Part shown: positions 1 to 61,564 of the stretch, one piece after another | Layout of the letters: each line of letters begins with the position of its first letter | Position numbering within the stretch: position 1 is the first letter of the stretch | Virus record (IMG/VR): IMGVR_UViG_3300042507_004218 | Coordinates: 1 to 61,564 of that record | DNA: 61,564 nt | Reading direction: 5' to 3' (one strand) | Source: a virus | Lineage: Duplodnaviria; Caudoviricetes | Position numbers and translations under genes: made by a program | The notes under the pieces: generated by a model | Told to the model about the DNA's origin: nothing | Database searches by the model: none | Seen by the model: the letters and a program-made list of their open reading frames with translations, nothing else

Positions 1-166
1 CGGCGCTGAAGCCGGAGAGCTTGGTCTCCTCTTCAAACGAACGCTCGGAGGTCTCCGTCTCGTAGATCTCCTTGTGCTCTTCGCCGTAGCGCTTGTACTC
101 CAGGCCGAACAGGGCGTTCAGTCCAGGGAGCAGTTCCTTGAGTAGTTGGGCACGAGAAATTGCCAT
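1..166 (-). CDS. Major capsid protein, N-terminal fragment (runs off the window start)
   Basis: Manual translation from the ATG at 166 with AAGGAG RBS gives MAISRAQLLKELLPGLNALFGLEYKRYGEEHKEIYETETSERSFEEETKLSGFSA, the typical N-terminus of this capsid family. The C-terminal part lies at 61034-61564. Confidence 0.85.
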   Translation of the reverse strand, partial: MAISRAQLLKELLPGLNALFGLEYKRYGEEHKEIYETETSERSFEEETKLSGFSA

Positions 167-178
167 GATGTGTGCTCC

Positions 179-1105
179 TTAGACGCCAGCAGCCAGCAGG
201 TAGCTGTGATAGCCGAAGTTCCAGCCCACAATCACTTCCGGGTAACCCACGAAAGAGACGGTGGTGCCGCTGCCTGCAGTGACGTTGGTGCTGACCGTGA
301 TGGTCTTGGTCGAAGTAACCACACCCGTGACCGTCAGGTTGCTGCCCGGAGAGCCTGCGGTCGTGCTGGAGATACCAGCGATGATGCACTGCATACCGGG
401 CTGGATGCCCGTGACGGAATCGACCGTGAAGGTCGAGCCACCCGAAGGCGAGTTGGTCAGGGTCGTGGCGACCGTGACAGCCGTGTCCGGGACCATCTGC
501 ACCACACGCAGCGCGGGCGCGGTGCCCGAGCCGGTGCCGACCGTCTGCCGGATGTTGCCCGCCACAGACGAGGACACCGTCGGGTTGGCACCCGAGATCG
601 CCATGGCCGAGTTGCCCGTCGTGGTGCTGCCCGTGTTCCCTGCGACGAGGAACGCGTTGGAACCAACGAACGACGGCGACATGTACCCGATGGTCGTGCC
701 CGTGTTGGCCTGCGTGTTGGCCGAGCCTTGCGCCTGGGTGACCACCGCCGCCTTGAAGAGGGCATTGGGATCGTCCAGCACATAGGCCACCGCGTCAGGA
801 GCGTTGGTCCCTGCGGGCCACTGCTCATTGCGGAGCTTGCCGTAGAGCGGCCCACCCGTGGGGGTGTACTCGCAGCCGAGGAAGACGCCCAGGATGGCAC
901 CCGCCGCAGCGCCAGAGGCGGTATTGGCGTTGTAGGGTGTGATGATGGTGTTGCCGTTGGAGAGACCCACAACGTCGCCCGTGAAGAGGCCCGTGTTGTA
1001 GCCCTGACCAATCGGAATCATCCGGGTAGACCCAGCGAAGGGGATACCCCCACGCAGGTTCACCGGCTGTAGGCCGTAAGGCCCGTCGATGATGGGATAA
1101 GCCAT
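179..1105 (-). CDS. Capsid-associated (decoration/minor capsid) protein
   Basis: 308 aa, G/T/A-rich and beta-like (PYGLQPV..GG..GVFLGCEY..AYVLDDP). AAGGAG RBS. Lies directly upstream of the capsid gene. Confidence 0.6.
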   Translation of the reverse strand: MAYPIIDGPYGLQPVNLRGGIPFAGSTRMIPIGQGYNTGLFTGDVVGLSNGNTIITPYNANTASGAAAGAILGVFLGCEYTPTGGPLYGKLRNEQWPAGTNAPDAVAYVLDDPNALFKAAVVTQAQGSANTQANTGTTIGYMSPSFVGSNAFLVAGNTGSTTTGNSAMAISGANPTVSSSVAGNIRQTVGTGSGTAPALRVVQMVPDTAVTVATTLTNSPSGGSTFTVDSVTGIQPGMQCIIAGISSTTAGSPGSNLTVTGVVTSTKTITVSTNVTAGSGTTVSFVGYPEVIVGWNFGYHSYLLAAGV

Positions 1106-1119
1106 TTAAGACTCCTTGA

Positions 1120-1569
1120 TTACTGACCGCGTCCAAACGAAACCTCAGAACGCCGCTGTTTGAACAGTGGCATACGAGGATCGTTCTCGCGCATGAAGGT
1201 GTTGTCCACAGAATCCATCTGCCCGGACGCCTGAGCCTGATAGAACGCATTCCGTTGATCAACAAGTTCTTTGGGGGTTCGGCAAAGCACCAGACCGCCG
1301 ATCTCCAGGGCATCAGGAATCCGAGACTTCGGATCGCACAGATGTTGAAGTTCAGGATGATCTGCCACCTTGACAGGCTCCCAGCCTTCGCGGAACTTGG
1401 AGGTGATGTTCCTTGGGTCGGCGGTACCCAAGGTGCTGACACGAATCCACCGATAGACATACCCAGGAACCGGGATCGGATCCGGGAGAAGTTCGGCAGG
1501 CTTCCAAGTGATAGGACGCTCTGCCTTGGCGCGAGATTCAGCTTCGCGAGGGGTTCGTTGGTCAGCCAT
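1120..1569 (-). CDS. Conserved head-region hypothetical protein
   Basis: 149 aa with YRWIRVS...REGWEPV...IGGLVLC motif, between scaffold and capsid genes. Confidence 0.7.
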   Translation of the reverse strand: MADQRTPREAESRAKAERPITWKPAELLPDPIPVPGYVYRWIRVSTLGTADPRNITSKFREGWEPVKVADHPELQHLCDPKSRIPDALEIGGLVLCRTPKELVDQRNAFYQAQASGQMDSVDNTFMRENDPRMPLFKQRRSEVSFGRGQ

Positions 1570-2518
1570 TGTCTTTCCTCATCTGTTCCGCAACGGCCCG
1601 AGCGTATTGCTCATTACTGAGCCCGAGACGCTTGGCAAGGTTCACTTGGGTTTGCGTAAGCACGATTTTCTTAGGCGCTGTGCTACGCGTTGCAGGAGCT
1701 ACGACGTTCGCCGCTTTGGCGGACTTGCCAGAGGAAAACGCTTCCGGAAAAGTCCTACGCATTTCTGCATTGATTCGACCGTAGTATTCGTCGCTTGCGG
1801 TGTCTACACCGCTCTCGATCAACTCCTGATGAACTGCCAGGGCGAAGTTCGTCATCCGCTTGTTCGACCCAAACCACGGATTGGCTTCTTGCCACGCACG
1901 GGCCTTCGGGTCGGGGGGAGGCGGCGATGGGAGCGTTTGTACAACATTCTGCGGCGTTTGTACAGGGGGTGCCGCCGGTGCGGGCGGACGATACGCGTTC
2001 AGCCGCTCGATCTTGTTGACCGCCTTGGCCAGTTCCTCTTGTGCAGCGACGATGCCATCAGTATCGAACGCCTCGTGCGCGTCCTTGAGCTTCTGCTTGG
2101 CCGCAGCCACCTCCGCAGCCGCCGTCTGTTTGGCCTGCGCAATCAGTGCCTGCTGGCCCTGGCCAAGCGTGCCCTGCAGCTTCTTGTTCTCTTCAATGAG
2201 GTTTTGGGCCAGCCGCAGAGCTTCTTCGCGCTCTCGCTGGGCCGCTTCCTTGGCTCTACGCTCCTCGTGGTAGCCCTTGGAGAAGTGCTGGATGCGCTGC
2301 TTGACGCCTTCGCTGTACTTCGCCAGTTCGTCATCCGTGACTTCTGCAGGCGGCTCCTTCATTGGCGGGCGCCCGCGATCCGACTCGGGAGTGTCGTCCA
2401 CCACCTCTACGATGTCTTCGCCCTCAACTTCGAAGTCAACCTTGTTGTCTTCGGCCTTGGTGTCCACCGGCGTCTCGTCCGGGAACTTGAACTCTTCTCT
2501 GTCATTTGCCATGTTCAT
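1562..2518 (-). CDS. Putative scaffolding protein
   Basis: Acidic N-terminus, coiled-coil middle, 'NPWFG' motif and C-terminal helix-turn-helix (LAKRLGLSNEQYAR). Located between portal and capsid. Confidence 0.7.
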   Translation of the reverse strand: MNMANDREEFKFPDETPVDTKAEDNKVDFEVEGEDIVEVVDDTPESDRGRPPMKEPPAEVTDDELAKYSEGVKQRIQHFSKGYHEERRAKEAAQREREEALRLAQNLIEENKKLQGTLGQGQQALIAQAKQTAAAEVAAAKQKLKDAHEAFDTDGIVAAQEELAKAVNKIERLNAYRPPAPAAPPVQTPQNVVQTLPSPPPPDPKARAWQEANPWFGSNKRMTNFALAVHQELIESGVDTASDEYYGRINAEMRRTFPEAFSSGKSAKAANVVAPATRSTAPKKIVLTQTQVNLAKRLGLSNEQYARAVAEQMRKDNG

Positions 2519-2913
2519 GCCCTCTGAACGCCACGGGGATCTTGAACGACAGCTTCGACGCTGTCATCGTTGATGATGCGGAACTCTTGTCCGTGAATCT
2601 TCAGTCTCGTGCCGCTGTTGGGACGGACAAGGACGAAGTCGCCTTCCTTGCAGGAGGGACCGGACGGGAAGCGGATGGGATCCTTGTAGCAGTCGGGGCC
2701 CATCTTGACCACCCACAGCACGGGGGACAGCACCTCCTCAAAGTGCATGGTTTGTCCAGACTTCAGAATCCCGCTCTCAAAGGACTCTTCCGCTTGTGGA
2801 AGCATGCAGAGGATGTGGTACGTCTTCGGATCAGGCAGTTGCCTTGCCTTTTCTTCTGGCGTTTCAGGTAGGACAGACGTTGATTTTCCGTCTGACAGAA
2901 CAAATTCACTCAT
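2515..2913 (-). CDS. GroES/Cpn10-like co-chaperonin
   Basis: P..YHIL...ESGIL...VVKMGPD...KEGDFVL...GTRLKIHGQEFRIINDDSVEAVV matches the Cpn10 pattern. Start moved to the ATG at 2913. Confidence 0.8.
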   Translation of the reverse strand: MSEFVLSDGKSTSVLPETPEEKARQLPDPKTYHILCMLPQAEESFESGILKSGQTMHFEEVLSPVLWVVKMGPDCYKDPIRFPSGPSCKEGDFVLVRPNSGTRLKIHGQEFRIINDDSVEAVVQDPRGVQRA

Positions 2914-3103
2914 CTTCGGAATGCTCCATTTGTCGCACGAGGTCAGTGATGTAGGACTGCGCGAGAGAAAGACCCCGGATTTCTCCGCACAGATTCTTGT
3001 ATTCGGCATAGTCTCTTGCCGTACCGTCAACAAGCACTTCAACAAGAGCATCGCGACGCTCTTTGATTTCCTTGAGCACTACGTCAAACGCAGTAGTTGT
3101 CAT
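2906..3103 (-). CDS. Small hypothetical protein (65 aa)
   Basis: Helical protein (DYAEYKNLCGEIRGL), tightly packed downstream of the portal gene. Confidence 0.7.
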   Translation of the reverse strand: MTTTAFDVVLKEIKERRDALVEVLVDGTARDYAEYKNLCGEIRGLSLAQSYITDLVRQMEHSEDE

Positions 3104-3106
3104 GGA

Positions 3107-5569
3107 TCACCCCTTGGTTTGCGGGCGTTGCGCAGCCCGTTGTGCCTGTTGTGCAGCCTTGAGGGCGGCAGCTTGCGCCTGCTGGCGCAGCTTCTGCTGA
3201 TGGGCCTGCTCCTTGTGCGTCAGTTCTTGCTGCGCGCGCATGGCCTGCATCTGCGGCGGCTCGCCCTGGTTCTTCTGGGCATCAAGCGCGAGACGCGCCT
3301 GCTCAAGCTGGAGCTTCTGCTGAGCGATCTGGAAGTCGCGCTGGCTGTCTTGATCCTTGCGCTGCAGCTCTTGGGCCTTCAACTGCAGCTCCATCTGCTG
3401 CATCTGCAGCGTCGGGTCCATGGACTGCTGCTGAGCACGCTGCTGTGCCGCCATGGCTTGGTTCTGCACCATCGTGCGCTGTGCAGCCGCTGCAATCAGC
3501 GGTGCGATGGCCTTCTCGTCCTCAGGGGCAACCGGCGTGTCGCCCTCTTCGTCAAGCGGTGGCAGGGGCACGCCAAGCTGCATCTCGACCTGAGCCCGGT
3601 ACGCGAACGCGGTGTGCTCCGCGATGTGCGCCATGAGCGCGGCCATCATCTGCTGTGCCATGGGGTTCTGCCCCAGGGTGGCAGCGATTCTCGGGTCCTG
3701 CATGAACGCTTGGTGCGTGGCCATATGGGCCTCGTGGTCCTGGTACGCGAACGCCTTGAGGGGGCGCATGCGCAGCACGTCCATGTTCTCCGTGACGGGG
3801 TCGCGGGGCTTCTGGTCCTCGGGCGTGGCCACGAGACGCTCGGCGTTCTTGATCCCCAGCACCTCCAGCATCTGACGGTGCAGGTACGGCTGGTCGTAGA
3901 TCTGCGGCGCGCTTTGCGCAAGCTGCAGTGCCGCTTGGTACTGCATGATGCGTTGGGCCATCGTGGCCGCGTTCGGATCGCTGACCGGGATGACCTCGAC
4001 CACATCGTAGTCGGCCTGCTTGACACGGCGATCCCCGCCCTCGGGCGTGTACGAGTAGTCCTCGTCGGTGTAGTCGCGGATGATCTGCTTCAGGAGCTTG
4101 AACTCCATCTTCAAGCTGGCATGGACCCGGGCCTGAACCGCGCTCATGGTCTTGAGCTGCCGCTCCAGGATGGCCAGGGTGGTGCCCACCGGCGCCTGGG
4201 CTGACATGTCGCTGATCTTCAGATCTGCGATGGCTGCAAGCCTGCGCCCTTCCTCCGTAATGCGCTCCAGGAGCGCGGCAAGCACTTGGCTGGGCTCCTT
4301 GTACGGCAGCGGCATGATGTTGTCGCGCACGGCCCCGGAGGCGATGTCAACGTCGCGGAACTCGCCCGGAGCGATGGGCGTGTCGTCCCCCTTGATCCGC
4401 AGTCCACGGGCCTTCAGACCCCCGGGCAGGTTGCTCAGCGTGCCGGCATCGACAAGCTGCCGGATGATGCTGGTGCCAGCACGGGCGTAGCCCCCGATGA
4501 GGTGGATGAACCCCAGGCCGTAGGCCCCGAAGCCGGGGATGTACGTGTACTGCACGAAGTGCTGCCGCTTGCGCTTGAGGTCGTCGCCCTCTTCCCAGTT
4601 GCGCCGGATGGCCAGGACGTTGCTCGTGCCACGCTCGATGGTGATGACGTAGGGCAGCGCGATGCCGTCCTCGTCCTCGTACCCCGGCATGTCGTAGTCA
4701 ACGTGGATCTCCAGCACTTGATACCGGTCATCTTCGTTGAGCGAGTACCCCTGATCTTCGGCTTTTTTCTTCTCGATGTCAGAGAAGAAGCGCACCGGTT
4801 CGCCCAGGTCAATCTCGCGGTAGAACCCCGCGACCTGGAGCCGCTTGAGGTCGTTCTTCGTCTTGCGCATCACATGCGTCACCCGCTCGCAGGTGTACAC
4901 GTTGGCCGCGCCGTAAGGCATGATCAAGTCTTCTGCCGGGATGTAGGGCGCGTCGGGCATCCGCGTGGCCGGGTTCGGGTAGACCTTCTTGAAGGCCGCG
5001 CCAATGAGGCCCAGACCGAAGAGCAACCGCTCGTGCTCCGGGCGGTAGTCGATCATCTTCTCGGTGAGCATGTAGTTCATGTCCTCACGGACGCGTTCTG
5101 CAGCTTCTTCCTTAGGCTTGGTGATTTCGCCCACGATCTTGGTCTTGACGGGGCCTTGAGCGGGGAACGTCTCCGTGATCATTTCTGACTGGAAACGCAC
5201 TGCTGCCTCCGTCAGCAGCGGGGAAAACACGCCGCAAGCACCGCTCCAAGGTTCAGTGCGGTCTTCGTACTTCATCCCCAGGACTTCAAGCCCCTTCACG
5301 TAGGCTTCGATCCAGTCCTTGCGGCTCTGGATGTCCGCATCCACCAGGGAGAGCAGGTCCGAAGCCAGCGTCTGCAACGCTCCCTCGTCCATGAACTCGG
5401 CCAAGTTGGCATCGAAGTCCTCCGGGCCCTCGGCACCGGGCTCCAGGGTGATCTCCAGGCCATCCACGCCCACCGTGACGGAGTCGGGGTTCTCGATTGC
5501 GATCTCGATGGCTGGGGCCTCGGAGAGAAGCGCGGGGTCCATCGGGGTCATTTGGGGTTCCATTGCCAT
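3107..5569 (-). CDS. Portal protein (podovirus-type, long Q-rich C-terminal coiled coil)
   Basis: 820 aa, immediately downstream of TerL, GGAG RBS. Size, position and C-terminal helical extension resemble P22-type portals. Confidence 0.8.
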   Translation of the reverse strand: MAMEPQMTPMDPALLSEAPAIEIAIENPDSVTVGVDGLEITLEPGAEGPEDFDANLAEFMDEGALQTLASDLLSLVDADIQSRKDWIEAYVKGLEVLGMKYEDRTEPWSGACGVFSPLLTEAAVRFQSEMITETFPAQGPVKTKIVGEITKPKEEAAERVREDMNYMLTEKMIDYRPEHERLLFGLGLIGAAFKKVYPNPATRMPDAPYIPAEDLIMPYGAANVYTCERVTHVMRKTKNDLKRLQVAGFYREIDLGEPVRFFSDIEKKKAEDQGYSLNEDDRYQVLEIHVDYDMPGYEDEDGIALPYVITIERGTSNVLAIRRNWEEGDDLKRKRQHFVQYTYIPGFGAYGLGFIHLIGGYARAGTSIIRQLVDAGTLSNLPGGLKARGLRIKGDDTPIAPGEFRDVDIASGAVRDNIMPLPYKEPSQVLAALLERITEEGRRLAAIADLKISDMSAQAPVGTTLAILERQLKTMSAVQARVHASLKMEFKLLKQIIRDYTDEDYSYTPEGGDRRVKQADYDVVEVIPVSDPNAATMAQRIMQYQAALQLAQSAPQIYDQPYLHRQMLEVLGIKNAERLVATPEDQKPRDPVTENMDVLRMRPLKAFAYQDHEAHMATHQAFMQDPRIAATLGQNPMAQQMMAALMAHIAEHTAFAYRAQVEMQLGVPLPPLDEEGDTPVAPEDEKAIAPLIAAAAQRTMVQNQAMAAQQRAQQQSMDPTLQMQQMELQLKAQELQRKDQDSQRDFQIAQQKLQLEQARLALDAQKNQGEPPQMQAMRAQQELTHKEQAHQQKLRQQAQAAALKAAQQAQRAAQRPQTKG

Positions 5570-5577
5570 GGTGGCTC

Positions 5578-7131
5578 CTAGTAGTACGCAGCGCGTCTAA
5601 CGCTGCGGAATTCACGTGGTTCTTCAGGCTCATCCGACGGCAGTCTGATGAAGCCGCCCTGGCGCATGCGCATGAGCGCCTGCGTGCAAGTATCGACGTA
5701 GTCGTCGTGTTCGCCAGCGGGGAAGGCCGCGATCTCCTCGATGACTTCGCGTGCCCAGCGCGTGTCAGGCGCCCAGACACGACCCGAGGAGAACAGGTCC
5801 GAGACGGCGTTCAAGCGCACGCGCTTGTCGTTCGACTGGTTGGCCTTGCCACGCGAGGGGCTGAACTCGCCAATCGCGATGCCCATGGCGCGTAGCTCCT
5901 GGATCAGAGGCGCACCGGCAGCTTTCTTCTCGATCAAGCAGGCATCTGGCTCCCACTCGCGGTAGTACTCCAGCGCGCGTTTCTTCAGGTCAGGAAATGT
6001 CCACCGCCCCTTGATGGCGTCGAGCAGGATGATGTGGGCGTTGTCGTTGTCTTCCTCGTTGAACCACACGCCCCACGTGGTGCAGGCGGTGTAATCGCTG
6101 GAGGTCTTTGTCTCGTGCGCTGTGTCCCACGACTGGATGATGTACTCGCACTTGGGCGGCTTCTCGTGCTCCCAGATCTGCCAGAGGTCGCGCTTGATGA
6201 CTGCCGCCACCTCAGAGGTGGGGTTCTGCATGTACTGCGCCTGCCAGAAGCGCGGGTCCATGCCTGCACGTTTTGCCTGCAACTGCTCCAATGGCCACTG
6301 CTCCGGCCACAAACTCTTCTCTTCAGGCGTATGCTCGTTCAGAATGGCCGGAAGCTCGACAATCTCCCACTTGTCAGCGTCAGGGTTCTTGATCTGGTGC
6401 TTGATCAACATCCCCGTAAGGTCGATCTCGCTCCACCGCGTCATAATGACGATGATGGCGCCTCCTGGCATAAGGCGCTGGAGGGGGCCGGTCTGGAACC
6501 AGTTCCATGCCGCGTCGAAAGGCGTGCGTGTGCCCGCTTTGATGTCCTGTTCCGAGTGCGGATCGTCGATGACAAACAGATCTGCGCCCCGGCCTGCGAT
6601 ACTGCCGCCCACGCCAACCGCGTAGTATTGGCCACCTTCGGTGGTTGACCACTTTCCAGCCGCTTTTTGGTCCTCAGAAACGCTTGTTTTGGGAAAAATA
6701 GGCGTGTAGACCTCGGTTGCGATGAGGTTTTTGATGCGACGCCCAAAATCTTCCGACAGAGACGCGGTGTGCGTCCCCATGATGACCTTTTTGTGCGGAA
6801 ATTTGCCCAAAAAGTAGGAGGGAAATAGATAAGAGCTGAACTCCGATTTGCCCATACGGGGCGCGATGTTGATGATCACCCGGTGTTTGCGCCCATGGAT
6901 GATGTCATCGAAGATCTTACTGAGCGCGCGGTGGTGAGCGCCTTCCTTGAACCCCGGATAGACGGCGTGTGCGAAGCCTACCACTGAATTCTGAGCGGCT
7001 TTCAAGCGACTTCGGCGTTCTTTCTCTTCGAGCAGGTCGAAGAGTTCCATTTTTTCCTTGACAGAAAGCGTAGGAAGCGCGGCATGAATAGCCTGCGCTT
7101 CTGCGGGGGTCAAGAAATCAGGCAGCTTCAT
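5578..7131 (-). CDS. terL: Terminase large subunit
   Basis: Walker A IAPRMGKS, Walker B LFVIDD, coupling motif IMTRW, RNase H-like nuclease motifs QSWDTA and HDDYVD. Confidence 0.95.
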   Translation of the reverse strand: MKLPDFLTPAEAQAIHAALPTLSVKEKMELFDLLEEKERRSRLKAAQNSVVGFAHAVYPGFKEGAHHRALSKIFDDIIHGRKHRVIINIAPRMGKSEFSSYLFPSYFLGKFPHKKVIMGTHTASLSEDFGRRIKNLIATEVYTPIFPKTSVSEDQKAAGKWSTTEGGQYYAVGVGGSIAGRGADLFVIDDPHSEQDIKAGTRTPFDAAWNWFQTGPLQRLMPGGAIIVIMTRWSEIDLTGMLIKHQIKNPDADKWEIVELPAILNEHTPEEKSLWPEQWPLEQLQAKRAGMDPRFWQAQYMQNPTSEVAAVIKRDLWQIWEHEKPPKCEYIIQSWDTAHETKTSSDYTACTTWGVWFNEEDNDNAHIILLDAIKGRWTFPDLKKRALEYYREWEPDACLIEKKAAGAPLIQELRAMGIAIGEFSPSRGKANQSNDKRVRLNAVSDLFSSGRVWAPDTRWAREVIEEIAAFPAGEHDDYVDTCTQALMRMRQGGFIRLPSDEPEEPREFRSVRRAAYY

Positions 7132-7778
7132 GTTTGCGGCAACACTACTGCGTCAGAAACGGGCTGCGCGTCAACAACGCCCATGAAGCGTGAGAGCTTC
7201 TCCTTGATTTTGGCGTCGAGTTCGGTGTCGCTGACGTTCGTCTTTTTGACCTCTACGCGGTCGGTGAAGAGCGCAATCTCCGTGACGCGGCCAAGTAGCT
7301 CCAGCGCCCTCAGGCGTATGCGTGCATCTGGGTGCTTGGTTTCTTCCACGATCTTGGCTACCGCGTAGCCTCGGATCTCCTTGGCCTGCTCGACGAACTC
7401 CCAGTCGTAGGCGGTCAGCATGCCCGTCAGGTGCTGCACGGCAGCAGGCGTCTTCAGCGCCAGGAGGCGCTGTTTCTGTGTCTCGGACGGGGTGTTGGGC
7501 GCGGTGACGGCCACAAAGGCGCTTTGCGCCATGGCCACGGAGTTCTGCGCTTCGGTGGAGGCAACGGTAGGCGCCCCCAGGCTGGCCAACCAGTTGGCCG
7601 TGCCGTGCTGTGCGGCAATGACCTGGGTAGGCGCGGCGTCTTCAAGCGGCGTGAAGGACGGGCTGTCCTCCGCGCAAATCTCCGGCTCGAAGTCGATCAG
7701 GTGCTGCAGCATGTTTTCGCAGGGCTTGGTGCCCGATGGGCGCGAGTGTATACTCAGGTCGCTTGCTTCGGCAAGCAT
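7128..7778 (-). CDS. Putative terminase small subunit
   Basis: Overlaps the TerL start by 4 bp; helical RLRALELLG motif. Start is uncertain: ATG 7778 (AGGAGA RBS) or ATG 7712. Confidence 0.55.
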   Translation of the reverse strand: MLAEASDLSIHSRPSGTKPCENMLQHLIDFEPEICAEDSPSFTPLEDAAPTQVIAAQHGTANWLASLGAPTVASTEAQNSVAMAQSAFVAVTAPNTPSETQKQRLLALKTPAAVQHLTGMLTAYDWEFVEQAKEIRGYAVAKIVEETKHPDARIRLRALELLGRVTEIALFTDRVEVKKTNVSDTELDAKIKEKLSRFMGVVDAQPVSDAVVLPQT

Positions 7779-7836
7779 GCTTGTCTCCTGCTGCCGGAGC
7801 ATCCGGCTTTGGCCCCCTCGGTGAGGGGGTTTTTTT
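7761..7836 (+). ncRNA. Candidate ~75-nt small RNA carrying an anti-RBS segment
   Basis: TTGGTG-17bp-TATACT promoter (7726-7754), then GCTTGC-TTCG-GCAAGC hairpin, linker CATGCTTGTCTCCT, GCCGGA-GCA-TCCGGC hairpin and an intrinsic terminator. Confidence 0.55.
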
Positions 7837-7838
7837 AT
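7812..7838 (+). terminator. Rho-independent terminator
   Basis: GCCCCCTC-GGT-GAGGGGGT stem-loop followed by a T-run. Confidence 0.8.
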
Positions 7839-7844
7839 TTGTGT

Positions 7845-7964
7845 ATGTCAAGAATTTGACAATATGTGTTTGGTTTTTGTAGTAATGTCAAGGATTTGAC
7901 AAAAGTAATTTTGTTTTTGTAGTAATGTCAAAGATTTGACAAAAGCAGTGTGGTTTTTGTAATT
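7845..7964. repeat. Three AT-rich 40-bp tandem repeats, each containing a TGTCAA-N4-TTGACA palindrome
   Basis: Palindromes at 7846-7861, 7886-7901 and 7926-7941, each followed by GTTTTTGTA. Lies at the divergence point of the two genome arms. Confidence 0.9.
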
Positions 7965-8194
7965 TAATTTTGTAAAAAATGCGTAGTGTGGTTGTGGTTT
8001 CGTGTTCATATAGCGTCGCTACCTCGCTGCACAGCTTGGGGGCTCCCGGGTAGGGTGGGGTCAGCAGTAGGGGCTAGGGGAGCACGCTGAAGGGGGGTTG
8101 AGGGCATATGTGAGAGGGCCGAATCCTCTCGGCGACGCCGCACGCACTGCGGCATTTTGGTAATGGGACACGATGTCCCCATTGGAGTAGCAAC

Positions 8195-8638
8195 ATGAAC
8201 AAGCAATCCCTTTTCCGTGCTTTCGACGCCTACGCTGTGGGTTCGCAGAATCTGGTGGAAACCCTGCGCAAGGCAGCCGTCGAAGCGGGTTTCAAGACCC
8301 TCGAAGACTGCAAGCCCGTGGTGACCGAATGGGCTTCGAAGAAGTACGGTGTGCCCCTGGTCGAGTCGAAGAGCCCGCGCAACAAGGGCGAGATGGTGCT
8401 CGACCGCGCGGCAGCGAAGTACGAAGCCGCCAAGAAAGCCGCACAACGCCTGATGGACGCGCTCGGCGGTGACGCTGACGCGCAGGCAAAGCCGGCCAGC
8501 AACAAGACCGAGGGCGTCGAAGTGCCCGCGCATATCGCTGCTCTGGCAGCGAAGCTGGCAGCGGCTTGCCTGGAATACGAGCAGTCGAAGAAGATCGCCG
8601 CGCAAGCGGTGGCCGAGGCTTTCGCTGCCGCGAAGTGA
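8195..8638 (+). CDS. First early hypothetical protein (147 aa, Ala/Lys-rich)
   Basis: GGAG RBS, phage-typical codon usage, immediately after palindrome 1. Confidence 0.8.
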   Translation: MNKQSLFRAFDAYAVGSQNLVETLRKAAVEAGFKTLEDCKPVVTEWASKKYGVPLVESKSPRNKGEMVLDRAAAKYEAAKKAAQRLMDALGGDADAQAKPASNKTEGVEVPAHIAALAAKLAAACLEYEQSKKIAAQAVAEAFAAAK

Positions 8639-8766
8639 TCAACGGGGACACGTTGTCCCCTTTCCGCTACGTCTGTAGCGGCCTGGGTTCGCCCAGGCCA
8701 GTGCGGATGTGATGCGCCCGTCGGGCGCTGCCGTGCTCGGGGCACAGCCCCGTCAAGGAGAGAGCC

Positions 8767-9120
8767 ATGAAAAAAGTAGCAGAAGCCCTGTATCGTGAAA
8801 TCGAGGCCACCGAAGCGCTTGCCGCGGAGTTTGACCACAAAAGGGGTCACTCCGACTGCTGGTCGCAGACGGTGCGCTACGGCGCATCGCTGGCGCCAAA
8901 AGCGTTGGATGAGATAGGCAAGCTCGTCCGGCGCCACAAGGCGCTGGCAGCGAAGCTTGAAGGTGCGCGTGGCGAGTACCGTCTGGTGCTCACCGAGCGC
9001 ATGACCAACCTCCGCGAGGAGGCCTACGGGTGGCTCAACCACCCGGACATCGTGACCGCTTGCGGTCACGATGTATTCCCAGCGTATCAGGCGTTGGAGC
9101 GCGAATTCCAGCACCGTTGA
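8767..9120 (+). CDS. Hypothetical protein
   Basis: AAGGAG RBS, 117 aa. Confidence 0.75.
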   Translation: MKKVAEALYREIEATEALAAEFDHKRGHSDCWSQTVRYGASLAPKALDEIGKLVRRHKALAAKLEGARGEYRLVLTERMTNLREEAYGWLNHPDIVTACGHDVFPAYQALEREFQHR

Positions 9121-9206
9121 GCGTAGCGGCGAATGGGGACTGCGTGTCCCCATTGCCAGTGCGCTTGGAGCCTGCGACGCAGGCAGCGTGCTATCGAGGA
9201 AGCAGC

Positions 9207-9374
9207 ATGAACTTCAAGACCGCGATCCGCGCCGCTTGGCGCGACCAGGAGATCGCCCGCCTGATGGGCGTGGCGATGAAGAAGCAAGCCCGCAAGGGCA
9301 AGGCACCTTCGCACAAGGTGCTGCCGAAGCCTGCTGCGCAGGCGCAGGCTGCGAAGAAGGGAGGCAAGCAATGA
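9207..9374 (+). CDS. Small basic hypothetical protein
   Basis: MNFKTAIRAAWRDQ...KKGGKQ, GAGG RBS, ATGA overlap with the next gene. Confidence 0.65.
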   Translation: MNFKTAIRAAWRDQEIARLMGVAMKKQARKGKAPSHKVLPKPAAQAQAAKKGGKQ

Positions 9375-9529
9375 TCGACCAACTCAAGGCGATCCGAAAG
9401 GCGCTGCGCGAGCAGCGCAAGGCCGAAGACGCAGCGGCACGCCGTGCCGCACAGGCCAAGGCCCGAGCCCAGGAGCGCGACTCCTGGGCAGACTTCAAGA
9501 CCCTCTGCGCCCCACTGAAAGGGCGTTGA
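9371..9529 (+). CDS. Small hypothetical protein
   Basis: MIDQLKAIRKALREQ..., GGAGG RBS. Confidence 0.65.
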   Translation: MIDQLKAIRKALREQRKAEDAAARRAAQAKARAQERDSWADFKTLCAPLKGR

Positions 9530-9544
9530 ACCAAGGAGAGCACC

Positions 9545-9778
9545 ATGCACAACTACGTCACCTCCGTCGGCTACGACGGCAAGCTCTGGCTCCTGCTGCG
9601 CGAGGACGCCACACAAGGCGTCTACGAAGGGCAGACCGTGCGCAGCTTCAGGGGCGAGAGCTACGTCATCACGGGCGGCAGACCCCCGCACAAGCCCGAG
9701 AGCACGGGCAAGGTGTGGACTGAGGCAGGCGGGGAGTACTACCCCAGCGTCTTCGGCCTGCGCTGGGTCAGAGCGTAG
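9545..9778 (+). CDS. Hypothetical protein
   Basis: AAGGAG RBS; GGRPPHKPESTGKVW...YYPSVFGLRW. Confidence 0.75.
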   Translation: MHNYVTSVGYDGKLWLLLREDATQGVYEGQTVRSFRGESYVITGGRPPHKPESTGKVWTEAGGEYYPSVFGLRWVRA

Positions 9779-9869
9779 GGCGGAGCCGCGCCGGGGTAGA
9801 AATCTACCCCGGCTAAATGGGGACAGGTTGTCCCCCAATCGTATGATGTCAAACGTTTGACAAAGAAAA

Positions 9870-10210
9870 GGGGTGGTGGACACTTGTCCCCGCCCCACTA
9901 GGCGTTGGACACCACCTTGGACGCCCTAAGTCCTTGATCCACTTGGTTCTTTTATTTATTTATATATATAAGTATAGTATAGTAAGAGAAGAGAAGAGCT
10001 GGAAGATTTCTTTATGAACAAGCAACAGCCGGAAATCTTTTTCAGAAAAGAAATTCTTTCCGTCTTTCCCAGAAGTGTGACCTCGCTCCTGAGAAGACAT
10101 CTGGACGCAAACGAGAAAGATGAATGCTGACAACGCCAAGTGCCGTCCAAACTACTGTCCAGTGAGCCTTTGGTCTGGGACAATCCCGGCTTTTGGTGGA
10201 CGCAAACCTT
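9870..10210. other. Putative replication origin: AT-rich core flanked by TGGAC repeats
   Basis: Very AT-rich tract at 9950-10080 (TTTATTTATTTATATATATAAGTATAGTATAG), flanked by several TGGAC(A/G)C / GTCCA motifs. Confidence 0.45.
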
Positions 10211-10295
10211 ACACGTGGCTTACGCCACGTGCCCCAACGGGGACTGCGTGTCCCCTTTCAACCCGGCGCTCACGCGCCTCAACCTGGAGAAAAAA

Positions 10296-10916
10296 ATGGC
10301 TTCGACAGGCTACTACGACCGCTTCCTGCACCTCGGCGTCACCGCCGACTGCCCTGGCTGCGGGCGCACGCTGCGCCTGGGGGATTTCCGAGGGGCGCAT
10401 AGCCGAAGGCTGCGCCCCATATGCGTGCGCTGCGCCCCTGAGAAGGGGCTGGAGGACATGACTCCAGACGAACGTCTGGCGGCGCTCGACAATCAGCGTC
10501 CCTACGTGACGCCCACCAGGGTGGCGCGGCTGAATGCCGCTGACGCGGCGGCTGAGACGCATCGCAGGAAGGCGGGCGCTTTGCAGCGTCGCAGGGCGCA
10601 GCGCACGCGTAACTGGGCGCCCGTGCTGCGGGCGCTGCAGGCGGAGCACACATGGGCGCAGGGGCATGCTCAATTCCCGGGCTCCGCTGCCTGGGGAGAA
10701 TTCTTCGCAGCGTACGCTGCTGCCTTGAGTGACGCGATCCGGCGGGTACGTGCTGCTTCGTCAGGCACGAGTCGGCTCGTGCCGCTGCCTGAGCAGACCG
10801 ACCCCATGCACTGGCTGTATGACGAGACGGTGCGCTCTTTGAAGAAACTCTACGCTGCCTGTGCGCCCATCCCCGGACGCCGGCTGTACCGAGATCCGCT
10901 GTTTCTGCAGGCGTGA
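10296..10916 (+). CDS. Hypothetical protein with a CxxC...CxxC zinc-binding motif
   Basis: CPGC...CVRC. Start moved to ATG 10296 (GGAG RBS), downstream of the palindrome at 10239. Confidence 0.65.
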   Translation: MASTGYYDRFLHLGVTADCPGCGRTLRLGDFRGAHSRRLRPICVRCAPEKGLEDMTPDERLAALDNQRPYVTPTRVARLNAADAAAETHRRKAGALQRRRAQRTRNWAPVLRALQAEHTWAQGHAQFPGSAAWGEFFAAYAAALSDAIRRVRAASSGTSRLVPLPEQTDPMHWLYDETVRSLKKLYAACAPIPGRRLYRDPLFLQA

Positions 10917-10971
10917 GCCTGCGTTTGTAACGGGATAGAAATCTACCCCACATTGAAGAAGGAGAAGTGAG

Positions 10972-11160
10972 ATGCAAGAAGTTTGGTTCATACGAGGCGA
11001 AGCCGTCGATGGGCTGCGCCATATGCTCTTCGCGACCAAGATGGCTGCGGAGATCTACGCTAGAAAACTCTTCCCCGATGAAGACCCGGACAGGCGCTAT
11101 GCGCGTATCTACTGCATGCCTGTCTGGGAAGAACGCGACCTCAAAGGAACCAAGAAATGA
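10972..11160 (+). CDS. Hypothetical protein
   Basis: AAGGAG RBS, 62 aa. Confidence 0.7.
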   Translation: MQEVWFIRGEAVDGLRHMLFATKMAAEIYARKLFPDEDPDRRYARIYCMPVWEERDLKGTKK

Positions 11161-11237
11161 AGATGCACCCCGACGACGCTCTGCTGCTCGCTGTCTGCGT
11201 AGCAGTTGCAGCACTGCTGGTTTTTGGTATCATTTGA
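11157..11237 (+). CDS. 26-aa single-TM peptide
   Basis: MKMHPDDALLLAVCVAVAALLVFGII, AAGGA RBS, ATGA overlap with the upstream gene. Confidence 0.5.
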   Translation: MKMHPDDALLLAVCVAVAALLVFGII

Positions 11238-11326
11238 GCAGGCACAAGCCTGCGCCCAACCGTCGCCCCTGCGGTCCAGGGGCAAACAAGCGGGGACATG
11301 ATGTCCCCATTGAAGGAGAAGCAAGC

Positions 11327-11932
11327 ATGAAGACCATCAACAAGCCCACCCCCACTGCGCTCTTCAAGGCAGCGCTCGACAGCGTCAAGCGTCGGGCCAT
11401 CATCGCGCAGCACAAGCGGGTGCTGTATGCCGCCTTCGTGCGGCTCCCGCAGGTCAAGCCCATCTTCGTCACGCTGGCCAAGGCGGCGCTGGGTGGTGAG
11501 CATCCCTGGGTCAACACCTCGGAGTACAGCGCCGAGGTGTCCCTCGGCCTGACGCTGCGCGAGCTGGAGTCGTTCAAGGACGAGCGCTTGACGAAGCTGG
11601 TGTCTGCCTTCGCGGGGGACGAGGGGACCGCCACCACGACGGACTACACGTACGACCAGCCCAACCGTGACTACCGCTTCACGATGGAGATCGAAGCTCC
11701 GCTGGCCGACCTGCTCGACGAGCAGCGTCGGGGCCTGCGCCTGACCGCTGCCGAGCAGCGCTCGCTGGCGTGGCTGCGCGAGCAGGCCCCGTACGAGGTG
11801 CCGCGCACCGTGCTGCTCACCGTGGGGATCTACGCCTACGTCAAGGCAGACAGCGCCGCCTGCCGCATCGAGGTCGTGGGCATCGAGGAGGAGGTGATCA
11901 AGAAGGAGATCAAGAGGATCGTCTGCGCCTGA
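11327..11932 (+). CDS. Hypothetical protein (201 aa)
   Basis: AAGGAG RBS after the palindrome at 11292; strong GC3 codon bias from 11327 onward. Confidence 0.75.
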   Translation: MKTINKPTPTALFKAALDSVKRRAIIAQHKRVLYAAFVRLPQVKPIFVTLAKAALGGEHPWVNTSEYSAEVSLGLTLRELESFKDERLTKLVSAFAGDEGTATTTDYTYDQPNRDYRFTMEIEAPLADLLDEQRRGLRLTAAEQRSLAWLREQAPYEVPRTVLLTVGIYAYVKADSAACRIEVVGIEEEVIKKEIKRIVCA

Positions 11933-12014
11933 CTGCGTCAGGTAGCGCCCGCTGAGCGGGCGCGTGAGCCCCCGGGGTAGAAAGCTACCCCATTCACCCC
12001 AAGGAGTAAGCAAC

Positions 12015-12224
12015 ATGCCATCCTGGCACCAACAAAACGCATTCCGACGCGACGGTTTCCCTAAGCTGTCGCACCCCACCATGTGGAGCAGCTACAACCT
12101 GCAGGGGCATCTCAGCGTCATGCGCCACGAATCACGCGAAGCGTGCATGACCTACTGCGCCAAGACGGGGGATGTCCCTCTGTCGCCTGACAACCACACC
12201 CTCGCAACGAAGAAGGAGAAGTGA
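12015..12224 (+). CDS. Hypothetical protein
   Basis: AAGGAG RBS after the palindrome at 11974. Confidence 0.6.
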   Translation: MPSWHQQNAFRRDGFPKLSHPTMWSSYNLQGHLSVMRHESREACMTYCAKTGDVPLSPDNHTLATKKEK

Positions 12225-12225
12225 C

Positions 12226-12930
12226 ATGCTATCCATCGACACCAACGCCAAGACCGTCAAGGGTCAGAAGTACGGCTACATGACAGGCGTCCTCTACCTG
12301 TCTCCGTACAACAAGTCCGGGCACAACGTCTGCCCCTTCGCCGCCATCGCCCAGTGCCACGCGCCCTGTCTCGATACTGCTGGCCGGGGCGCGTTCGACT
12401 CCGTGCAGCAGGCACGCCTGCGCAAGACGCAGATGTTCTTCGAGGACCGCGACGCGTTCATGGCCCTGCTGGTGGAGGACATCATGCGCCTGGAGCGCAC
12501 GGCCCAGGCCCGGGAGCTCGTCCCCGTGTGCCGCCTCAACGGCACATCCGACATCAAGTGGGAGCGCATCGCTGTGACCGTCAACGGCCACACTTACGCC
12601 AACATCTTCGAGGTCTTCCCGTTCATGCAGTTCTACGACTACACGAAGACGCCTGGGCGTGACGTAGCGCACATCCACAACTACGACCTGACGTTCAGCT
12701 ACTCCGGCGTGCCCGACTTCCAACGCTACGTGCGATACGCCAAGGAGAGCGGCATGCGCATCGCCGCCGTGTTCCGCAAGCGTGACGAGATCCCAGACAA
12801 GTTCCTCGGCATGGCGTGCGTTGACGGTGACGACAGCGACCTGCGCTTCCTCGACCCCCCGGGTGTCGTCGTGGCGCTGTATGCCAAGGGCCGCGCACGC
12901 CTGGATACGTCTGGCTTCGTCGTCGGCTGA
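12226..12930 (+). CDS. GP88-like protein with a three-Cys cluster (possible Fe-S / radical-SAM-like)
   Basis: NVCPFA..QCHAPCL..AGRG, RLNGTSDI, QFYDYTK, YDLTFSYS, DGDDSDLRFLD, LYAKG. Confidence 0.65.
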   Translation: MLSIDTNAKTVKGQKYGYMTGVLYLSPYNKSGHNVCPFAAIAQCHAPCLDTAGRGAFDSVQQARLRKTQMFFEDRDAFMALLVEDIMRLERTAQARELVPVCRLNGTSDIKWERIAVTVNGHTYANIFEVFPFMQFYDYTKTPGRDVAHIHNYDLTFSYSGVPDFQRYVRYAKESGMRIAAVFRKRDEIPDKFLGMACVDGDDSDLRFLDPPGVVVALYAKGRARLDTSGFVVG

Positions 12931-13061
12931 CAACATGCAACGGGGACATGTTGTCCCCGTGTCTTTTACTATCAACAAATCCCCGCAGTGTGCTACACTG
13001 CAGCCGCGCCTCGGGTTTTCAGGGGCACATCGGGCCAAAGGCCCATTGAAGGAGAAAGCAA

Positions 13062-14051
13062 ATGGCTCATCAAATCGACACCACCTCCCGCGCCACCGCT
13101 TCGTACGCCTCCACCCGCAAGGAGTGGCACGGCCTGGGGCAACTCATGCCCGCTGGCGCCGACCTCGACGCCTGGGCCCAGGCGGCGAACATGGACTACA
13201 AAGTCCTCCGCGCCTACCCGCGCTACGCCGTGGAGCGCATCAACCCCGAGGCTTCCCACATCCCTGCGAGCGCCTTGCGTCAGGTCGAGGACAAGGTCGT
13301 GCTGTTCCGCAGCGACACCCGCGCGCCCCTGGGCGTGGTCAGCGACGGGTACAAGGTCGTGCAGCCCCGGGAGGTGCTGGAGTTCTTCCGCGAGTGGGCG
13401 GACGCAGGCGGGCTCACCATCGAGTCCGCAGGCGTGCTGTTCGGGGGCAAGCGCTACTTCGCCACGGCTCGCCTGGGCGAGGCAGTGGCCGTGGACGGGG
13501 GCCAGGACCGCATCCTGCCCTACGCCCTGCTCTCCACCTCCGCTGATGGCTCCCTGGCCACCGAGGGGCGCTGGACGACCGTGCGCGTGGTGTGCAACAA
13601 CACCCTGAGCATGGCCCGGGAAGGCGCCACAGCCTTCCGCCTGACGCACCGCAGCGCATGGAAGCCGGAGAAGTTCAAGACCATCATCGAGGACGCCCAG
13701 CACGAGTTCGCCTCCTTCATGGAGACGAGCCGCAAGCTGGCGGCAATCAAGGTCGAGACGAAGCTGGCGGAGGAGATGACGACGCTGCTGCTCACCACAG
13801 CCGCGCGTGATGCGGACGCCGCCAAGGAGAGTGCCGGGTTCCAGCGCATCATGGGCCTGTTCCAAGGCACCGCCAAGGGCGCACTGCTGGAGTCGTCGCG
13901 TGAGACTGCCTGGGGGTGGCTGAACAGCGTCACCGAGTACGTGGACCACCATGCGCGTGCTCGCAACGACGAGAACCGCACCGCCAGCGCCCTGTGGGGG
14001 CAGGGCGACGCGCTGAAGAATCGGGCAGTGGAGATCGCACTGGAGGCGTAA
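13062..14051 (+). CDS. DUF932 family phage/plasmid protein
   Basis: MAH start, WHGLG, RSDT..PLGVVS..YKVVQ, SAGVLFGGKR, TTVRVVCNNTL, TAWGWLNSVTEYVDH. Confidence 0.85.
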   Translation: MAHQIDTTSRATASYASTRKEWHGLGQLMPAGADLDAWAQAANMDYKVLRAYPRYAVERINPEASHIPASALRQVEDKVVLFRSDTRAPLGVVSDGYKVVQPREVLEFFREWADAGGLTIESAGVLFGGKRYFATARLGEAVAVDGGQDRILPYALLSTSADGSLATEGRWTTVRVVCNNTLSMAREGATAFRLTHRSAWKPEKFKTIIEDAQHEFASFMETSRKLAAIKVETKLAEEMTTLLLTTAARDADAAKESAGFQRIMGLFQGTAKGALLESSRETAWGWLNSVTEYVDHHARARNDENRTASALWGQGDALKNRAVEIALEA

Positions 14052-14085
14052 GCTGCGCGTGGCGCAGTCGCAACGCGACTGCGTT

Positions 14086-14134
14086 TGTCAACCCCTTGAC
14101 AACATGAATCGGGAGGCCCACAATCGGGCCTCCC
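14086..14134 (+). promoter_or_regulatory. Sigma70-like promoter overlapping a TGTCAA-N4-TTGACA palindrome
   Basis: TTGACA at 14096, 17-bp spacer, CACAAT at 14119. The -10 lies mostly in the loop of a GGGAGGCCC/GGGCCTCCC inverted repeat. Confidence 0.6.
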
Positions 14135-14156
14135 TCAACCCTCAATGGAGTCTCAC

Positions 14157-14429
14157 ATGACTTTCAAGATCGAGTCCGGCATCCCCCTTCCCAAGCGCAC
14201 CTCCGTCGGTCGCAAGGGCACCGAGTTCCCCTTCGCTGACATGGACGTTGGCGAAAGCTTCCTGATGCCCTGCGACATCAGCGAAGAGAAGAACATCGTC
14301 AATTGGCGGCGCAAGCTGGCGTCTGCTCGCAAGCGCTTCGAAGAGAAGAGCGACTACGACATCGAGCTGCGCACCGCCGTCGTCTCCGACGACCGTGGCA
14401 CCGGGGTTCGTGTCTGGCGCACTGCCTGA
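14157..14429 (+). CDS. Small putative DNA-binding protein
   Basis: FKIESGIPLP...FPFADMDVGESF...GVRVWR, a pattern common in small phage proteins. Confidence 0.7.
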   Translation: MTFKIESGIPLPKRTSVGRKGTEFPFADMDVGESFLMPCDISEEKNIVNWRRKLASARKRFEEKSDYDIELRTAVVSDDRGTGVRVWRTA

Positions 14430-14435
14430 CAAGCA

Positions 14436-14485
14436 CTACGCGCCCGCGCTACGCGCCCGCGCTACGCGCTCCGCGCTACGCACTC
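14436..14485. repeat. Tandem 13-14-bp repeat CTACGCGCCCGCG (about 4 copies)
   Basis: Units start at 14436, 14449, 14462 and 14476 (last one degenerate). Intergenic. Confidence 0.85.
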
Positions 14486-14595
14486 AACGCTCTGCTCTCG
14501 CAGGGCGTTTTTGTTGGCTAAACGTTCAACATCCCGCAGGGGCAGGGTGTTTTTCATGGCCGCTTAAAGCGCGGCACAACTAGGAGAGAGTAAGC

Positions 14596-14751
14596 ATGAA
14601 GACCAAGATGCTGACAATGTCCCGTCGCCTGTGGAACACGGGCGACACGCGCCTTGACCGGCGCAATCAACGGGCCTGGGTGCAGGCTGTTCGGCGGCTC
14701 GGGAGCCGCTGGCTGCTGGCAGTGCCGGTGGAACGGAAGGAGCAGCAATGA
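14596..14751 (+). CDS. Small Arg-rich hypothetical protein
   Basis: AGGAG RBS; MKTKMLTMSRRLW...RAWVQAVRRLGSRWLLA; ATGA overlap. Confidence 0.65.
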   Translation: MKTKMLTMSRRLWNTGDTRLDRRNQRAWVQAVRRLGSRWLLAVPVERKEQQ

Positions 14752-15026
14752 CCACCGAAGACGAAATCCGCCGCACGCTGCACCCGGAGGCTTACAAGAC
14801 CATGGAGTTCAACCCCAAGCCGCGCCCGCGCATCCCTCTGGGCTGCGACCAGCAGGGCAGATACCCGCAGGCTGCGGAGCAGCCGCAAGCTGCTGAACCC
14901 TGCATCGACTTGGACGAGGTCGGAGGCCCTCCCGAGCCGCCACCGGAGCCGTGGTGGCCGTACATCCTCGGGGGCATCTGCGCCATCCTGGCGCTGGTGC
15001 TGATCTTCGTTCCGATGGGGGTGTGA
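14748..15026 (+). CDS. Hypothetical protein with a C-terminal TM helix
   Basis: AAGGAG RBS; WWPYILGGICAILALVLIFV. Confidence 0.7.
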   Translation: MTTEDEIRRTLHPEAYKTMEFNPKPRPRIPLGCDQQGRYPQAAEQPQAAEPCIDLDEVGGPPEPPPEPWWPYILGGICAILALVLIFVPMGV

Positions 15027-15027
15027 G

Positions 15028-15240
15028 ATGAAACTCACACCATGGTTCCCCGGCACCGTCAAGCCGGTGCGCGTTGGCGTGTATGAAAGGCAGTACTTTC
15101 GGGAGCAGCTCGAAACCCGTTATTCCTATTGGAGCGGCTACAAATGGTCTACATGGGCGCCAACCCCGAAGGGGGCCCTGGATCTTTGGTATACGGTAGG
15201 CGCGCTCCAAGACCTCCCTTGGCGCGGAGTGCTGAAATGA
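15028..15240 (+). CDS. Trp-rich hypothetical protein
   Basis: TPWFP..VKPVRVGVYER...YSYWSG..W...WRGV. Confidence 0.7.
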   Translation: MKLTPWFPGTVKPVRVGVYERQYFREQLETRYSYWSGYKWSTWAPTPKGALDLWYTVGALQDLPWRGVLK

Positions 15241-15368
15241 CCCTCAATCCCAAAGCCTTCCTCCGGAGGTGCTTTGCCTGCAACCGCGACATGCGCGACC
15301 ACCCGGGCAGCAGTATGCGGCGGGGGATTTGGAGATGTGCGAAATGCACGAAGAAAGGAACCCAATGA
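15237..15368 (+). CDS. Small zinc-ribbon protein
   Basis: CFAC...CAKC, ATGA overlaps on both sides. Confidence 0.55.
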   Translation: MTLNPKAFLRRCFACNRDMRDHPGSSMRRGIWRCAKCTKKGTQ

Positions 15369-15850
15369 CTACGATCACCATTGACCGCGCCGTCGTTGAG
15401 CAGGCGCTGGAGGCGTTGGAGTACGCGCAGCAAGATCGCGAATGCCCAAGCACAACCCGTCAGGCAATCGCCGCCCTCCGCGCCGCCCTGGCGCAGGAGC
15501 AGGACGAGCCAACTGGTAAGCAACCCTTACAGGTTGAGTCGGTGGCAACAACTCAACAACCCGCTGGCGAAACGCCCCCGTCCGACTATCGGCGCGGCTA
15601 TTGGGACGGATTCAACATCGGCAAACGCGAGGGGCGCATTGAGGCAGAAGACGCCTTGGCGCAGCAGGATGAGCCGGAAACCTGCACTTGGTATCAAGAC
15701 GGCGACAGCGACTCAGGCGTTTACGCCACCTCATGTCGGCACTACTTCAACCTTGAAGATGGTACGCCAGAGGACAACAAGATGCAGTGGTGCTGCTACT
15801 GCGGCAAGAAGCTGGTGCAGGAACTGATTACGGAGGGCGACGATGAGTGA
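15365..15850 (+). CDS. Modular hypothetical protein (repeat-jointed array, member 1)
   Basis: QALEALE / LRAALAQ / QQDEP motifs; C-terminal Cys-rich module (CCYCGKK). Confidence 0.7.
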   Translation: MTTITIDRAVVEQALEALEYAQQDRECPSTTRQAIAALRAALAQEQDEPTGKQPLQVESVATTQQPAGETPPSDYRRGYWDGFNIGKREGRIEAEDALAQQDEPETCTWYQDGDSDSGVYATSCRHYFNLEDGTPEDNKMQWCCYCGKKLVQELITEGDDE

Positions 15851-16127
15851 CCTACGAACCGCCGCCCAGCAGGCGCTGGAGGCGTTGGATGAGGCCGACA
15901 CGTTTCACCGCAACCTGTCAGATCAGCGCGCGCGCAGGCTTGCCGCAATGGCCGCCCTCCGCACCGCCCTGGCGCAGCAGGATGAGCCGACACTCACCAT
16001 CGAGCGCCTGCGCGATGCGCTCGTGGCGTCTCGCATCATCCCGCCCGCAGCGGTCGAAGACCCGGACGAATACGACGATGGAGTGACTCTGCATCGCATC
16101 GAAGCACTGCACAGGAGGATCGCATGA
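15843..16127 (+). CDS. Modular hypothetical protein (array member 2)
   Basis: MSDLRTAAQQALEALD...LRTALAQQDEP. Confidence 0.7.
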   Translation: MSDLRTAAQQALEALDEADTFHRNLSDQRARRLAAMAALRTALAQQDEPTLTIERLRDALVASRIIPPAAVEDPDEYDDGVTLHRIEALHRRIA

Positions 16128-17074
16128 ATGACCTACGAACCGCCGCCCAGCAGGCGCTGGACAGCATCAACGAACTGTTTGCCGCCGAACAGTCAGAAGG
16201 CGGAGAACGTGGCGGACATATCCGCACACCGGCCACGCGAGAGCATTTGGTGCGTGTAGCTCAGGCTCGCAAGGCTTTGCATGAAAGCTGCGGCGCCCTC
16301 CGCGCCGCCTTGGCGCAGCGGGCCGAGCTGGTGGAGCCGGTGGAGCCGGTGGATGTGGGGCTGCTTGAGTACCGAGGCAACAGCGTGGCTTTCATCCATC
16401 AAAAAATGACGGCATATCGAACCGGGATTGATGTCGCGTGGGATGCCTTCAGAGCAAAGGGACTGCATCCTGACGGCAAAACGTCATTGGCCGACATGAT
16501 CGCAAAGTACACCGCCCCACCGCAGCAGGCCGAGCCGGCGCAGGGGCCAGAAGGTATGGTTGAGTTCCTGGCCGATCTGCAACGCAGTCGGACGAAGTAC
16601 CCGAAGAACAGGCGCATGTTCGACGGCCTGATGGGCGAGATTGATGAGTTGCGCCGCGCCTACGCTGGCGATGGCGACATTCGTGCCGAAGCATTCGACG
16701 TTGCCGTGTGTGCTTTCCGCATTGCGACCGAAGGTGACGCAGGCGGTAACGCCCGGTTGGAGCAGGCCGAGACGGATCATGAAACCCGAGCCGAACTGGC
16801 GGAGCAGCAGGTTGTGCAACTTGCCGAGGAGCGCGATCACTACCGTAACCTGTGGCAGAAGGCGCAGCAGGATGAGCCGCAACCCATGCACCCTGAACTA
16901 CGAAAGATGTGGGAGGACCACTTCGACAAGTGTTTCAGGGCTATCCCTGTGCCGGAGCAGGCCGAGCCGGTGCAAATGCACCCGTCTCAATTTGCAGAAA
17001 TGATCAAAGGTAAGGAGGCCATGACCGGCATCCCGGTGTACTGGGCCGAGTGGCCGAACAAGGAGGAATCATGA
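16124..17074 (+). CDS. Modular protein with an internal MazG-like module (array member 3)
   Basis: MNDLRTAAQQAL start, several QQAEP/QQDEP joints, internal GEIDEL...AEAFDVA (ExxE...ExxD). Confidence 0.7.
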   Translation: MNDLRTAAQQALDSINELFAAEQSEGGERGGHIRTPATREHLVRVAQARKALHESCGALRAALAQRAELVEPVEPVDVGLLEYRGNSVAFIHQKMTAYRTGIDVAWDAFRAKGLHPDGKTSLADMIAKYTAPPQQAEPAQGPEGMVEFLADLQRSRTKYPKNRRMFDGLMGEIDELRRAYAGDGDIRAEAFDVAVCAFRIATEGDAGGNARLEQAETDHETRAELAEQQVVQLAEERDHYRNLWQKAQQDEPQPMHPELRKMWEDHFDKCFRAIPVPEQAEPVQMHPSQFAEMIKGKEAMTGIPVYWAEWPNKEES

Positions 17075-17562
17075 CTGATCTGAGAGCCGCTGCCCAGCAG
17101 GCGCTGGAGGCGTTGGAGAAGTACCGCAAGATGATGTTTGTGGAAGCAGGGTGTCGTTTTGGCGAAGGCGATGCAGCCATCACCAACCTCCGCGCCGCCT
17201 TGGCGCAGCAGGCCGAGCCGGTGGCGGGAAAGGTTGTAGCGTGGGGCGTGTTCGCCAACATCGACGGCGAATGGCAGTTGCAGCACCCCGTGTTCGCGGG
17301 TGACGAGCAGGGCAAGGTGAACGCTGAGTTTGAGCGCGCATCGTACAGCGGCCCGCAGCCGCTAGAAGTGCGGCCTCTCGGTGTCGTGACTGCTACGGCA
17401 CGGCAGGCCGAGCCGGCGCAGGAGCCGGTGGCGACGCTGATCGCTCAGCGCGATGCGCTGCTGGAAATGCTGAAACTGGCCCGATCCATCATCGGCCACC
17501 CGGATGACGCGCACTCACAGATGATCGACGCCGCCATCAAGGCGGTGGAGGAGGAAGCATGA
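17071..17562 (+). CDS. Modular hypothetical protein (array member 4)
   Basis: MTDLRAAAQQALEALE...LRAALAQQAEPVA...QAEPAQEPVA...DAAIKAVE; AGGAGG RBS. Confidence 0.7.
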   Translation: MTDLRAAAQQALEALEKYRKMMFVEAGCRFGEGDAAITNLRAALAQQAEPVAGKVVAWGVFANIDGEWQLQHPVFAGDEQGKVNAEFERASYSGPQPLEVRPLGVVTATARQAEPAQEPVATLIAQRDALLEMLKLARSIIGHPDDAHSQMIDAAIKAVEEEA

Positions 17563-17801
17563 AGAGACTGAGCTACTACCCGGCCCGTGCCGCAGTGAAG
17601 ATCACAAGCATCGTCCTCATCTCGCAGATCATGGTGGAGATGGGCGGGCCTGTATCGCGCAAGCCAGAGTTCTGGTGGGTCATTTATGCGTGCGCCGGAG
17701 CATTTGTCCTGTCCGCGCTCTACGCGATTGCGGTCGTCGTGCGGAATGCATGGGTGGAATACTGCGACGCCATCAAGGCGGTGGAAGGAGAAACCAAATG
17801 A
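17559..17801 (+). CDS. Hypothetical membrane protein
   Basis: Two hydrophobic segments; ends DAIKAVE like the previous gene. Confidence 0.6.
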   Translation: MKRLSYYPARAAVKITSIVLISQIMVEMGGPVSRKPEFWWVIYACAGAFVLSALYAIAVVVRNAWVEYCDAIKAVEGETK

Positions 17802-17917
17802 AACGCGAGTACGTTATTTCTATTGACTCAAGCAGGGGCTCATCAGTGTTGGGGCGCTTGGTGCGCGCGCTGCTGTTTTGGCCCCGTTGGATTCTGACCG
17901 GAAAGGCTGAGCTATGA
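17798..17917 (+). CDS. Small hypothetical protein
   Basis: AAGGAG RBS, ATGA overlaps. Confidence 0.5.
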   Translation: MKREYVISIDSSRGSSVLGRLVRALLFWPRWILTGKAEL

Positions 17918-18183
17918 ACCGAGATGACATCATCCGCATGGCGCATGAAGCAGGCTGGTCTGGTGTCTTCGTCATTGAATGGGCCAAACAGCCTGACGAG
18001 CATCCAGTGGAGAAAAGCCTGCCCGTGCCGGTGACGATGGAGCAGATTGAACGCTTCTTCCGCGCAGCCTACGCTGCCGGCGCCGCTGCCGAGCGCGAGG
18101 CGTGTGCGAAGATAGTAGAAACGCATCAATGTACGGGCTGGGGCATTCTTAGTGCCGCCATCCGCGCAAGGAGCAAGGAATGA
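17914..18183 (+). CDS. Hypothetical protein (EREACA...AIRAR family)
   Basis: MNRDDIIRMAHEAG...AEREACAK...AAIRARS. Confidence 0.7.
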   Translation: MNRDDIIRMAHEAGWSGVFVIEWAKQPDEHPVEKSLPVPVTMEQIERFFRAAYAAGAAAEREACAKIVETHQCTGWGILSAAIRARSKE

Positions 18184-18386
18184 ACCTACAAGTGGAGTTG
18201 ACCAAGTTGCTCATAGAGAGCTACGACCGTGGCGTCAAGGACGCAACGCAAGCCGCGATTGAAAGCTTCCAGGAGGCCATGCGTTTGGAGCGCGAGGCGT
18301 GTGCCCAAATTGCCGACGCCGAGGCCAGCATCGAGGGCATAGCGCAGCGCATAGCTGCCGCCATCCGCGCAAGGGGGAACACATGA
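18180..18386 (+). CDS. Hypothetical protein (EREACA...AIRAR family)
   Basis: LEREACAQIA...AAAIRARGNT. Confidence 0.65.
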   Translation: MNLQVELTKLLIESYDRGVKDATQAAIESFQEAMRLEREACAQIADAEASIEGIAQRIAAAIRARGNT

Positions 18387-18715
18387 ACGAACCGACCAGA
18401 GAACAAGTAAGAAGTCTGACAACGCAAGCAGTCCGCATGACTGTGGACGATTTTGCAATCAATGGGTTTGCCATCCCGAAGGATATTGAGGCAAACATCA
18501 CCGAAAAATACGAGTTTATCTACTACCTTGTGAAGTTTGCACAGGAGCAGGAGCGTGAACGCATCATTTCCGTAGCACAGTCTCGCCTAGACCACGAAAG
18601 AAGCGCCCTGGCGCACAACCTCTATCGGTGGCACGCCGCAAGCGAATGGCACCAAGCGAGGTGCGGCGGCATGGAGGACATGCTTGCCGCCATCCGCGCA
18701 AGGGGAAACACATGA
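18383..18715 (+). CDS. Hypothetical protein (ERERII...AIRAR family)
   Basis: QERERII...LAAIRARGNT; ATGA overlaps. Confidence 0.65.
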   Translation: MNEPTREQVRSLTTQAVRMTVDDFAINGFAIPKDIEANITEKYEFIYYLVKFAQEQERERIISVAQSRLDHERSALAHNLYRWHAASEWHQARCGGMEDMLAAIRARGNT

Positions 18716-18930
18716 ACAACACCGAAATCTTCAGCGTAGCCGAGCGCATGGCGAGCCATTACGTATCTGGCTATTGCTTCGACCACGCAGACATTGCTGC
18801 GTTTGCACGATGGGCAGCGGGGCAGGAACGCGAACGCATCATTCAGTTCCTGCAAGAAATGCAGCGGCAGGCTGGAGACGCGCACAACCACTACGGGCAC
18901 GCTGCGGTACGGATCAAGGAGGGTGTATGA
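18712..18930 (+). CDS. Hypothetical protein
   Basis: QERERII motif; ATGA overlaps. Confidence 0.6.
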   Translation: MNNTEIFSVAERMASHYVSGYCFDHADIAAFARWAAGQERERIIQFLQEMQRQAGDAHNHYGHAAVRIKEGV

Positions 18931-19106
18931 ACACCGTGCTTGTCTGGGTGCTGGTCACTTTTGGTGGATCCAGCAGTAGCGCCCTTGTGTATAGTCCTCC
19001 CATGCCAGATAAGGCGATGTGCGAGCAACTGCAGAAGAGCATTGTTGAAACTCGAAATCAGTTCTACATGCGCTGCGTTCAAATCAGAATGGTGGTGATC
19101 AAATGA
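18927..19106 (+). CDS. Small exported/membrane protein
   Basis: Hydrophobic N-terminus, two Cys, AGGAGG RBS. Confidence 0.6.
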   Translation: MNTVLVWVLVTFGGSSSSALVYSPPMPDKAMCEQLQKSIVETRNQFYMRCVQIRMVVIK

Positions 19107-19426
19107 GCGACAGGGAAATGCTGGAGTTTGCTGCGAAGGCGGCGGGGATTGATCTTCAGGAAACTGAAGATGGCTTCGAAGCGGATTTTGATGATTCTAG
19201 AGTATGGAACCCCCTCGCCGACGACGGCGATGCGTTGCGACTGATGGTATCTATAGGCATCAGAGATTACTTTGGTCTTGAGGTACAAAAACACTGCGTT
19301 CAAGCAACTTGTTTTGAGCCGTGGGAGCACTGCGAGTATGAGGAGTACAAAAACCAAGACCCCCTCGCCGCCACCCGCCGCGCTATCGTCAGGGCTGCGG
19401 CAGAAATTGGGAGGCAGATGCCATGA
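19103..19426 (+). CDS. Hypothetical phage protein
   Basis: DREMLEFAAKAAG...WNPLADDGDALRL...ATRRAIVRAAAEIG, a common phage family pattern. Confidence 0.75.
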   Translation: MSDREMLEFAAKAAGIDLQETEDGFEADFDDSRVWNPLADDGDALRLMVSIGIRDYFGLEVQKHCVQATCFEPWEHCEYEEYKNQDPLAATRRAIVRAAAEIGRQMP

Positions 19427-19572
19427 CCCGCGAACAATACCTCAACATCCTGATGCTGCTTAATGTTATGGAGGCACTAATGCAGGCGCACAAAACGCCC
19501 TTCCCTCCCTATCTCATCGGGAGCCTGGATGAGGCCGTGAAAATATTGCGCGAGGAAATCCTGAAAGAATGA
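19423..19572 (+). CDS. Small hypothetical protein
   Basis: GGAGG RBS, ATGA overlaps, 49 aa. Confidence 0.55.
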   Translation: MTREQYLNILMLLNVMEALMQAHKTPFPPYLIGSLDEAVKILREEILKE

Positions 19573-19799
19573 AATGCCCCCACTGCACCCGTGACGGCAA
19601 GAGCCAAGTGCTGGAGAGCCGCCCCGCTGACGGGCAGATCTGGCGCAGGCGCCTGTGTAAACTGTGCCTGAAGACTTTCGTCTCCTGCGAAACCGCTGAA
19701 CCCGGCATGACCATGCCTACGCAGACGCAGTCGCGGCACAGGCTCAAGGATCGCACCCCCAAACCCGAAGACCGCAACCTCAACTGGAGCAAGAAATGA
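19569..19799 (+). CDS. NrdR-like zinc-ribbon protein (no ATP cone)
   Basis: MKCPHC...SQVLESR...IWRRRLCKLCLKTFVSCE matches the NrdR N-terminal ribbon. Confidence 0.7.
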   Translation: MKCPHCTRDGKSQVLESRPADGQIWRRRLCKLCLKTFVSCETAEPGMTMPTQTQSRHRLKDRTPKPEDRNLNWSKK

Positions 19800-19966
19800 A
19801 CCCCCTCGCTCAAGAACTCAACGCCACGACGCGCACGCTGTCCGCACCCTGGCCGTTTCCTGTTAGCATCACGGCCACCATGACCTACGCCAACAAGCAA
19901 CCGCCTACCCCGCGCCCGCCTACCAAGGCCGAGCGCCTCGACGCCCTACCTCCTGCACTGTTCTGA
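19796..19966 (+). CDS. Small Pro-rich hypothetical protein
   Basis: GGAG RBS, ATGA overlap, 56 aa (APWPFP...PPALF). Confidence 0.55.
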   Translation: MNPLAQELNATTRTLSAPWPFPVSITATMTYANKQPPTPRPPTKAERLDALPPALF

Positions 19967-20116
19967 CGAGCGGCGCAGTTGCTACACAGCGGTTCTAGCC
20001 TCGCAGATGTGAAGCCCCTGTGTACCGTTCGCGTCGCCGCTCGTGGTGAACGAACGTGAACGGACCTCCTTAACCTAGAACTCGCGGGAGGCTAGGAATC
20101 TGCGTTCCCTCCCGCA
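19966..20116 (+). ncRNA. Candidate multi-pseudoknot structured RNA
   Basis: At least five complementary segment pairs in a 150-nt intergenic gap (detailed in findings). Confidence 0.6.
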
Positions 20117-20133
20117 CCTAACAAACACACACC

Positions 20134-20436
20134 ATGGCAAAGACACCAGAAAAACGAGTCAAGGATGCGTGCGTCGAAGTGCTAAAAGCTTTCAACGCGT
20201 ATTACTTCTTCCCCGTCATGGGCGGCTACGGACGCTCCGGTATCCCGGACATCATCGCTTGCTACAAGGGCTACTTCATCGCCATCGAGTGCAAGGCGGG
20301 GTTCAACACAACCACTCAACTACAGGAAAGGGAGCTAAAAGCTATCGCCGCTGCGGGCGGCATCACCCTGGTGATCCGCGAAGACACAATCGATCTGCTC
20401 CGACAGGAGCTTAGGAGAATCAAGTATGGAGAGTGA
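20134..20436 (+). CDS. VRR-NUC domain nuclease (Holliday junction resolvase-like)
   Basis: PEKRVK...GIPDII...FIAIECKA...LQERE...AGG. Confidence 0.85.
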   Translation: MAKTPEKRVKDACVEVLKAFNAYYFFPVMGGYGRSGIPDIIACYKGYFIAIECKAGFNTTTQLQERELKAIAAAGGITLVIREDTIDLLRQELRRIKYGE

Positions 20437-20731
20437 CAAGAACGAACGCGCAGTCGAGTTTATGGCGGGCTCACTGCGACAACTGCTCATGATTATTGAT
20501 AAGCAAGGCGGGGACGCCGAAGAAGTAAAGCATATGCTCTGCCAGAGCCTGTCTTACGTCATGCTGGCCATGTTGGGTGAGAGTGCTTGCGGCGTCTTCG
20601 TCTATCTAGACGAGCACAGCACGCTGCGTATCAACGCGCTGGCCATGCCGCCAGAGGATGCGATGCAGATGTTGCGCCACGCCGCAGATCGCATACAGAA
20701 CCACCTCCCAGAAGCAGGAGAACTGCATTGA
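20426..20731 (+). CDS. Hypothetical protein
   Basis: AGGAG RBS; overlaps both neighbours. Confidence 0.65.
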   Translation: MESDKNERAVEFMAGSLRQLLMIIDKQGGDAEEVKHMLCQSLSYVMLAMLGESACGVFVYLDEHSTLRINALAMPPEDAMQMLRHAADRIQNHLPEAGELH

Positions 20732-22713
20732 GCCAACCCTTCGACACCATCATCGCGCTCGACTTCGAAACGGCCTGGGGCCGCAAGGTGGAGCTGGGCT
20801 TCTCCTGCCAGACCAACGAGGAGTACATCCGTGACCCACGCTTCAAGGCGTGGGGGCTGTCGTGGAAGACCGTGGGCACCGATGAGATCCCCGTGTGGAT
20901 CCGGCACGACCGCATCAAGCGCTGGGCCGCAGGGTTCGACTGGTCCCGCACTGCCGTCGTCTGCCAGAACACCCAGTTCGACGGCACCATCCTGGCGTGG
21001 ATCTACGGCATCCACCCGTGCTTCATGTTCGACACCCTGGCCATGGGCCGCGCCCTGTACGGCGTCGAGGTGGGCAACAGCCTGAAGGCTCTGGCCGAGC
21101 GCTTCGAGCTACCGCCCAAAGGCGACGGGCTGAGCCCGTCGGAGAACGTCCTCGACGATCTGCCCTTCCACGTGGAGCAGACCCTGGCCGACTACTGCAA
21201 GCATGACACGTGGCTGTGCGAGCAGATCTTCCTGCGCATGCTGCCGCAGTTCCCATCCAAGGAGCTACGCCTCATCGACATGACCCTGCGCATGTACACG
21301 CGCCCGCTGCTGCGCCTGGACAGCGAGATGCTGCAGGGCGCCATCGAGGAAGAGCGCACGGCCCGGGAGGGCCTGCTGCAACGCCTGGGTGTGGCCGAGG
21401 CGGCGCTCGCGTCGAACGATCAGTTCGCTGAAGTGCTCAAGACCTTGGGCGTCGATCCGCCCGTCAAGAAGAGCAAGACCACGGGCCAGGAGACCTGGGC
21501 GTTCGCCAAGAATGACGCGCTGTTCCAGGCGCTGGTGAACTCCGACAACGAGGAGGTCGCGCTCCTGTGCGAAGCACGCCTGAAGGTCAAGAGCACCACC
21601 GAGCGCACCCGGGCGCAGCGGTTTCTCGACATCTCCACGCGGGGCAACCTGCCGGTGCCCCTGAGCTACTACGGCGCAGCCACGGGGCGCTGGACGGCCA
21701 GCAAGGGCTCGGCCATCAACATGCAGAACCTCAAGCGCGGAAGCTTCCTGCGCAAGGCCATCATGGCGCCCGAGGGCCACGTGCTGGTGGTCGGAGACCT
21801 GTCGCAGATCGAGCCCCGCGTGCTCGCATGGCTGTCGGACTACGACGACCTGCTCAACATCTTCCGGGCCGGCGGCGACCCCTACGCCCAGTTCGGCGCC
21901 CCGATGTTCGGCATCCCGGGCATGACCAAGGACAGTCATCCGACGCAGCGCCAGAGCGCCAAGAGCGCGCTGTTGGGGGCCGGGTATCAACTGGGCTGGG
22001 CGAGCTTCGCCGCGCAACTTCTGACGGGCTTCCTGGGCGCCCCGCCCAAGCGCTACTCCAAGGACGAGGCCAAGCAGTTGGGCGTGACCGGGGCCGACGT
22101 TCAGAAGTTCCTGTCCTGGGATGAGAACCTCAAGGCCATGGCGGAGATCCCGCACACGTGCTCCGAGCTTGATCTTGCGATCCACTGCCTTGCGGCCAAG
22201 GCCATCATCGACAAGTACCGCGCCACGGCCACGCCGGTCGTGGGCTTCTGGAGCCTGCTCGGGGAGTTGATCGAGCACGCGCTCTACCGGGGCAACGAGT
22301 ACCAGCACAAGTGCCTGACCTTCCGCAAGGAGGAGATCGTCTTGCCAAGCGGCATGAGTCTGAGGTATCCTGACCTCAAGCCAGAGGACGGACCGAAGGG
22401 TCGCGTTCAGTGGACCTATGCCGATGGGCGCAACGGCAAGCGCGCCAAGCTCTACCCCGGCAAGATCTGCAACAACGTGACCCAAGGCACGGCCCGCTGC
22501 GTGATGACGGACGGCATGCTCCGCGTCGCGAAGCGCTACCCGGTGGTGGGTACGGTCCACGACGAGCAGATCGCCGTGGCGCCGGCGGCGGAGAAGGACG
22601 AGGCCAAAACGTGGGTTTTGGCCCAGATGGTTGCGACCCCGTCATACCTGCCGGGGATACCGCTCAACGCAGATGTAGGAGCACATGAGAGATATGGTCT
22701 CGCAAAAGGATGA
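20728..22713 (+). CDS. polA: DNA polymerase family A with 3'-5' exonuclease domain
   Basis: ExoI ALDFET; motif A DLSQIEPRVLAWLS; motif B RQSAKSALLGAGY; motif C TVHDE. Probable TTG start with AGGAG RBS. Confidence 0.92.
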   Translation: MSQPFDTIIALDFETAWGRKVELGFSCQTNEEYIRDPRFKAWGLSWKTVGTDEIPVWIRHDRIKRWAAGFDWSRTAVVCQNTQFDGTILAWIYGIHPCFMFDTLAMGRALYGVEVGNSLKALAERFELPPKGDGLSPSENVLDDLPFHVEQTLADYCKHDTWLCEQIFLRMLPQFPSKELRLIDMTLRMYTRPLLRLDSEMLQGAIEEERTAREGLLQRLGVAEAALASNDQFAEVLKTLGVDPPVKKSKTTGQETWAFAKNDALFQALVNSDNEEVALLCEARLKVKSTTERTRAQRFLDISTRGNLPVPLSYYGAATGRWTASKGSAINMQNLKRGSFLRKAIMAPEGHVLVVGDLSQIEPRVLAWLSDYDDLLNIFRAGGDPYAQFGAPMFGIPGMTKDSHPTQRQSAKSALLGAGYQLGWASFAAQLLTGFLGAPPKRYSKDEAKQLGVTGADVQKFLSWDENLKAMAEIPHTCSELDLAIHCLAAKAIIDKYRATATPVVGFWSLLGELIEHALYRGNEYQHKCLTFRKEEIVLPSGMSLRYPDLKPEDGPKGRVQWTYADGRNGKRAKLYPGKICNNVTQGTARCVMTDGMLRVAKRYPVVGTVHDEQIAVAPAAEKDEAKTWVLAQMVATPSYLPGIPLNADVGAHERYGLAKG

Positions 22714-22942
22714 CATAATTGACTACGCCATGCCGTTGATGAATGTCGAGAGCAGGGCCAGAGAGATCCACGACTTGTGCCTTGAGCACAAGTATGGAGA
22801 AGCCCAGGAAGTAGCACGCTTCCTGAATGCAGAAACGCGTGTGCTCATCCACACGCTACACATCATGGAAGAGAAGGAGCAGCATGCTTATCCCAAAATC
22901 GTTCAAGCTGGGCAACCGCCCGTATCAGGTGCGGGTGACTAA
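22694..22942 (+). CDS. Hypothetical protein
   Basis: Helical ORF overlapping the end of polA; start uncertain. Confidence 0.55.
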   Translation: MVSQKDDIIDYAMPLMNVESRAREIHDLCLEHKYGEAQEVARFLNAETRVLIHTLHIMEEKEQHAYPKIVQAGQPPVSGAGD

Positions 22943-23186
22943 AAGCGTCCGGGGCCCGCGCGGCTCCGTCGGGCGTGTGGACTACAAGTCCCGCACCATC
23001 GACATCGCCGTCCTCAACTACTGGACCGGCGAGAAGCTGCCTGACGCAGAGGTCAGCGATACGTTCTGGCATGAGGTCACGCATGCCATCCTCGAGAACA
23101 TGGACCACCCGCTGTACCGAGACGAACGCTTCGTAACCGCCTTCGCCAACCGGCTCAACGAAGTGGTGTCAACCGCCAAGCTCTAA
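22884..23186 (+). CDS. Small HExxH metallopeptidase-like protein
   Basis: TFWHEVTHAIL followed by a downstream E (DERFV); AAGGAG RBS. Confidence 0.7.
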   Translation: MLIPKSFKLGNRPYQVRVTKSVRGPRGSVGRVDYKSRTIDIAVLNYWTGEKLPDAEVSDTFWHEVTHAILENMDHPLYRDERFVTAFANRLNEVVSTAKL

Positions 23187-23854
23187 TGGAAATCAAGCCC
23201 ATCACGTGGTCACACTCAGCGCTCAAGAAGTACGAGCAGTGCCCGCGCCAATACCACGAAGCGATTGTTCTGAAGAAGTATCCGTTCAAGGATACTCCGC
23301 AGACGATCTACGGCAAAGACCTACACAAAGCTGTGGAGCTTTACGGCAGGGACAACACGCCCCTGCCGCCTCAGTTCGCGTTCGTCCAGCCGGTGGTGGA
23401 CGCGCTGCTCGCCAAGCCTGGGCGCAAGTTGTTCGAGCACGAGATGGGCATCACGCCTGACCTGCGCCCCTGCGCATTCGACTCCAAGGAGCGCTGGGTA
23501 CGGGGCATCGCAGACTTGCTGATCATCGACGACGACAACCTCACGGCGCGAGTCGCGGATTGGAAGACGGGCAGCCACAAGTACCCGGACTTCGACCAGC
23601 TTCGCCTGATGTCGCTGATGGTCTTCGCGCACTTCCCGCACATCCGGCGCGTGAACTCGGCGCTGCTCTTCGTCGTCAAAAACCACATGGCCAAGTACCG
23701 CATGGACAGAGACGATGCCGAAGCAGCTTGGCAAGACTACCGCGAGCGCGTGGCCAAGCTGGAAGGCAGCTTCGCGCATGGCGTGTGGAACCCGAAGCAA
23801 TCGCCGCTCTGCGGCTGGTGCCCGGTGAGAGAGTGTTCATTTCATCCGAATTGA
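23186..23854 (+). CDS. PD-(D/E)XK exonuclease (RecB/Cas4-like)
   Basis: WSHS..CPRQY, RGIADL, VADWKTG, C-terminal CGWCP...C. Confidence 0.88.
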   Translation: MEIKPITWSHSALKKYEQCPRQYHEAIVLKKYPFKDTPQTIYGKDLHKAVELYGRDNTPLPPQFAFVQPVVDALLAKPGRKLFEHEMGITPDLRPCAFDSKERWVRGIADLLIIDDDNLTARVADWKTGSHKYPDFDQLRLMSLMVFAHFPHIRRVNSALLFVVKNHMAKYRMDRDDAEAAWQDYRERVAKLEGSFAHGVWNPKQSPLCGWCPVRECSFHPN

Positions 23855-23862
23855 GGTGTCCC

Positions 23863-24093
23863 ATGGCACGAGATTACCAACGCGAGTACGCGCTCTTCCA
23901 CGGTAAGCCCGAGGAGATCAAGCGCAGGGCTGAGCGCGTCAAAGCGCGTCGGCTCATGGAGAAGACAGGCGCGGCAACCAAGGGCGACGGCAAGGATGTC
24001 GATCACATCCGACCGCTCAAGAACGGCGGCACTTCCGCCAGAAACAACCTACGCATGCGCAGCAAGTCCGCCAATCGAAGCGACAAGCGCTGA
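23863..24093 (+). CDS. Small HNH-like protein
   Basis: KDVDHIRPLKNGG...NLR...ANRS; GAGG RBS. Confidence 0.7.
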   Translation: MARDYQREYALFHGKPEEIKRRAERVKARRLMEKTGAATKGDGKDVDHIRPLKNGGTSARNNLRMRSKSANRSDKR

Positions 24094-24110
24094 ACAACAA
24101 TGGAGCAAGC

Positions 24111-25697
24111 ATGGAAGTAGTAGACAACAAGTTACTGGTATTCAACACACGCAACCCAAGCCGCTACCAACTGATTCCCAAGCATCACGCCGAGCCCATC
24201 CAGGGCGGCTACCGCGTGGCAGTCTGGTGGGGGCTTGACGAAGTCCGGGTGCTCAAGAACCTGGGCGTGAAGAACGTGCCGTCGCCCATCTACGGGCGCT
24301 ACGACTGGCCGGGGCGCTACAAGCCCATGGCCCACCAGAAGGAGACCGCGAGCTTCCTCACGCTCAACCGGCGTGCGTTCGTGCTGAACGACCCGGGCAC
24401 CGGCAAGACCATGGCCGCGCTGTGGGCGGCGGACTACCTGATGAAGCGCGGAGAGGTTCGGCGTTGCCTGATCCTGTGCCCGCTGTCGATCATGCACTCG
24501 GCCTGGATGCAGGACATCGGCAACTCCATCATTCACCGCAGCGCGGTGGTCTGTCACCATTCGAACGCAGCGCGGCGCATCGAGCTGATCCAGCAAGACT
24601 TCGAGTTCGTCATCTCCAACTACGAAGGCGTGGAGATCATCGCGGACGAGATCAAGAATGACGGCAGGTTTGACCTGATCATCGTGGACGAGGCCAACGC
24701 ATACAAGAACCCGCAAACGGCGCGTTGGAAGAAGCTCGCGTCAATCATCAAGCCCGAGACCTACTTGTGGATGATGACCGGCACGCCCGCTGCGCAGTCA
24801 CCGCTCGATGCCTATGGGCTGGCCAAGCTCGTGAACCCCAACGGCGTGCCCAAGTTCTACACGGCATGGCGAGACATGGTCATGCAGAAGATCACCATGT
24901 TCAAGTGGGCGCCCAAGCGCGACGCTGCAGACAAAGTGTTCACTGCCCTGCAGCCCGCCATACGCTACACCAAAGACCAGTGCATGGACCTACCGCCCGT
25001 CGTCACAACGACGCGTGAGGTGCCGCTTACGCCGCAGCAGGCCAAGTACTACAACATGCTGAAGACGGCGATGGTGGCGCAGGCTGCAGGCGAGACGATC
25101 ACGGCAGTCAACGCAGCGGCTGCGTTGAACAAGCTGCTGCAGATCAGTTGCGGCGTGGCCTACACGGACAACCAGGAGACGGTCGAGTTCGACGCTACGC
25201 CTCGCTTGAACGTGCTGCTGGAGGCGCTTGAGCAGACAGAGCGCAAGGTCATCGTGTTCGCGCTGTTCCGCGCAGCCATCTCTACTATCAACAACTTCCT
25301 CAACAAGCGCGGCTACGCTTGCGAGGAGATCCACGGCGGCGTCACGGCCAGCCAGCGGACGGACATCATCAAACGTTTCCAGACCCATCCCACGCCGCGT
25401 GTGCTCGTCATGCAGCCCCAGGCTGCGGCGCACGGCATCACGCTCACGGCAGCGGACACGGTGATCTTCTACGGACCCCTGATGAGCGTGGAGCAGTACA
25501 CCCAGGCCATCGCCCGGGCGGATCGCAAGGGGCAGGACTCGGACAAGGTCACGGTCATCCACATCCAGGGATCGCCCGTGGAGAAGAAGATGTTCGCGGC
25601 GCTCGCGGGCAAGGTGGACGACGCCCGCCTGCTCGTGGACCTGTTCAATGAGGAACTCAAGGAAAGGGGGTTGCCCGACGCCAAGGGCCGTGTGTAA
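24111..25697 (+). CDS. SNF2-family helicase
   Basis: DPGTGKT, IVDEA, MTGTP, HGITLT, QAIARADRKGQ. Confidence 0.92.
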   Translation: MEVVDNKLLVFNTRNPSRYQLIPKHHAEPIQGGYRVAVWWGLDEVRVLKNLGVKNVPSPIYGRYDWPGRYKPMAHQKETASFLTLNRRAFVLNDPGTGKTMAALWAADYLMKRGEVRRCLILCPLSIMHSAWMQDIGNSIIHRSAVVCHHSNAARRIELIQQDFEFVISNYEGVEIIADEIKNDGRFDLIIVDEANAYKNPQTARWKKLASIIKPETYLWMMTGTPAAQSPLDAYGLAKLVNPNGVPKFYTAWRDMVMQKITMFKWAPKRDAADKVFTALQPAIRYTKDQCMDLPPVVTTTREVPLTPQQAKYYNMLKTAMVAQAAGETITAVNAAAALNKLLQISCGVAYTDNQETVEFDATPRLNVLLEALEQTERKVIVFALFRAAISTINNFLNKRGYACEEIHGGVTASQRTDIIKRFQTHPTPRVLVMQPQAAAHGITLTAADTVIFYGPLMSVEQYTQAIARADRKGQDSDKVTVIHIQGSPVEKKMFAALAGKVDDARLLVDLFNEELKERGLPDAKGRV

Positions 25698-25745
25698 AAT
25701 GTTTGACAAGCGGGCCGCAGGACCCGCCCAACCAAAGGAGCAAGC

Positions 25746-26138
25746 ATGGATCAGGAAGAAGTACCGCTGGACAAGCTGGTGCGCATCTACATGAAGATGC
25801 GGACGAAGCTGTCCGAACTTGATGCCGAGGTCGAAGGCATCAAGGAGCAACAGCAGTTGATCAAAACCGAGATCAAAGACCGTATGAGGTCTGTCGGCGC
25901 CAAGTCGATGAAGACCGAATACGGCACTGTGTCGCTGACCGAGAAGACGCGCTACTACACCCAGGACTGGGACTCGTTCAAGCGCTTCGTCATCGAGAAC
26001 GACGCAGTCGATCTGTTGGAGAAGCGCATTGCGCAGACCAACATGAAGCTGTTCTTGCAAGAGAACCCCACACTGGTGCCCCCGGGTCTGAACTCGGACA
26101 CCGAAATCGACGTTTCAATCCGCAAGGCTGCGGCGTAA
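25746..26138 (+). CDS. Conserved replication-module hypothetical protein
   Basis: N-terminal coiled coil, TEYGTV...DWDSF...LLEKRI; AAGGAG RBS. Confidence 0.75.
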   Translation: MDQEEVPLDKLVRIYMKMRTKLSELDAEVEGIKEQQQLIKTEIKDRMRSVGAKSMKTEYGTVSLTEKTRYYTQDWDSFKRFVIENDAVDLLEKRIAQTNMKLFLQENPTLVPPGLNSDTEIDVSIRKAAA

Positions 26139-26150
26139 GGAGCTATCCAC

Positions 26151-27149
26151 GTGAGCAATATCGCACTCTTTTCTTCGTCCAACGTTCCGGCATTCGCCAA
26201 GAAGCAGGAGCTGTCGGCACTGGCCAAGTCGCTCTCGGGCGGCGCTGGTGGCGGCGGCAAGCGCATCTCCATCAAGGGCGGCGTGTTCCGCCTGCTGGTG
26301 GACGGCAAGGAAATCGCCGCCATCGAGGAGCGCTACCTCGATGTGGTCCTGGTGAACGCCGCGCCCAAGATCGGGCGCACGTTCTACATGAAGACCTACG
26401 ATGGCGACACGCCCAGCGCCCCGGACTGCTGGAGCGCCGACGGCGAGAAGCCCGACGCCACCGCTGCCAACCCGCAAGCGTCGAACTGCGCAAGCTGCCC
26501 GCAGAACGCCAAGGGCTCGGGGCAAGGCGACAGCCGCGCCTGCCGCTTCAGCCAGCGTCTGGCCGTGGTGCTGGCCAACGACATCGAGGGCGATGTCCTG
26601 ATGCTGCAGGCGCCTGCGGCGTCGATCTTCGGCAAGGCCGAGGGCGAGAACATGCCGCTCCAGGCGTACGCTCGGTTCCTGGCGGCGCAAGGCGTGTCCC
26701 CCGAGACGGTGGTCACCCGGATGAAGTTCGACACCAAGGCGGAGGCGCCCAAGCTGTTCTTCAAGCCCATGCGCTGGCTGACCGAGGAGGAGTACGCCGC
26801 TGCGACGCAGCAGGGGCAGAGCCCGGAGGCCAAGCAGGCCATCACGATGACCGTGGCGCAGATGGACAAGGTGGCTGCTCCTGCTCCCATGGAGCTTCCC
26901 GGCAAGCCCCCGCAGCGCGCGGCTGCGCCCGCCCCTGCCCCGGCGCCTGCGGCTGAGGATGATGACGAGCCCGCGCCGCCCCCGCCGCGTCGTGGCCGTC
27001 CGCCCAAGGCTGTCGTCGAGGCCCGCAAGGCCGCAGAGGCGGCTGCAGAGGAGCCGCCCGAGCCGGTCGTCCAGCGTGCGCCTGCCCCGCCCGCTGCCGC
27101 GCCCAAGACCCCGCTTGCGAAGCTCGCGGAAGATTGGGATGATGAGTGA
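26151..27149 (+). CDS. Putative ssDNA-binding/annealing protein
   Basis: GTG start with AAGGAG RBS; four-Cys motif, Pro/Ala linker, acidic C-terminus EDWDDE; located in the replication module. Confidence 0.6.
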   Translation: MSNIALFSSSNVPAFAKKQELSALAKSLSGGAGGGGKRISIKGGVFRLLVDGKEIAAIEERYLDVVLVNAAPKIGRTFYMKTYDGDTPSAPDCWSADGEKPDATAANPQASNCASCPQNAKGSGQGDSRACRFSQRLAVVLANDIEGDVLMLQAPAASIFGKAEGENMPLQAYARFLAAQGVSPETVVTRMKFDTKAEAPKLFFKPMRWLTEEEYAAATQQGQSPEAKQAITMTVAQMDKVAAPAPMELPGKPPQRAAAPAPAPAPAAEDDDEPAPPPPRRGRPPKAVVEARKAAEAAAEEPPEPVVQRAPAPPAAAPKTPLAKLAEDWDDE

Positions 27150-27184
27150 GTAACTGGGGGCGGCACTGCCGCCCCCTTTGTCAT

Positions 27185-27463
27185 ATGCCCTACTCAACCG
27201 ACACCATCTACAGAGTCAAGAAAGGATCGCACAGCCTGGGCAACACGCTTGGGCGCCTTGCGGTTGATCTTGACTTCTCCGTACAGCGCATCGCCAAGGC
27301 CACAAACGCCACTAGGCAGACCGTTTACAACTGGTTGTCTGGAGGTGAAGTGATGGGCGCCTACCGCCCGAATGTCGAGCGCTTGATCAACATACTGAAG
27401 ACAGCAAGAACTGCTGACGAAGCCTGGGGAGTAGCATGCCGGGAATTCAACCTTCAAGCCTGA
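27185..27463 (+). CDS. Cro/XRE-like HTH protein
   Basis: SVQRIAKATNATRQTVYNWLSG. Confidence 0.75.
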   Translation: MPYSTDTIYRVKKGSHSLGNTLGRLAVDLDFSVQRIAKATNATRQTVYNWLSGGEVMGAYRPNVERLINILKTARTADEAWGVACREFNLQA

Positions 27464-27618
27464 CGCCGAGTGAACTCGTGCGCTACGCGGATCAGTTTAA
27501 TCACAACGGTCTGCCGAAGCACTGGTGTCAGGAGCTTATCGCCATGCTCGACGCGTATGTGACGAAGTACGGCGACGAGGCAGTAGCGAAGCGCCCAGAG
27601 CAAGCGTCCCTTTTCTGA
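27436..27618 (+). CDS. Small hypothetical protein
   Basis: GGAG RBS, 60 aa, ends ASLF (sliding-clamp-motif-like). Confidence 0.6.
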   Translation: MPGIQPSSLTPSELVRYADQFNHNGLPKHWCQELIAMLDAYVTKYGDEAVAKRPEQASLF

Positions 27619-27633
27619 GGGGGATTGCTCTTC

Positions 27634-30519
27634 ATGGAACCGCAAGAGTTTCTTGCGGCGGTATTGCCGCCGCCAGGGCACGGCTACTATTGCGTAGCCG
27701 CAATAACCCCCAAGAAAAAAGAGCACCACTTTGTTCAAGAAATCGAAGGGCTGCTGCCTAAGACGCAGCAGTGGCTAGACGAGCGCAAGGATGTGTACTT
27801 TGCGCTGTCCACGTTCAAGGAGCGGGGTTCTCGCGAAGCAGTCAACGCGGCATACATCAAGTCCGTGTTCATCGACATGGACGGCTACGCCTCCAAGAAG
27901 GCTGCAGCGGAGGCACTGAGCGCGTTCCTTGAGCGCACCGGCCTCGACACGTTCGGCACCCCATGGGTGGTGGCCTCGGGCGGCGGGCTGCACTGCTACT
28001 GGGCGCTGGAGGAGCCGGTCGAGATCGCGCAGTGGAAGCCCGTGGGCGAAGCGCTCAAGCGCCTGTGCAAACAAGAGGCGCTGGCCATCGACATGACGGT
28101 GCCGGCTGACGCCGCCCGGGTGCTGCGCATCCCTGGCACGTTCAACTTCAAGCCGAAGTACCCCGAGCCCAGGCCCGTCAAGCTGCTGGTCGAGGGCTGC
28201 ACGGTGCCGTTCGAGGCGTTCTCCCAGCACATCTTCTCGCTGGTGGGGGAGCCCGAGGCGCCCATGCCCACGCTGTCCCTGCCAGGGACACGCCCGACGC
28301 CCACGGCGACCGGCGTGAAGCTCATGGAGAACAGCACCACCCGGTTCAAGAACATCCTACAGCGCACCGTTGCAGGCGACGGCTGCGCCCAGCTTGCGCA
28401 CTTCGTCGAGCACGCGGCTGACGAGGGCATGGAGCCGCTGTGGCGCGGCTGGCTGTCCCAGGCGAAGTACTGTGCGGACAGTGAGCGCGCCGCGAAGTGG
28501 CTGAGCGATCTGCACCCCTACGACGCGCAGCGCATGCAGATCAAGCTGCGGGAGATCAAGGGGCCGTACCCCTGTCTGAAATTCGACAGTGAGAACCCGG
28601 GCGTCTGCGAGGGCTGCAAGCACTTCGGGAAGATCACCAACCCCCTGGCGCTCGGCAGAGAACTGATCACCGACAACGCACCGAAAGAGATCGAGATCAC
28701 GCCGGCTGATCCAGAAGATCCCGAGGCGCCACCGGTCAAGGTCATCCGCCCCACGCCCCCCAAGGGCTACTCATACGGCGCCAACGGCGGCGTCTACGTG
28801 GACAAGATGGTGGAGGAAGCCGACGGCACGAAGCGCAAGCGTCAGGTGCTCATCCTCCCCTACGATCTGTTCGTCGTGGACCTCCTGAGCAAGGAGGGCG
28901 AGCACACCGTCCACATGGTGGCCAACCGGCCCAACAAGGCCATCGACATCCTCATGGCGCAGCGCTACGCGGTGTCCAAAGATGAATGCATCAAGACCCT
29001 TGCGCAGCAGAACATCATCGCGTCTTACGGCCCCAACAACGATGTCAACCTCTACGAGTACGTCAGGGCGTGCGTGGTGGAGGCCAGCACATCCAAGCAA
29101 CCGGTCATCATTCCGCAGCAGTACGGTTGGCAAGAAGACGGCTCGTTCGTCTACTCGGGGCGGGTGTTCCGCCCCGACGGCACCTCCCGCACGGTGCCCA
29201 TGCCTGACCTAGCGAACCTCACGCGCAACACGCGGCAGCAGGGCACGCTGGAGGAGTGGCGCAAGCTGCCCCAGATGCTGATCAGGCGCAAGCTCTTCGA
29301 CCATCTGGCCATCGCCAGCATCGCCTTCGGCTCCCCGCTGATGCGCTTCACCCAGATGAGCGCGTTGACCTTCCATGCAGGCTCGACCGACTCGGGCACC
29401 GGCAAGTCGCTGGCCCTGTCGCTGCTGAACTCCGTGTGGGGCCATCCGATCCGATACCGCACGGGCAAGAGCACGAGCCCGGTGACCATGCAGCAGCGCA
29501 TGGGCAACCTCAACAGCCTGCCGTTCACCAGCGACGAGATCACGCACAAGTCGCGGCAGGACATGGAGTGGTTCCCGGGCTTCATCTTCGATGCGTCCGA
29601 GGGCCAGGGCAAGGAGAAGAGCGAGGCGCACCACAACCGCGAGCGCATCAACAACGTCTCGTGGTCCATGATCCCGCTGCTGACCTCCAACACGCACATG
29701 CACGACTACATGTCGGGCGCGCGCAACCACACCTCGCAGGGCGAACTGCTGCGCATGCTGGAGTGGACGCCGGAGGTCAAGCTGGAGTGGACGCCGGAAG
29801 AGGAAGAGCTTCTGAAGCTGCTGAACAACCACTACGGGGTGGCAGGAGAGCGCTACGTCAAGTGGCTTGTGCAGAACCAGGAGCAGGCGCGTAGCATCAC
29901 GATGCAGGTCATTGCGCAGATCAAGCGCGACTGGCAAATGAGCGGAGACGAGCGCTTCTGGGCTGCTGGCTGTGGCTGCGTGATCGCCGGGGCGATACTG
30001 GCGTCGAACAAGTACGCGAACATCATCGACCTGCCGGTGGACGGCATTATCGAGAGCCTGCACAAGCTGGTGATCAAGGCCCGCAAGATCGTCAAGTCGG
30101 GTACCCGCACCGCCGAGGATGTCCTGAACGCGTTCACCCGGGAGCACTTTGGTTCGTTCGTGGTGCTGCGCATCAGCAACGGGTCGCTCATGGCGGCACT
30201 GGGTAACGGCCAGGAGATCGACCAGACCATCACGCGCAGCAAGGTCATGGGGCGCGTAGAGCACGAGATCGCCAAGCGTGGCTACGTCGAGTACTTCATC
30301 GAGGAGCAGGTGCTCAAGGCGCACTGCGTGTCGATGTCGTTCGGCTACGAGGCGTTCAAGCGCAACATCCAGGCCATCCGAGGCTACGTCGTGCAGTTCA
30401 CGCGCAAGGACATGATGGCCAAGACCAAGGGTCCGCAGATGCGCGTGCGGACGATCAGCATCAGCCGCCCCATCGAGGACGACACGAATGCCGAGCTACT
30501 TCCCGTGGGACAAGCTTGA
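27634..30519 (+). CDS. Primase-helicase (AEP/RepB-like primase + DUF927 + P-loop)
   Basis: FIDMD, SGGGLHCYW, RVLRIPGT primase motifs; Cys cluster; YGWQ...F (DUF927); SGTGKS Walker A; SDEIT Walker B. Confidence 0.88.
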   Translation: MEPQEFLAAVLPPPGHGYYCVAAITPKKKEHHFVQEIEGLLPKTQQWLDERKDVYFALSTFKERGSREAVNAAYIKSVFIDMDGYASKKAAAEALSAFLERTGLDTFGTPWVVASGGGLHCYWALEEPVEIAQWKPVGEALKRLCKQEALAIDMTVPADAARVLRIPGTFNFKPKYPEPRPVKLLVEGCTVPFEAFSQHIFSLVGEPEAPMPTLSLPGTRPTPTATGVKLMENSTTRFKNILQRTVAGDGCAQLAHFVEHAADEGMEPLWRGWLSQAKYCADSERAAKWLSDLHPYDAQRMQIKLREIKGPYPCLKFDSENPGVCEGCKHFGKITNPLALGRELITDNAPKEIEITPADPEDPEAPPVKVIRPTPPKGYSYGANGGVYVDKMVEEADGTKRKRQVLILPYDLFVVDLLSKEGEHTVHMVANRPNKAIDILMAQRYAVSKDECIKTLAQQNIIASYGPNNDVNLYEYVRACVVEASTSKQPVIIPQQYGWQEDGSFVYSGRVFRPDGTSRTVPMPDLANLTRNTRQQGTLEEWRKLPQMLIRRKLFDHLAIASIAFGSPLMRFTQMSALTFHAGSTDSGTGKSLALSLLNSVWGHPIRYRTGKSTSPVTMQQRMGNLNSLPFTSDEITHKSRQDMEWFPGFIFDASEGQGKEKSEAHHNRERINNVSWSMIPLLTSNTHMHDYMSGARNHTSQGELLRMLEWTPEVKLEWTPEEEELLKLLNNHYGVAGERYVKWLVQNQEQARSITMQVIAQIKRDWQMSGDERFWAAGCGCVIAGAILASNKYANIIDLPVDGIIESLHKLVIKARKIVKSGTRTAEDVLNAFTREHFGSFVVLRISNGSLMAALGNGQEIDQTITRSKVMGRVEHEIAKRGYVEYFIEEQVLKAHCVSMSFGYEAFKRNIQAIRGYVVQFTRKDMMAKTKGPQMRVRTISISRPIEDDTNAELLPVGQA

Positions 30520-30745
30520 GCGGGGGCAGGGCTTCTTCGTTCCCGCGCTTGACCTGGACGCCATGCGAGAAGCGGGACTGCTGGCTGCAGTCCCGCTGCG
30601 CTTGAAGGACGCCCGCGCTACCTACGGCATCAGGGACGGGCAGCTTGGGGTGCTGTTCTACCGGAAAGCCCCTGCACGGCCTGAGCGAGACGAATCTTCG
30701 CCTGACGCGCCCGGTCAAGCTCCGCCCGCTTCCGATCAGGCGTGA
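30488..30745 (+). CDS. Small protein resembling the 14157 family
   Basis: FPWDKLERGQGFFVP...GVLFYR; GAGG RBS. Confidence 0.6.
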   Translation: MPSYFPWDKLERGQGFFVPALDLDAMREAGLLAAVPLRLKDARATYGIRDGQLGVLFYRKAPARPERDESSPDAPGQAPPASDQA

Positions 30746-33700
30746 GGGTGGACGCCCGCACCTGACGTTCGAACTCGGTGATCTGCCCCATCTGCTCCCT
30801 GAACGCGCCTGCCACGGACGCCAGGGATAGCTCGTCGGCCTTCTCCTCGGCGTAGCGCTTGGCCTGCTCGGGCTTGTTTTCCGCGAGCATGCGCTTGTAG
30901 GTCTCCTGCACCTGACGGACCTTGTTCATGCGCTCGTAGACGAGGTCGATGATGCCGCTGGCGTCCTTGGGCTGGAACAGCGTGCCGACCAGCGGGAGGT
31001 CTGACGGGCGCTTGGTGGCAGGCGCAGGGCCCTCGCCAGTACCGGCAAAGGGCGCACTGAGCGCGGAGATGAGCGCCATGCCCATCTGGCCGGTGTAGCC
31101 GCTGATCAGGAACTCCAGCTTGATGGGGGAGAAACCCGTCATCTCGCCCACGGTTTTGGCAAGCTCCGTGGTGCTCTCCCGCGCACGGTACCCAGGTTCG
31201 ATGGCTTGCTCCCGAGCGGACTCGATGTCGCGCCCGGTGTAGGCCGACACCCCGAAGCCAACCTCCAACAGCGGCTTGACGGCTGCAGGGATCATGTAGG
31301 ACGAACCGCCAGGGATCATCTGCTGCACGATGTGCTTCAGCGCCTTGAGGGCTTCTTCGCCGCCTTCCTCGTTGGACAGGGTGTTCACGATGGCCTCGGG
31401 CAGCGCCTTGAAGATGTAGCCCAGTTCGAACGGGATGGGCAGGCGGATGGGCTGCTCGACGCCCGGGAGCGACACGAACCAGTTCCCGTACTTCTCCTCG
31501 GGCTTGGCGTTCTTGTACGCCTCGTCGTCCTGCATCGCCATGGCGTAGGCAATGCTCAAACCGAACAGCATCATGCCACGGGCAATCAGCTTCTTGCGCA
31601 CGCCCAGGCGCTCGTTCATCGGCATCTGGCCCGTGAACGACCGGTACAGAACGTCCAGGCCCTGAATCTGCGCGTTGAAGAAGGGGATCAGCGTGCTGGC
31701 CATGTGCAGGCTGGGCGACAGCCCGCGCCGGCTGAAGTTCATGGACTCCAGCGCCCTGTACGTGGCCTCCATCTCCGACAGGCCCTGCTTGAGGTAGTCC
31801 TCATACTGAGCGCGGCGAGTGAGCGCATCGACCTGAGCTGCCTTGCCCTCCAGATACGCGAGGCCGTTGGTAACGCTCAGCTTGCCCGCCTGCATCGCCT
31901 TGATCATGCGCGACATGTCCTCGGGCATGCCGGTGAAGACCTGACCGCCCGTGATGCCGCGCCGCTCCAGCACCCCTGCCTTGCCGATCTGCTTGAGCGC
32001 ACTCAGTATCGGCACCGTGTTGGAGCCGCTGGCAATTGCGGCTTGCGTAGAGTCCCGGAACAACATCCGTGCCATGTAAACCGGAGACGCCACGATCATG
32101 CGGCGCAGGAAGCGTGCAGGCATGCCCATGACGCGCACGAAGGCCGGGAACATCGTCGGGATGCCCGCCAGACCCTTGACCAGCAGGTCGCTGCTGATCC
32201 CCAACGCCTCAGTGTCCACCACGCCGAAGTGCTCGACGCCGTCGAGCTTGAACGTCACCGCGCCCGCCGGGGCGTTGCCGCCCTTGACCTTGCCAACAGT
32301 GGCGAGCCCGAGATCCTTGAACTCGAACATCAGGTTCTTCATGGCAAGGTTGTGCGTCGCCATGTCGATCAGCATCGAGGTGTTCTGGATGCTGCTGGTG
32401 ATGAAGTCCATGATGGGCTCGTCACCGCCCACAAGCTCCTGCAGATGCGGACTGTCCTTCAGGTTGCCGATGCGGATAGGCGTCTCCTTGCCGATCATGA
32501 GTTCGGCCACGCCGTCGCGTATGCGGTAGTAGGGGATGTAGTCGTTCTCCTGCAGCAGCTCGTTGGCTTGCTCCTTGCTCAGGGCGCCGGTCTGCACGTT
32601 GAAGTTGATCAGGTCGCGGTTGTACTGGTTGTAGATGTCGCGCACTTCGCTGAACGCGTCGCGCAGCACTGGGTTGGCGTCGATCTCGGCCTTGGCGGCT
32701 TTGAAGTCCTCCGGCGTCGGCATGGAGTCCAGGCGGCTCTCCAGGCTGTTCATGCGCTTCGTCAGCACCGTGCGCTGTTCAGCGGACAGCTTCGTGGACT
32801 TGAGTTCGTTCTCGATGCGCTTGATCTCGCCCTGCGCCCACACGCGGCCAAAGTTGAGCGTGTTGTAGCCCACGCGCTCGCCACGGATCGCAGCCATGTA
32901 GAGCGTCGCAAGCTTGTTGGACGCGTCGGCGCTGCCCGCTTCCTTGACCACATCCTTGCGCTTCAGGATGTCGAACGCCTGCTTCAGGTTGGCCCCGGGC
33001 TTGGCCTCGATGAGGTACTCCTTGGTGCCGTCAGGACGAATGATCTCCCTGCGTTCCGGCACGCCGTTCGTGATGGCCTGGGATGTGAAGTGCATCTGCT
33101 GGTCAACCATGCGCAGGTAGTACATCGCCTGCATGGCTTTCGTAGGGTCCGCGCCCGCACGCTTGAGCGCCTCCTCGGTGGGGAAGTACTTGTCGATGAA
33201 CTGCGCACGCCCGCCGATGCCAAGGAAGTTGTCGCGGATCTTGTCGATTACGCCCTTCTCTTTGCCCACCAGTTGATTGGCAACACGTGCTGCGGTGGGC
33301 AGGTTGCGGGAGAAGAGGATTTCTCCCGGCTCCGTACGGGCCTCGGCAGCGGGCGCTGCCTGCCCGCGCATCTCCATCTTCGCTGCACCGAACGCCATGT
33401 CCACGATGCCTTGCGCATCCAGCGTCTTGGGCGGCAGGCCAAACTTCTCCAGTGCGCGCCGGAAGAGCTGTGCGACGCGGCCCAGCCACTGCCCCAGCAC
33501 ACCCTTGGTCTCGGTGGGCTTGACGCCTGCGTTGACGGCCTCCTCGATGGCATAGGCCAGCAACTCGTCGTTGACCTGACCGGCCGGCGTCTCCGCTGCC
33601 TCCACACGTGCGCGTGCGGCCTGGGCCACCCGGGCCTCGGTACTGCCGTCGGTCTTTTTCTCCCAGGACTTGACGGCGTTGACCAAGGCGCTGTACTGGG

Positions 33701-36700
33701 CGTCGCCCAGCATGCTCTTCAGGCCCACGTGGGCGCCAACCTCGTGCAGCAGCACGGACAGCGCCTGCCCCTGGGGGATGTTCTCCGCGATCAGGAACGC
33801 CTTGTTGCCCGCGCTGTCCACGAAGCCGCGAGCGTCTGCCGGAATCTTGCCCTTGTACTGCGGGTTGGCCGCAACGAGCGCGTCCACCGAGTCGTAGATC
33901 TGCACCCGGCCCAGGTCCGGGAAGGTCTTCTTCAGCTCCGTGCGCACCGTTCCGGTGGTGGACGGCGTAGCGGTGGGGCCACGGGAGCGAAAGATCTCGT
34001 CAAGGGGCCGCGCATCTTCGTCTGCTGCCTCCGGCGTTTCTTCGCCTTCGACTTTTTGCGCAGTTTCCGCTTCTCGAAGCGCTTCGAGAGAAACAGTGTC
34101 TTCTTCCGCAGGCGCTTCTGCTTCCCTATCCGCTTCGTCCAGCAGCTTTCTTTCCGCAGGCGTCAAGCTTTCTCCGGCTTCGTCCTTAGCGCGTATCTCA
34201 GCAAGCCGCTCTTCTTTCTTGCGACGAGCAACCGTTTCTTTTGTACGGCTGCGATTGTCCTGCTCGATGAGGAACTGCTCCAGAGGCGTAAGCTCTTCGC
34301 CTCGCGCTTGCCGTTGACGCGCTTCGCGCAGCAAGCGTGCTTCTTCCACAGATGCTCGTTCTTCGACGCCAACTCCCTTACCTTGATAGACCGTCTTCTC
34401 TGCTTTGCGGGCTTCCGCCGCTTCGGTGCGCGTAAGGGCTTCGCCGGTAGTCTCCGGCGCTCCTGCCCGTGTGGCCGCTTCCCGAGCAGACGCTGCGCGT
34501 TCTGCCGCATCTGCCGCTGCTTTTTCAGCAGCACCGATCCTGCGCTTGGGCTGCGGTTGCGCACCTTTGAATGCACCGGAAGAAATCAAATCGGCTACTG
34601 CGTCGCGTTTGCGGACAGCAGTGGCAAGTTCCGTAATGTCTTTGTCGTAGCCTTTCCAGACGACTACTGACTGCATGACCTCGTTTCTGGCCAAGTTGTA
34701 TGCGCGTTCCGCTGCTTGCAGATCCGGTTCGATGGCGGCACGCGCCTCCGCTGACTTTGCGGCTTTGTACTTTGCCTGAAGTTCGTCGTACGGCTTGCGC
34801 TCTTTGATTTCCTTCAGCTTCATCTGCCGAACAGCATCAGTCTTATTGCGCAGCTTTTCAGCAAGCGTAGAGACACGCGACTGGAGTCCGCTGAGCACCT
34901 TTTGAGGGTCGCCCAGAAGTTGCTTCTGCTCAACAAGCGTGATACGCGGCTGTGGCTGTTCCCGAGACAAACGCTGCGCCTCAGTAAGCGCAGGGTAGAC
35001 AACTGCGCCAAGTTCTTGCGTTGGCGCAAAGCGCGTACTACCGGGAATTCCAGCACCTTCAACCGCACGACCTCCCGGTGCCGCCTGCATCCGTTCAAGC
35101 GCCTGCTGCTGCGCCACATAGCGCTTGGTTCTTTCGGTTTCCGCGAGGCCTCGCTTGACTGCTTCGCGCTCGCGTTGTGCCTTGGCCGACTGAGCAGCAG
35201 CGGCTGCGTCCGCCCGCGATACGGTAATCCCCGCCGTGCCCAAAGACTCGCGTGCCTTGCCAAGCTGTTCTTGAAGCGCTTCTATTCGCGCGTCCATGCC
35301 CGGTCTACCCGAAAGCTGCGCAATATCATTCAGCGCTTTTTCTACCGCTACGGCGCGGATCAGGTAGTCGGTTTTTGCAAGCAACGCTCCGCGTTCGGCT
35401 TCCGCAGCCTGAAGCTCCGTAGCATACACCTGCGCTACTTCAAGCAACTGGACCTTGTCTTCCGCCGACACATTGGCGGAATTTATTACGCGTGCTCTTG
35501 CACCGCGAACTTCTTCGATGCGACGAATGCGCTCATCTACATCCATCTTGTCGATGGCCGCTTGTGTAAGCGCAGGCTTAGCGTTCGGGATGTAGCTGAT
35601 CGAAAGTGGTGTCGTTATCTGAAGCGTTTCGCCTTTTTTGACAAGCGCGGTAAGCTCCTTGTCAGCTTTAACGATGGCGCGTGCGGCAACAAGGGTATCC
35701 TTGGCGGCTTGGATAGCTTTTAGTTCTTTTTCTTTGCGGGCAATTTCTTCTTTAAGCTCTTTCAGGCTTTTACGAGCTTTGTCAAACCGTGCCTGTTCAC
35801 GTTGAAGCATTGTCCTTGGACGGTCTTTTCCTTCCAAGAACTTTTTGAACGCTTCAGGGGTCTCAAGAATGAAGCCTTTTTCCGCACCTTCAGGGAACAG
35901 CGGCAGTTGGGCTTCAGTGTCAGCGCGACCTTGTTCAAACGCGGTCAAGGCAAGGCGGAGTTCTTGCGGAACGTCCAGATCAAACTCAGGCGTAGCTGCG
36001 CTAGGACCGCGCAGGGTGTCGGGGCCAATGGCGCTTTTCCCACGCCCCGGGACAGGAGCGCCAAATTCAAGCGCAGTGCCTTTTGGCACTGCTTGCCCTG
36101 CGCGTACTTCTGCTTCATATTCAGCGCCGAGGCGCTCGGCAGTTTCGGGCTTGGCGCCTTTCTTTGCTGCTCGTTCTGCGCGTTCACGCGCATACGCATA
36201 AGCGTCGCGTGCGGCATCCCCGCGAGACATTCCTTTACGCAAGTTGTCCGCAAAGCGCTGTTGTCGCGCTTCTGCCAATGTCAAATCTTCTTCTGCCGCC
36301 GTTGTGGGCTCCGCAGTAAATGCGCGTGCGTACGACGTACTCGTGATACGGCGCGGAGCACCTTCCCCGGGCTGTGTGGCTTCTACCTGCTTGAGAAGCG
36401 CGTCTACAAGCCCGTAATAGCTCTTGGGCGCAACTTGCGTTTCCGGGTAGATCGTTTTGCCGCTGGGCGTTTCAAAGCGCAACGGCTTCAGCTTCTGTTC
36501 TTCACGGCCAACTTGCGTATCTTGTGCAGGCAGTGTGCGCTCAACACGACGTAGCAGTTCGTAGATGTCTTGCGGGAGATCTTCTCGGGCAAGCGAAGAT
36601 GCCAGCCGCGTTTCAAGGTCTTTTGCAGTAAGCGGTTTCTCAACGGGAGGACGCCCTTCAACTTCTTCGCTCGGCGGCGAATACAGGCGGAACTCTCCCG

Positions 36701-38735
36701 TACCTTTAACACGGCGAGGCTCTGCGGGAGCTTTGGGTTCTTCTGCGGTATAGGTGACGTCTTCGCCCAGCAAAAGCTGTTGCGTCTGGCCAATTGCAGC
36801 AGACGGCTGCGCTTCAGGCGGCGTCGCACGCGCAATGCGCTCCAACACAGTGTCCAGATAGGGAGCTTCTTTGACGCTTTCGGGCAACCGCCGCGCAGCC
36901 ATACGCTGCAACGAAGTGATCTCCGGCCCGAGCTTGCGGCGTTCCTCAGTCTCTGCAAGACGTTCTGCTTCAGCGCGTTCCGTCTCTTCGAGCGCGGCGC
37001 GTTCTTCTGCTTCAAGCTGTGCAATAGGCGAGCCTTGCTGCTTCGCCGCTTGCTGCATGTCGTACTTCTTGAGGCCCTCTTTTACAAGGCTGAGAATGGT
37101 GGCGCTTTCACGCTTGCCAAGATCAGGAAGCTGCTCGTTGGCTTGCACCAAACGACGCGCCGTGGGAATGGAGCCCAGCAGGTACTCAGCATAAACGGGT
37201 GCTCGATCTTTTGGATCAAGCCTATCAGCATCCTGTTGGCTGTTCGCAAGCGCAATACGGCTTTGAGCATACGCAGCGGTAGGTTCAACACGCGGTCTTG
37301 TAACAACCGGCGCGGTAATATCGCCAAAGTCCGCGCTCAACTCCTCCGGTTTTTCTGCAACCAGCGCGGTGCGAGGCTGGCGCTTGACGGCTTCCTGATA
37401 CGAGTACTCCGCGTACTCCTCTGGCGTCATGCCCTCGACGCGCTGACGTTCCTTGAGCTGGGCGATCTCCGCTTTCCGAGGCGTGTACTCCGCCGTGAGC
37501 GGGCGCATCGTTTCGTTGGTGAACGCCTTCAGTTCTTCGACACGTTGCTGGTACTCGACGCGTTCATCAGGAAGCGCATCTTTACCGGGCTTGTCTTTGA
37601 CCGCTGCCTGCAATTCCTGCATGCGCTTGACGGCGGCTTGGTAGTCCGTGTCAAGCTTCAGCAGGTACTCCGGCGACTTCTTCTCCGCCTCCGCTGCCTC
37701 GCGTGCAGCCTTGCGTTGCTCGGCCTCCTGGGCTGCTGCAGCCTCCGCCTGTGCGGTGCGGGCTTCGCTGCGAGACATTGCGCGGCCTGCTGTACCAAGC
37801 GGGGCGCCCACCAGCGTGGTCTGGTAAGCCGCCTGAGCGTACTCCGTCAGCGCGTCGTCAGAGAGCACCGGCAAGCCCGCCTGGGCCCGCTCAAGGGCCT
37901 GCTGGACCACCTCCGTAGGCACCTCCGCTGCAACACCCACTGCCGCGCCTTTGGCAACCATCTTGCCCAGCGACTCACGTGCCAGCGCCTCTGCGGCCTT
38001 CTCCTTGCCCTGCTTCAGCAGCGCCTCTACCTGCGGACCGAAGAGCTTGCCGGCCACCGTGCGCCCAAGAGGGATGAACGTGCCTGCAGCCTCCAGGCCG
38101 GTCTGGAGCGCTGCCGCGCCCGCTGCCGCGCCCACATCGATGTCGATGGGCTTGCCTGCCTGTTGCTGCTCTGCCGCTTGCCGCTCGATGTTGCTGCCGA
38201 AGATGGACGGCATTGTGCTGGCCAGGAAACCCAGGCCACCGCCCACGATAGGCCCAACAGGGCCCGTCACCGGAGAAGTCAATGCACCAAGCTTGGCCCC
38301 CGCTGCTGTGGCACCCAACGACGCCCCCAGTTGAGGAAGCTGTTCAGCGATGGCCAGCGGCGCCTGCCGTGCCACCTCGAATGCCGCCGCGAGAGCACCT
38401 TGCGTGCCGTAGACCTCCTTGACCTTGTCCCAACTGACTTGGGCGGCGTAAGGTGAGGCTGCGGCCCGCTTGAGCGCAAGCTCCGCCGCTTGGTTGGCGT
38501 CACCCGTCGCTGCCTGGACGCCTGTGGTCGTGGTGCCGATCAGGCTTTCGAACCCGCGTCCAAGCGCTGCACCAAATCCCGTGCGTTGTTCAGGCGCGGT
38601 AGGCGCAGGGGCGGCTGCCCCCGCCTCTCTGCGAAGAGCAACTTCGAACGCTTGCAGTACCGTGGCGTAGTCAGGAGTACCGCGTTTGTCCTGATTTGCG
38701 CGAAGCCATTGTTCGTACGCAGCAGAGGTCGTCAT
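30630..38735 (-). CDS. Giant polyvalent virion/ejection protein (2701 aa) with a metallopeptidase-like domain and C-terminal LPD38-like domain
   Basis: LLHEVGAHVG...ELLAY zincin motif; RLPIPFELGYIFKALPE resembles LPD38; last gene of the late arm, as for podoviral internal proteins. Confidence 0.75.
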   Translation of the reverse strand: MTTSAAYEQWLRANQDKRGTPDYATVLQAFEVALRREAGAAAPAPTAPEQRTGFGAALGRGFESLIGTTTTGVQAATGDANQAAELALKRAAASPYAAQVSWDKVKEVYGTQGALAAAFEVARQAPLAIAEQLPQLGASLGATAAGAKLGALTSPVTGPVGPIVGGGLGFLASTMPSIFGSNIERQAAEQQQAGKPIDIDVGAAAGAAALQTGLEAAGTFIPLGRTVAGKLFGPQVEALLKQGKEKAAEALARESLGKMVAKGAAVGVAAEVPTEVVQQALERAQAGLPVLSDDALTEYAQAAYQTTLVGAPLGTAGRAMSRSEARTAQAEAAAAQEAEQRKAAREAAEAEKKSPEYLLKLDTDYQAAVKRMQELQAAVKDKPGKDALPDERVEYQQRVEELKAFTNETMRPLTAEYTPRKAEIAQLKERQRVEGMTPEEYAEYSYQEAVKRQPRTALVAEKPEELSADFGDITAPVVTRPRVEPTAAYAQSRIALANSQQDADRLDPKDRAPVYAEYLLGSIPTARRLVQANEQLPDLGKRESATILSLVKEGLKKYDMQQAAKQQGSPIAQLEAEERAALEETERAEAERLAETEERRKLGPEITSLQRMAARRLPESVKEAPYLDTVLERIARATPPEAQPSAAIGQTQQLLLGEDVTYTAEEPKAPAEPRRVKGTGEFRLYSPPSEEVEGRPPVEKPLTAKDLETRLASSLAREDLPQDIYELLRRVERTLPAQDTQVGREEQKLKPLRFETPSGKTIYPETQVAPKSYYGLVDALLKQVEATQPGEGAPRRITSTSYARAFTAEPTTAAEEDLTLAEARQQRFADNLRKGMSRGDAARDAYAYARERAERAAKKGAKPETAERLGAEYEAEVRAGQAVPKGTALEFGAPVPGRGKSAIGPDTLRGPSAATPEFDLDVPQELRLALTAFEQGRADTEAQLPLFPEGAEKGFILETPEAFKKFLEGKDRPRTMLQREQARFDKARKSLKELKEEIARKEKELKAIQAAKDTLVAARAIVKADKELTALVKKGETLQITTPLSISYIPNAKPALTQAAIDKMDVDERIRRIEEVRGARARVINSANVSAEDKVQLLEVAQVYATELQAAEAERGALLAKTDYLIRAVAVEKALNDIAQLSGRPGMDARIEALQEQLGKARESLGTAGITVSRADAAAAAQSAKAQREREAVKRGLAETERTKRYVAQQQALERMQAAPGGRAVEGAGIPGSTRFAPTQELGAVVYPALTEAQRLSREQPQPRITLVEQKQLLGDPQKVLSGLQSRVSTLAEKLRNKTDAVRQMKLKEIKERKPYDELQAKYKAAKSAEARAAIEPDLQAAERAYNLARNEVMQSVVVWKGYDKDITELATAVRKRDAVADLISSGAFKGAQPQPKRRIGAAEKAAADAAERAASAREAATRAGAPETTGEALTRTEAAEARKAEKTVYQGKGVGVEERASVEEARLLREARQRQARGEELTPLEQFLIEQDNRSRTKETVARRKKEERLAEIRAKDEAGESLTPAERKLLDEADREAEAPAEEDTVSLEALREAETAQKVEGEETPEAADEDARPLDEIFRSRGPTATPSTTGTVRTELKKTFPDLGRVQIYDSVDALVAANPQYKGKIPADARGFVDSAGNKAFLIAENIPQGQALSVLLHEVGAHVGLKSMLGDAQYSALVNAVKSWEKKTDGSTEARVAQAARARVEAAETPAGQVNDELLAYAIEEAVNAGVKPTETKGVLGQWLGRVAQLFRRALEKFGLPPKTLDAQGIVDMAFGAAKMEMRGQAAPAAEARTEPGEILFSRNLPTAARVANQLVGKEKGVIDKIRDNFLGIGGRAQFIDKYFPTEEALKRAGADPTKAMQAMYYLRMVDQQMHFTSQAITNGVPERREIIRPDGTKEYLIEAKPGANLKQAFDILKRKDVVKEAGSADASNKLATLYMAAIRGERVGYNTLNFGRVWAQGEIKRIENELKSTKLSAEQRTVLTKRMNSLESRLDSMPTPEDFKAAKAEIDANPVLRDAFSEVRDIYNQYNRDLINFNVQTGALSKEQANELLQENDYIPYYRIRDGVAELMIGKETPIRIGNLKDSPHLQELVGGDEPIMDFITSSIQNTSMLIDMATHNLAMKNLMFEFKDLGLATVGKVKGGNAPAGAVTFKLDGVEHFGVVDTEALGISSDLLVKGLAGIPTMFPAFVRVMGMPARFLRRMIVASPVYMARMLFRDSTQAAIASGSNTVPILSALKQIGKAGVLERRGITGGQVFTGMPEDMSRMIKAMQAGKLSVTNGLAYLEGKAAQVDALTRRAQYEDYLKQGLSEMEATYRALESMNFSRRGLSPSLHMASTLIPFFNAQIQGLDVLYRSFTGQMPMNERLGVRKKLIARGMMLFGLSIAYAMAMQDDEAYKNAKPEEKYGNWFVSLPGVEQPIRLPIPFELGYIFKALPEAIVNTLSNEEGGEEALKALKHIVQQMIPGGSSYMIPAAVKPLLEVGFGVSAYTGRDIESAREQAIEPGYRARESTTELAKTVGEMTGFSPIKLEFLISGYTGQMGMALISALSAPFAGTGEGPAPATKRPSDLPLVGTLFQPKDASGIIDLVYERMNKVRQVQETYKRMLAENKPEQAKRYAEEKADELSLASVAGAFREQMGQITEFERQVRASTLTPDRKRAELDRARQAKIRLAQAVQGLSGRTAPQAARP

Positions 38736-40441
38736 TACTGCCCTTTCATGATTTCAGCAGCCCTGGCTTCTACGTCAGTTGTACCCGTGGCAGGGGTAGC
38801 GGCGGTTGACGCAACCGTCCCGATACTGCCATATTTGACATCCATTAGGCGCTGCAATCGCGCCATTTCTGCGTCCAGCGCCGCAACTGCTTTGGCATCT
38901 GCCAACGGATTTGCAAGCAGCTTAGCCTTGGCATCCGCAAGCTGCGAGTACTGCACGCCTTCAGGCGACTGCATACGTTTTTGAAGCAGCGAAGCCTCTG
39001 CAAGCGCTTGTCTTCCAGGAACCGCCGCCGCTTGCGCTCCCGCCGCAATCGTCTTGGCTCTGGCTTCGCTCCGCTTGATTTCAAGCTCCGCACTCTCGGT
39101 TTCAAACTTGTACCGAAGCGCAGCGATCTTCTCCGCAGACTCACGCGCCGTCTTGGCATCATTAGCCAGACGCGCTTCCTGATACTTGGCAGTCTCAAGC
39201 TGCAGTTGCCGGTACGTGTTGTTGAGCTGCCGCACCTTTTCGCTGCCGGCGGAAACATACTCCTCGGCCTTCTCTTTGCGCGCTTCACGTGCGCCAAGCA
39301 CTGATGCTAGCCCGGTGCCAAGAGAACCGAACAGTTTGCCTTTCGTGGGATCAATCGAGCCCATCAGTGCAGCAAGCGCTTGCGTGTCTTCAAGCAGTGG
39401 CAGATTAGCGCGGTCCATACGCCGCTGACCTGTACGGACAACTTCTTCACGGATGCGCCGCGCATCCTCCATGGCCAGTTGCTCTTGAAGAGCCTGAATC
39501 CCCGATACTCTCTCGCGTTGCGCTTGAAGCTCAGGAGAGACACCTTGCGGCTGTGAAGCAGCCATCAGTGCCTGGAACGCCTGCATGCGGGGGTCTACTG
39601 CTGGCGTGGCAGCAGGAGCCGCAGCGGGCGGCTTCTCAGTACTCTCGTCGATGCGGCGGCGCTGCGTGGAGCCTGCTGCGGAGCCCGTACCAACGCCTGC
39701 TACGCGCCGCGCTTCTCGCACAGCAAGCGGTTCTGGATAGGGAGCGGCGGGCGCAGTAGCTGCCGGAACTGCCGGCGCTGCCGCAGCGCTAGGCGTTGGC
39801 TGCGTAAAGAAATTCGTCAGCGCGTCTGCAATCGGTACACGCCTTTCTGAAGGCGTGGAAAAGTAGTCGTAAATGCGACGAAGCGGTTCGTCAGGCCCAA
39901 GGCGCTCAAAGAAGTTTTTGTCTTTTCCTTCTTGCGCGGCTCTTGCGGCACGAATACGTTCGGCATTTTGCCGAATGATGGTGTCGCGCTCCGTAGACGA
40001 TCTTGGATTACCGTTCTTGTCGTAGTCAGGATTGACCAGCAATTCTCCGGGCACGAAGCTGCTCCCGCCTCCCGCCAGCGCAACGATGCCGCCCGTAGCC
40101 ATCCTTCGCACTGGCATGCCTTGCATACCGGGCATCTGCTGCGGCTGCGCCGCTTGCGCCGCCTGCATCAACGTTTCATTCGCAACCGTTCCTTGTTGCT
40201 GCTGCGCCTGTTGCTGCGCCAGTTGTCCTTGCACAGCGGCGCGTGCTTGGTCTTGCTTACGTACCTCATCGATGCGAGCAAGAAGCTGGATCGAAGGATT
40301 GCGCATGTACTCTTGGACAAGCTCGTCAAGCGGCATGCCTGAATACTGCTGCACCACGGCGCTTGGCGTACCCTTGGCTTGCGGGGGCGCAAACTGGAAG
40401 CCCTGAGCTTGTCCGGGCATCAAAGACTGCATTGCCGCCAT
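38735..40441 (-). CDS. Putative internal virion/ejection protein
   Basis: 568 aa, Q/A-rich and helical; MATGGIVALAGGG motif. Confidence 0.6.
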   Translation of the reverse strand: MAAMQSLMPGQAQGFQFAPPQAKGTPSAVVQQYSGMPLDELVQEYMRNPSIQLLARIDEVRKQDQARAAVQGQLAQQQAQQQQGTVANETLMQAAQAAQPQQMPGMQGMPVRRMATGGIVALAGGGSSFVPGELLVNPDYDKNGNPRSSTERDTIIRQNAERIRAARAAQEGKDKNFFERLGPDEPLRRIYDYFSTPSERRVPIADALTNFFTQPTPSAAAAPAVPAATAPAAPYPEPLAVREARRVAGVGTGSAAGSTQRRRIDESTEKPPAAAPAATPAVDPRMQAFQALMAASQPQGVSPELQAQRERVSGIQALQEQLAMEDARRIREEVVRTGQRRMDRANLPLLEDTQALAALMGSIDPTKGKLFGSLGTGLASVLGAREARKEKAEEYVSAGSEKVRQLNNTYRQLQLETAKYQEARLANDAKTARESAEKIAALRYKFETESAELEIKRSEARAKTIAAGAQAAAVPGRQALAEASLLQKRMQSPEGVQYSQLADAKAKLLANPLADAKAVAALDAEMARLQRLMDVKYGSIGTVASTAATPATGTTDVEARAAEIMKGQ

Positions 40442-40443
40442 AA

Positions 40444-42897
40444 TCAGGTACCTTTGCCAAACAGGAGGTTATAGAGTAGCGCGCCGCCAAGACCACCTTG
40501 CGTCAGTGCGCCCAGCGTCGAAGCGCCGGTCTCGTAACGCGGCGCTTGCAAAGGCAACCCTTGGAGGAGACTCTGCATAAACGTAGCCTGCTGGTACGGG
40601 TACTTCAGCGATTCCTGGAACTGCTGGTAGCCGAAGTCTAGCGGCTGTTGGGCAATCGCCCGCTGCGTTTCGCCTGCCCTGAGGATGTCGGCCAGCCCGC
40701 GCTGCTGCGCTTCGAACTGCTGCGTGCCCAGCGACCCCAGACCCTGCGCGGCGGCAAGCTGCTGCCTGAGCGCGTCCAAGCCGTACTGAGCGCCGAACTG
40801 CCGAGAGGCTTCCGTCTGCTGCGCACCGGCAAGGCCGTAGCGTGCGAACTCCTGCGCCTGCTGCAGCGCCTGCTGGGCAGCGAACTGCCGAGACATCTCC
40901 TGGGCCTTCTGGGCGTCCATGCCGAATTGCGCTTGAAGCTGCGCCGCAGAGAGCGTCTGCCCTGCGTTGAACTGGCGTGCAGCCTCCTGAGCCTGCTGCG
41001 CGGACAGCCCGTACTGGGCCTGAAGCTGCGCTGCCGTCATGCCTTGTTGGGCACCGAACTGACGCGACGCCTCGGCGGCACGCTGTGCCTCCAGAGCCTG
41101 CTGAGCACCAAACTCCGCACTGCGGGCCGCTTGGCCCGAAGCAAACTGCCGGGACAACTCTTGAGCCTTCTGCGCCTCCATGCCGAACTGGGCCTGAAGC
41201 TGCGCAGCGGTCATCTGCTGGCCGGAATCGAACTGGCGTGCGGCTTCTTGTGCCTGCTGGGAAGACAGCCCGTATTGAGCCTGCAGTTGGGCAGCGGTCA
41301 TGCCCTGCTGCGCAGCGAACTGTTGAGACTGCTCCTGCGCTCTACGCGCCTCCAGCAGTTGTCCAAGCCCTTGCTGGCCAAACTGCGCCCCAAACTGCCG
41401 CGATGCCTCGGCAGCCCTCTGCGCTTCAAGACCAAACTGCGCCCCGCGTTCCGCACCGAACTGGCGTGCAGCCTCTGTCTGCTGCTGAGCCGTCATGCCG
41501 AGCTGCGCTTCCTGGGCGCGTTGCGCCAAGGCACGGTCAAAGGCCCCTTGCAGGCCCCGGGTTCTGATGTCTCCAATCTGCGTGGCGAGGTTGCGCTGGG
41601 CTTCCGCCTCCTCGATGGCCTGTCGCGCACCGCCGAAGGCACCTGCCTGGGCGAAGCGAGCGCCGCGTCCCTGACGGGCAATGTCAGCCTGCCGCTGGGC
41701 CTCCCGCGCTTCGATGTCGGTGACACCGGAGATGTACGGGCTCATGTAGTCCTGCACCGAGCCCACGGGGCCGAGGCCGGTGGTGATCTGCCCAGGCTGG
41801 TAGTTGAACCCCGGTGTGAACTGCGCACCTTGGTACTGCCCTTGCCCGATACCTGCCGTGAAGTCCGTAGATGGACGGTACTGCCCAGGTGCTTGAAACT
41901 GGTTACCGAACTGCGTGGCAGGGCCAAAGCTAGGCGCTTGGAAACCAGTAGAGAACTGCCCAGGTTGGTACGCTTGAGGTGCCTGATAGCCGCCACTAAA
42001 CGTGCCGGTTTGGTATTGTCCAGGTGCCTGAAACTGGTTACCAAACTGCGTGGCGGGGCCGGCTTGGTAGCCGAACCCGGGAGCGAACGCGCTCGGTTGG
42101 TACGCGCCGATGCCTTGGAAAAAGTTGCCGAAGGTCGAGGGCATGTAGCCCATACCAGCGGCCCGCATGCCTGCATCTGCCATCATGTTGCTGGCAATAC
42201 CGAACTGCTGCGGCATCTGCAGGTTCTGGTAGCCCATGAAGGCTTGCTGCTGGAGCGGCGACGCGGGTGCAAAACGCTCCCCGGTGTACGGCTGGAAACC
42301 GAGGTTCGCCAAACCCCACCCCTTGGACAGCATGTCCTGCACATAGGGGCCGAAGCTCGCAGAGAGCGTGGACTGAGAAGGGTCGATGCCGGTGGCGGCA
42401 GCGCCGGTGTTGGTGGTTGTGGTGTCGGTGTTGGTGCCGGTGTTGGTGCCGGTGTTGGTGTTGGCGGCTGGATTGGTGTTAGTATTGTTCGCAATCGTAC
42501 TAATAGGCTGTTCACCCACAAAAGGGTTGTCTTTCTCCCATTGCTGTTGTTTTTGGAAATACGGATTTACTGTAGAGTTCCAATCGTTATAAATTCTATC
42601 GTATTCGGCTTTAAGTTGCGGGTTTGCCCAGTACCCTTGGTAGACCCCCGGATTAGGATTTGCCTTCTTAAAAGTTTCTAGCGCTTGTAAATTTTTGTCG
42701 TACGCGATTGCTTCAGGAGTTGTTTTGATGTACGCGTCACGTTGACGGTTCCCTTCGTTCCAAGGACCATATATTGTATCAGGAATAATCCCCCCAAAAT
42801 CAGGACCGATTGAATTACGTTCAACACCCCTAGGTCCTTGATTGCTATCAAAGTAGTTAGAGAGCTCTTGAAGTGTAGAGTCTTGTCCGCTTACCAT
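40444..42897 (-). CDS. Repeat-rich putative DNA-transfer (pilot/ejection) protein
   Basis: 15-aa F/Y/P/G repeats followed by 29-aa Q/A helical repeats; Gly-rich hydrophobic C-terminus. Confidence 0.65.
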   Translation of the reverse strand: MVSGQDSTLQELSNYFDSNQGPRGVERNSIGPDFGGIIPDTIYGPWNEGNRQRDAYIKTTPEAIAYDKNLQALETFKKANPNPGVYQGYWANPQLKAEYDRIYNDWNSTVNPYFQKQQQWEKDNPFVGEQPISTIANNTNTNPAANTNTGTNTGTNTDTTTTNTGAAATGIDPSQSTLSASFGPYVQDMLSKGWGLANLGFQPYTGERFAPASPLQQQAFMGYQNLQMPQQFGIASNMMADAGMRAAGMGYMPSTFGNFFQGIGAYQPSAFAPGFGYQAGPATQFGNQFQAPGQYQTGTFSGGYQAPQAYQPGQFSTGFQAPSFGPATQFGNQFQAPGQYRPSTDFTAGIGQGQYQGAQFTPGFNYQPGQITTGLGPVGSVQDYMSPYISGVTDIEAREAQRQADIARQGRGARFAQAGAFGGARQAIEEAEAQRNLATQIGDIRTRGLQGAFDRALAQRAQEAQLGMTAQQQTEAARQFGAERGAQFGLEAQRAAEASRQFGAQFGQQGLGQLLEARRAQEQSQQFAAQQGMTAAQLQAQYGLSSQQAQEAARQFDSGQQMTAAQLQAQFGMEAQKAQELSRQFASGQAARSAEFGAQQALEAQRAAEASRQFGAQQGMTAAQLQAQYGLSAQQAQEAARQFNAGQTLSAAQLQAQFGMDAQKAQEMSRQFAAQQALQQAQEFARYGLAGAQQTEASRQFGAQYGLDALRQQLAAAQGLGSLGTQQFEAQQRGLADILRAGETQRAIAQQPLDFGYQQFQESLKYPYQQATFMQSLLQGLPLQAPRYETGASTLGALTQGGLGGALLYNLLFGKGT

Positions 42898-43730
42898 TAC
42901 GCTCTCCTTTGGAGCTTGTTCATCAGCGCGTACAGCGCCGGGGCTCCGCCTGCTCGATTCACAACCGCCTTGGGCACGTAGGCTTCACCGTTGGACACCC
43001 GCGCAGGGGTACGCCCTGCGATTGTCGCAGGGATGCTGTCGCTTGTACCAGTCCCCGGGCCCACAATCGGGCGTGCTCCGGGCAACATCTGGGCAATCCC
43101 ACGCGGGCCTCCCGCGCCGTCCACTGCCCGCTTGGTCATCACGAAGCCGCCATCCTCCATCTGCATGGGGCGCCGGTGCGTCCCGGTGACGCCACCGGTA
43201 GCGTAAGCCTGCATGAGCCCGCCGTTGGCCGCGTACTGTGCGATGGGGCCGTACTTGCCCTGCGCCATGGTGCGGGTAGTGGGCCTTGGCGCTGCCACGC
43301 CGGTGTAGCCCCCGCCGCGAGGCGGCTGCTTGTCGAGGTAGGACAGAAGAGCGCCCAGCCCTGCAAGACCGGCACGGGAGGAGAGGACACTTTGCGCGGT
43401 GTCGAACGCTTTGCCACCGTACTTCTTGGCGACATCAAGCCAGGAGGGCGAGCCTACTGAGGCAAGAACTTTACCTGCCGCATCAACGATGTCGCCTGTG
43501 GAACTGACTACGCCCGTCAGACCGCCACCTACGTCTATGGCTCCTGGGACGCCTTTTAGTGCATCGATGACGCCAGTCCAATTAGTAGCCAGATCGCCAC
43601 TGCCGCCATACAGATCTTGGAGGAAACTACTTGCGTTGTTGGTTACATCGCCCACACTGCTGACAATATCACTTATGTCGCCCCCAATAGAAGAAAGATC
43701 AAAATTATCAAGAAAGTCTAACCAACTCAT
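42897..43730 (-). CDS. Putative virion protein
   Basis: Start moved to ATG 43730 (GGAGG RBS). ANGG/ATGG motifs and a GPGTGTSDSIPA...RVSNGEAYVP module. Confidence 0.65.
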   Translation of the reverse strand: MSWLDFLDNFDLSSIGGDISDIVSSVGDVTNNASSFLQDLYGGSGDLATNWTGVIDALKGVPGAIDVGGGLTGVVSSTGDIVDAAGKVLASVGSPSWLDVAKKYGGKAFDTAQSVLSSRAGLAGLGALLSYLDKQPPRGGGYTGVAAPRPTTRTMAQGKYGPIAQYAANGGLMQAYATGGVTGTHRRPMQMEDGGFVMTKRAVDGAGGPRGIAQMLPGARPIVGPGTGTSDSIPATIAGRTPARVSNGEAYVPKAVVNRAGGAPALYALMNKLQRRA

Positions 43731-43731
43731 A

Positions 43732-45084
43732 TCATCCTCCGTAGGGCAAACCAAACGGTGACATTGCAATTCCACGACGAACGTCCGCGTAGTTCGGTCG
43801 CTCCTCACGTTCTTCCTGCTGCCTCAACAGGCTTGCTAGGCCCAACATCCCGGCAAGATTGGCGCCGCTCGGCGCAGGGGCCGGAGCGGGGGCGGGGGCC
43901 GCCGCTGGCGCTGGTGCAGGCGCGGCTGTTACCTCATTCCCACTTCCACCCCCACTATCCGCTGCAGGGGCTGTTGTCGTGGGCGTCTCGCCGGTACCGC
44001 CTGTCGTGTCTTGCGCCGCAATAGCGTCGATCTGAGCTTGGCTCAGCGGGGTCAAACCAGTAGCGTCCTGGAAGGCTTGGCTGTTCACGATGTTCGACAC
44101 CAGCCCCGGCATGGTGAGCCCTGCGATGGGTCCCGCCACATGCCCCAGCGCCTGTTGGGGAGTAATGACACCGCTGAGAAGACCACCCAGCGCCTGCGTG
44201 CCAGCGATCATAGCCCCTGCACCTGGGACCAGCATGCCCATGAGGGTGTCGATATTTTCGTTGAGGAATGCGTGCGCTTCCATCGAGGCTAGCGCTTGAT
44301 CAACTGTTTGGGTCGGAGATATTTCCATACTGCCCAAGCCCGCATCGGACAGCATTGACAGCGTACCTTGATCAAGCCCTGCTGTGCTTATTGACGGCGG
44401 AGCTTCACCAAGGAAGCCAGTATCCAAAGCGCTTGAACCGACAAGATCTTCAGGAGTAAGCCCCAACATCTGCGCGGCCACATTGACAGCGTTTTGCTGC
44501 GCGGACAGATCTGGCAGTGGTGCGTTAACACCGAACCCAGGGGTGTTGGGGTTCAGGCCAAGAGAAATGTTCAGACCTGCGGAGGCAAGGGGGACGCCCG
44601 CACCTGTACCCCAACCTCCTCCTGAAGCATTAGTGACAACATTCCCCGCCGTCAAACTTGAAAGCGAATCCAGCACCGCCTGTTCAACGGGGTCGGTCGC
44701 AGGCCCGGGAGCAGGACCGGGAGCAGGACCGGGGCCACTTAGTCCGATTTCTCCAAGAACAGCGTCAAAATCAACAGGGGCAGGCCCGGGAGCGGGGCCG
44801 GGGCCGGGAGCAGGACCGGGGCCACTGCCTTCTTCAGTTTCCCCACCTTCGCCGCCTTCTTCGCCGCTCTCCGCAACGACGCCGCCTAGACCGTCTGCAC
44901 CTGTCAGCCCGACACTGACCCCGGGGTCCCCCCCAAGGGCATCAAGGCCCACCGTGGAGGTTTCGCCTCCACCGCCACCGTCGCCACCGCCATCGCCGCC
45001 ATACAGCCGCATCCGCCCAGCCACCGGACGGAAAGCGCGAGGGTCAAGATCGGGGACTTCGCACGCCCAATTCTTGTATCTCAT
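43732..45084 (-). CDS. Acidic low-complexity protein (Gly/Pro/Ala repeats)
   Basis: GPGPAP repeats, APAPA tract; co-oriented within the late operon. Confidence 0.6.
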   Translation of the reverse strand: MRYKNWACEVPDLDPRAFRPVAGRMRLYGGDGGGDGGGGGETSTVGLDALGGDPGVSVGLTGADGLGGVVAESGEEGGEGGETEEGSGPGPAPGPGPAPGPAPVDFDAVLGEIGLSGPGPAPGPAPGPATDPVEQAVLDSLSSLTAGNVVTNASGGGWGTGAGVPLASAGLNISLGLNPNTPGFGVNAPLPDLSAQQNAVNVAAQMLGLTPEDLVGSSALDTGFLGEAPPSISTAGLDQGTLSMLSDAGLGSMEISPTQTVDQALASMEAHAFLNENIDTLMGMLVPGAGAMIAGTQALGGLLSGVITPQQALGHVAGPIAGLTMPGLVSNIVNSQAFQDATGLTPLSQAQIDAIAAQDTTGGTGETPTTTAPAADSGGGSGNEVTAAPAPAPAAAPAPAPAPAPSGANLAGMLGLASLLRQQEEREERPNYADVRRGIAMSPFGLPYGG

Positions 45085-45485
45085 ATCGACCTCTCAAACA
45101 GGACGCTTTTTTCCTTGAACCCGAAACGCGACCAAAGGCGCACTGTGGACGGCCTACCCGCCCCGCCGATGTGCGTAGCTCCTGCCTGTTTCAGCAGCGC
45201 AGCAAACTGCGCAAAGTTCTCCTGATCTGCGATCAACCTACCGCCCATCGCCAGCACGAACGCAACGCGCTTGTTTCGATTGTTCTGAAACGCCACGGCG
45301 GCAGCGCCAACCACGGCGTCGTCTTTTGCCCAATACAGAGCGCACCTACCTTGCCCAAGGTCAGCGCGAAGCTGATCCAGCGTTATGTCCCCATTCGACC
45401 ACTCCAGCGCATCCTTGAGAAAAGGCTCAACCAGCGGCCAGCTTTGGTGGACATGTGAAGTGGGGACAGCCTGGATCACGCTCAT
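45081..45485 (-). CDS. Putative GNAT-fold virion-assembly protein
   Basis: 134 aa; GAGRPSTVRLWSRFGF; position matches small acetyltransferase-like genes in podoviral tail modules. Confidence 0.5.
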   Translation of the reverse strand: MSVIQAVPTSHVHQSWPLVEPFLKDALEWSNGDITLDQLRADLGQGRCALYWAKDDAVVGAAAVAFQNNRNKRVAFVLAMGGRLIADQENFAQFAALLKQAGATHIGGAGRPSTVRLWSRFGFKEKSVLFERSI

Positions 45486-46834
45486 GTCAAATCCCAGAAT
45501 GACATGGTCCCGATGGCGTTGTGCGTGCCGGTCAGCGCACGGGCTGCGACGGTGTAAATGTCACTGACCCCTCCCAAGGTAGCACCAAGCTGCAGATCCC
45601 AGTTGTAGTCGCTGCCGTTGGATATTGGCGCAGAGGTCTGCGTAGATGCCAAAACATAACTTGAGAAGACAACCGTGCCTCCGGTCAAGGCAGTTGCAGA
45701 CAGATCTTGCTCCACGTTAGAAGACGAAGAAGCCACCCAAGAGGCTCCGGTCAGCGTCGGGTTCTTGATCAGCGCAACTTCAAACGTCACAGCCGATGTT
45801 GCGGTCGGTAACACAGAGTATCCATCCGGGATCACCACCGCCCCCGTGCGCCCAGTAGCCAGACGAATGGACATCAGTGGAACGAAAGAAGAACCAATGT
45901 TCGTGTTTGCCGCCGTCATGCGGACAACATCAGTAGCAACACGCTTTTCGTAGCCACCCTCAGAAATCACCGTTGAGCAGATTTGACGCAGGCTCCCGGC
46001 ACTGGCCGTCACCCCGGTATTGGTGATCTCGTACCGCACCGGCAAGATGGCGGTGGTCATGTAAACGCGGTCAAGGTTGTTCGCGTTCTGGAAGGTGTGG
46101 CAGATGATCGTCTGGCCGTTGATGATGAACCCGGTACGGACAGAACCCACCCCGAGCCATTCAAAGTCCTGCCAGAAGATCTGCGCCTTGGTGATGTCGA
46201 TGGTAAGCGCGGAGTCCCCCGTGCCGTTGAGTTTGTCGCCGTTCCACTCGGCCTGAGGCACCCTGGTGTCCACTGCGGTGCCCGTCACGTAGGTGCGCCG
46301 CACCATGTACAAGGTCGTGCCGTCAAGCTCGAAAAAGACGCCGTTCTCGGTGTTGAAGTAACCCACCCTGACGCGCTGGTTCTCTTGCGCCGCGCCGATG
46401 ACGAAGGTGTTCATCACCAGAAGCCCCTTACCCGGCTGGTAGGGGAATGACCGATAAGTCTGCCGCACCACCTCCGACCCGCTGCTCGTGGTCGTGGTCA
46501 TGTTGACGGTGGACTCGTTGGCGATGTAGGTCACCGCCCCGCCTGTGGCAGTCGTCTCGCTGAACAGGTCGTTCTTGGCGTAGCGGTTCTGGCTGTCGAA
46601 GAGGGTGTAGGGTTGGCTGAAGCGAGCGCGGCCAAAGGCATCCAGGGCGGTGCCGTAGAAGTTGACGTTTACAGGTTGCGCACTCACGATCAGCCCCAGC
46701 AGGTTGTCGAGTTGGTTGAAGTACAGCCGAAGGACGTTGACAAGCGCATCGAAGTACTTCTGATCGTATTGGGGTGTCGGTTTAGGCAGCGAAGGCGCTG
46801 TAAACCGCTTGATGACGTTGGCCCAGATACTCAC
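45482..46834 (-). CDS. Structural protein (beta-rich)
   Basis: LRLYFNQLD N-terminus, DAFGR, YQPGKG, EWLGVGSVRTGF. Confidence 0.6.
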   Translation of the reverse strand: MSIWANVIKRFTAPSLPKPTPQYDQKYFDALVNVLRLYFNQLDNLLGLIVSAQPVNVNFYGTALDAFGRARFSQPYTLFDSQNRYAKNDLFSETTATGGAVTYIANESTVNMTTTTSSGSEVVRQTYRSFPYQPGKGLLVMNTFVIGAAQENQRVRVGYFNTENGVFFELDGTTLYMVRRTYVTGTAVDTRVPQAEWNGDKLNGTGDSALTIDITKAQIFWQDFEWLGVGSVRTGFIINGQTIICHTFQNANNLDRVYMTTAILPVRYEITNTGVTASAGSLRQICSTVISEGGYEKRVATDVVRMTAANTNIGSSFVPLMSIRLATGRTGAVVIPDGYSVLPTATSAVTFEVALIKNPTLTGASWVASSSSNVEQDLSATALTGGTVVFSSYVLASTQTSAPISNGSDYNWDLQLGATLGGVSDIYTVAARALTGTHNAIGTMSFWDLT

Positions 46835-48708
46835 GATTTACGCCCGTCTGGTCGAATGTCGATTCGCGGCGCACCAAGCTGCCACTGAACCCCAAGCTCA
46901 TCCGAAGCGATCTTCATGGACATCTGCCTGCCACGGACCCGGATATTGACCTGCCCGGTGAACTGCTCCACAGGAACCGTTGCGCTGCGAATGACAGGAA
47001 AAGCGTTGCTCCCCGCCACAGACATATTCGAGCTTGTGCTTGGCACTGGCGTGATGCCCCGGGTGTACCCTGAACCCGAATTCTGTAGCGGGAACAGGCT
47101 GAGCGTAGCACGCGGCGCTGAAGCTGTCGAGCCTCGGAAGGTGATGTCCGGGAGCACCCGCCAGACGAAACCGAAGTTGTGCCCGTCGTCGATGTCAAAC
47201 TCAGACGAGGTGATGTATGCGTTGATCGGCACAGGCGTGCCCGACTCATTGTCGTCTACCTCGTACTCCTGGTATAGCAGTCGTTGGCCATTTGCGGAGA
47301 TTGGGTAGCTGCTGATAATGCCGGCATCGATCCAAGCGGTTCTGGACAGGTTGCCGTAATACCAGACCTTCTCAAGGTAGTTGTAGACAACGTATTTGTC
47401 GATGGTGGTAGAACCCGACGAGCAATAGAACCACCAGATCTCATTGAACTGCTCTACCGTGGCAGCGAAAGTCTGTTGAGTCTGGTTGAAGTTGTAGTTG
47501 CGGAAGACGTATTCCCGCACATCGCAGGGCAGCGTTTGCACGCGCCCGTCGTACATGTAGAACTTCTCCTCGCCCATCCAGTAGGTGACGCCCGCAGCAA
47601 CGATACAGGCCCGGTCGCTCACGATGGAGACGTTGTCGGCCAAGATCTGCGTGCCCCAGACGATGGGCGGGCCGAGGTACTGGAGAGAGTACAGCGAGGT
47701 GTCCGTCCAGACCAGAATCTCCTGACGTACCTGGAGCACAGCTTGAATTTCGCTGCCGTGGGACAGCCGCACACTACCCGCTTGGTTCGTCGCCGCAGGG
47801 GTCCAGTTGACTGCACTCTCCTGATCAGACCACCGGATCAGCATGGGGTCGAGCGTGATGCTGCCGTAGTCCGTACAGCCAAACGCCAGGACGAAGCGCG
47901 AGGTGTCGGAGACGATCAGCAGGTTGTGCAGTGCCGGAACGTCGGACGCGCCGGGAAGGGACGAGAGTTCCACGCCCCGGGCCGTGAGGCCAGAGGAAGC
48001 GTCCCAGTAGTACATGGCCCCACCCTTGGGGCCGAAGATCAGGTCTTCGCCGAAGTTCTGGTTGTTCCAGATTCGCAGTGGTTGCGCGGTCAGCGAACCT
48101 GACCCCCAAGACCCAGAGCCCCACGAGCCACCACCCCAGCCAGTGGCGGGGTACTGAATGGCGCCGCCTGTGTTGACCTGATACGCGCCCGTGACCGCAA
48201 CACCGCCCGTCGTACCCGCAGCCACCACGCTGCTGGTGGTGATGGAGTAGTTGTTGACATCGATGTAGGTGATCTGGAATTGAGCGTTCAGAAGGGAAGC
48301 GTAGGTGCCGGTGACCCCACTGAAGGTCACGAAGTCCCCGTTCAGGGCTCCGTGGAGAGGATCATTGACGATGACCGTCGTTGTACCGTCACCAGTAAAG
48401 GGATTGTTGGGCAGGCTGCGCGTAGCACGGAGGGGCGTGATATCGTTGTATGCCCCGCCGTACATGATGTAGTACTTGAGATTGGTGCCCATCCCAAGAT
48501 AGATAGCCGCAGAGAACGTAGTCCACGGCCACATGGAACGGCAAACACCAAGGAAGGTGTTGTTGGACAACTGCGTCCAGCCCCCGATCTTTTCCGGGGT
48601 GCCGTAACGGAACCTGACCTTGTCGCAGTCATACCAGCCACCTTCAGTGGTATACCGGGTATTCTCCCTGTTTACCCCAGGTTTGAAGATGATTTTCTTC
48701 AGCGGCAT
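46831..48708 (-). CDS. Tail hub/stabilisation protein (P22 gp10 / tubular-B-like)
   Basis: 625 aa beta-propeller-like (PEKIGGW, IRWSDQE, YMYDGRVQTLPC, GRQMSMKI). Confidence 0.65.
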   Translation of the reverse strand: MPLKKIIFKPGVNRENTRYTTEGGWYDCDKVRFRYGTPEKIGGWTQLSNNTFLGVCRSMWPWTTFSAAIYLGMGTNLKYYIMYGGAYNDITPLRATRSLPNNPFTGDGTTTVIVNDPLHGALNGDFVTFSGVTGTYASLLNAQFQITYIDVNNYSITTSSVVAAGTTGGVAVTGAYQVNTGGAIQYPATGWGGGSWGSGSWGSGSLTAQPLRIWNNQNFGEDLIFGPKGGAMYYWDASSGLTARGVELSSLPGASDVPALHNLLIVSDTSRFVLAFGCTDYGSITLDPMLIRWSDQESAVNWTPAATNQAGSVRLSHGSEIQAVLQVRQEILVWTDTSLYSLQYLGPPIVWGTQILADNVSIVSDRACIVAAGVTYWMGEEKFYMYDGRVQTLPCDVREYVFRNYNFNQTQQTFAATVEQFNEIWWFYCSSGSTTIDKYVVYNYLEKVWYYGNLSRTAWIDAGIISSYPISANGQRLLYQEYEVDDNESGTPVPINAYITSSEFDIDDGHNFGFVWRVLPDITFRGSTASAPRATLSLFPLQNSGSGYTRGITPVPSTSSNMSVAGSNAFPVIRSATVPVEQFTGQVNIRVRGRQMSMKIASDELGVQWQLGAPRIDIRPDGRKS

Positions 48709-48722
48709 GGCTGCACCCTAAA

Positions 48723-48893
48723 TCAGGCATTGCGCTTCTTGTCCCAGACGGACCAAGCCACGCCGGCCAGCGTAGCCACGGCACCGGCTACTGCGTTGAT
48801 GGTGTCACCGTCCAAGCCCCAAGAGACCAGAAGACCGCCGCCGACAGTGGTCAGAGCGTGGCGGACGAGAGCGGTAATCATTGTTGCGTTCAT
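48723..48893 (-). CDS. Putative holin (2 TM, 56 aa)
   Basis: MNATMITALVRHALTTVGGGLLVSWG...AVAGAVATLAGVAWSVWDKKRNA, close to the endolysin gene. Confidence 0.65.
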   Translation of the reverse strand: MNATMITALVRHALTTVGGGLLVSWGLDGDTINAVAGAVATLAGVAWSVWDKKRNA

Positions 48894-49183
48894 AGGATCT
48901 CCGGTTTACGAAATGCCCGAGAGGGGATCACGGATGCGCTCCCATCGAGCCATGCGATTTGAACAGACTCCTCCACCAGAATCCAGCACCCTGGGACTCG
49001 GATCTTGTCCTCGATGAAGACTGCCCAGCGGGCGGTCCCTACGCAGGGGCCGGGTTCACGGTGAAGCTCTACGCGGGTGTCCCCCGCTCGGACCTCGGCA
49101 ATGGGCCCCAGGCCATCGCCCATGACGCTGCCTGAAACACTACCCGCCAGGAGCAGAGCGAACAAGGCAGCGGAGGGGCGCAT
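48890..49183 (-). CDS. Small exported protein in the lysis cassette
   Basis: Signal peptide MRPSAALFALLLAGSVSG, two Cys. Confidence 0.6.
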   Translation of the reverse strand: MRPSAALFALLLAGSVSGSVMGDGLGPIAEVRAGDTRVELHREPGPCVGTARWAVFIEDKIRVPGCWILVEESVQIAWLDGSASVIPSRAFRKPEIL

Positions 49184-49184
49184 A

Positions 49185-49661
49185 TCACATCTCCATGATG
49201 TCGCAGCAGCGGCGGGTCCATCCGCGCCCGAAAGCACCGAAGGTGTTGAGGTTGGTCAGGAAGCGCAGGCGTTGGGAAATGAGCCGTGCCCGCAGTGCGT
49301 CCGGGTTGGCCGCGTTGGCAGCCGCCAGTGTGCGGGGGCCGAGCACGCCGTCATCAGCCACACCAAGGGCCCGCTGGAGCCACAGGATGGACTGCCGCAC
49401 CCCGGAGTTCACCGCAGCATCGAAGACCGCGTAGCGCACCGCAGCGGGCAGTTCATCGGCCCGGACAGGCTTCCAGTACTCCTCCAGGTAGATACGCTTG
49501 GCGAGGTCCACAGGAAGGTCCTGCATGGCCCCTTTGTAGCCGACGCGACGGGCGACGGCTTCCGTGATGCCCATGTTGGTAGCCGCACCCGGGTCGAGGG
49601 GATGATGAACATACCCCCCTTCCGCTTTCAGGACATGCTGAAAGGCTGCGTCGAACTGCAT
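49185..49661 (-). CDS. Endolysin, glycoside hydrolase family 108
   Basis: EGGYVHHPLDPGAATNMGIT, FDAAVNSG, LQRALGVADDGVLGPRT, FGRGW. Confidence 0.9.
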   Translation of the reverse strand: MQFDAAFQHVLKAEGGYVHHPLDPGAATNMGITEAVARRVGYKGAMQDLPVDLAKRIYLEEYWKPVRADELPAAVRYAVFDAAVNSGVRQSILWLQRALGVADDGVLGPRTLAAANAANPDALRARLISQRLRFLTNLNTFGAFGRGWTRRCCDIMEM

Positions 49662-49663
49662 GA

Positions 49664-49825
49664 TCAGTCCGTCAGCCCGGCGGGCTCGGGGGTCTTGACT
49701 TGGGGAGCGGCCTGGGCCTGGATCTCCTGCACGATCTGGAACACCTCACCGTACGGGCGGGTGCCAAGGTACTGGAGGAGGCCGTTGATCAGGGACAGCT
49801 TCAGGGTGACGTCTTGGTCTTGCAT
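49664..49825 (-). CDS. Small hypothetical protein (53 aa)
   Basis: GAGGA RBS; LINGLLQYLGTRPYGEVFQIV. Confidence 0.65.
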   Translation of the reverse strand: MQDQDVTLKLSLINGLLQYLGTRPYGEVFQIVQEIQAQAAPQVKTPEPAGLTD

Positions 49826-49834
49826 GATGGTTCC

Positions 49835-50176
49835 TCAAAAGGACGGGTTGACAGCCGTAAGCCACGGCAGGGGCGGTTGAATGACCGGGGGGTTCTTCTG
49901 ATTCTCGATCTGCTGCGCCACGTTGGCTTCGGTAGCCTCCTTCGGCACACCAGAGCCCCAGCACCACGACAGAACCATGTCCTGCGTCAGTTCGTTGTAC
50001 GGCGTGAAGTCGCCGTTCTCGTCGGGTTCTTGGGTGAATGAGCAGGTGCCGTAGACGGTGCCGGAAAAAGCGCCGTCAGTGCCGTTGCAGCGCCAGCCGC
50101 ACTCGATCACGTATTCGGGCGGGGTTGCCGTGGTCGGCGTGGTCTTGAGCCAGTCGATAGTCCAGGTCGGGGTCAT
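49835..50176 (-). CDS. Tail-fibre-associated protein (possible chaperone)
   Basis: FTPYNELTQDMVLSWCW...PPLPW; AAAGGA RBS. Confidence 0.65.
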   Translation of the reverse strand: MTPTWTIDWLKTTPTTATPPEYVIECGWRCNGTDGAFSGTVYGTCSFTQEPDENGDFTPYNELTQDMVLSWCWGSGVPKEATEANVAQQIENQKNPPVIQPPLPWLTAVNPSF

Positions 50177-50187
50177 GGTGGTTCCTT

Positions 50188-50676
50188 TCAGGGTTGACGG
50201 GCATATTGCCCATGAAATTTGAGACGCGCTTCTGTAGCTACTAGACCAGCAAGTTCAAGGTCTTTGAAGTACCCGACCATGTGCGTCTTGCCGTTCTTCA
50301 TCACGCGCACTACCCATGCTTTACTTGCTTTGTGCCATGACACGCCGGGGTGCCCCGAGGTGTTACTGGCAAGCGCGGGGCGGTTGCACTGGTTCTCGCT
50401 GCGGTTTGCAGCCCGCAGGTTCTCAATCCTGTTGTCTGCACGGTCGCCATTGATGTGGTCAATCTCTGGCGGCAGATACCCATGGTGCATCAGGAAGATC
50501 AGCCGATGCGCCTTGTGAACCTTGCCCATCCATGTGATGTGGCGGTATCCAGTCTTGTGCAGTGACCCAGCGGGCTTATCAATCCAACGTGATTTGTTTG
50601 GATGCGTCACCCCGCGCCAGTACAAGGTTCCGTCCCTGTACTCAAAGCAGTCGGCAACTTGTGTTTGAGTGATCAT
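50188..50676 (-). CDS. HNH-AP2 homing endonuclease
   Basis: HKAHRLIF...IDHINGDRADNRIENLR followed by an AP2 domain (NTSGHPGVSW...GYF). Confidence 0.88.
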   Translation of the reverse strand: MITQTQVADCFEYRDGTLYWRGVTHPNKSRWIDKPAGSLHKTGYRHITWMGKVHKAHRLIFLMHHGYLPPEIDHINGDRADNRIENLRAANRSENQCNRPALASNTSGHPGVSWHKASKAWVVRVMKNGKTHMVGYFKDLELAGLVATEARLKFHGQYARQP

Positions 50677-52832
50677 GTTGCATTCGTCGTTGCCAGCAGG
50701 TAGTACACCGTACCGTTGACCTTGATAGCGATCTTGTGCGTCACAGTAACATTGGTGATGCCCGCACCAGTTACGCCAGAGCCTTCGCAGTAAACGGCGG
50801 GGATAGTGTTTCCGGCGCTGAGATCAACCGAGTAAACCTGCACCGTGTCCGCCGGGCCGGTAGAAGGTTCGGTTCCCGATCCAACACTCAGAACACCGAC
50901 GGCGCTTGTGCCAACCGATGTGGTGTTAAGTGCAAGGTTACGGTTAGCGTCTAACGTAAGCGCCTGCGTGAACGAGATGGCATTGCCTGCGGTGCCGCCT
51001 GCTGACACATACCATGCGTGAGTGCTACCGCCATTTGCGCCGGTCATTTCGTACCGGGCTGCACCTACGCTGCTGGACTGATATAGCCAGTTAGTGCCGT
51101 TCCAGTAGGCGGCATGAGTCATATCACTGGCGGTGCTGCCAGCAGCACGACAAGACAACGCAGCACCAAACCCTACTTGCGCCGCTGTTGCAAGACTCCA
51201 AGCACTCGGCGTCACCCCCAAGCCGAGGTTGCCGGAGGAGTCGAGGCGCATACGTTCGGTAGCATTAATATCAAAACGCATTGCCGTTGCGCCCTCAGTG
51301 CCAATGGCAACAAGGCCAGTATCCCAAGTTAAATAGCCACTATTAGAACGACCGGAAGCTGTTATTACTTGACCCCATCGAGTTACACCGCCGCTAGAAA
51401 CACCAAACCTTGTCCCAACTTGAAATTGATTTTCAGGCGAACTCGTCCCAATCCCCAGACCTGTGGAGGTCAGCACCATCTGATCTGACCCGCCGCCAGC
51501 GACAAACCCTAACTTGTCTGCTGCGGGGAAAAAGATGCCGGTGTTAGTGTCAGAGGTGTAAGAGAAAACAGGATCAGCGTTAGTGCCAGCAATAGAAGAC
51601 TTCAGACCTGTGGAGGTCAGGCGCATTTGTTCGGAGCCAGATGCGTTAAAATACAGCCCACCAGCCCCCATGTAAACGGATTCAGCAGCGACCAGTGACG
51701 CGCCGTTAAAGATGCCGCTGTATGTGCTGTCAGAGTAAGTCCGCAGCTTTGTTGCTGCGGCCCCGAAAATACCCGTGCCGCTAACAGCAAAATTCGTCCC
51801 ATCAAACGTCAGCGCACTCCCGCTTGTCGCCACCTTGGACCCGTTGAGATACAGCACGCCGTTGGCGGTGCCTGCTGAGAGCGTGGGATTGGCGACCAGG
51901 GTCAGCGTGCTGCTGTTGAGCCGCATCTGCTCAACATCATTGATGGCAAACACCAGCGGCACGTTACCGCCCGTGCTGACATAAGCCGCCGCAGAACCGA
52001 CGGCATACATATCCAGCCTGCGAGTACCACTTTGGTCAAAAAACCTCAGAAGACCGTTGTTGCCGTCACTGGAAGACGTTATGCGTACATTCGTCCCGCC
52101 CGTGGTAGTGCCGACCAGGAGGCTGGAGCCATCAAAAGCAAGGCTTGCACTGTCCGTCTGCGCCCCGCCCGTGGTGCTGTAGACCAGCCTCGTCGGCGTC
52201 AGGCTGGTGTTGGTGATGGACGAAGACGACACCCCCGTCAGACCCGTCAGACTCGTCACCCACTGCGGAGCACTCCCGGAAGAGGTGAGGACGCGGTTGG
52301 CTGCACCGATGCCGAGCTTGCTCAGGGCCGTGGTACCTGTGGCGTACAGGAGATCACCAGCGGTGTAGCTCGACTGCCCCGTGCCGCCCGAAGCGGCTGC
52401 CAAGGCCGTGCCAAGCGTCAAGGACGCCATCGCGTTGAACGTTTCAACAACGTCCGTACCATTGCAATACAGGAACCTGTACTGGCCCGCAGGCACTGCA
52501 ATCCCGGTGCCGCTTAGCGTCTTCAGCGTCAGCGTTTGGTTCGTGTCATTGCGGAAGACATAGAACTTGCTGGCAGCGGGGCAGATGACGTTCCTGCTTG
52601 CTCCTGGCGTTCCGGTTGCCACAATGAACATCTTGCGGGCCTCATTGGCCGCAGAGCCATCCCCGTTGCTCAGGGTGTAATCGCTGCCCCCTACCGTGAT
52701 GGTCGTGGTCCCGGCAACAGCCTCAGACAAAGGTGTCGTGATGGCGTTATTGACCGTCGTGCCCCAGGTACCTGAAAGCTCACCAGTGGCCGGGAGTTCC
52801 AGTTTCAGAAGAGGGGTAAATGAAGAAGGCAT
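50673..52832 (-). CDS. Tail fibre / receptor-binding protein
   Basis: G/T/S-rich; GELSGTWGTTVN anchor; repeated EQMRL/ERMRL(D/T)S(S/T)G motifs. Confidence 0.8.
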   Translation of the reverse strand: MPSSFTPLLKLELPATGELSGTWGTTVNNAITTPLSEAVAGTTTITVGGSDYTLSNGDGSAANEARKMFIVATGTPGASRNVICPAASKFYVFRNDTNQTLTLKTLSGTGIAVPAGQYRFLYCNGTDVVETFNAMASLTLGTALAAASGGTGQSSYTAGDLLYATGTTALSKLGIGAANRVLTSSGSAPQWVTSLTGLTGVSSSSITNTSLTPTRLVYSTTGGAQTDSASLAFDGSSLLVGTTTGGTNVRITSSSDGNNGLLRFFDQSGTRRLDMYAVGSAAAYVSTGGNVPLVFAINDVEQMRLNSSTLTLVANPTLSAGTANGVLYLNGSKVATSGSALTFDGTNFAVSGTGIFGAAATKLRTYSDSTYSGIFNGASLVAAESVYMGAGGLYFNASGSEQMRLTSTGLKSSIAGTNADPVFSYTSDTNTGIFFPAADKLGFVAGGGSDQMVLTSTGLGIGTSSPENQFQVGTRFGVSSGGVTRWGQVITASGRSNSGYLTWDTGLVAIGTEGATAMRFDINATERMRLDSSGNLGLGVTPSAWSLATAAQVGFGAALSCRAAGSTASDMTHAAYWNGTNWLYQSSSVGAARYEMTGANGGSTHAWYVSAGGTAGNAISFTQALTLDANRNLALNTTSVGTSAVGVLSVGSGTEPSTGPADTVQVYSVDLSAGNTIPAVYCEGSGVTGAGITNVTVTHKIAIKVNGTVYYLLATTNAT

Positions 52833-52841
52833 TTCAGAACC

Positions 52842-53447
52842 TCACGTTTGTATGTCGTTCCACCCGGGAGTTTGCGGGTTATTCACATCGGTCCAGCCGG
52901 GAGTCTGAGGGTTGCTCACCGCGCTCCACCCAGGGGTTTGAGCATTGGGCACATTGGTCCAGCCGGGGCTCTGCCCGTTTGAGATATTCTGCCAGTTGGG
53001 GCTCTGGCTGTCATCTATTGGATTCCACAGATACCCGGCGCTGAACAGGTCCGCCCCGGTAGCACCCTCGCTGATCGAGGCCTTGAACGTGACCAGCGCC
53101 CCGACCGCATCAGAGCCTGCGGCCCCCTCAGCAACGCTCGCCGCAAAGCGAACCTGCGCCTGGAAGGCGTCTGAGCCCGTGGCCCCGTCACTGACCGCCA
53201 CCTGGAAGACAACAAGCCCCACCGGGCTGTCCGAGCCCGTAGCGCCCTCGGAGATGGCAGACTGAAGGGTCGCCTGGGTTGTAGTGCTGTCAGCCCCTGT
53301 AGCGAGTTCGCTGACGGCGGCTTGGAAAGTCGCCTGGGTTGCGGCGGCGTCCGCCCCCGTTGCGGCTTCAGAGACACTCCGGTCATAGACCGACATCCCC
53401 CAGCCAGCTTGCCCCCAGGTGCCGGAGCCCCAGCCGCCTTCGGACAT
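52842..53447 (-). CDS. Repeat-containing structural protein
   Basis: Six ~21-aa S(E/D)xAxGxD repeats and five 11-aa Q(S/T)PxW repeats. Confidence 0.7.
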   Translation of the reverse strand: MSEGGWGSGTWGQAGWGMSVYDRSVSEAATGADAAATQATFQAAVSELATGADSTTTQATLQSAISEGATGSDSPVGLVVFQVAVSDGATGSDAFQAQVRFAASVAEGAAGSDAVGALVTFKASISEGATGADLFSAGYLWNPIDDSQSPNWQNISNGQSPGWTNVPNAQTPGWSAVSNPQTPGWTDVNNPQTPGWNDIQT

Positions 53448-53449
53448 GA

Positions 53450-53968
53450 TCAGGCCGCATCGAGGCTGAACGTGTAGGTCAGCACCAGCACATCACCAGA
53501 GACCACCGAGCGGTCTCCAGGAGCGGCAAAGTCCGCAGCGGAGAACAACGTCCCCGTGCCACCGCCCTTGGTGTTGCTGCTGGTCAGGAACGCCCCACCG
53601 ATGGTCGCCGTTGCGTTGATGTTGAACTGGGCCGGGGACAGCGTGTTGCTGATGACCGAAGGGTCGGCAGTGGTCGCCGTGCCGAAGTTGCACTGAGGCC
53701 GCGTGGCGTTGCTGTAGCCCGTCTCTTCAGTCCACCCCGTATGGAGCGCCATGGTGTCACCAGCAGCGGGACTGTTGGTCGCGCCAGACCCGTACAGCCC
53801 GAGATACCACGCAGTGATCTGGGTGCCCCCGGCGAAGTACACCGCGTTCATGGTCTGCAGGCCCTGATTCACCACGAGGTTGTGGGACTCCGCGTCCCAC
53901 TTCAGCGCACCTTCAGAATCGAAGCACTGCAGCTTGAACACGCCTCCGGCTTTGGCTTTTTCAATCAT
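53450..53968 (-). CDS. Structural protein
   Basis: HNLVVNQG...GTLFSAADF...GDVLVLTY; GGAG RBS. Confidence 0.65.
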   Translation of the reverse strand: MIEKAKAGGVFKLQCFDSEGALKWDAESHNLVVNQGLQTMNAVYFAGGTQITAWYLGLYGSGATNSPAAGDTMALHTGWTEETGYSNATRPQCNFGTATTADPSVISNTLSPAQFNINATATIGGAFLTSSNTKGGGTGTLFSAADFAAPGDRSVVSGDVLVLTYTFSLDAA

Positions 53969-53977
53969 CTTGGACTC

Positions 53978-54394
53978 CTAAGCAAAGCGCAGCAGCGCCG
54001 TGGTGGCTGTGGGCTGCGGTAGCGTGATGGTGAACGTGCCTGATGCGGTCTTGTCAGCACCGAAGTCAATCACCGCAATGGCCCGGTTGGCCTTGCTGGT
54101 GTTGTAGATCAGCCCGCCCCGGCATGTAAACGATGCACCAGTCCACACCGGGTTGTTGAAGGTGACATATGCAGTGGTGCCAGAAAGCAGGACTTGGACC
54201 CCGGTAAGGATCTCACCGCCTACGGTGTACCCCGCGCCAACAACCTCCTGGGAAGCTGTGTAAACCGTCGTTGCCTGACTCAAGTCAGCCTGCCCCGTGT
54301 AAAGAGCAAACTTCAAGACATCAGTATCCAGGTCGTGGATACCTAGCCAGGATTCCTGCTTGAAGGAAGAGCAAAGGCCCTGAAGGATTGCCAT
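53978..54394 (-). CDS. Structural protein
   Basis: SFKQE...LKFALY...GGLIYN...VIDFGADKT. Confidence 0.65.
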   Translation of the reverse strand: MAILQGLCSSFKQESWLGIHDLDTDVLKFALYTGQADLSQATTVYTASQEVVGAGYTVGGEILTGVQVLLSGTTAYVTFNNPVWTGASFTCRGGLIYNTSKANRAIAVIDFGADKTASGTFTITLPQPTATTALLRFA

Positions 54395-55051
54395 TTACTT
54401 CACCGGATACCTTACCTGCCCAGACCTGTACGCATCCTGCCGGTTCTTTGCATCGCCAAGCTGTTTGAGCAACTCAAACGACTCATTGAACTGCGCGGCA
54501 TACAACTGCACCGTATCTTGCTCTGCCTTCATAAACCGCGCTGCTTCTACCAAGACAGCGTTCAACAAGACGCTCTCGAAGTTATCGCCAAGCCAGGACG
54601 TACCCGCCGTGACGATGCTCTCCGGATAGTAGAAGTAGTGCAGTTCTGCCGACAGCCCAGAGGTGGGCGTGGGGCCGAGGATGAAGGTCAACTCGGTGGG
54701 CAGATTGAAGACGGGTCCGAAGATAGCGTAGTACCTTGGCGTGCCCTCAGTGGCGGGATCGGGGTAGCTCTCCCGGATGAAGTTCACATCCTTGTTCAGG
54801 AGATAGCTGTACTTCCCTGTCCCGTCGATGACCGCCAAACTGAAGACCGACAGAAAGTCATTTGGCGTGGTCAGGTACTTGTTTCCCTGGCTCAGAACAC
54901 CAGTGACGTTCTTGCGCAGCGCCGGAAGCTGAACCGCGTTGTAGATCTTCTGCTCAGCCACCTTCGTCATGGTGGCAAAGTCAGTTGCCGAGAACGTGTT
55001 CTCGGTGTAGTCCTCAACCGCCGTCTGAAGCTGCGAGTAGGTCAGAGCCAT
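54395..55051 (-). CDS. Head-tail adaptor/connector protein
   Basis: TYSQLQ...AEQKI...GTPRYYA...LGPTP...ELHYFY. Confidence 0.65.
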   Translation of the reverse strand: MALTYSQLQTAVEDYTENTFSATDFATMTKVAEQKIYNAVQLPALRKNVTGVLSQGNKYLTTPNDFLSVFSLAVIDGTGKYSYLLNKDVNFIRESYPDPATEGTPRYYAIFGPVFNLPTELTFILGPTPTSGLSAELHYFYYPESIVTAGTSWLGDNFESVLLNAVLVEAARFMKAEQDTVQLYAAQFNESFELLKQLGDAKNRQDAYRSGQVRYPVK

Positions 55052-55099
55052 GTTGTAAACCCATCAACCCCAGGTTGTAAACCTACCGGGGCCATGTTG

Positions 55100-55273
55100 T
55101 TAAGCCATCGGCCCCCGGGCCATAAAGCCCTTGGTCTGCGCCTTGCCGCCGCGCACCTTGATGCCGGAGGTCTTCGGCTCAGGGGCAGGGGCACTGGCGA
55201 TGTTGCCCACCACCACACGCGGCATGGGCGCGGGAGCGTTCACCACCGGGGTAGGTACGGACTTGGCCTTCAT
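55100..55273 (-). CDS. Small basic protein (57 aa)
   Basis: Manual translation: MKAKSVP...KTSGIKVRGGKAQTKGFMARGPMA; ATGA overlap. Confidence 0.65.
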   Translation of the reverse strand: MKAKSVPTPVVNAPAPMPRVVVGNIASAPAPEPKTSGIKVRGGKAQTKGFMARGPMA

Positions 55274-55443
55274 TTCTTCCCCTTGCGCCCGACCGGGCCT
55301 TGGTTGGCGGTGCGAGCCATGCCCGCGCCCATCTTGAGCATCATCTCATTGGTCACGCCGCCCTTGGCGAGCTTGGTCTTGGGTTTGTCCGGGTGCATCG
55401 CCGCCTCATGCTTGTGGACGGCTTGTTTGGGTGTCATCTTCAT
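55270..55443 (-). CDS. Small basic protein (57 aa) with LAKGG motif
   Basis: Manual translation: MKMTPKQAVHKHEAAMHP...KLAKGGVT...; AAGGAG RBS. Confidence 0.65.
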   Translation of the reverse strand: MKMTPKQAVHKHEAAMHPDKPKTKLAKGGVTNEMMLKMGAGMARTANQGPVGRKGKK

Positions 55444-55494
55444 GGGTTTCTCCTTCGGGCTGCGCCCGGGTGAATCATACCGCCGACAGGCGGT

Positions 55495-55920
55495 TCAGGA
55501 AACAGTCACTTGTCCCACCTCGCCCTTACCGACCAAGGTGTTAGGCGTGAGTACTGCGTCAAAATCTCTTGCGCCTCCAATCGGGTTCCAACCCCACTGG
55601 ATGACCAGCATGCCCTCGCCCGGGAAGCCCCCCTGATCCAGCCCCGTGCCAGAGGTGGGGGCTGTTTGCAAACCAGTGGTACCTGATTGATACCACGTAT
55701 TGGTGTCAGGACGGGGGTCTCTGATTGCTTGTGGATCTGAGATCGGATACATGCCAAGCTGCAACTGCGGGTGATCGGGCGTCCAACACTGCGGACACGC
55801 TTTGATCTGCGTTTGCTTTGTCTTGACGACGAGGTTCTTGAGCTTCTTCAGGTCAAAGCGAAACCCACAAACGTCGCAGAAGCCGAACGCTTTGGCGCCA
55901 TTAGCAAAGCGGTTTGCCAT
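55495..55920 (-). CDS. Hypothetical protein with a CxxC...CxxC motif
   Basis: CDVCGF...CPQCW.PDHPQL...DPRPD. Confidence 0.7.
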   Translation of the reverse strand: MANRFANGAKAFGFCDVCGFRFDLKKLKNLVVKTKQTQIKACPQCWTPDHPQLQLGMYPISDPQAIRDPRPDTNTWYQSGTTGLQTAPTSGTGLDQGGFPGEGMLVIQWGWNPIGGARDFDAVLTPNTLVGKGEVGQVTVS

Positions 55921-55922
55921 GT

Positions 55923-56579
55923 TTACAGCCTGTTACCTTTCCGGACGTTTTCTACGCCACGCAAAAGCTGCAGATTGTTCGGTACGTGAAGGCCAGATAC
56001 AGTTTTGCCGCGAAGCGGAAGCACATGATCAACATGCCATGCTTCTTTGTTAACACGCGTTAGCATCGCAGCAATAGCGTAGTAGGCTTCAATTTTTAAC
56101 TTGTCAAATTCTGTGAGCCACTTTGGCGTACGCTGCAATCGGGCAGCTTTGCGTTTACCGGTGTGCGCGTTTACGATGCCCTTGTTCGCCATCCGCCACT
56201 CTTTTTGACGCGCAAGCTCAGTTTCTTTGTGTGCGTAATAGTGCTTACGCGATTTTGCTCTGTCCTTTTCGGGGTTTGCTAGTCTACGTTCTTTTGCTTG
56301 TGATTTAACTTTATCAATGTTTTTTTCGCGCCATGCGTTGTTACGAGCTAAACGTGCGGTTTTATTTTGCTGGCGGTAAATCTTACCTTGAACTTTCATG
56401 TACTCCAAAACAGAATCCCTGTTTTCTTGGTACAGTTCTTTTTTCCTATCGGATACACATTGAACACACGCGCCCGCCACCCACCGTTCGGCCACATGGC
56501 CTTTGCGGCAGGGCTTGCCAGTAAAGTATTTGCCTAGCCCATTAGCTAAAGCGTATTGACGGGTAACTATTTCTTGCAT
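55923..56579 (-). CDS. HNH endonuclease (mobile, low GC)
   Basis: YFTGKPCRKGH...CVQC; WHVDHVLPL...GLHVPNNLQ...NVRKGN. Confidence 0.88.
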   Translation of the reverse strand: MQEIVTRQYALANGLGKYFTGKPCRKGHVAERWVAGACVQCVSDRKKELYQENRDSVLEYMKVQGKIYRQQNKTARLARNNAWREKNIDKVKSQAKERRLANPEKDRAKSRKHYYAHKETELARQKEWRMANKGIVNAHTGKRKAARLQRTPKWLTEFDKLKIEAYYAIAAMLTRVNKEAWHVDHVLPLRGKTVSGLHVPNNLQLLRGVENVRKGNRL

Positions 56580-56581
56580 GT

Positions 56582-57325
56582 TTAACCACCAAGAAACATT
56601 TGTCGCGGGACCAGACGAATAGCAGCTTTCTCACGATCTTCTTCCGAAGCGCGTTGCCAGTCTTCGTCGTACTGCGCCTTCAGCACCTGCATGCGCTCCA
56701 TAGCACCGGGGATCTTCATCGACAGGTAGTACGCAAGGCCAGAAACCAAGCACGGAAGGAAGCGGAAGGGGATGTCCTGCGTGGCAGTACCGCCGTCACC
56801 GGCATCTTGGATACGGCGCAGATACCAATACACGAACTGATACACGCCCGTCTGATCAGGCGTGGGCCATACCGTGATGCTTGGCGCTGCCGTGGCGCTG
56901 GGGGAGTAGCTGCTCCCTGCCGGGTACGTAGCATTCGAGTTCCGGTTCACCAACACCTGGATAGGTCTCGCCTGCTGGAGCTTGTTGGGGATGGACGAGT
57001 ACGTGCTGATGCTGATCCGCGTGATGGTGAGGTCCACTTGCGTGGAGACATTTCCTGCTCCCGTGCGGATGACATGCTCCAGGAGATCTACGGTGTCTGA
57101 CGGAAGCGGATAGGTGTTTGTGCCCTGAACTAGATTGATCGTGCCCTGGTTGAAGGTCCACATGTTGACCCCCCGGTTGGCCCAGTCGGCAAACAACAGG
57201 TTCAGGGACCGCCGCGCAGTGCGCAAATCATAGCCCGTGCGAAGCTCCGCTCCGCAGCGCTCAAACGCCTCCTCGACCGCATCGTTGAGGTCGAGGTTGA
57301 AGGTGGTGGTCCCTGAAGTGGTCAT
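56582..57325 (-). CDS. Head-tail connector (tubular-A-like) protein
   Basis: TSGT..F...EEAFERCG...ARRSLNL...WANRG...VWPTPD...PFRFLPCL. Confidence 0.65.
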   Translation of the reverse strand: MTTSGTTTFNLDLNDAVEEAFERCGAELRTGYDLRTARRSLNLLFADWANRGVNMWTFNQGTINLVQGTNTYPLPSDTVDLLEHVIRTGAGNVSTQVDLTITRISISTYSSIPNKLQQARPIQVLVNRNSNATYPAGSSYSPSATAAPSITVWPTPDQTGVYQFVYWYLRRIQDAGDGGTATQDIPFRFLPCLVSGLAYYLSMKIPGAMERMQVLKAQYDEDWQRASEEDREKAAIRLVPRQMFLGG

Positions 57326-57328
57326 GCG

Positions 57329-58081
57329 TTATCCTAAAAACGCCTGCATTTGTGGGCTATTAACACCTAGCGTTTGTAATTGTTGGCTTTGGTTTAACAA
57401 CCGTTGCTGCTGCTCTGGACTTTTTCTAAACCAATTTTCACGAGCACTTCTGGCGTTTTCTACGCCCATTCTAGAGTCATCTAAAGGATTTGTGGCAGCG
57501 TCCATAGCATTACGCATTCCAGCTTCCCGTTGACCGCGGTTAACGCCTAGGCCAAAGCGCTCCATAAGTTCGCTACGATACGCCTCATCAGGTTTAATGT
57601 CCATGGTTAGCGACCCGGGTTCCCTTAAAGGAGTCGCCCTCAAAGGACTGCTGCCGAACATATACGCTTCAGTAGGCATGTTCCTAAAGTCTTGTTTCAA
57701 CGCGTTAAAGTTGGTATTACCTGGATTGATCGGTTGCATGTTCTGTTGCTGACCAAACTGCCCTAAACCGCCAATACCGCTGAAGAAGGGATTAAAGTTG
57801 CCGAAGCCCCCGCCGAAGCCAAAGGGGCTGTAGCCAAACTGCCCCAGGCCCCCCATCATGGGGTTGAAGCCGCCATAACCACCACCGAAGCCGAAGGGGC
57901 TGTAGCCGCCACCGAAGCCAAAGGGGCCGTAACCGCCGCCGAAGCCGCCACCGAAACCGCCGAAGCCGCCCCCGCCAAAACCAAACGGGCTCCCAAAAGT
58001 GCTATAGCCAAATTGCCCCAGTCCACCAGAAAATGGGCTGTAGCCTTGATCAAATTGTTGGCGTGCGGGTTGGTAGAACAT
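57329..58081 (-). CDS. FG/YG-repeat low-complexity protein
   Basis: N-terminal ~110 aa of YSPFGFGGG / GGLGQFG repeats. Confidence 0.6.
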   Translation of the reverse strand: MFYQPARQQFDQGYSPFSGGLGQFGYSTFGSPFGFGGGGFGGFGGGFGGGYGPFGFGGGYSPFGFGGGYGGFNPMMGGLGQFGYSPFGFGGGFGNFNPFFSGIGGLGQFGQQQNMQPINPGNTNFNALKQDFRNMPTEAYMFGSSPLRATPLREPGSLTMDIKPDEAYRSELMERFGLGVNRGQREAGMRNAMDAATNPLDDSRMGVENARSARENWFRKSPEQQQRLLNQSQQLQTLGVNSPQMQAFLG

Positions 58082-58314
58082 TACCTGTACCTCGCGGTCT
58101 TCTGGGCAATGCCCTTGGGTTGCTTGACGAACTGCTTGCCTGCAGCCTTACCTTGACGTTTGGCTTTGGTCGTTGCCGCGTACTCAGCAGGGGACAAAGC
58201 TGCAATTGCGGCTTTGGGCAGATACCGCTCCCCCGTCTTGGAAGACGGTTTCCCAGACTTGGTCTGCCATTCCTGGTTTGTCCAATCGCGGAGCGATTTT
58301 TGCGGGGACTTCAT
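58081..58314 (-). CDS. Small basic protein (DUF5872-like, C-terminal half)
   Basis: QKSLRDWTNQEWQTKSG...GERYLPKAA...KQFVKQP. Confidence 0.7.
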   Translation of the reverse strand: MKSPQKSLRDWTNQEWQTKSGKPSSKTGERYLPKAAIAALSPAEYAATTKAKRQGKAAGKQFVKQPKGIAQKTARYR

Positions 58315-58315
58315 G

Positions 58316-58561
58316 TCAGTCCTTGTACGAACCGCCCTTGGCCTTGTACTGCTTCGCCAGAAGCTGGGCCTTGCGGGCGCTCCATTGCCCTGCAGCGGTG
58401 CCTTGTGTCGCCTGCCCCTTGATCTTCTCAAAGAGGCTCTTGCGCATCCCAGGCTTGGTGTAGTTGCCTGCTTCGTTCACGCGAGACTCGCCACCCTTGG
58501 CGTAGCCCTTGGGACGTTTTAGTTCCGGGCGGATAGCGCCCATCCCGCGTGAAACCTTCAT
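58316..58561 (-). CDS. Small basic protein (DUF5872-like, N-terminal half)
   Basis: YAKGG; NYTKPGMRK...GQWSARKAQLLAKQYKAKGGSY. Confidence 0.7.
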   Translation of the reverse strand: MKVSRGMGAIRPELKRPKGYAKGGESRVNEAGNYTKPGMRKSLFEKIKGQATQGTAAGQWSARKAQLLAKQYKAKGGSYKD

Positions 58562-59172
58562 CAGTACACCTTGCACTTCCTCAGGCCGCGTTGCTCGCAG
58601 CCAGAACCCTTGACGCTGCCGCCGCTCTTGACGCTGCCGCCCTTCTTGAAGGCCGGGATGATGTCGTCGTCACGCACCAGAGGGCTTCGCGGAGCAGGGG
58701 CCGGTTGCCCCGCCCGCATGCGGCCTGCAAGGGCACGCAGACCGACGTTGGTCCCCAAGCCTCCCATCAGGCTCAGCGCCGCGATTGCGCGGTCTCTGGC
58801 TTCGTCCCGCTCCTGCTCAGGCCGCTTGGTCGGCTGACGCTTCGCAATGCGTGTCAGCGCGTCTTCCTTGGCCTCTGGAGCCGTGGTACCCAGCAACGAG
58901 CGCAGCGTGGGCGCCGCCGAAGGCGCGGGCGCGGGCGTGGGCGTGGGCGTGGGCGCTACGTCCCGTCTACGAGACGTATCACTGTACGCTTTTTGCGTAC
59001 GTTCTTCTTGCGTCTCAGTGCTGTAGGTCTCGCCACGCCATGGAAAGTCCCGGCGACCTTCCCTCTTGGCCTTGTTGAACGCTGCACCGAACGATAGGTC
59101 GTCGAACTCCCTCTCCATGCCAATTCTGTTGGCATACTTGGCGCGTTCCCGGAGCAGTGCCGCGTCAGCCAT
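58561..59172 (-). CDS. Basic hypothetical protein
   Basis: SFGAAFNKAKREG..FPWRGETYST; PT/PA linker; FKKGGSVKSGG...GCEQRG. Confidence 0.65.
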   Translation of the reverse strand: MADAALLRERAKYANRIGMEREFDDLSFGAAFNKAKREGRRDFPWRGETYSTETQEERTQKAYSDTSRRRDVAPTPTPTPAPAPSAAPTLRSLLGTTAPEAKEDALTRIAKRQPTKRPEQERDEARDRAIAALSLMGGLGTNVGLRALAGRMRAGQPAPAPRSPLVRDDDIIPAFKKGGSVKSGGSVKGSGCEQRGLRKCKVY

Positions 59173-59173
59173 T

Positions 59174-59410
59174 TCACACCCTCCTTCCCTTGGTGTGCCC
59201 CTGGGTCACGCAGCCATCGGCGCGGGTGACGCCGCCACTGCGGTACGCCTTGGCCATGCCGCCCTTGGCCTTCTTCATCGGAGGCTTCGGCGGGTAGTCC
59301 TTCTTGGTCTGCTCAGCAGCTTTCCGCTCAGCAGCCTTGCGTTGCGCAGGAGGCAGGGCAGAGCCCATGTCGATGTCCACCGGAGGCGGACCCATTTCCT
59401 TGGTGTACAT
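59174..59410 (-). CDS. Small basic protein
   Basis: AAGGAG RBS; KAKGG...YRSGGVTRADGC..GHTKGR. Confidence 0.65.
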   Translation of the reverse strand: MYTKEMGPPPVDIDMGSALPPAQRKAAERKAAEQTKKDYPPKPPMKKAKGGMAKAYRSGGVTRADGCVTQGHTKGRRV

Positions 59411-59420
59411 ACTGTTCTCC

Positions 59421-59774
59421 TTACTTGCAGCTTCCGCCACCCATCATCTTGACCATCTTGCCCTTGCTCGCGACCTTGCCCTTGCGCTCAACACCGCCAC
59501 CCTTGGCAAACGGCTTGCCCTTGGCTTCTTCCTTCTCGTGCTTGATCATGGCCTTGGGAGCGCCCTTCTTCTTCATGAAGGCCAGTTCCTTCTTCATCAT
59601 GGCAGGGGACTCGGACTTTTGCTTCATTTCAGACTCCTTGAGGGCACCGCCCTCGGCCTTGTGTTGCTCAAACTTTTGGCCAACGGCCTGGGAAATACCC
59701 ACCTTCTTGGCGAAGCTGGGGCTGTGGGCGACAGCACGCATGAGGCGTGCCTGGGATTCACTCTTGTACGGCAT
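59421..59774 (-). CDS. Small Lys/Met-rich protein
   Basis: QARLMRAVAHSP.FAKKVGI; AEGG, FAKGG, MMGGG. Confidence 0.7.
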   Translation of the reverse strand: MPYKSESQARLMRAVAHSPSFAKKVGISQAVGQKFEQHKAEGGALKESEMKQKSESPAMMKKELAFMKKKGAPKAMIKHEKEEAKGKPFAKGGGVERKGKVASKGKMVKMMGGGSCK

Positions 59775-59964
59775 CGGTTTTCGCAGGTTTGCTGCGTCCG
59801 GTCAAACCGCGCACGGTGTCTGTCTCCCAGATACGAATTCCGGTCCAGATGATGGTGAACAATGCCGCAAGAGCTGGGAGAGCTTGGACAAGAGCGCCGA
59901 TAACGGTAACTATTGATAGCGCGTCAACCAAGGTTTTGGTTTGCTCAGTCAATTCCGGCTTCAT
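59758..59964 (-). CDS. Small membrane protein (holin-like)
   Basis: Hydrophobic LPALAALFTIIWTGIRIWET. Confidence 0.6.
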   Translation of the reverse strand: MKPELTEQTKTLVDALSIVTVIGALVQALPALAALFTIIWTGIRIWETDTVRGLTGRSKPAKTDAVQE

Positions 59965-59965
59965 G

Positions 59966-60220
59966 TCAGCAATTCCACGCCCTTAGGGATTTGTTGATAC
60001 GGGAGTTGGGATCCTTGGCCGTCTTTTCAGACGTCAATTTCTTCTTCATCCCCTGCATCCGGGCACAAAAGGAATCTCTGCGCGGACCGCCTTCTGGTTG
60101 CGGTGCTTTTAGTCCTGGTTTCCCGGGATTAGCTGCGTTATAAGACGCACGCCCCTTGGCATTGAGGCCCCCTTTGGGGTTCTTGCCTTCGGCTCGCTGC
60201 CAAGCGGGGGTCTTAGCCAT
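59966..60220 (-). CDS. Small basic protein (DUF6321-like)
   Basis: GGLNAKGRASY...RRDSFCARM...DPNSRINKSLRAWNC. Confidence 0.75.
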   Translation of the reverse strand: MAKTPAWQRAEGKNPKGGLNAKGRASYNAANPGKPGLKAPQPEGGPRRDSFCARMQGMKKKLTSEKTAKDPNSRINKSLRAWNC

Positions 60221-60491
60221 AGAACACCGTTGCGGTGGTGTCCGTCCCGGAGACGGTCACATGGAGGTCGGTGTAGCACAAGACCCCTTCACCAGGGATC
60301 AGGATCGAGAAGGGCGTGCCGTTCGCCACCGTGGCCGTTGAGTACAGCGTAGTACCCGTGGCCCCGCCGTCTCGCACAACCACCGTGCCCGCTGTAGACC
60401 CCGGCGTGACAACCAGACCCTTGAAGCGAGTCCGGGCCGCAAAGACCGTTGCTGTGCTACTGACGTAGCCAGCTTTTACGTCAGTTTGCAT
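60213..60491 (-). CDS. Small structural protein
   Basis: QTDVKA...IPGEGVL...TVFYG; AGGAGG RBS. Confidence 0.7.
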   Translation of the reverse strand: MQTDVKAGYVSSTATVFAARTRFKGLVVTPGSTAGTVVVRDGGATGTTLYSTATVANGTPFSILIPGEGVLCYTDLHVTVSGTDTTATVFYG

Positions 60492-60503
60492 GACAGCCTC
60501 CTA

Positions 60504-60863
60504 TCAGGCCGCGAGCAGACCGAGATCTTTCAGCGCCTTGACGATGTCGCCAACGGTGTAAGCAGCCGTGCCGGTGTTGCCAGTGTAGGTGCTGTCTGCG
60601 CGTGCAGCCGTGCCCGCGCCTGCGGTAAAACCCGTCGTCGTGCCGGTCGTCGCCGGCTGAACCACCGCCGTAGCGCCGTAGAAACCGACCGTGTCAGTGG
60701 CGGCATTGCCGATGGACGCACTGGCGGTTACATCCAGCGAATCCACAGTGGTGGCGGGGCCAAGCGTGGAGGTGACCGTAACAGCGCCAGTGGTGCTGTT
60801 CTTCGTGATGGTTTGGAAACCGTTCTCCGAACGAACCGGCCCGTTGAAAGTCGTGGAAGCCAT
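60504..60863 (-). CDS. Head fibre/decoration-like protein
   Basis: TTFNGPVRSENGF...VGFYGAT.VVQP...LKDLGLLA; first gene after the capsid gene. Confidence 0.65.
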   Translation of the reverse strand: MASTTFNGPVRSENGFQTITKNSTTGAVTVTSTLGPATTVDSLDVTASASIGNAATDTVGFYGATAVVQPATTGTTTGFTAGAGTAARADSTYTGNTGTAAYTVGDIVKALKDLGLLAA

Positions 60864-60960
60864 GAAGGTTTTCCTCAGTTTGCGCCCGCCGTCGTTGAGG
60901 TGACGTCTGCCGAGTCAGTCGGCGGGCTGGGGTAGGTCTCGGTGCCCTGTGCGGGCGTAG
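60864..60960 (-). ncRNA. Candidate structured 5' leader with an RBS pseudoknot
   Basis: GCCCGCCG/CGGCGGGC stem enclosing two small hairpins; loop CCTCA is complementary to the TGAGG RBS. Confidence 0.45.
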
Positions 60961-60982
60961 CCCGAGCCTAGCACACTCTTTG

Positions 60983-61013
60983 GAAAAAGAAAAGGCCCGC
61001 CGAAGCGGGCCTT
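60983..61013 (-). terminator. Rho-independent terminator after the capsid gene
   Basis: AAGGCCCGC-TTCG-GCGGGCCTT followed by TTCTTTTT. Confidence 0.9.
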
Positions 61014-61033
61014 GCGCACGAAGCGGCTTGGGG

Positions 61034-61564
61034 TCAGGCTCCAGGCGACGCGAACATGCCGAGCGGATCAGACACGCCGAAGCTGTAACGCTCGCGGGCC
61101 TTGTACCGGCTGTTGCCCGTGTCGAAGTCAGCATCCATGGACGTTGCCAGGGGCACGCGCACGAAGTGCTTCAGACCGTTGGGCACATCGGTGGTCAGGA
61201 ACCACGCGTTGGTGTCGGTCAACCAGTGGTTGATCGTGTAGCCCTCGGGGACCGAGCCGTTGTTCTTCAGGGCGTTGATGTCGTTGTCGGCGGTGCCAAC
61301 ACGGAGGTTGGTCTCCAACAGACGCGTTGCAACGAACTGAAGCGCCGGAGGCACGATCAGCTTGCGGGGCTTGGCGGCGATCAGGAGGCCGCGCTCATCG
61401 GTCCAGCCAGCGATCTGGATGACCGCAGCTTCAAGCGAGGTCTCGTTCAGGTCAGCACCGACCGAGGGACGGTTGCTGTTGGTGCCGCCGCTGGTCAGCG
61501 GGTGATCCGTCGCAAACAGACTCTTGCCGTCGCCGTAGGTCACGGAGGCGTTGAAGCCGTTGTT
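61034..61564 (-). CDS. Major capsid protein, C-terminal fragment (enters from the window end)
   Basis: NNGF...GDGKSLFATDHPL...PRKLIVPPAL...NHWLTDTNAWF...YKARERYSFG.SDP; Mu gpT-like capsid pattern. Confidence 0.88.
   Translation of the reverse strand, partial: NNGFNASVTYGDGKSLFATDHPLTSGGTNSNRPSVGADLNETSLEAAVIQIAGWTDERGLLIAAKPRKLIVPPALQFVATRLLETNLRVGTADNDINALKNNGSVPEGYTINHWLTDTNAWFLTTDVPNGLKHFVRVPLATSMDADFDTGNSRYKARERYSFGVSDPLGMFASPGA

Follow-up and report, generated by a model that had tools for sequence, protein, structure and literature searches.

A conserved multi-pseudoknot RNA element between the early and replication genes of a lake-phage lineage

The junction between the early and replication genes of an uncultured phage genome encodes a member of a conserved multi-pseudoknot RNA family of ~150–180 nt on the plus strand, and comparative analysis confirms that this RNA feature is real. 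In the window (the whole stretch of 61,564 nucleotides analyzed here, from IMG/VR record IMGVR_UViG_3300042507_004218), the element occupies positions 19966–20117 (+), filling the space from a small early ORF's stop codon to the leader of a small nuclease gene. It lies outside the catalogued Rfam families, and its fold combines two H-type pseudoknots with a kissing loop. With regard to function, we tentatively favor, by analogy, the reading that the element may be an RNA-only processive antiterminator of the HK022 put/Bacillus EAR kind, to which we assign a probability of roughly 0.3.

The fold has three parts. The first is a 5′ H-type pseudoknot, in which the helix PK-A crosses P1, and which bears the P2/P3 arm. 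The second is a 3′ H-type pseudoknot, in which PK-B is stacked on P4. The third is a 7-bp loop–loop helix, K–K′, that joins the two. The element and its flanks are laid out as follows.

19796–19966, plus strand: upstream small ORF, 56 aa, matching no Pfam family
19966–19975, plus strand: P1 5′ strand, ACGAGCGGCG; helix with 92.5% of cells paired, 4 double-change pairs and 18 sequence types
19976–19982, plus strand: joining strand J1/2, CAGTTGC; TTGC(A) recurs across most lineages
19983–19989, plus strand: P2 5′ strand, TACACAG; helix 67% paired on MAFFT columns, 4 double-change pairs
19991–19995, plus strand: P3 5′ strand, GGTTC; helix 87–93% paired, with GC/UA and CG/UG exchanges
20002–20008, plus strand: K, CGCAGAT, in the 15-nt P3 loop, pairing with K′; 100% of cells paired, 3 covarying pairs
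20011–20016, plus strand: P3 3′ strand, GAAgCC, with one bulged G
20018–20024, plus strand: P2 3′ strand, CTGTGTA
20025–20034, plus strand: PK-A 5′ strand, CCGTTCGCGT, abutting the P1 3′ strand; 7 double-change pairs, 21 sequence types
20035–20044, plus strand: P1 3′ strand, CGCCGCTCGT
20054–20063, plus strand: PK-A 3′ strand, ACGTGAACGG; crosses P1 to give the 5′ H-type pseudoknot
20064–20073, plus strand: linker, ACCTCCTTAA; shared with homologues only in a YUCC core
20074–20078, plus strand: PK-B 5′ strand, CCTAG; helix 100% paired, CG:10/UA:8
20084–20091, plus strand: P4 5′ strand, GCGGGAGG; helix 99–99.5% paired, 5 double-change pairs, 11 types
20092–20096, plus strand: PK-B 3′ strand, CTAGG, directly continuing the P4 5′ strand
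20098–20104, plus strand: K′, ATCTGCG, in loop 3 of the 3′ pseudoknot, pairing with K
20108–20115, plus strand: P4 3′ strand, CCTCCCGC
20116–20133, plus strand: A/C-rich, G-free tail and leader, ACCTAACAAACACACACC
20134–20436, plus strand: first gene 3′ of the element, a 100-aa PD-(D/E)XK-type nuclease with a borderline match to Pfam Hjc

The homologues that we collected from viral and metagenome contigs comprise 47 distinct elements in 20 clusters at 85% identity, and the architecture described above is common to them all. K and K′ are complementary in every one of the 47, over 7 different sequence pairs, and this contact shows the strongest covariation within the whole element. PK-B is likewise paired in 47/47 elements when each sequence is checked separately; the value of 66% for this helix in alignment A4 arises only through a one-column MAFFT shift of the reference row. 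On a structure-blind alignment, double changes are found in 26 of 46 pairs, and none of 500 shuffles equals this covariation. The joint score of P1 and PK-A in the window is 53 versus 26.1 ± 8.6 in shuffles (0/300 reach 53), and the two helices outscore all 300 shuffles in 10 of the 14 lineage representatives. The minimum free energy has a z-score of −2.12 on the plus strand, where 7/200 shuffles fold equally well, and of −0.42 on the minus strand, where 57/200 are as good. Because G-U pairs occur in the sense orientation (one P3 pair is CG:11/UG:7), we read the element on the plus strand.

A preliminary description of the sequence had proposed a compact multi-pseudoknotted RNA upstream of the replication genes, and the covariation bears this out. 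The perfect 10-bp helix 19966–75/20035–44 (P1), the 7-bp helix 19983–89/20018–24 (P2) and the pseudoknot helix 20025–34/20054–63 (PK-A, 10 bp including one G-U, crossing the first) all covary as drawn. The helix placed at 20084–90/20109–15 (P4) also holds and covaries, its actual extent being 8 bp, 20084–91/20108–15. Absent from that list was the pairing of CCTAG (20074–78) with CTAGG (20092–96), which makes the 3′ hairpin an H-type pseudoknot. The double kissing contact survives by half: CGCAGAT (20002–08) and ATCTGCG (20098–104) covary, but CTAGCCTC (19995–20002) and GAGGCTAG (20088–95), although complementary in the window sequence, do not. The third loop base of this second contact is G, A, T or C opposite an invariant partner, with no compensation, and its 3′ side is already taken by P4 and PK-B. 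An inner GGAA/TTCC pairing must also be given up, as GGAAT is invariant and the 3′ side reads TTC, TCT, TTT, TGT, TAT, TTA, TCA or TAC. Finally, ACCTCCTTA is indeed present at 20064–72, but its interpretation as a mimic of the 16S tail does not hold: the 9-mer is unique to this genome's copy, and its frequency in the window is that expected by chance (7 matches with at most 1 mismatch versus 5.3 ± 2.1 expected). We also rejected the linker as an anti-SD for downstream SD sequences, the summed score being 363 versus 350.6 ± 11.4, with 25 of 200 shuffles as high.

The Rfam comparison suggested at the outset gave 0 matches in Rfam 15, both for the whole window at the gathering score and for 19900–20200 with permissive filters at E ≤ 10, and ARAGORN reported 0 tRNA, tmRNA or tRNA-like genes in the window. 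A model of the element finds one 107-bit match in the window, the next best scoring 11.7 bits. Strong matches stand at one locus in each of 5 carrier genomes, as a tandem pair in G007, and G010 has a second, weak match (16.1 bits, E 0.004). A repeated promoter, terminator, RNase III or other processing signal was rejected on this count of one strong locus per genome. The ncRNA arrays of UG27 reverse transcriptases, as the available text of bioRxiv 10.64898/2026.09.22.753630 presents them, resemble the element in being phage-encoded pseudoknot units of ~150 nt that are sometimes repeated; those arrays adjoin the UG27 reverse transcriptase, whereas a search for RVT_1 in the genome with the element was negative (0/1; the control was positive in 3/14 genomes).

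The placement of the element is as regular as its fold. Its orientation is always that of the genes, and it lies in the gap from the early-ORF stop codon to the first replication gene. In the window, the TGA stop codon of the 56-aa ORF (19964–66) shares its last base with the first base of P1. P1 overlaps or abuts (within 4 nt) the upstream stop codon in 17/30 cases, and in the loci L062, L088 and L089 the stop codon lies inside P1 (gap −6). At the other end, homologue tails begin A-C-Y-N-A-A, and the next start codon follows after 11–32 nt. The nuclease gene opens the replication module, which extends ~10 kb downstream and continues with DNA polymerase A, a nuclease, an SNF2 helicase and a DUF927 protein. 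The name VRR-NUC, used for the first of these genes in the preliminary description, was not reproduced, and the gene, which encodes a small PD-(D/E)XK-type nuclease, matches only Pfam Hjc (E 1.9e-4, 21.7 bits; cut-off 21.1). Among homologues, the gene directly 3′ varies and encodes a nuclease, a DUF3310 protein, a Zn-ribbon protein or others, none of them an SSB. A scan for promoters and terminators at the element returned neither, and no clear intrinsic terminator stands directly 3′ of it. Within the module, downstream of the element, there is a terminator-like 9-bp all-GC hairpin at 27156–76, and the relative L012 has an intrinsic terminator and a sigma-70-like promoter at the equivalent junction; because of these features we read the junction as a transcriptional boundary.

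The element is probably transcribed within a rightward polycistronic RNA and probably acts in cis on the whole downstream module rather than on one ribosome-binding site. Such operon-level action is suggested by the variable identity of the gene that follows, by the lack of a terminator after the element and by the absence of any helix that would mask an SD or start codon. If the element is an antiterminator, the nascent RNA would fold immediately on leaving the polymerase, invariant loops of the fold would dock onto the elongation complex, and the polymerase so modified would continue through the replication module. The site is that of nutR/putR in lambdoid phages, between early and replication genes. 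As described in the available text of PMC8632103, put is a cis-acting RNA of ~65 nt that must fold during transcription, other antiterminator RNAs of complex structure include EAR and RARE, and function depends on the fold. Like put in that account, the element is structured, encoded in cis and located in an early operon of a phage, ahead of delayed-early/replication genes, with no expression platform and with one or two sites per genome. The analogy is not one of structure: put consists of two plain adjacent hairpins in ~65 nt, in contrast to two pseudoknots and a kissing loop in ~150 nt here, so that the two-hairpin fold of the put type is not found, and there is no similarity to put in sequence or model (Rfam, 0 matches). 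Rfam 15 presumably includes a model for EAR, which, if so, is covered by the same null result.

Several further observations weigh against antitermination. There is no clear intrinsic terminator directly behind the element, and only 5/20 lineage representatives have, after the element, a stretch rich in C and poor in G that would suit Rho (C-over-G excess at or above about the 98th percentile), so that we rejected a conserved Rho loading site there as not general. The position of P1 at the upstream stop codon means that terminating ribosomes would melt P1. The spacing to the start codon would suit a post-transcriptional role equally well, and relatives manage without the element.

A boundary element is a possible but rather unlikely reading, in which the fold would mark and protect the 5′ end of the replication-module mRNA through processing or stability, perhaps as a putative ribozyme. 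A cut, made either by a host RNase or by the RNA itself, which would then be a self-cleaving ribozyme of a new kind, would split early from replication mRNA, and the knot-like double pseudoknot would block 5′-end-dependent decay and keep the A/C-rich leader single-stranded for ribosomes. In favor of this reading, the element takes up all the space between stop codon and leader, an expression platform would be unnecessary, the effects of tandem copies would be additive, and L012 begins a new transcript at the equivalent junction. The unpaired bases that are invariant among homologues, GGAAU, UAnCCUC and AUGYGAA, would be compatible with a catalytic core or with a site for an RNase. Resistance of pseudoknotted folds to directional enzymes is known from flavivirus xrRNA, which, together with the dicistrovirus IGR IRES, exemplifies compact intergenic or untranslated multi-pseudoknots of 70–190 nt whose target is a machine in motion along the RNA. 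Those RNAs, however, belong to eukaryotic RNA viruses, their Rfam models gave no score on the element, and the element, unlike them, is followed at 11–32 nt by a normal start codon. Moreover, the Rfam ribozyme classes do not score even at E ≤ 10, a cut at the 5′ edge would strip the upstream stop codon in the three loci where it lies inside P1, and simple stabilizers are plain hairpins present many times per genome, whereas the element is elaborate and single-copy. Judged by eye, its helix order is A-hairpin-B-A′-B′, as against A-B-hairpin-A′-hairpin-B′ in HDV-like folds. A hammerhead-like CTGACGA at 19963–69 is the P1 strand, and the remaining core does not follow.

The long-range contact brings to mind regulation by a ligand. 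Here, the 5′ domain would bind either a protein, of phage or host origin, or a small molecule (e.g. one that signals the state of the nucleotide pool), and K–K′ would relay the bound state to the 3′ pseudoknot, which in turn would affect how well the first replication gene is translated or how stable its message is. Cobalamin riboswitches work in this manner, a long-range kissing-loop helix coupling the 5′ aptamer domain to a 3′ hairpin near the gene start. The size, tertiary contacts and invariant joining bases of the element are within the range of riboswitch aptamers, tandem copies are known among riboswitches, and the genes behind the element concern DNA and nucleotides. A local 4-bp hairpin that could hide K offers an alternative state, although it contains A-C mismatches in 3/18 sequences. 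We nevertheless consider a riboswitch-like or protein-bound operator unlikely. The test for an expression platform was negative, with no terminator and no helix over an SD or AUG, and roughly every second leader is devoid of an SD (an SD-like word is present in 13/32 and absent from 19/32). The varying gene behind the element speaks against autoregulation by its product. In contrast to the cobalamin riboswitch, there is also no Rfam match and no B12-box-like core, and the 3′ hairpin is free of SD and AUG.

The leader itself invites a different reading, in which the element would be a translation enhancer or structured ribosome-landing device (IRES-like or standby, as in the T4 gene 32 pseudoknot). 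As the preliminary description had noted, the leader ahead of the nuclease gene (20116–33) is A/C-rich and has no SD; it also contains no G, and the next gene carries a strong SD; the pseudoknot lies immediately 5′ of this leader, and the lack of an SD-like word in 19 leaders is in keeping. The T4 gene 32 leader, in the part of PMC10690425 available, similarly places an H-type pseudoknot before an unstructured leader and a DNA-metabolism gene. In T4, however, the gene that follows invariably encodes the SSB, which itself binds the leader, whereas here the genes are varied, none is an SSB, and the fold is far more elaborate. In the relatives L014, L016 and L018, which do not carry the element, the same nuclease gene is likewise preceded by an A/C-rich leader lacking an SD, so the leader does not depend on it; in a tandem pair, the copy lying further upstream is ~180 nt from any start codon; and an SD-like word does occur in the other 13 leaders. 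We therefore regard this role as very improbable.

The tandem copies bear on whether K and K′ pair within one molecule. In G007-type phages, the two copies are 74% identical and have the same K/K′ pair, and they could cross-pair, as K–K′ covariation cannot separate pairing in cis from pairing in trans. Thus, the element could be a free-standing ncRNA that is cut from the transcript and acts in trans, or K and K′ could form intermolecular dimers or rings. Precedents include phi29 pRNA, ROOL and GOLLD, which are phage-associated and have complementary covarying loops, as the element does. Their loops pair between molecules, and pRNA has its own promoter at the genome end; the element has no Rfam match. 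Natural RNAs that form kissing-loop homo-oligomers are documented, according to the available text of PMC12286853. We hold this reading to be distinctly unlikely, as the element lacks a promoter or terminator of its own and keeps a fixed gene orientation 11–32 nt ahead of a start codon, and the identical K of the two copies is explained by ancestry, the same K being found in the single-copy relatives L002, L130 and L135.

One could also imagine that the fold acts as DNA, as a replication origin or priming signal formed on the displaced plus strand. The element is single-copy, strand-specific and beside the replication module, and folded single-stranded DNA tolerates G-T pairs. But a strictly compensated double pseudoknot with a loop–loop helix is typical of RNA, there are no iterons and no AT-rich stretch at the element, and the placement between stop and start codons, in gene orientation, is fixed. 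This possibility seems to us extremely doubtful.

Other candidates were set aside individually. In one clade the element contains a possible sigma-70 promoter, TTGCAT-17-TAGCCT, but by eye its spacing is not conserved in the window or other clades, and the scan was negative. The P4 loop contains a sigma-54-like GG-N10-GC, whose GC falls in the covarying portion of K′ and reads GT in the commonest version. The bases of GGTTCTAGCC, which might be read as a T-loop, pair in P3 with covariation. A protein-coding reading fails because no plus-strand frame spans the element and homologue lengths differ by non-multiples of three. The stack of P4 on PK-B (12–13 bp), followed by A-C-C/T-N, resembles an acceptor arm only loosely.

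Elaborate folds with several tertiary contacts are rare and usually prove to be ribozymes, riboswitches or RNAs that act on large machines. At odds somewhat short of even, the element could be a new functional RNA class with a fold not seen before, be it a new self-cleaving ribozyme, a second protein-free phage RNA that reprograms the polymerase, or a self-assembling RNA, serving as an early/replication switch in widespread freshwater phages. Should RNA polymerase be its target, the element would join put as just the second phage RNA of this kind; if it cleaves, it would found a new ribozyme class. The support is unusually clean, with a long-range loop–loop helix in seven compensated sequence versions; the element sits at a defined regulatory point of the phage genome; and at ~150 nt it is small enough for direct biochemistry and structure work. 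It may also have been encountered before. Fremin et al. 2023 (PMC10690425), in the text available, report 10,006 covarying intergenic motifs upstream of phage genes from IMG/VR, candidate structured RNAs of the same kind and from the same source collection as ours. Their main text, as far as available, mentions none that precedes nuclease, DUF3310 or polymerase genes, and the full list may include the present element.

The element is absent from relatives with a different replication module. When 3 carrier genomes were compared with 2 non-carriers for partner proteins, the whole early and replication block differed, leaving too many candidates. Pattern scans of genome contigs for host or prophage copies gave 3 and 0 stretches, and the model confirmed 0/3. 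Contigs of 4 runs were compared with the window; those of the sole recorded metatranscriptome, X21, have no cover in the bin 20005–20171, and the others are probably DNA. A blastn search returned no cultured relatives, and the best tblastn match of the DNA polymerase among cultured phages is 31% (Rhizobium phages). The element marks an abundant, uncultured lineage of lake phages, and runs from 21 studies, mostly of lakes and other freshwater, contain parts of the window.

The element at 19966-20117 of the window, a structured RNA of about 150 nt on the + strand ahead of replication genes, contains every pairing listed in the preliminary description, and one helix set could be parsed in every element that we collected.

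Helices of the element, with their pairing in an alignment of 18 sequences
19966-19975/20035-20044, +, P1, outer helix of the 5' part; 92.5% of cells paired, 4 covarying pairs
19983-19989/20018-20024 and 19991-19995/20011-20016, +, P2/P3 arm, whose 15-nt loop bears K; P3 with 93.3% of cells paired
20025-20034/20054-20063, +, PK-A, 5' strand abutting the P1 3' strand (gap 0-2 nt in most), 3' strand beyond P1; 73.5% of cells paired in an imperfect MAFFT register, 7 covarying pairs
20064-20072, +, linker between PK-A and PK-B
20074-20078/20092-20096, +, PK-B, CCYAG with CURGG; 100% of cells paired (CG:10, UA:8)
20084-20091/20108-20115, +, P4, 5' strand continuing straight into the PK-B 3' strand; 99.2% of cells paired, 5 covarying pairs
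20002-20008/20098-20104, +, K with K', the latter in the loop between PK-B and the P4 3' strand; 100% of cells paired, 3 covarying pairs

In this structure-blind MAFFT alignment, 89.0% of cells pair versus 79.9% in shuffles, both sides have changed in 26 of 46 pairs, and none of 500 shuffles matches the observed double-change count or covariation score; when partners are slid by 1-3 columns, pairing falls to 38-52%. With 26 sequences, K-K' is again 100% paired (GC:15/AU:11; CG:17/UA:9; GC:20/CG:3/UA:3) and P4 99.5%, and the 66% of PK-B stems solely from a one-column shift of the reference row. Across all 47 elements, the complement of K' lies 83-114 nt upstream; K-K' at the homologous site is purely Watson-Crick in 46 and has a single G-U in one, and K occurs in seven versions (CGCAGAT, CGCACAT, CGCATAT, CGTAGAT, CGTATAT, CACAGAT, TGCAGAT). 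PK-B is likewise matched in 47 of 47 (CCCAG/CTGGG 35, CCTAG/CTAGG 11, TCCAG/CTGGG 1). The first 33 elements hold 18 sequence types of P1, 21 of PK-A and 11 of P4. In 10 of 14 lineage representatives, none of 300 shuffles scores as high as P1 plus PK-A; 2 and 5 of 300 shuffles scored higher in two further ones, and the score is weak in the tandem pair (38 and 124 of 300), whose bulges disrupt an ungapped measure. RNAalifold, unaided, recovered part of P1, P3 and P4.

The folding strand is the + (gene) strand, because the G-U pairs seen in the sense orientation (CG:11/UG:7 in P3, for example) would turn into A-C mismatches if the other strand folded. Against shuffles, the + strand fold has z = -2.12 (7 of 200 equally good), versus z = -0.42 (57 of 200) for the - strand.

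Not all of the contacts proposed at the outset are shared by the homologues. The second kissing contact, CTAGCCTC with GAGGCTAG, is literally present in the window, but in homologues its third position takes any of the four bases against an invariant partner, and the partner bases are already taken by P4 and PK-B; we reject it. The GGAA/TTCC pairing within the hairpin has no compensatory changes. The supposed mimic of the 16S rRNA tail, ACCTCCTTA, is an exact word in the window copy only (homologues have ACTTTCATA, ACTCCGTAA, ATCTCCCTG and others), and words within one mismatch of it number 7 in the window versus 5.3 ± 2.1 expected. What the linkers of homologues do share is a YUCC core, and its complementarity to downstream Shine-Dalgarno (SD) sequences is no better than chance. 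An SD-like word is present in 13 of 32 leaders.

P4, of 7-8 bp, and the 5-bp PK-B together form a stack of 12-13 bp, always followed by A-C-C/T-N-A-A, an "ACCA"-like tail (20108-20121 and homologues). Stack and tail loosely resemble a tRNA acceptor/T arm or the pseudoknotted acceptor arm in the tRNA-like ends of plant viruses; ARAGORN finds neither tRNA nor tmRNA. In a sub-lineage of five loci (L038, L052, L057, L122, L132), the P2/P3 arm has an additional hairpin of ~22 nt (GACGCGGGCAACCGCGTC), which lengthens the distance from K to K' to 114 nt with all helices retained. The type found in relative genome G007 (L005-L010, L126, L141) has two complete tandem elements, 74% identical to one another, in the order first copy, A/C-rich tail, second copy; their P1, P2 and PK-A differ and their K/K' pair is identical.

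The element is absent from Rfam 15: there were no matches at gathering scores over the whole window, none at E ≤ 10 over 19900-20200, and no family matching the element. A full-text literature search returned no description of such a motif. The main text of Fremin et al. 2023 (PMC10690425) names none before nuclease, DUF3310 or polymerase genes; its supplementary list of 10,006 IMG/VR motifs may include this element. UG27 ncRNA units, in the part of the 2026 preprint consulted, adjoin a reverse transcriptase, unlike the element, and no such enzyme was found in the window genome. The fold is unmatched by anything compared here, and we file the element as a new family within a known kind, the structured cis-encoded phage RNA.

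Homologues were collected in two ways. A search with the nuclease protein gave 18 loci, whose 260 bases 5' of the gene were inspected: ten (L002-L011) have the same element, L013 has it one gene further upstream, ahead of a DUF3310 gene, and L012 and L014-L019 lack it upstream of the nuclease. A loop pattern, unconstrained at the kissing bases, P4 and the PK-B 5' strand, gave 92 stretches in viral contigs. Of these, 28 distinct rows form one group, with a 7-9 bp flanking stem and an upstream CCYAGA, and the others a second, with stems of at most 5 bp except in L045 (one mismatch). In metagenome contigs, a stricter pattern matched 26 stretches, 24 of them confirmed by covariance model at ≥39 bits; in genome contigs the two patterns gave 3 and 0, none confirmed. 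Altogether the collection comprises 47 distinct elements, which clustering at 85% identity sorts into 20 groups.

Covariance model R1 scores a single copy in the window at 107.4 bits (E 9e-27; next best 11.7 bits) and has a strong match at a single locus in five of five element-bearing relatives, the locus in G007 holding the two tandem copies; G010 has an additional weak match (16.1 bits). By the same model, five relatives lack the element, two of them 97-100% complete. Judged from protein sequences, the element is associated with one of the versions of the replication module: the polymerase, helicase and DUF927 proteins of the window are 67-81% identical to those of G006-G008 versus 27-53% for element-less G001 and G002, and for many structural proteins the two sets are equidistant. 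The genome is mosaic, its replication module tracking one set of relatives and many structural genes being as close or closer to the set with the other module and no RNA element. The nearest cultured phages have polymerase identities of at most 31%, blastn gave no match, and most sequencing runs in which parts of the stretch occur are metagenomes from lakes and fresh water.

The window spans an entire virus record (61,564 bases, estimated completeness 97%). Its + strand carries the genes from ~8.0 to 30.5 kb, a long series of small early ORFs and then replication genes; the - strand has terminase, portal and structural genes.

Surroundings of the element
Stop at 19964-19966, +, 56-aa ORF, upstream neighbour
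19967-20133, gap of 167 bases bounded by this ORF and the nuclease gene; no + strand reading frame runs across it
Start at 20134, +, 100-aa nuclease (Pfam Hjc, borderline), first gene after the element
Thereafter, +, DNA polymerase A, PD-(D/E)XK nuclease, SNF2 helicase and DUF927 protein, in that order
27156-27176, terminator-like GC hairpin within the replication module

Of 30 cases with an upstream ORF found, 17 have its stop codon overlapping P1 or no more than 4 nt away (maximum in all cases 29 nt), and P4 is 11-32 nt from the next start codon. The downstream gene differs among homologues: it encodes the nuclease, a DUF3310 protein with or without a fused HTH region, a Zn-ribbon protein of the NrdR type, or unknowns. 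In element-less L014, L016 and L018, the Zn-ribbon gene directly precedes the nuclease gene, with an equally A/C-rich leader. In L012, also element-less, an intrinsic terminator (G6CTG TTCC GCAGC6 plus T-run) and a sigma-70-like promoter precede the nuclease gene at ~2400-2556 of that locus, exactly at the element's junction. Neither promoter nor terminator is predicted at the element itself, and it is without cover in contigs of the one true metatranscriptome, RNA data here being assembled contigs only.

The element is a strand-specific, single-locus, elaborate RNA fold at the early/replication junction, it has no device hiding a ribosome-binding site, and the gene behind it changes. Together, these features point to an action on the operon in cis. 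Our first-ranked but tentative reading (probability about 0.3) is an RNA-only antiterminator of the put/EAR kind, ranked so because of where the element lies, because it lacks an expression platform, and because PMC8632103 gives a precedent for such antitermination. A boundary for processing or stability, possibly a new ribozyme, would be a possible alternative and a close second. Unlikely, in falling order, would be a switch responding to a ligand or protein, an RNA that acts in trans or self-assembles, a translation enhancer and, least probable of the readings weighed here, an element acting as DNA. A search for a conserved Rho loading site downstream of the element detected one in only 5 of 20 lineages.

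Elsewhere in the window, three 40-bp direct repeats, each with the inverted repeat TGTCAAG.ATTTGACA (7830-7961), sit in the gap (7803-8005) where the leftward terminase/portal block and the rightward early block diverge, adjoining a strong hairpin and T-run (7811-7831); they probably form an array of operators and promoters for the main switch of the phage. A hairpin, GGGGACA-N3-TGTCCCC, stands just 5' of early gene starts at 8165-8195, 11293-11323 and 12940-12960, more weakly at 15112, two copies being 84% identical over 31 nt, SD included; it may serve the early region as a recurring hairpin for regulation or termination. Small early genes form paralogous families (15270-18720), with N-terminal coding repeats at 15374, 15843, 16124 and 17071 and repeated gene junctions at 18153, 18356 and 18685. 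On the - strand, an 817-aa ORF (40444-42897) holds an 87-bp (29-aa) coding repeat eight times (40795-41508), and a 2701-aa ORF (30630-38735), with identities of 52-58% in G006-G008 versus 28-31% in G001 and G002, has a C-terminal match only, to the unnamed PHROG phrog_18222 (E 4.5e-29).
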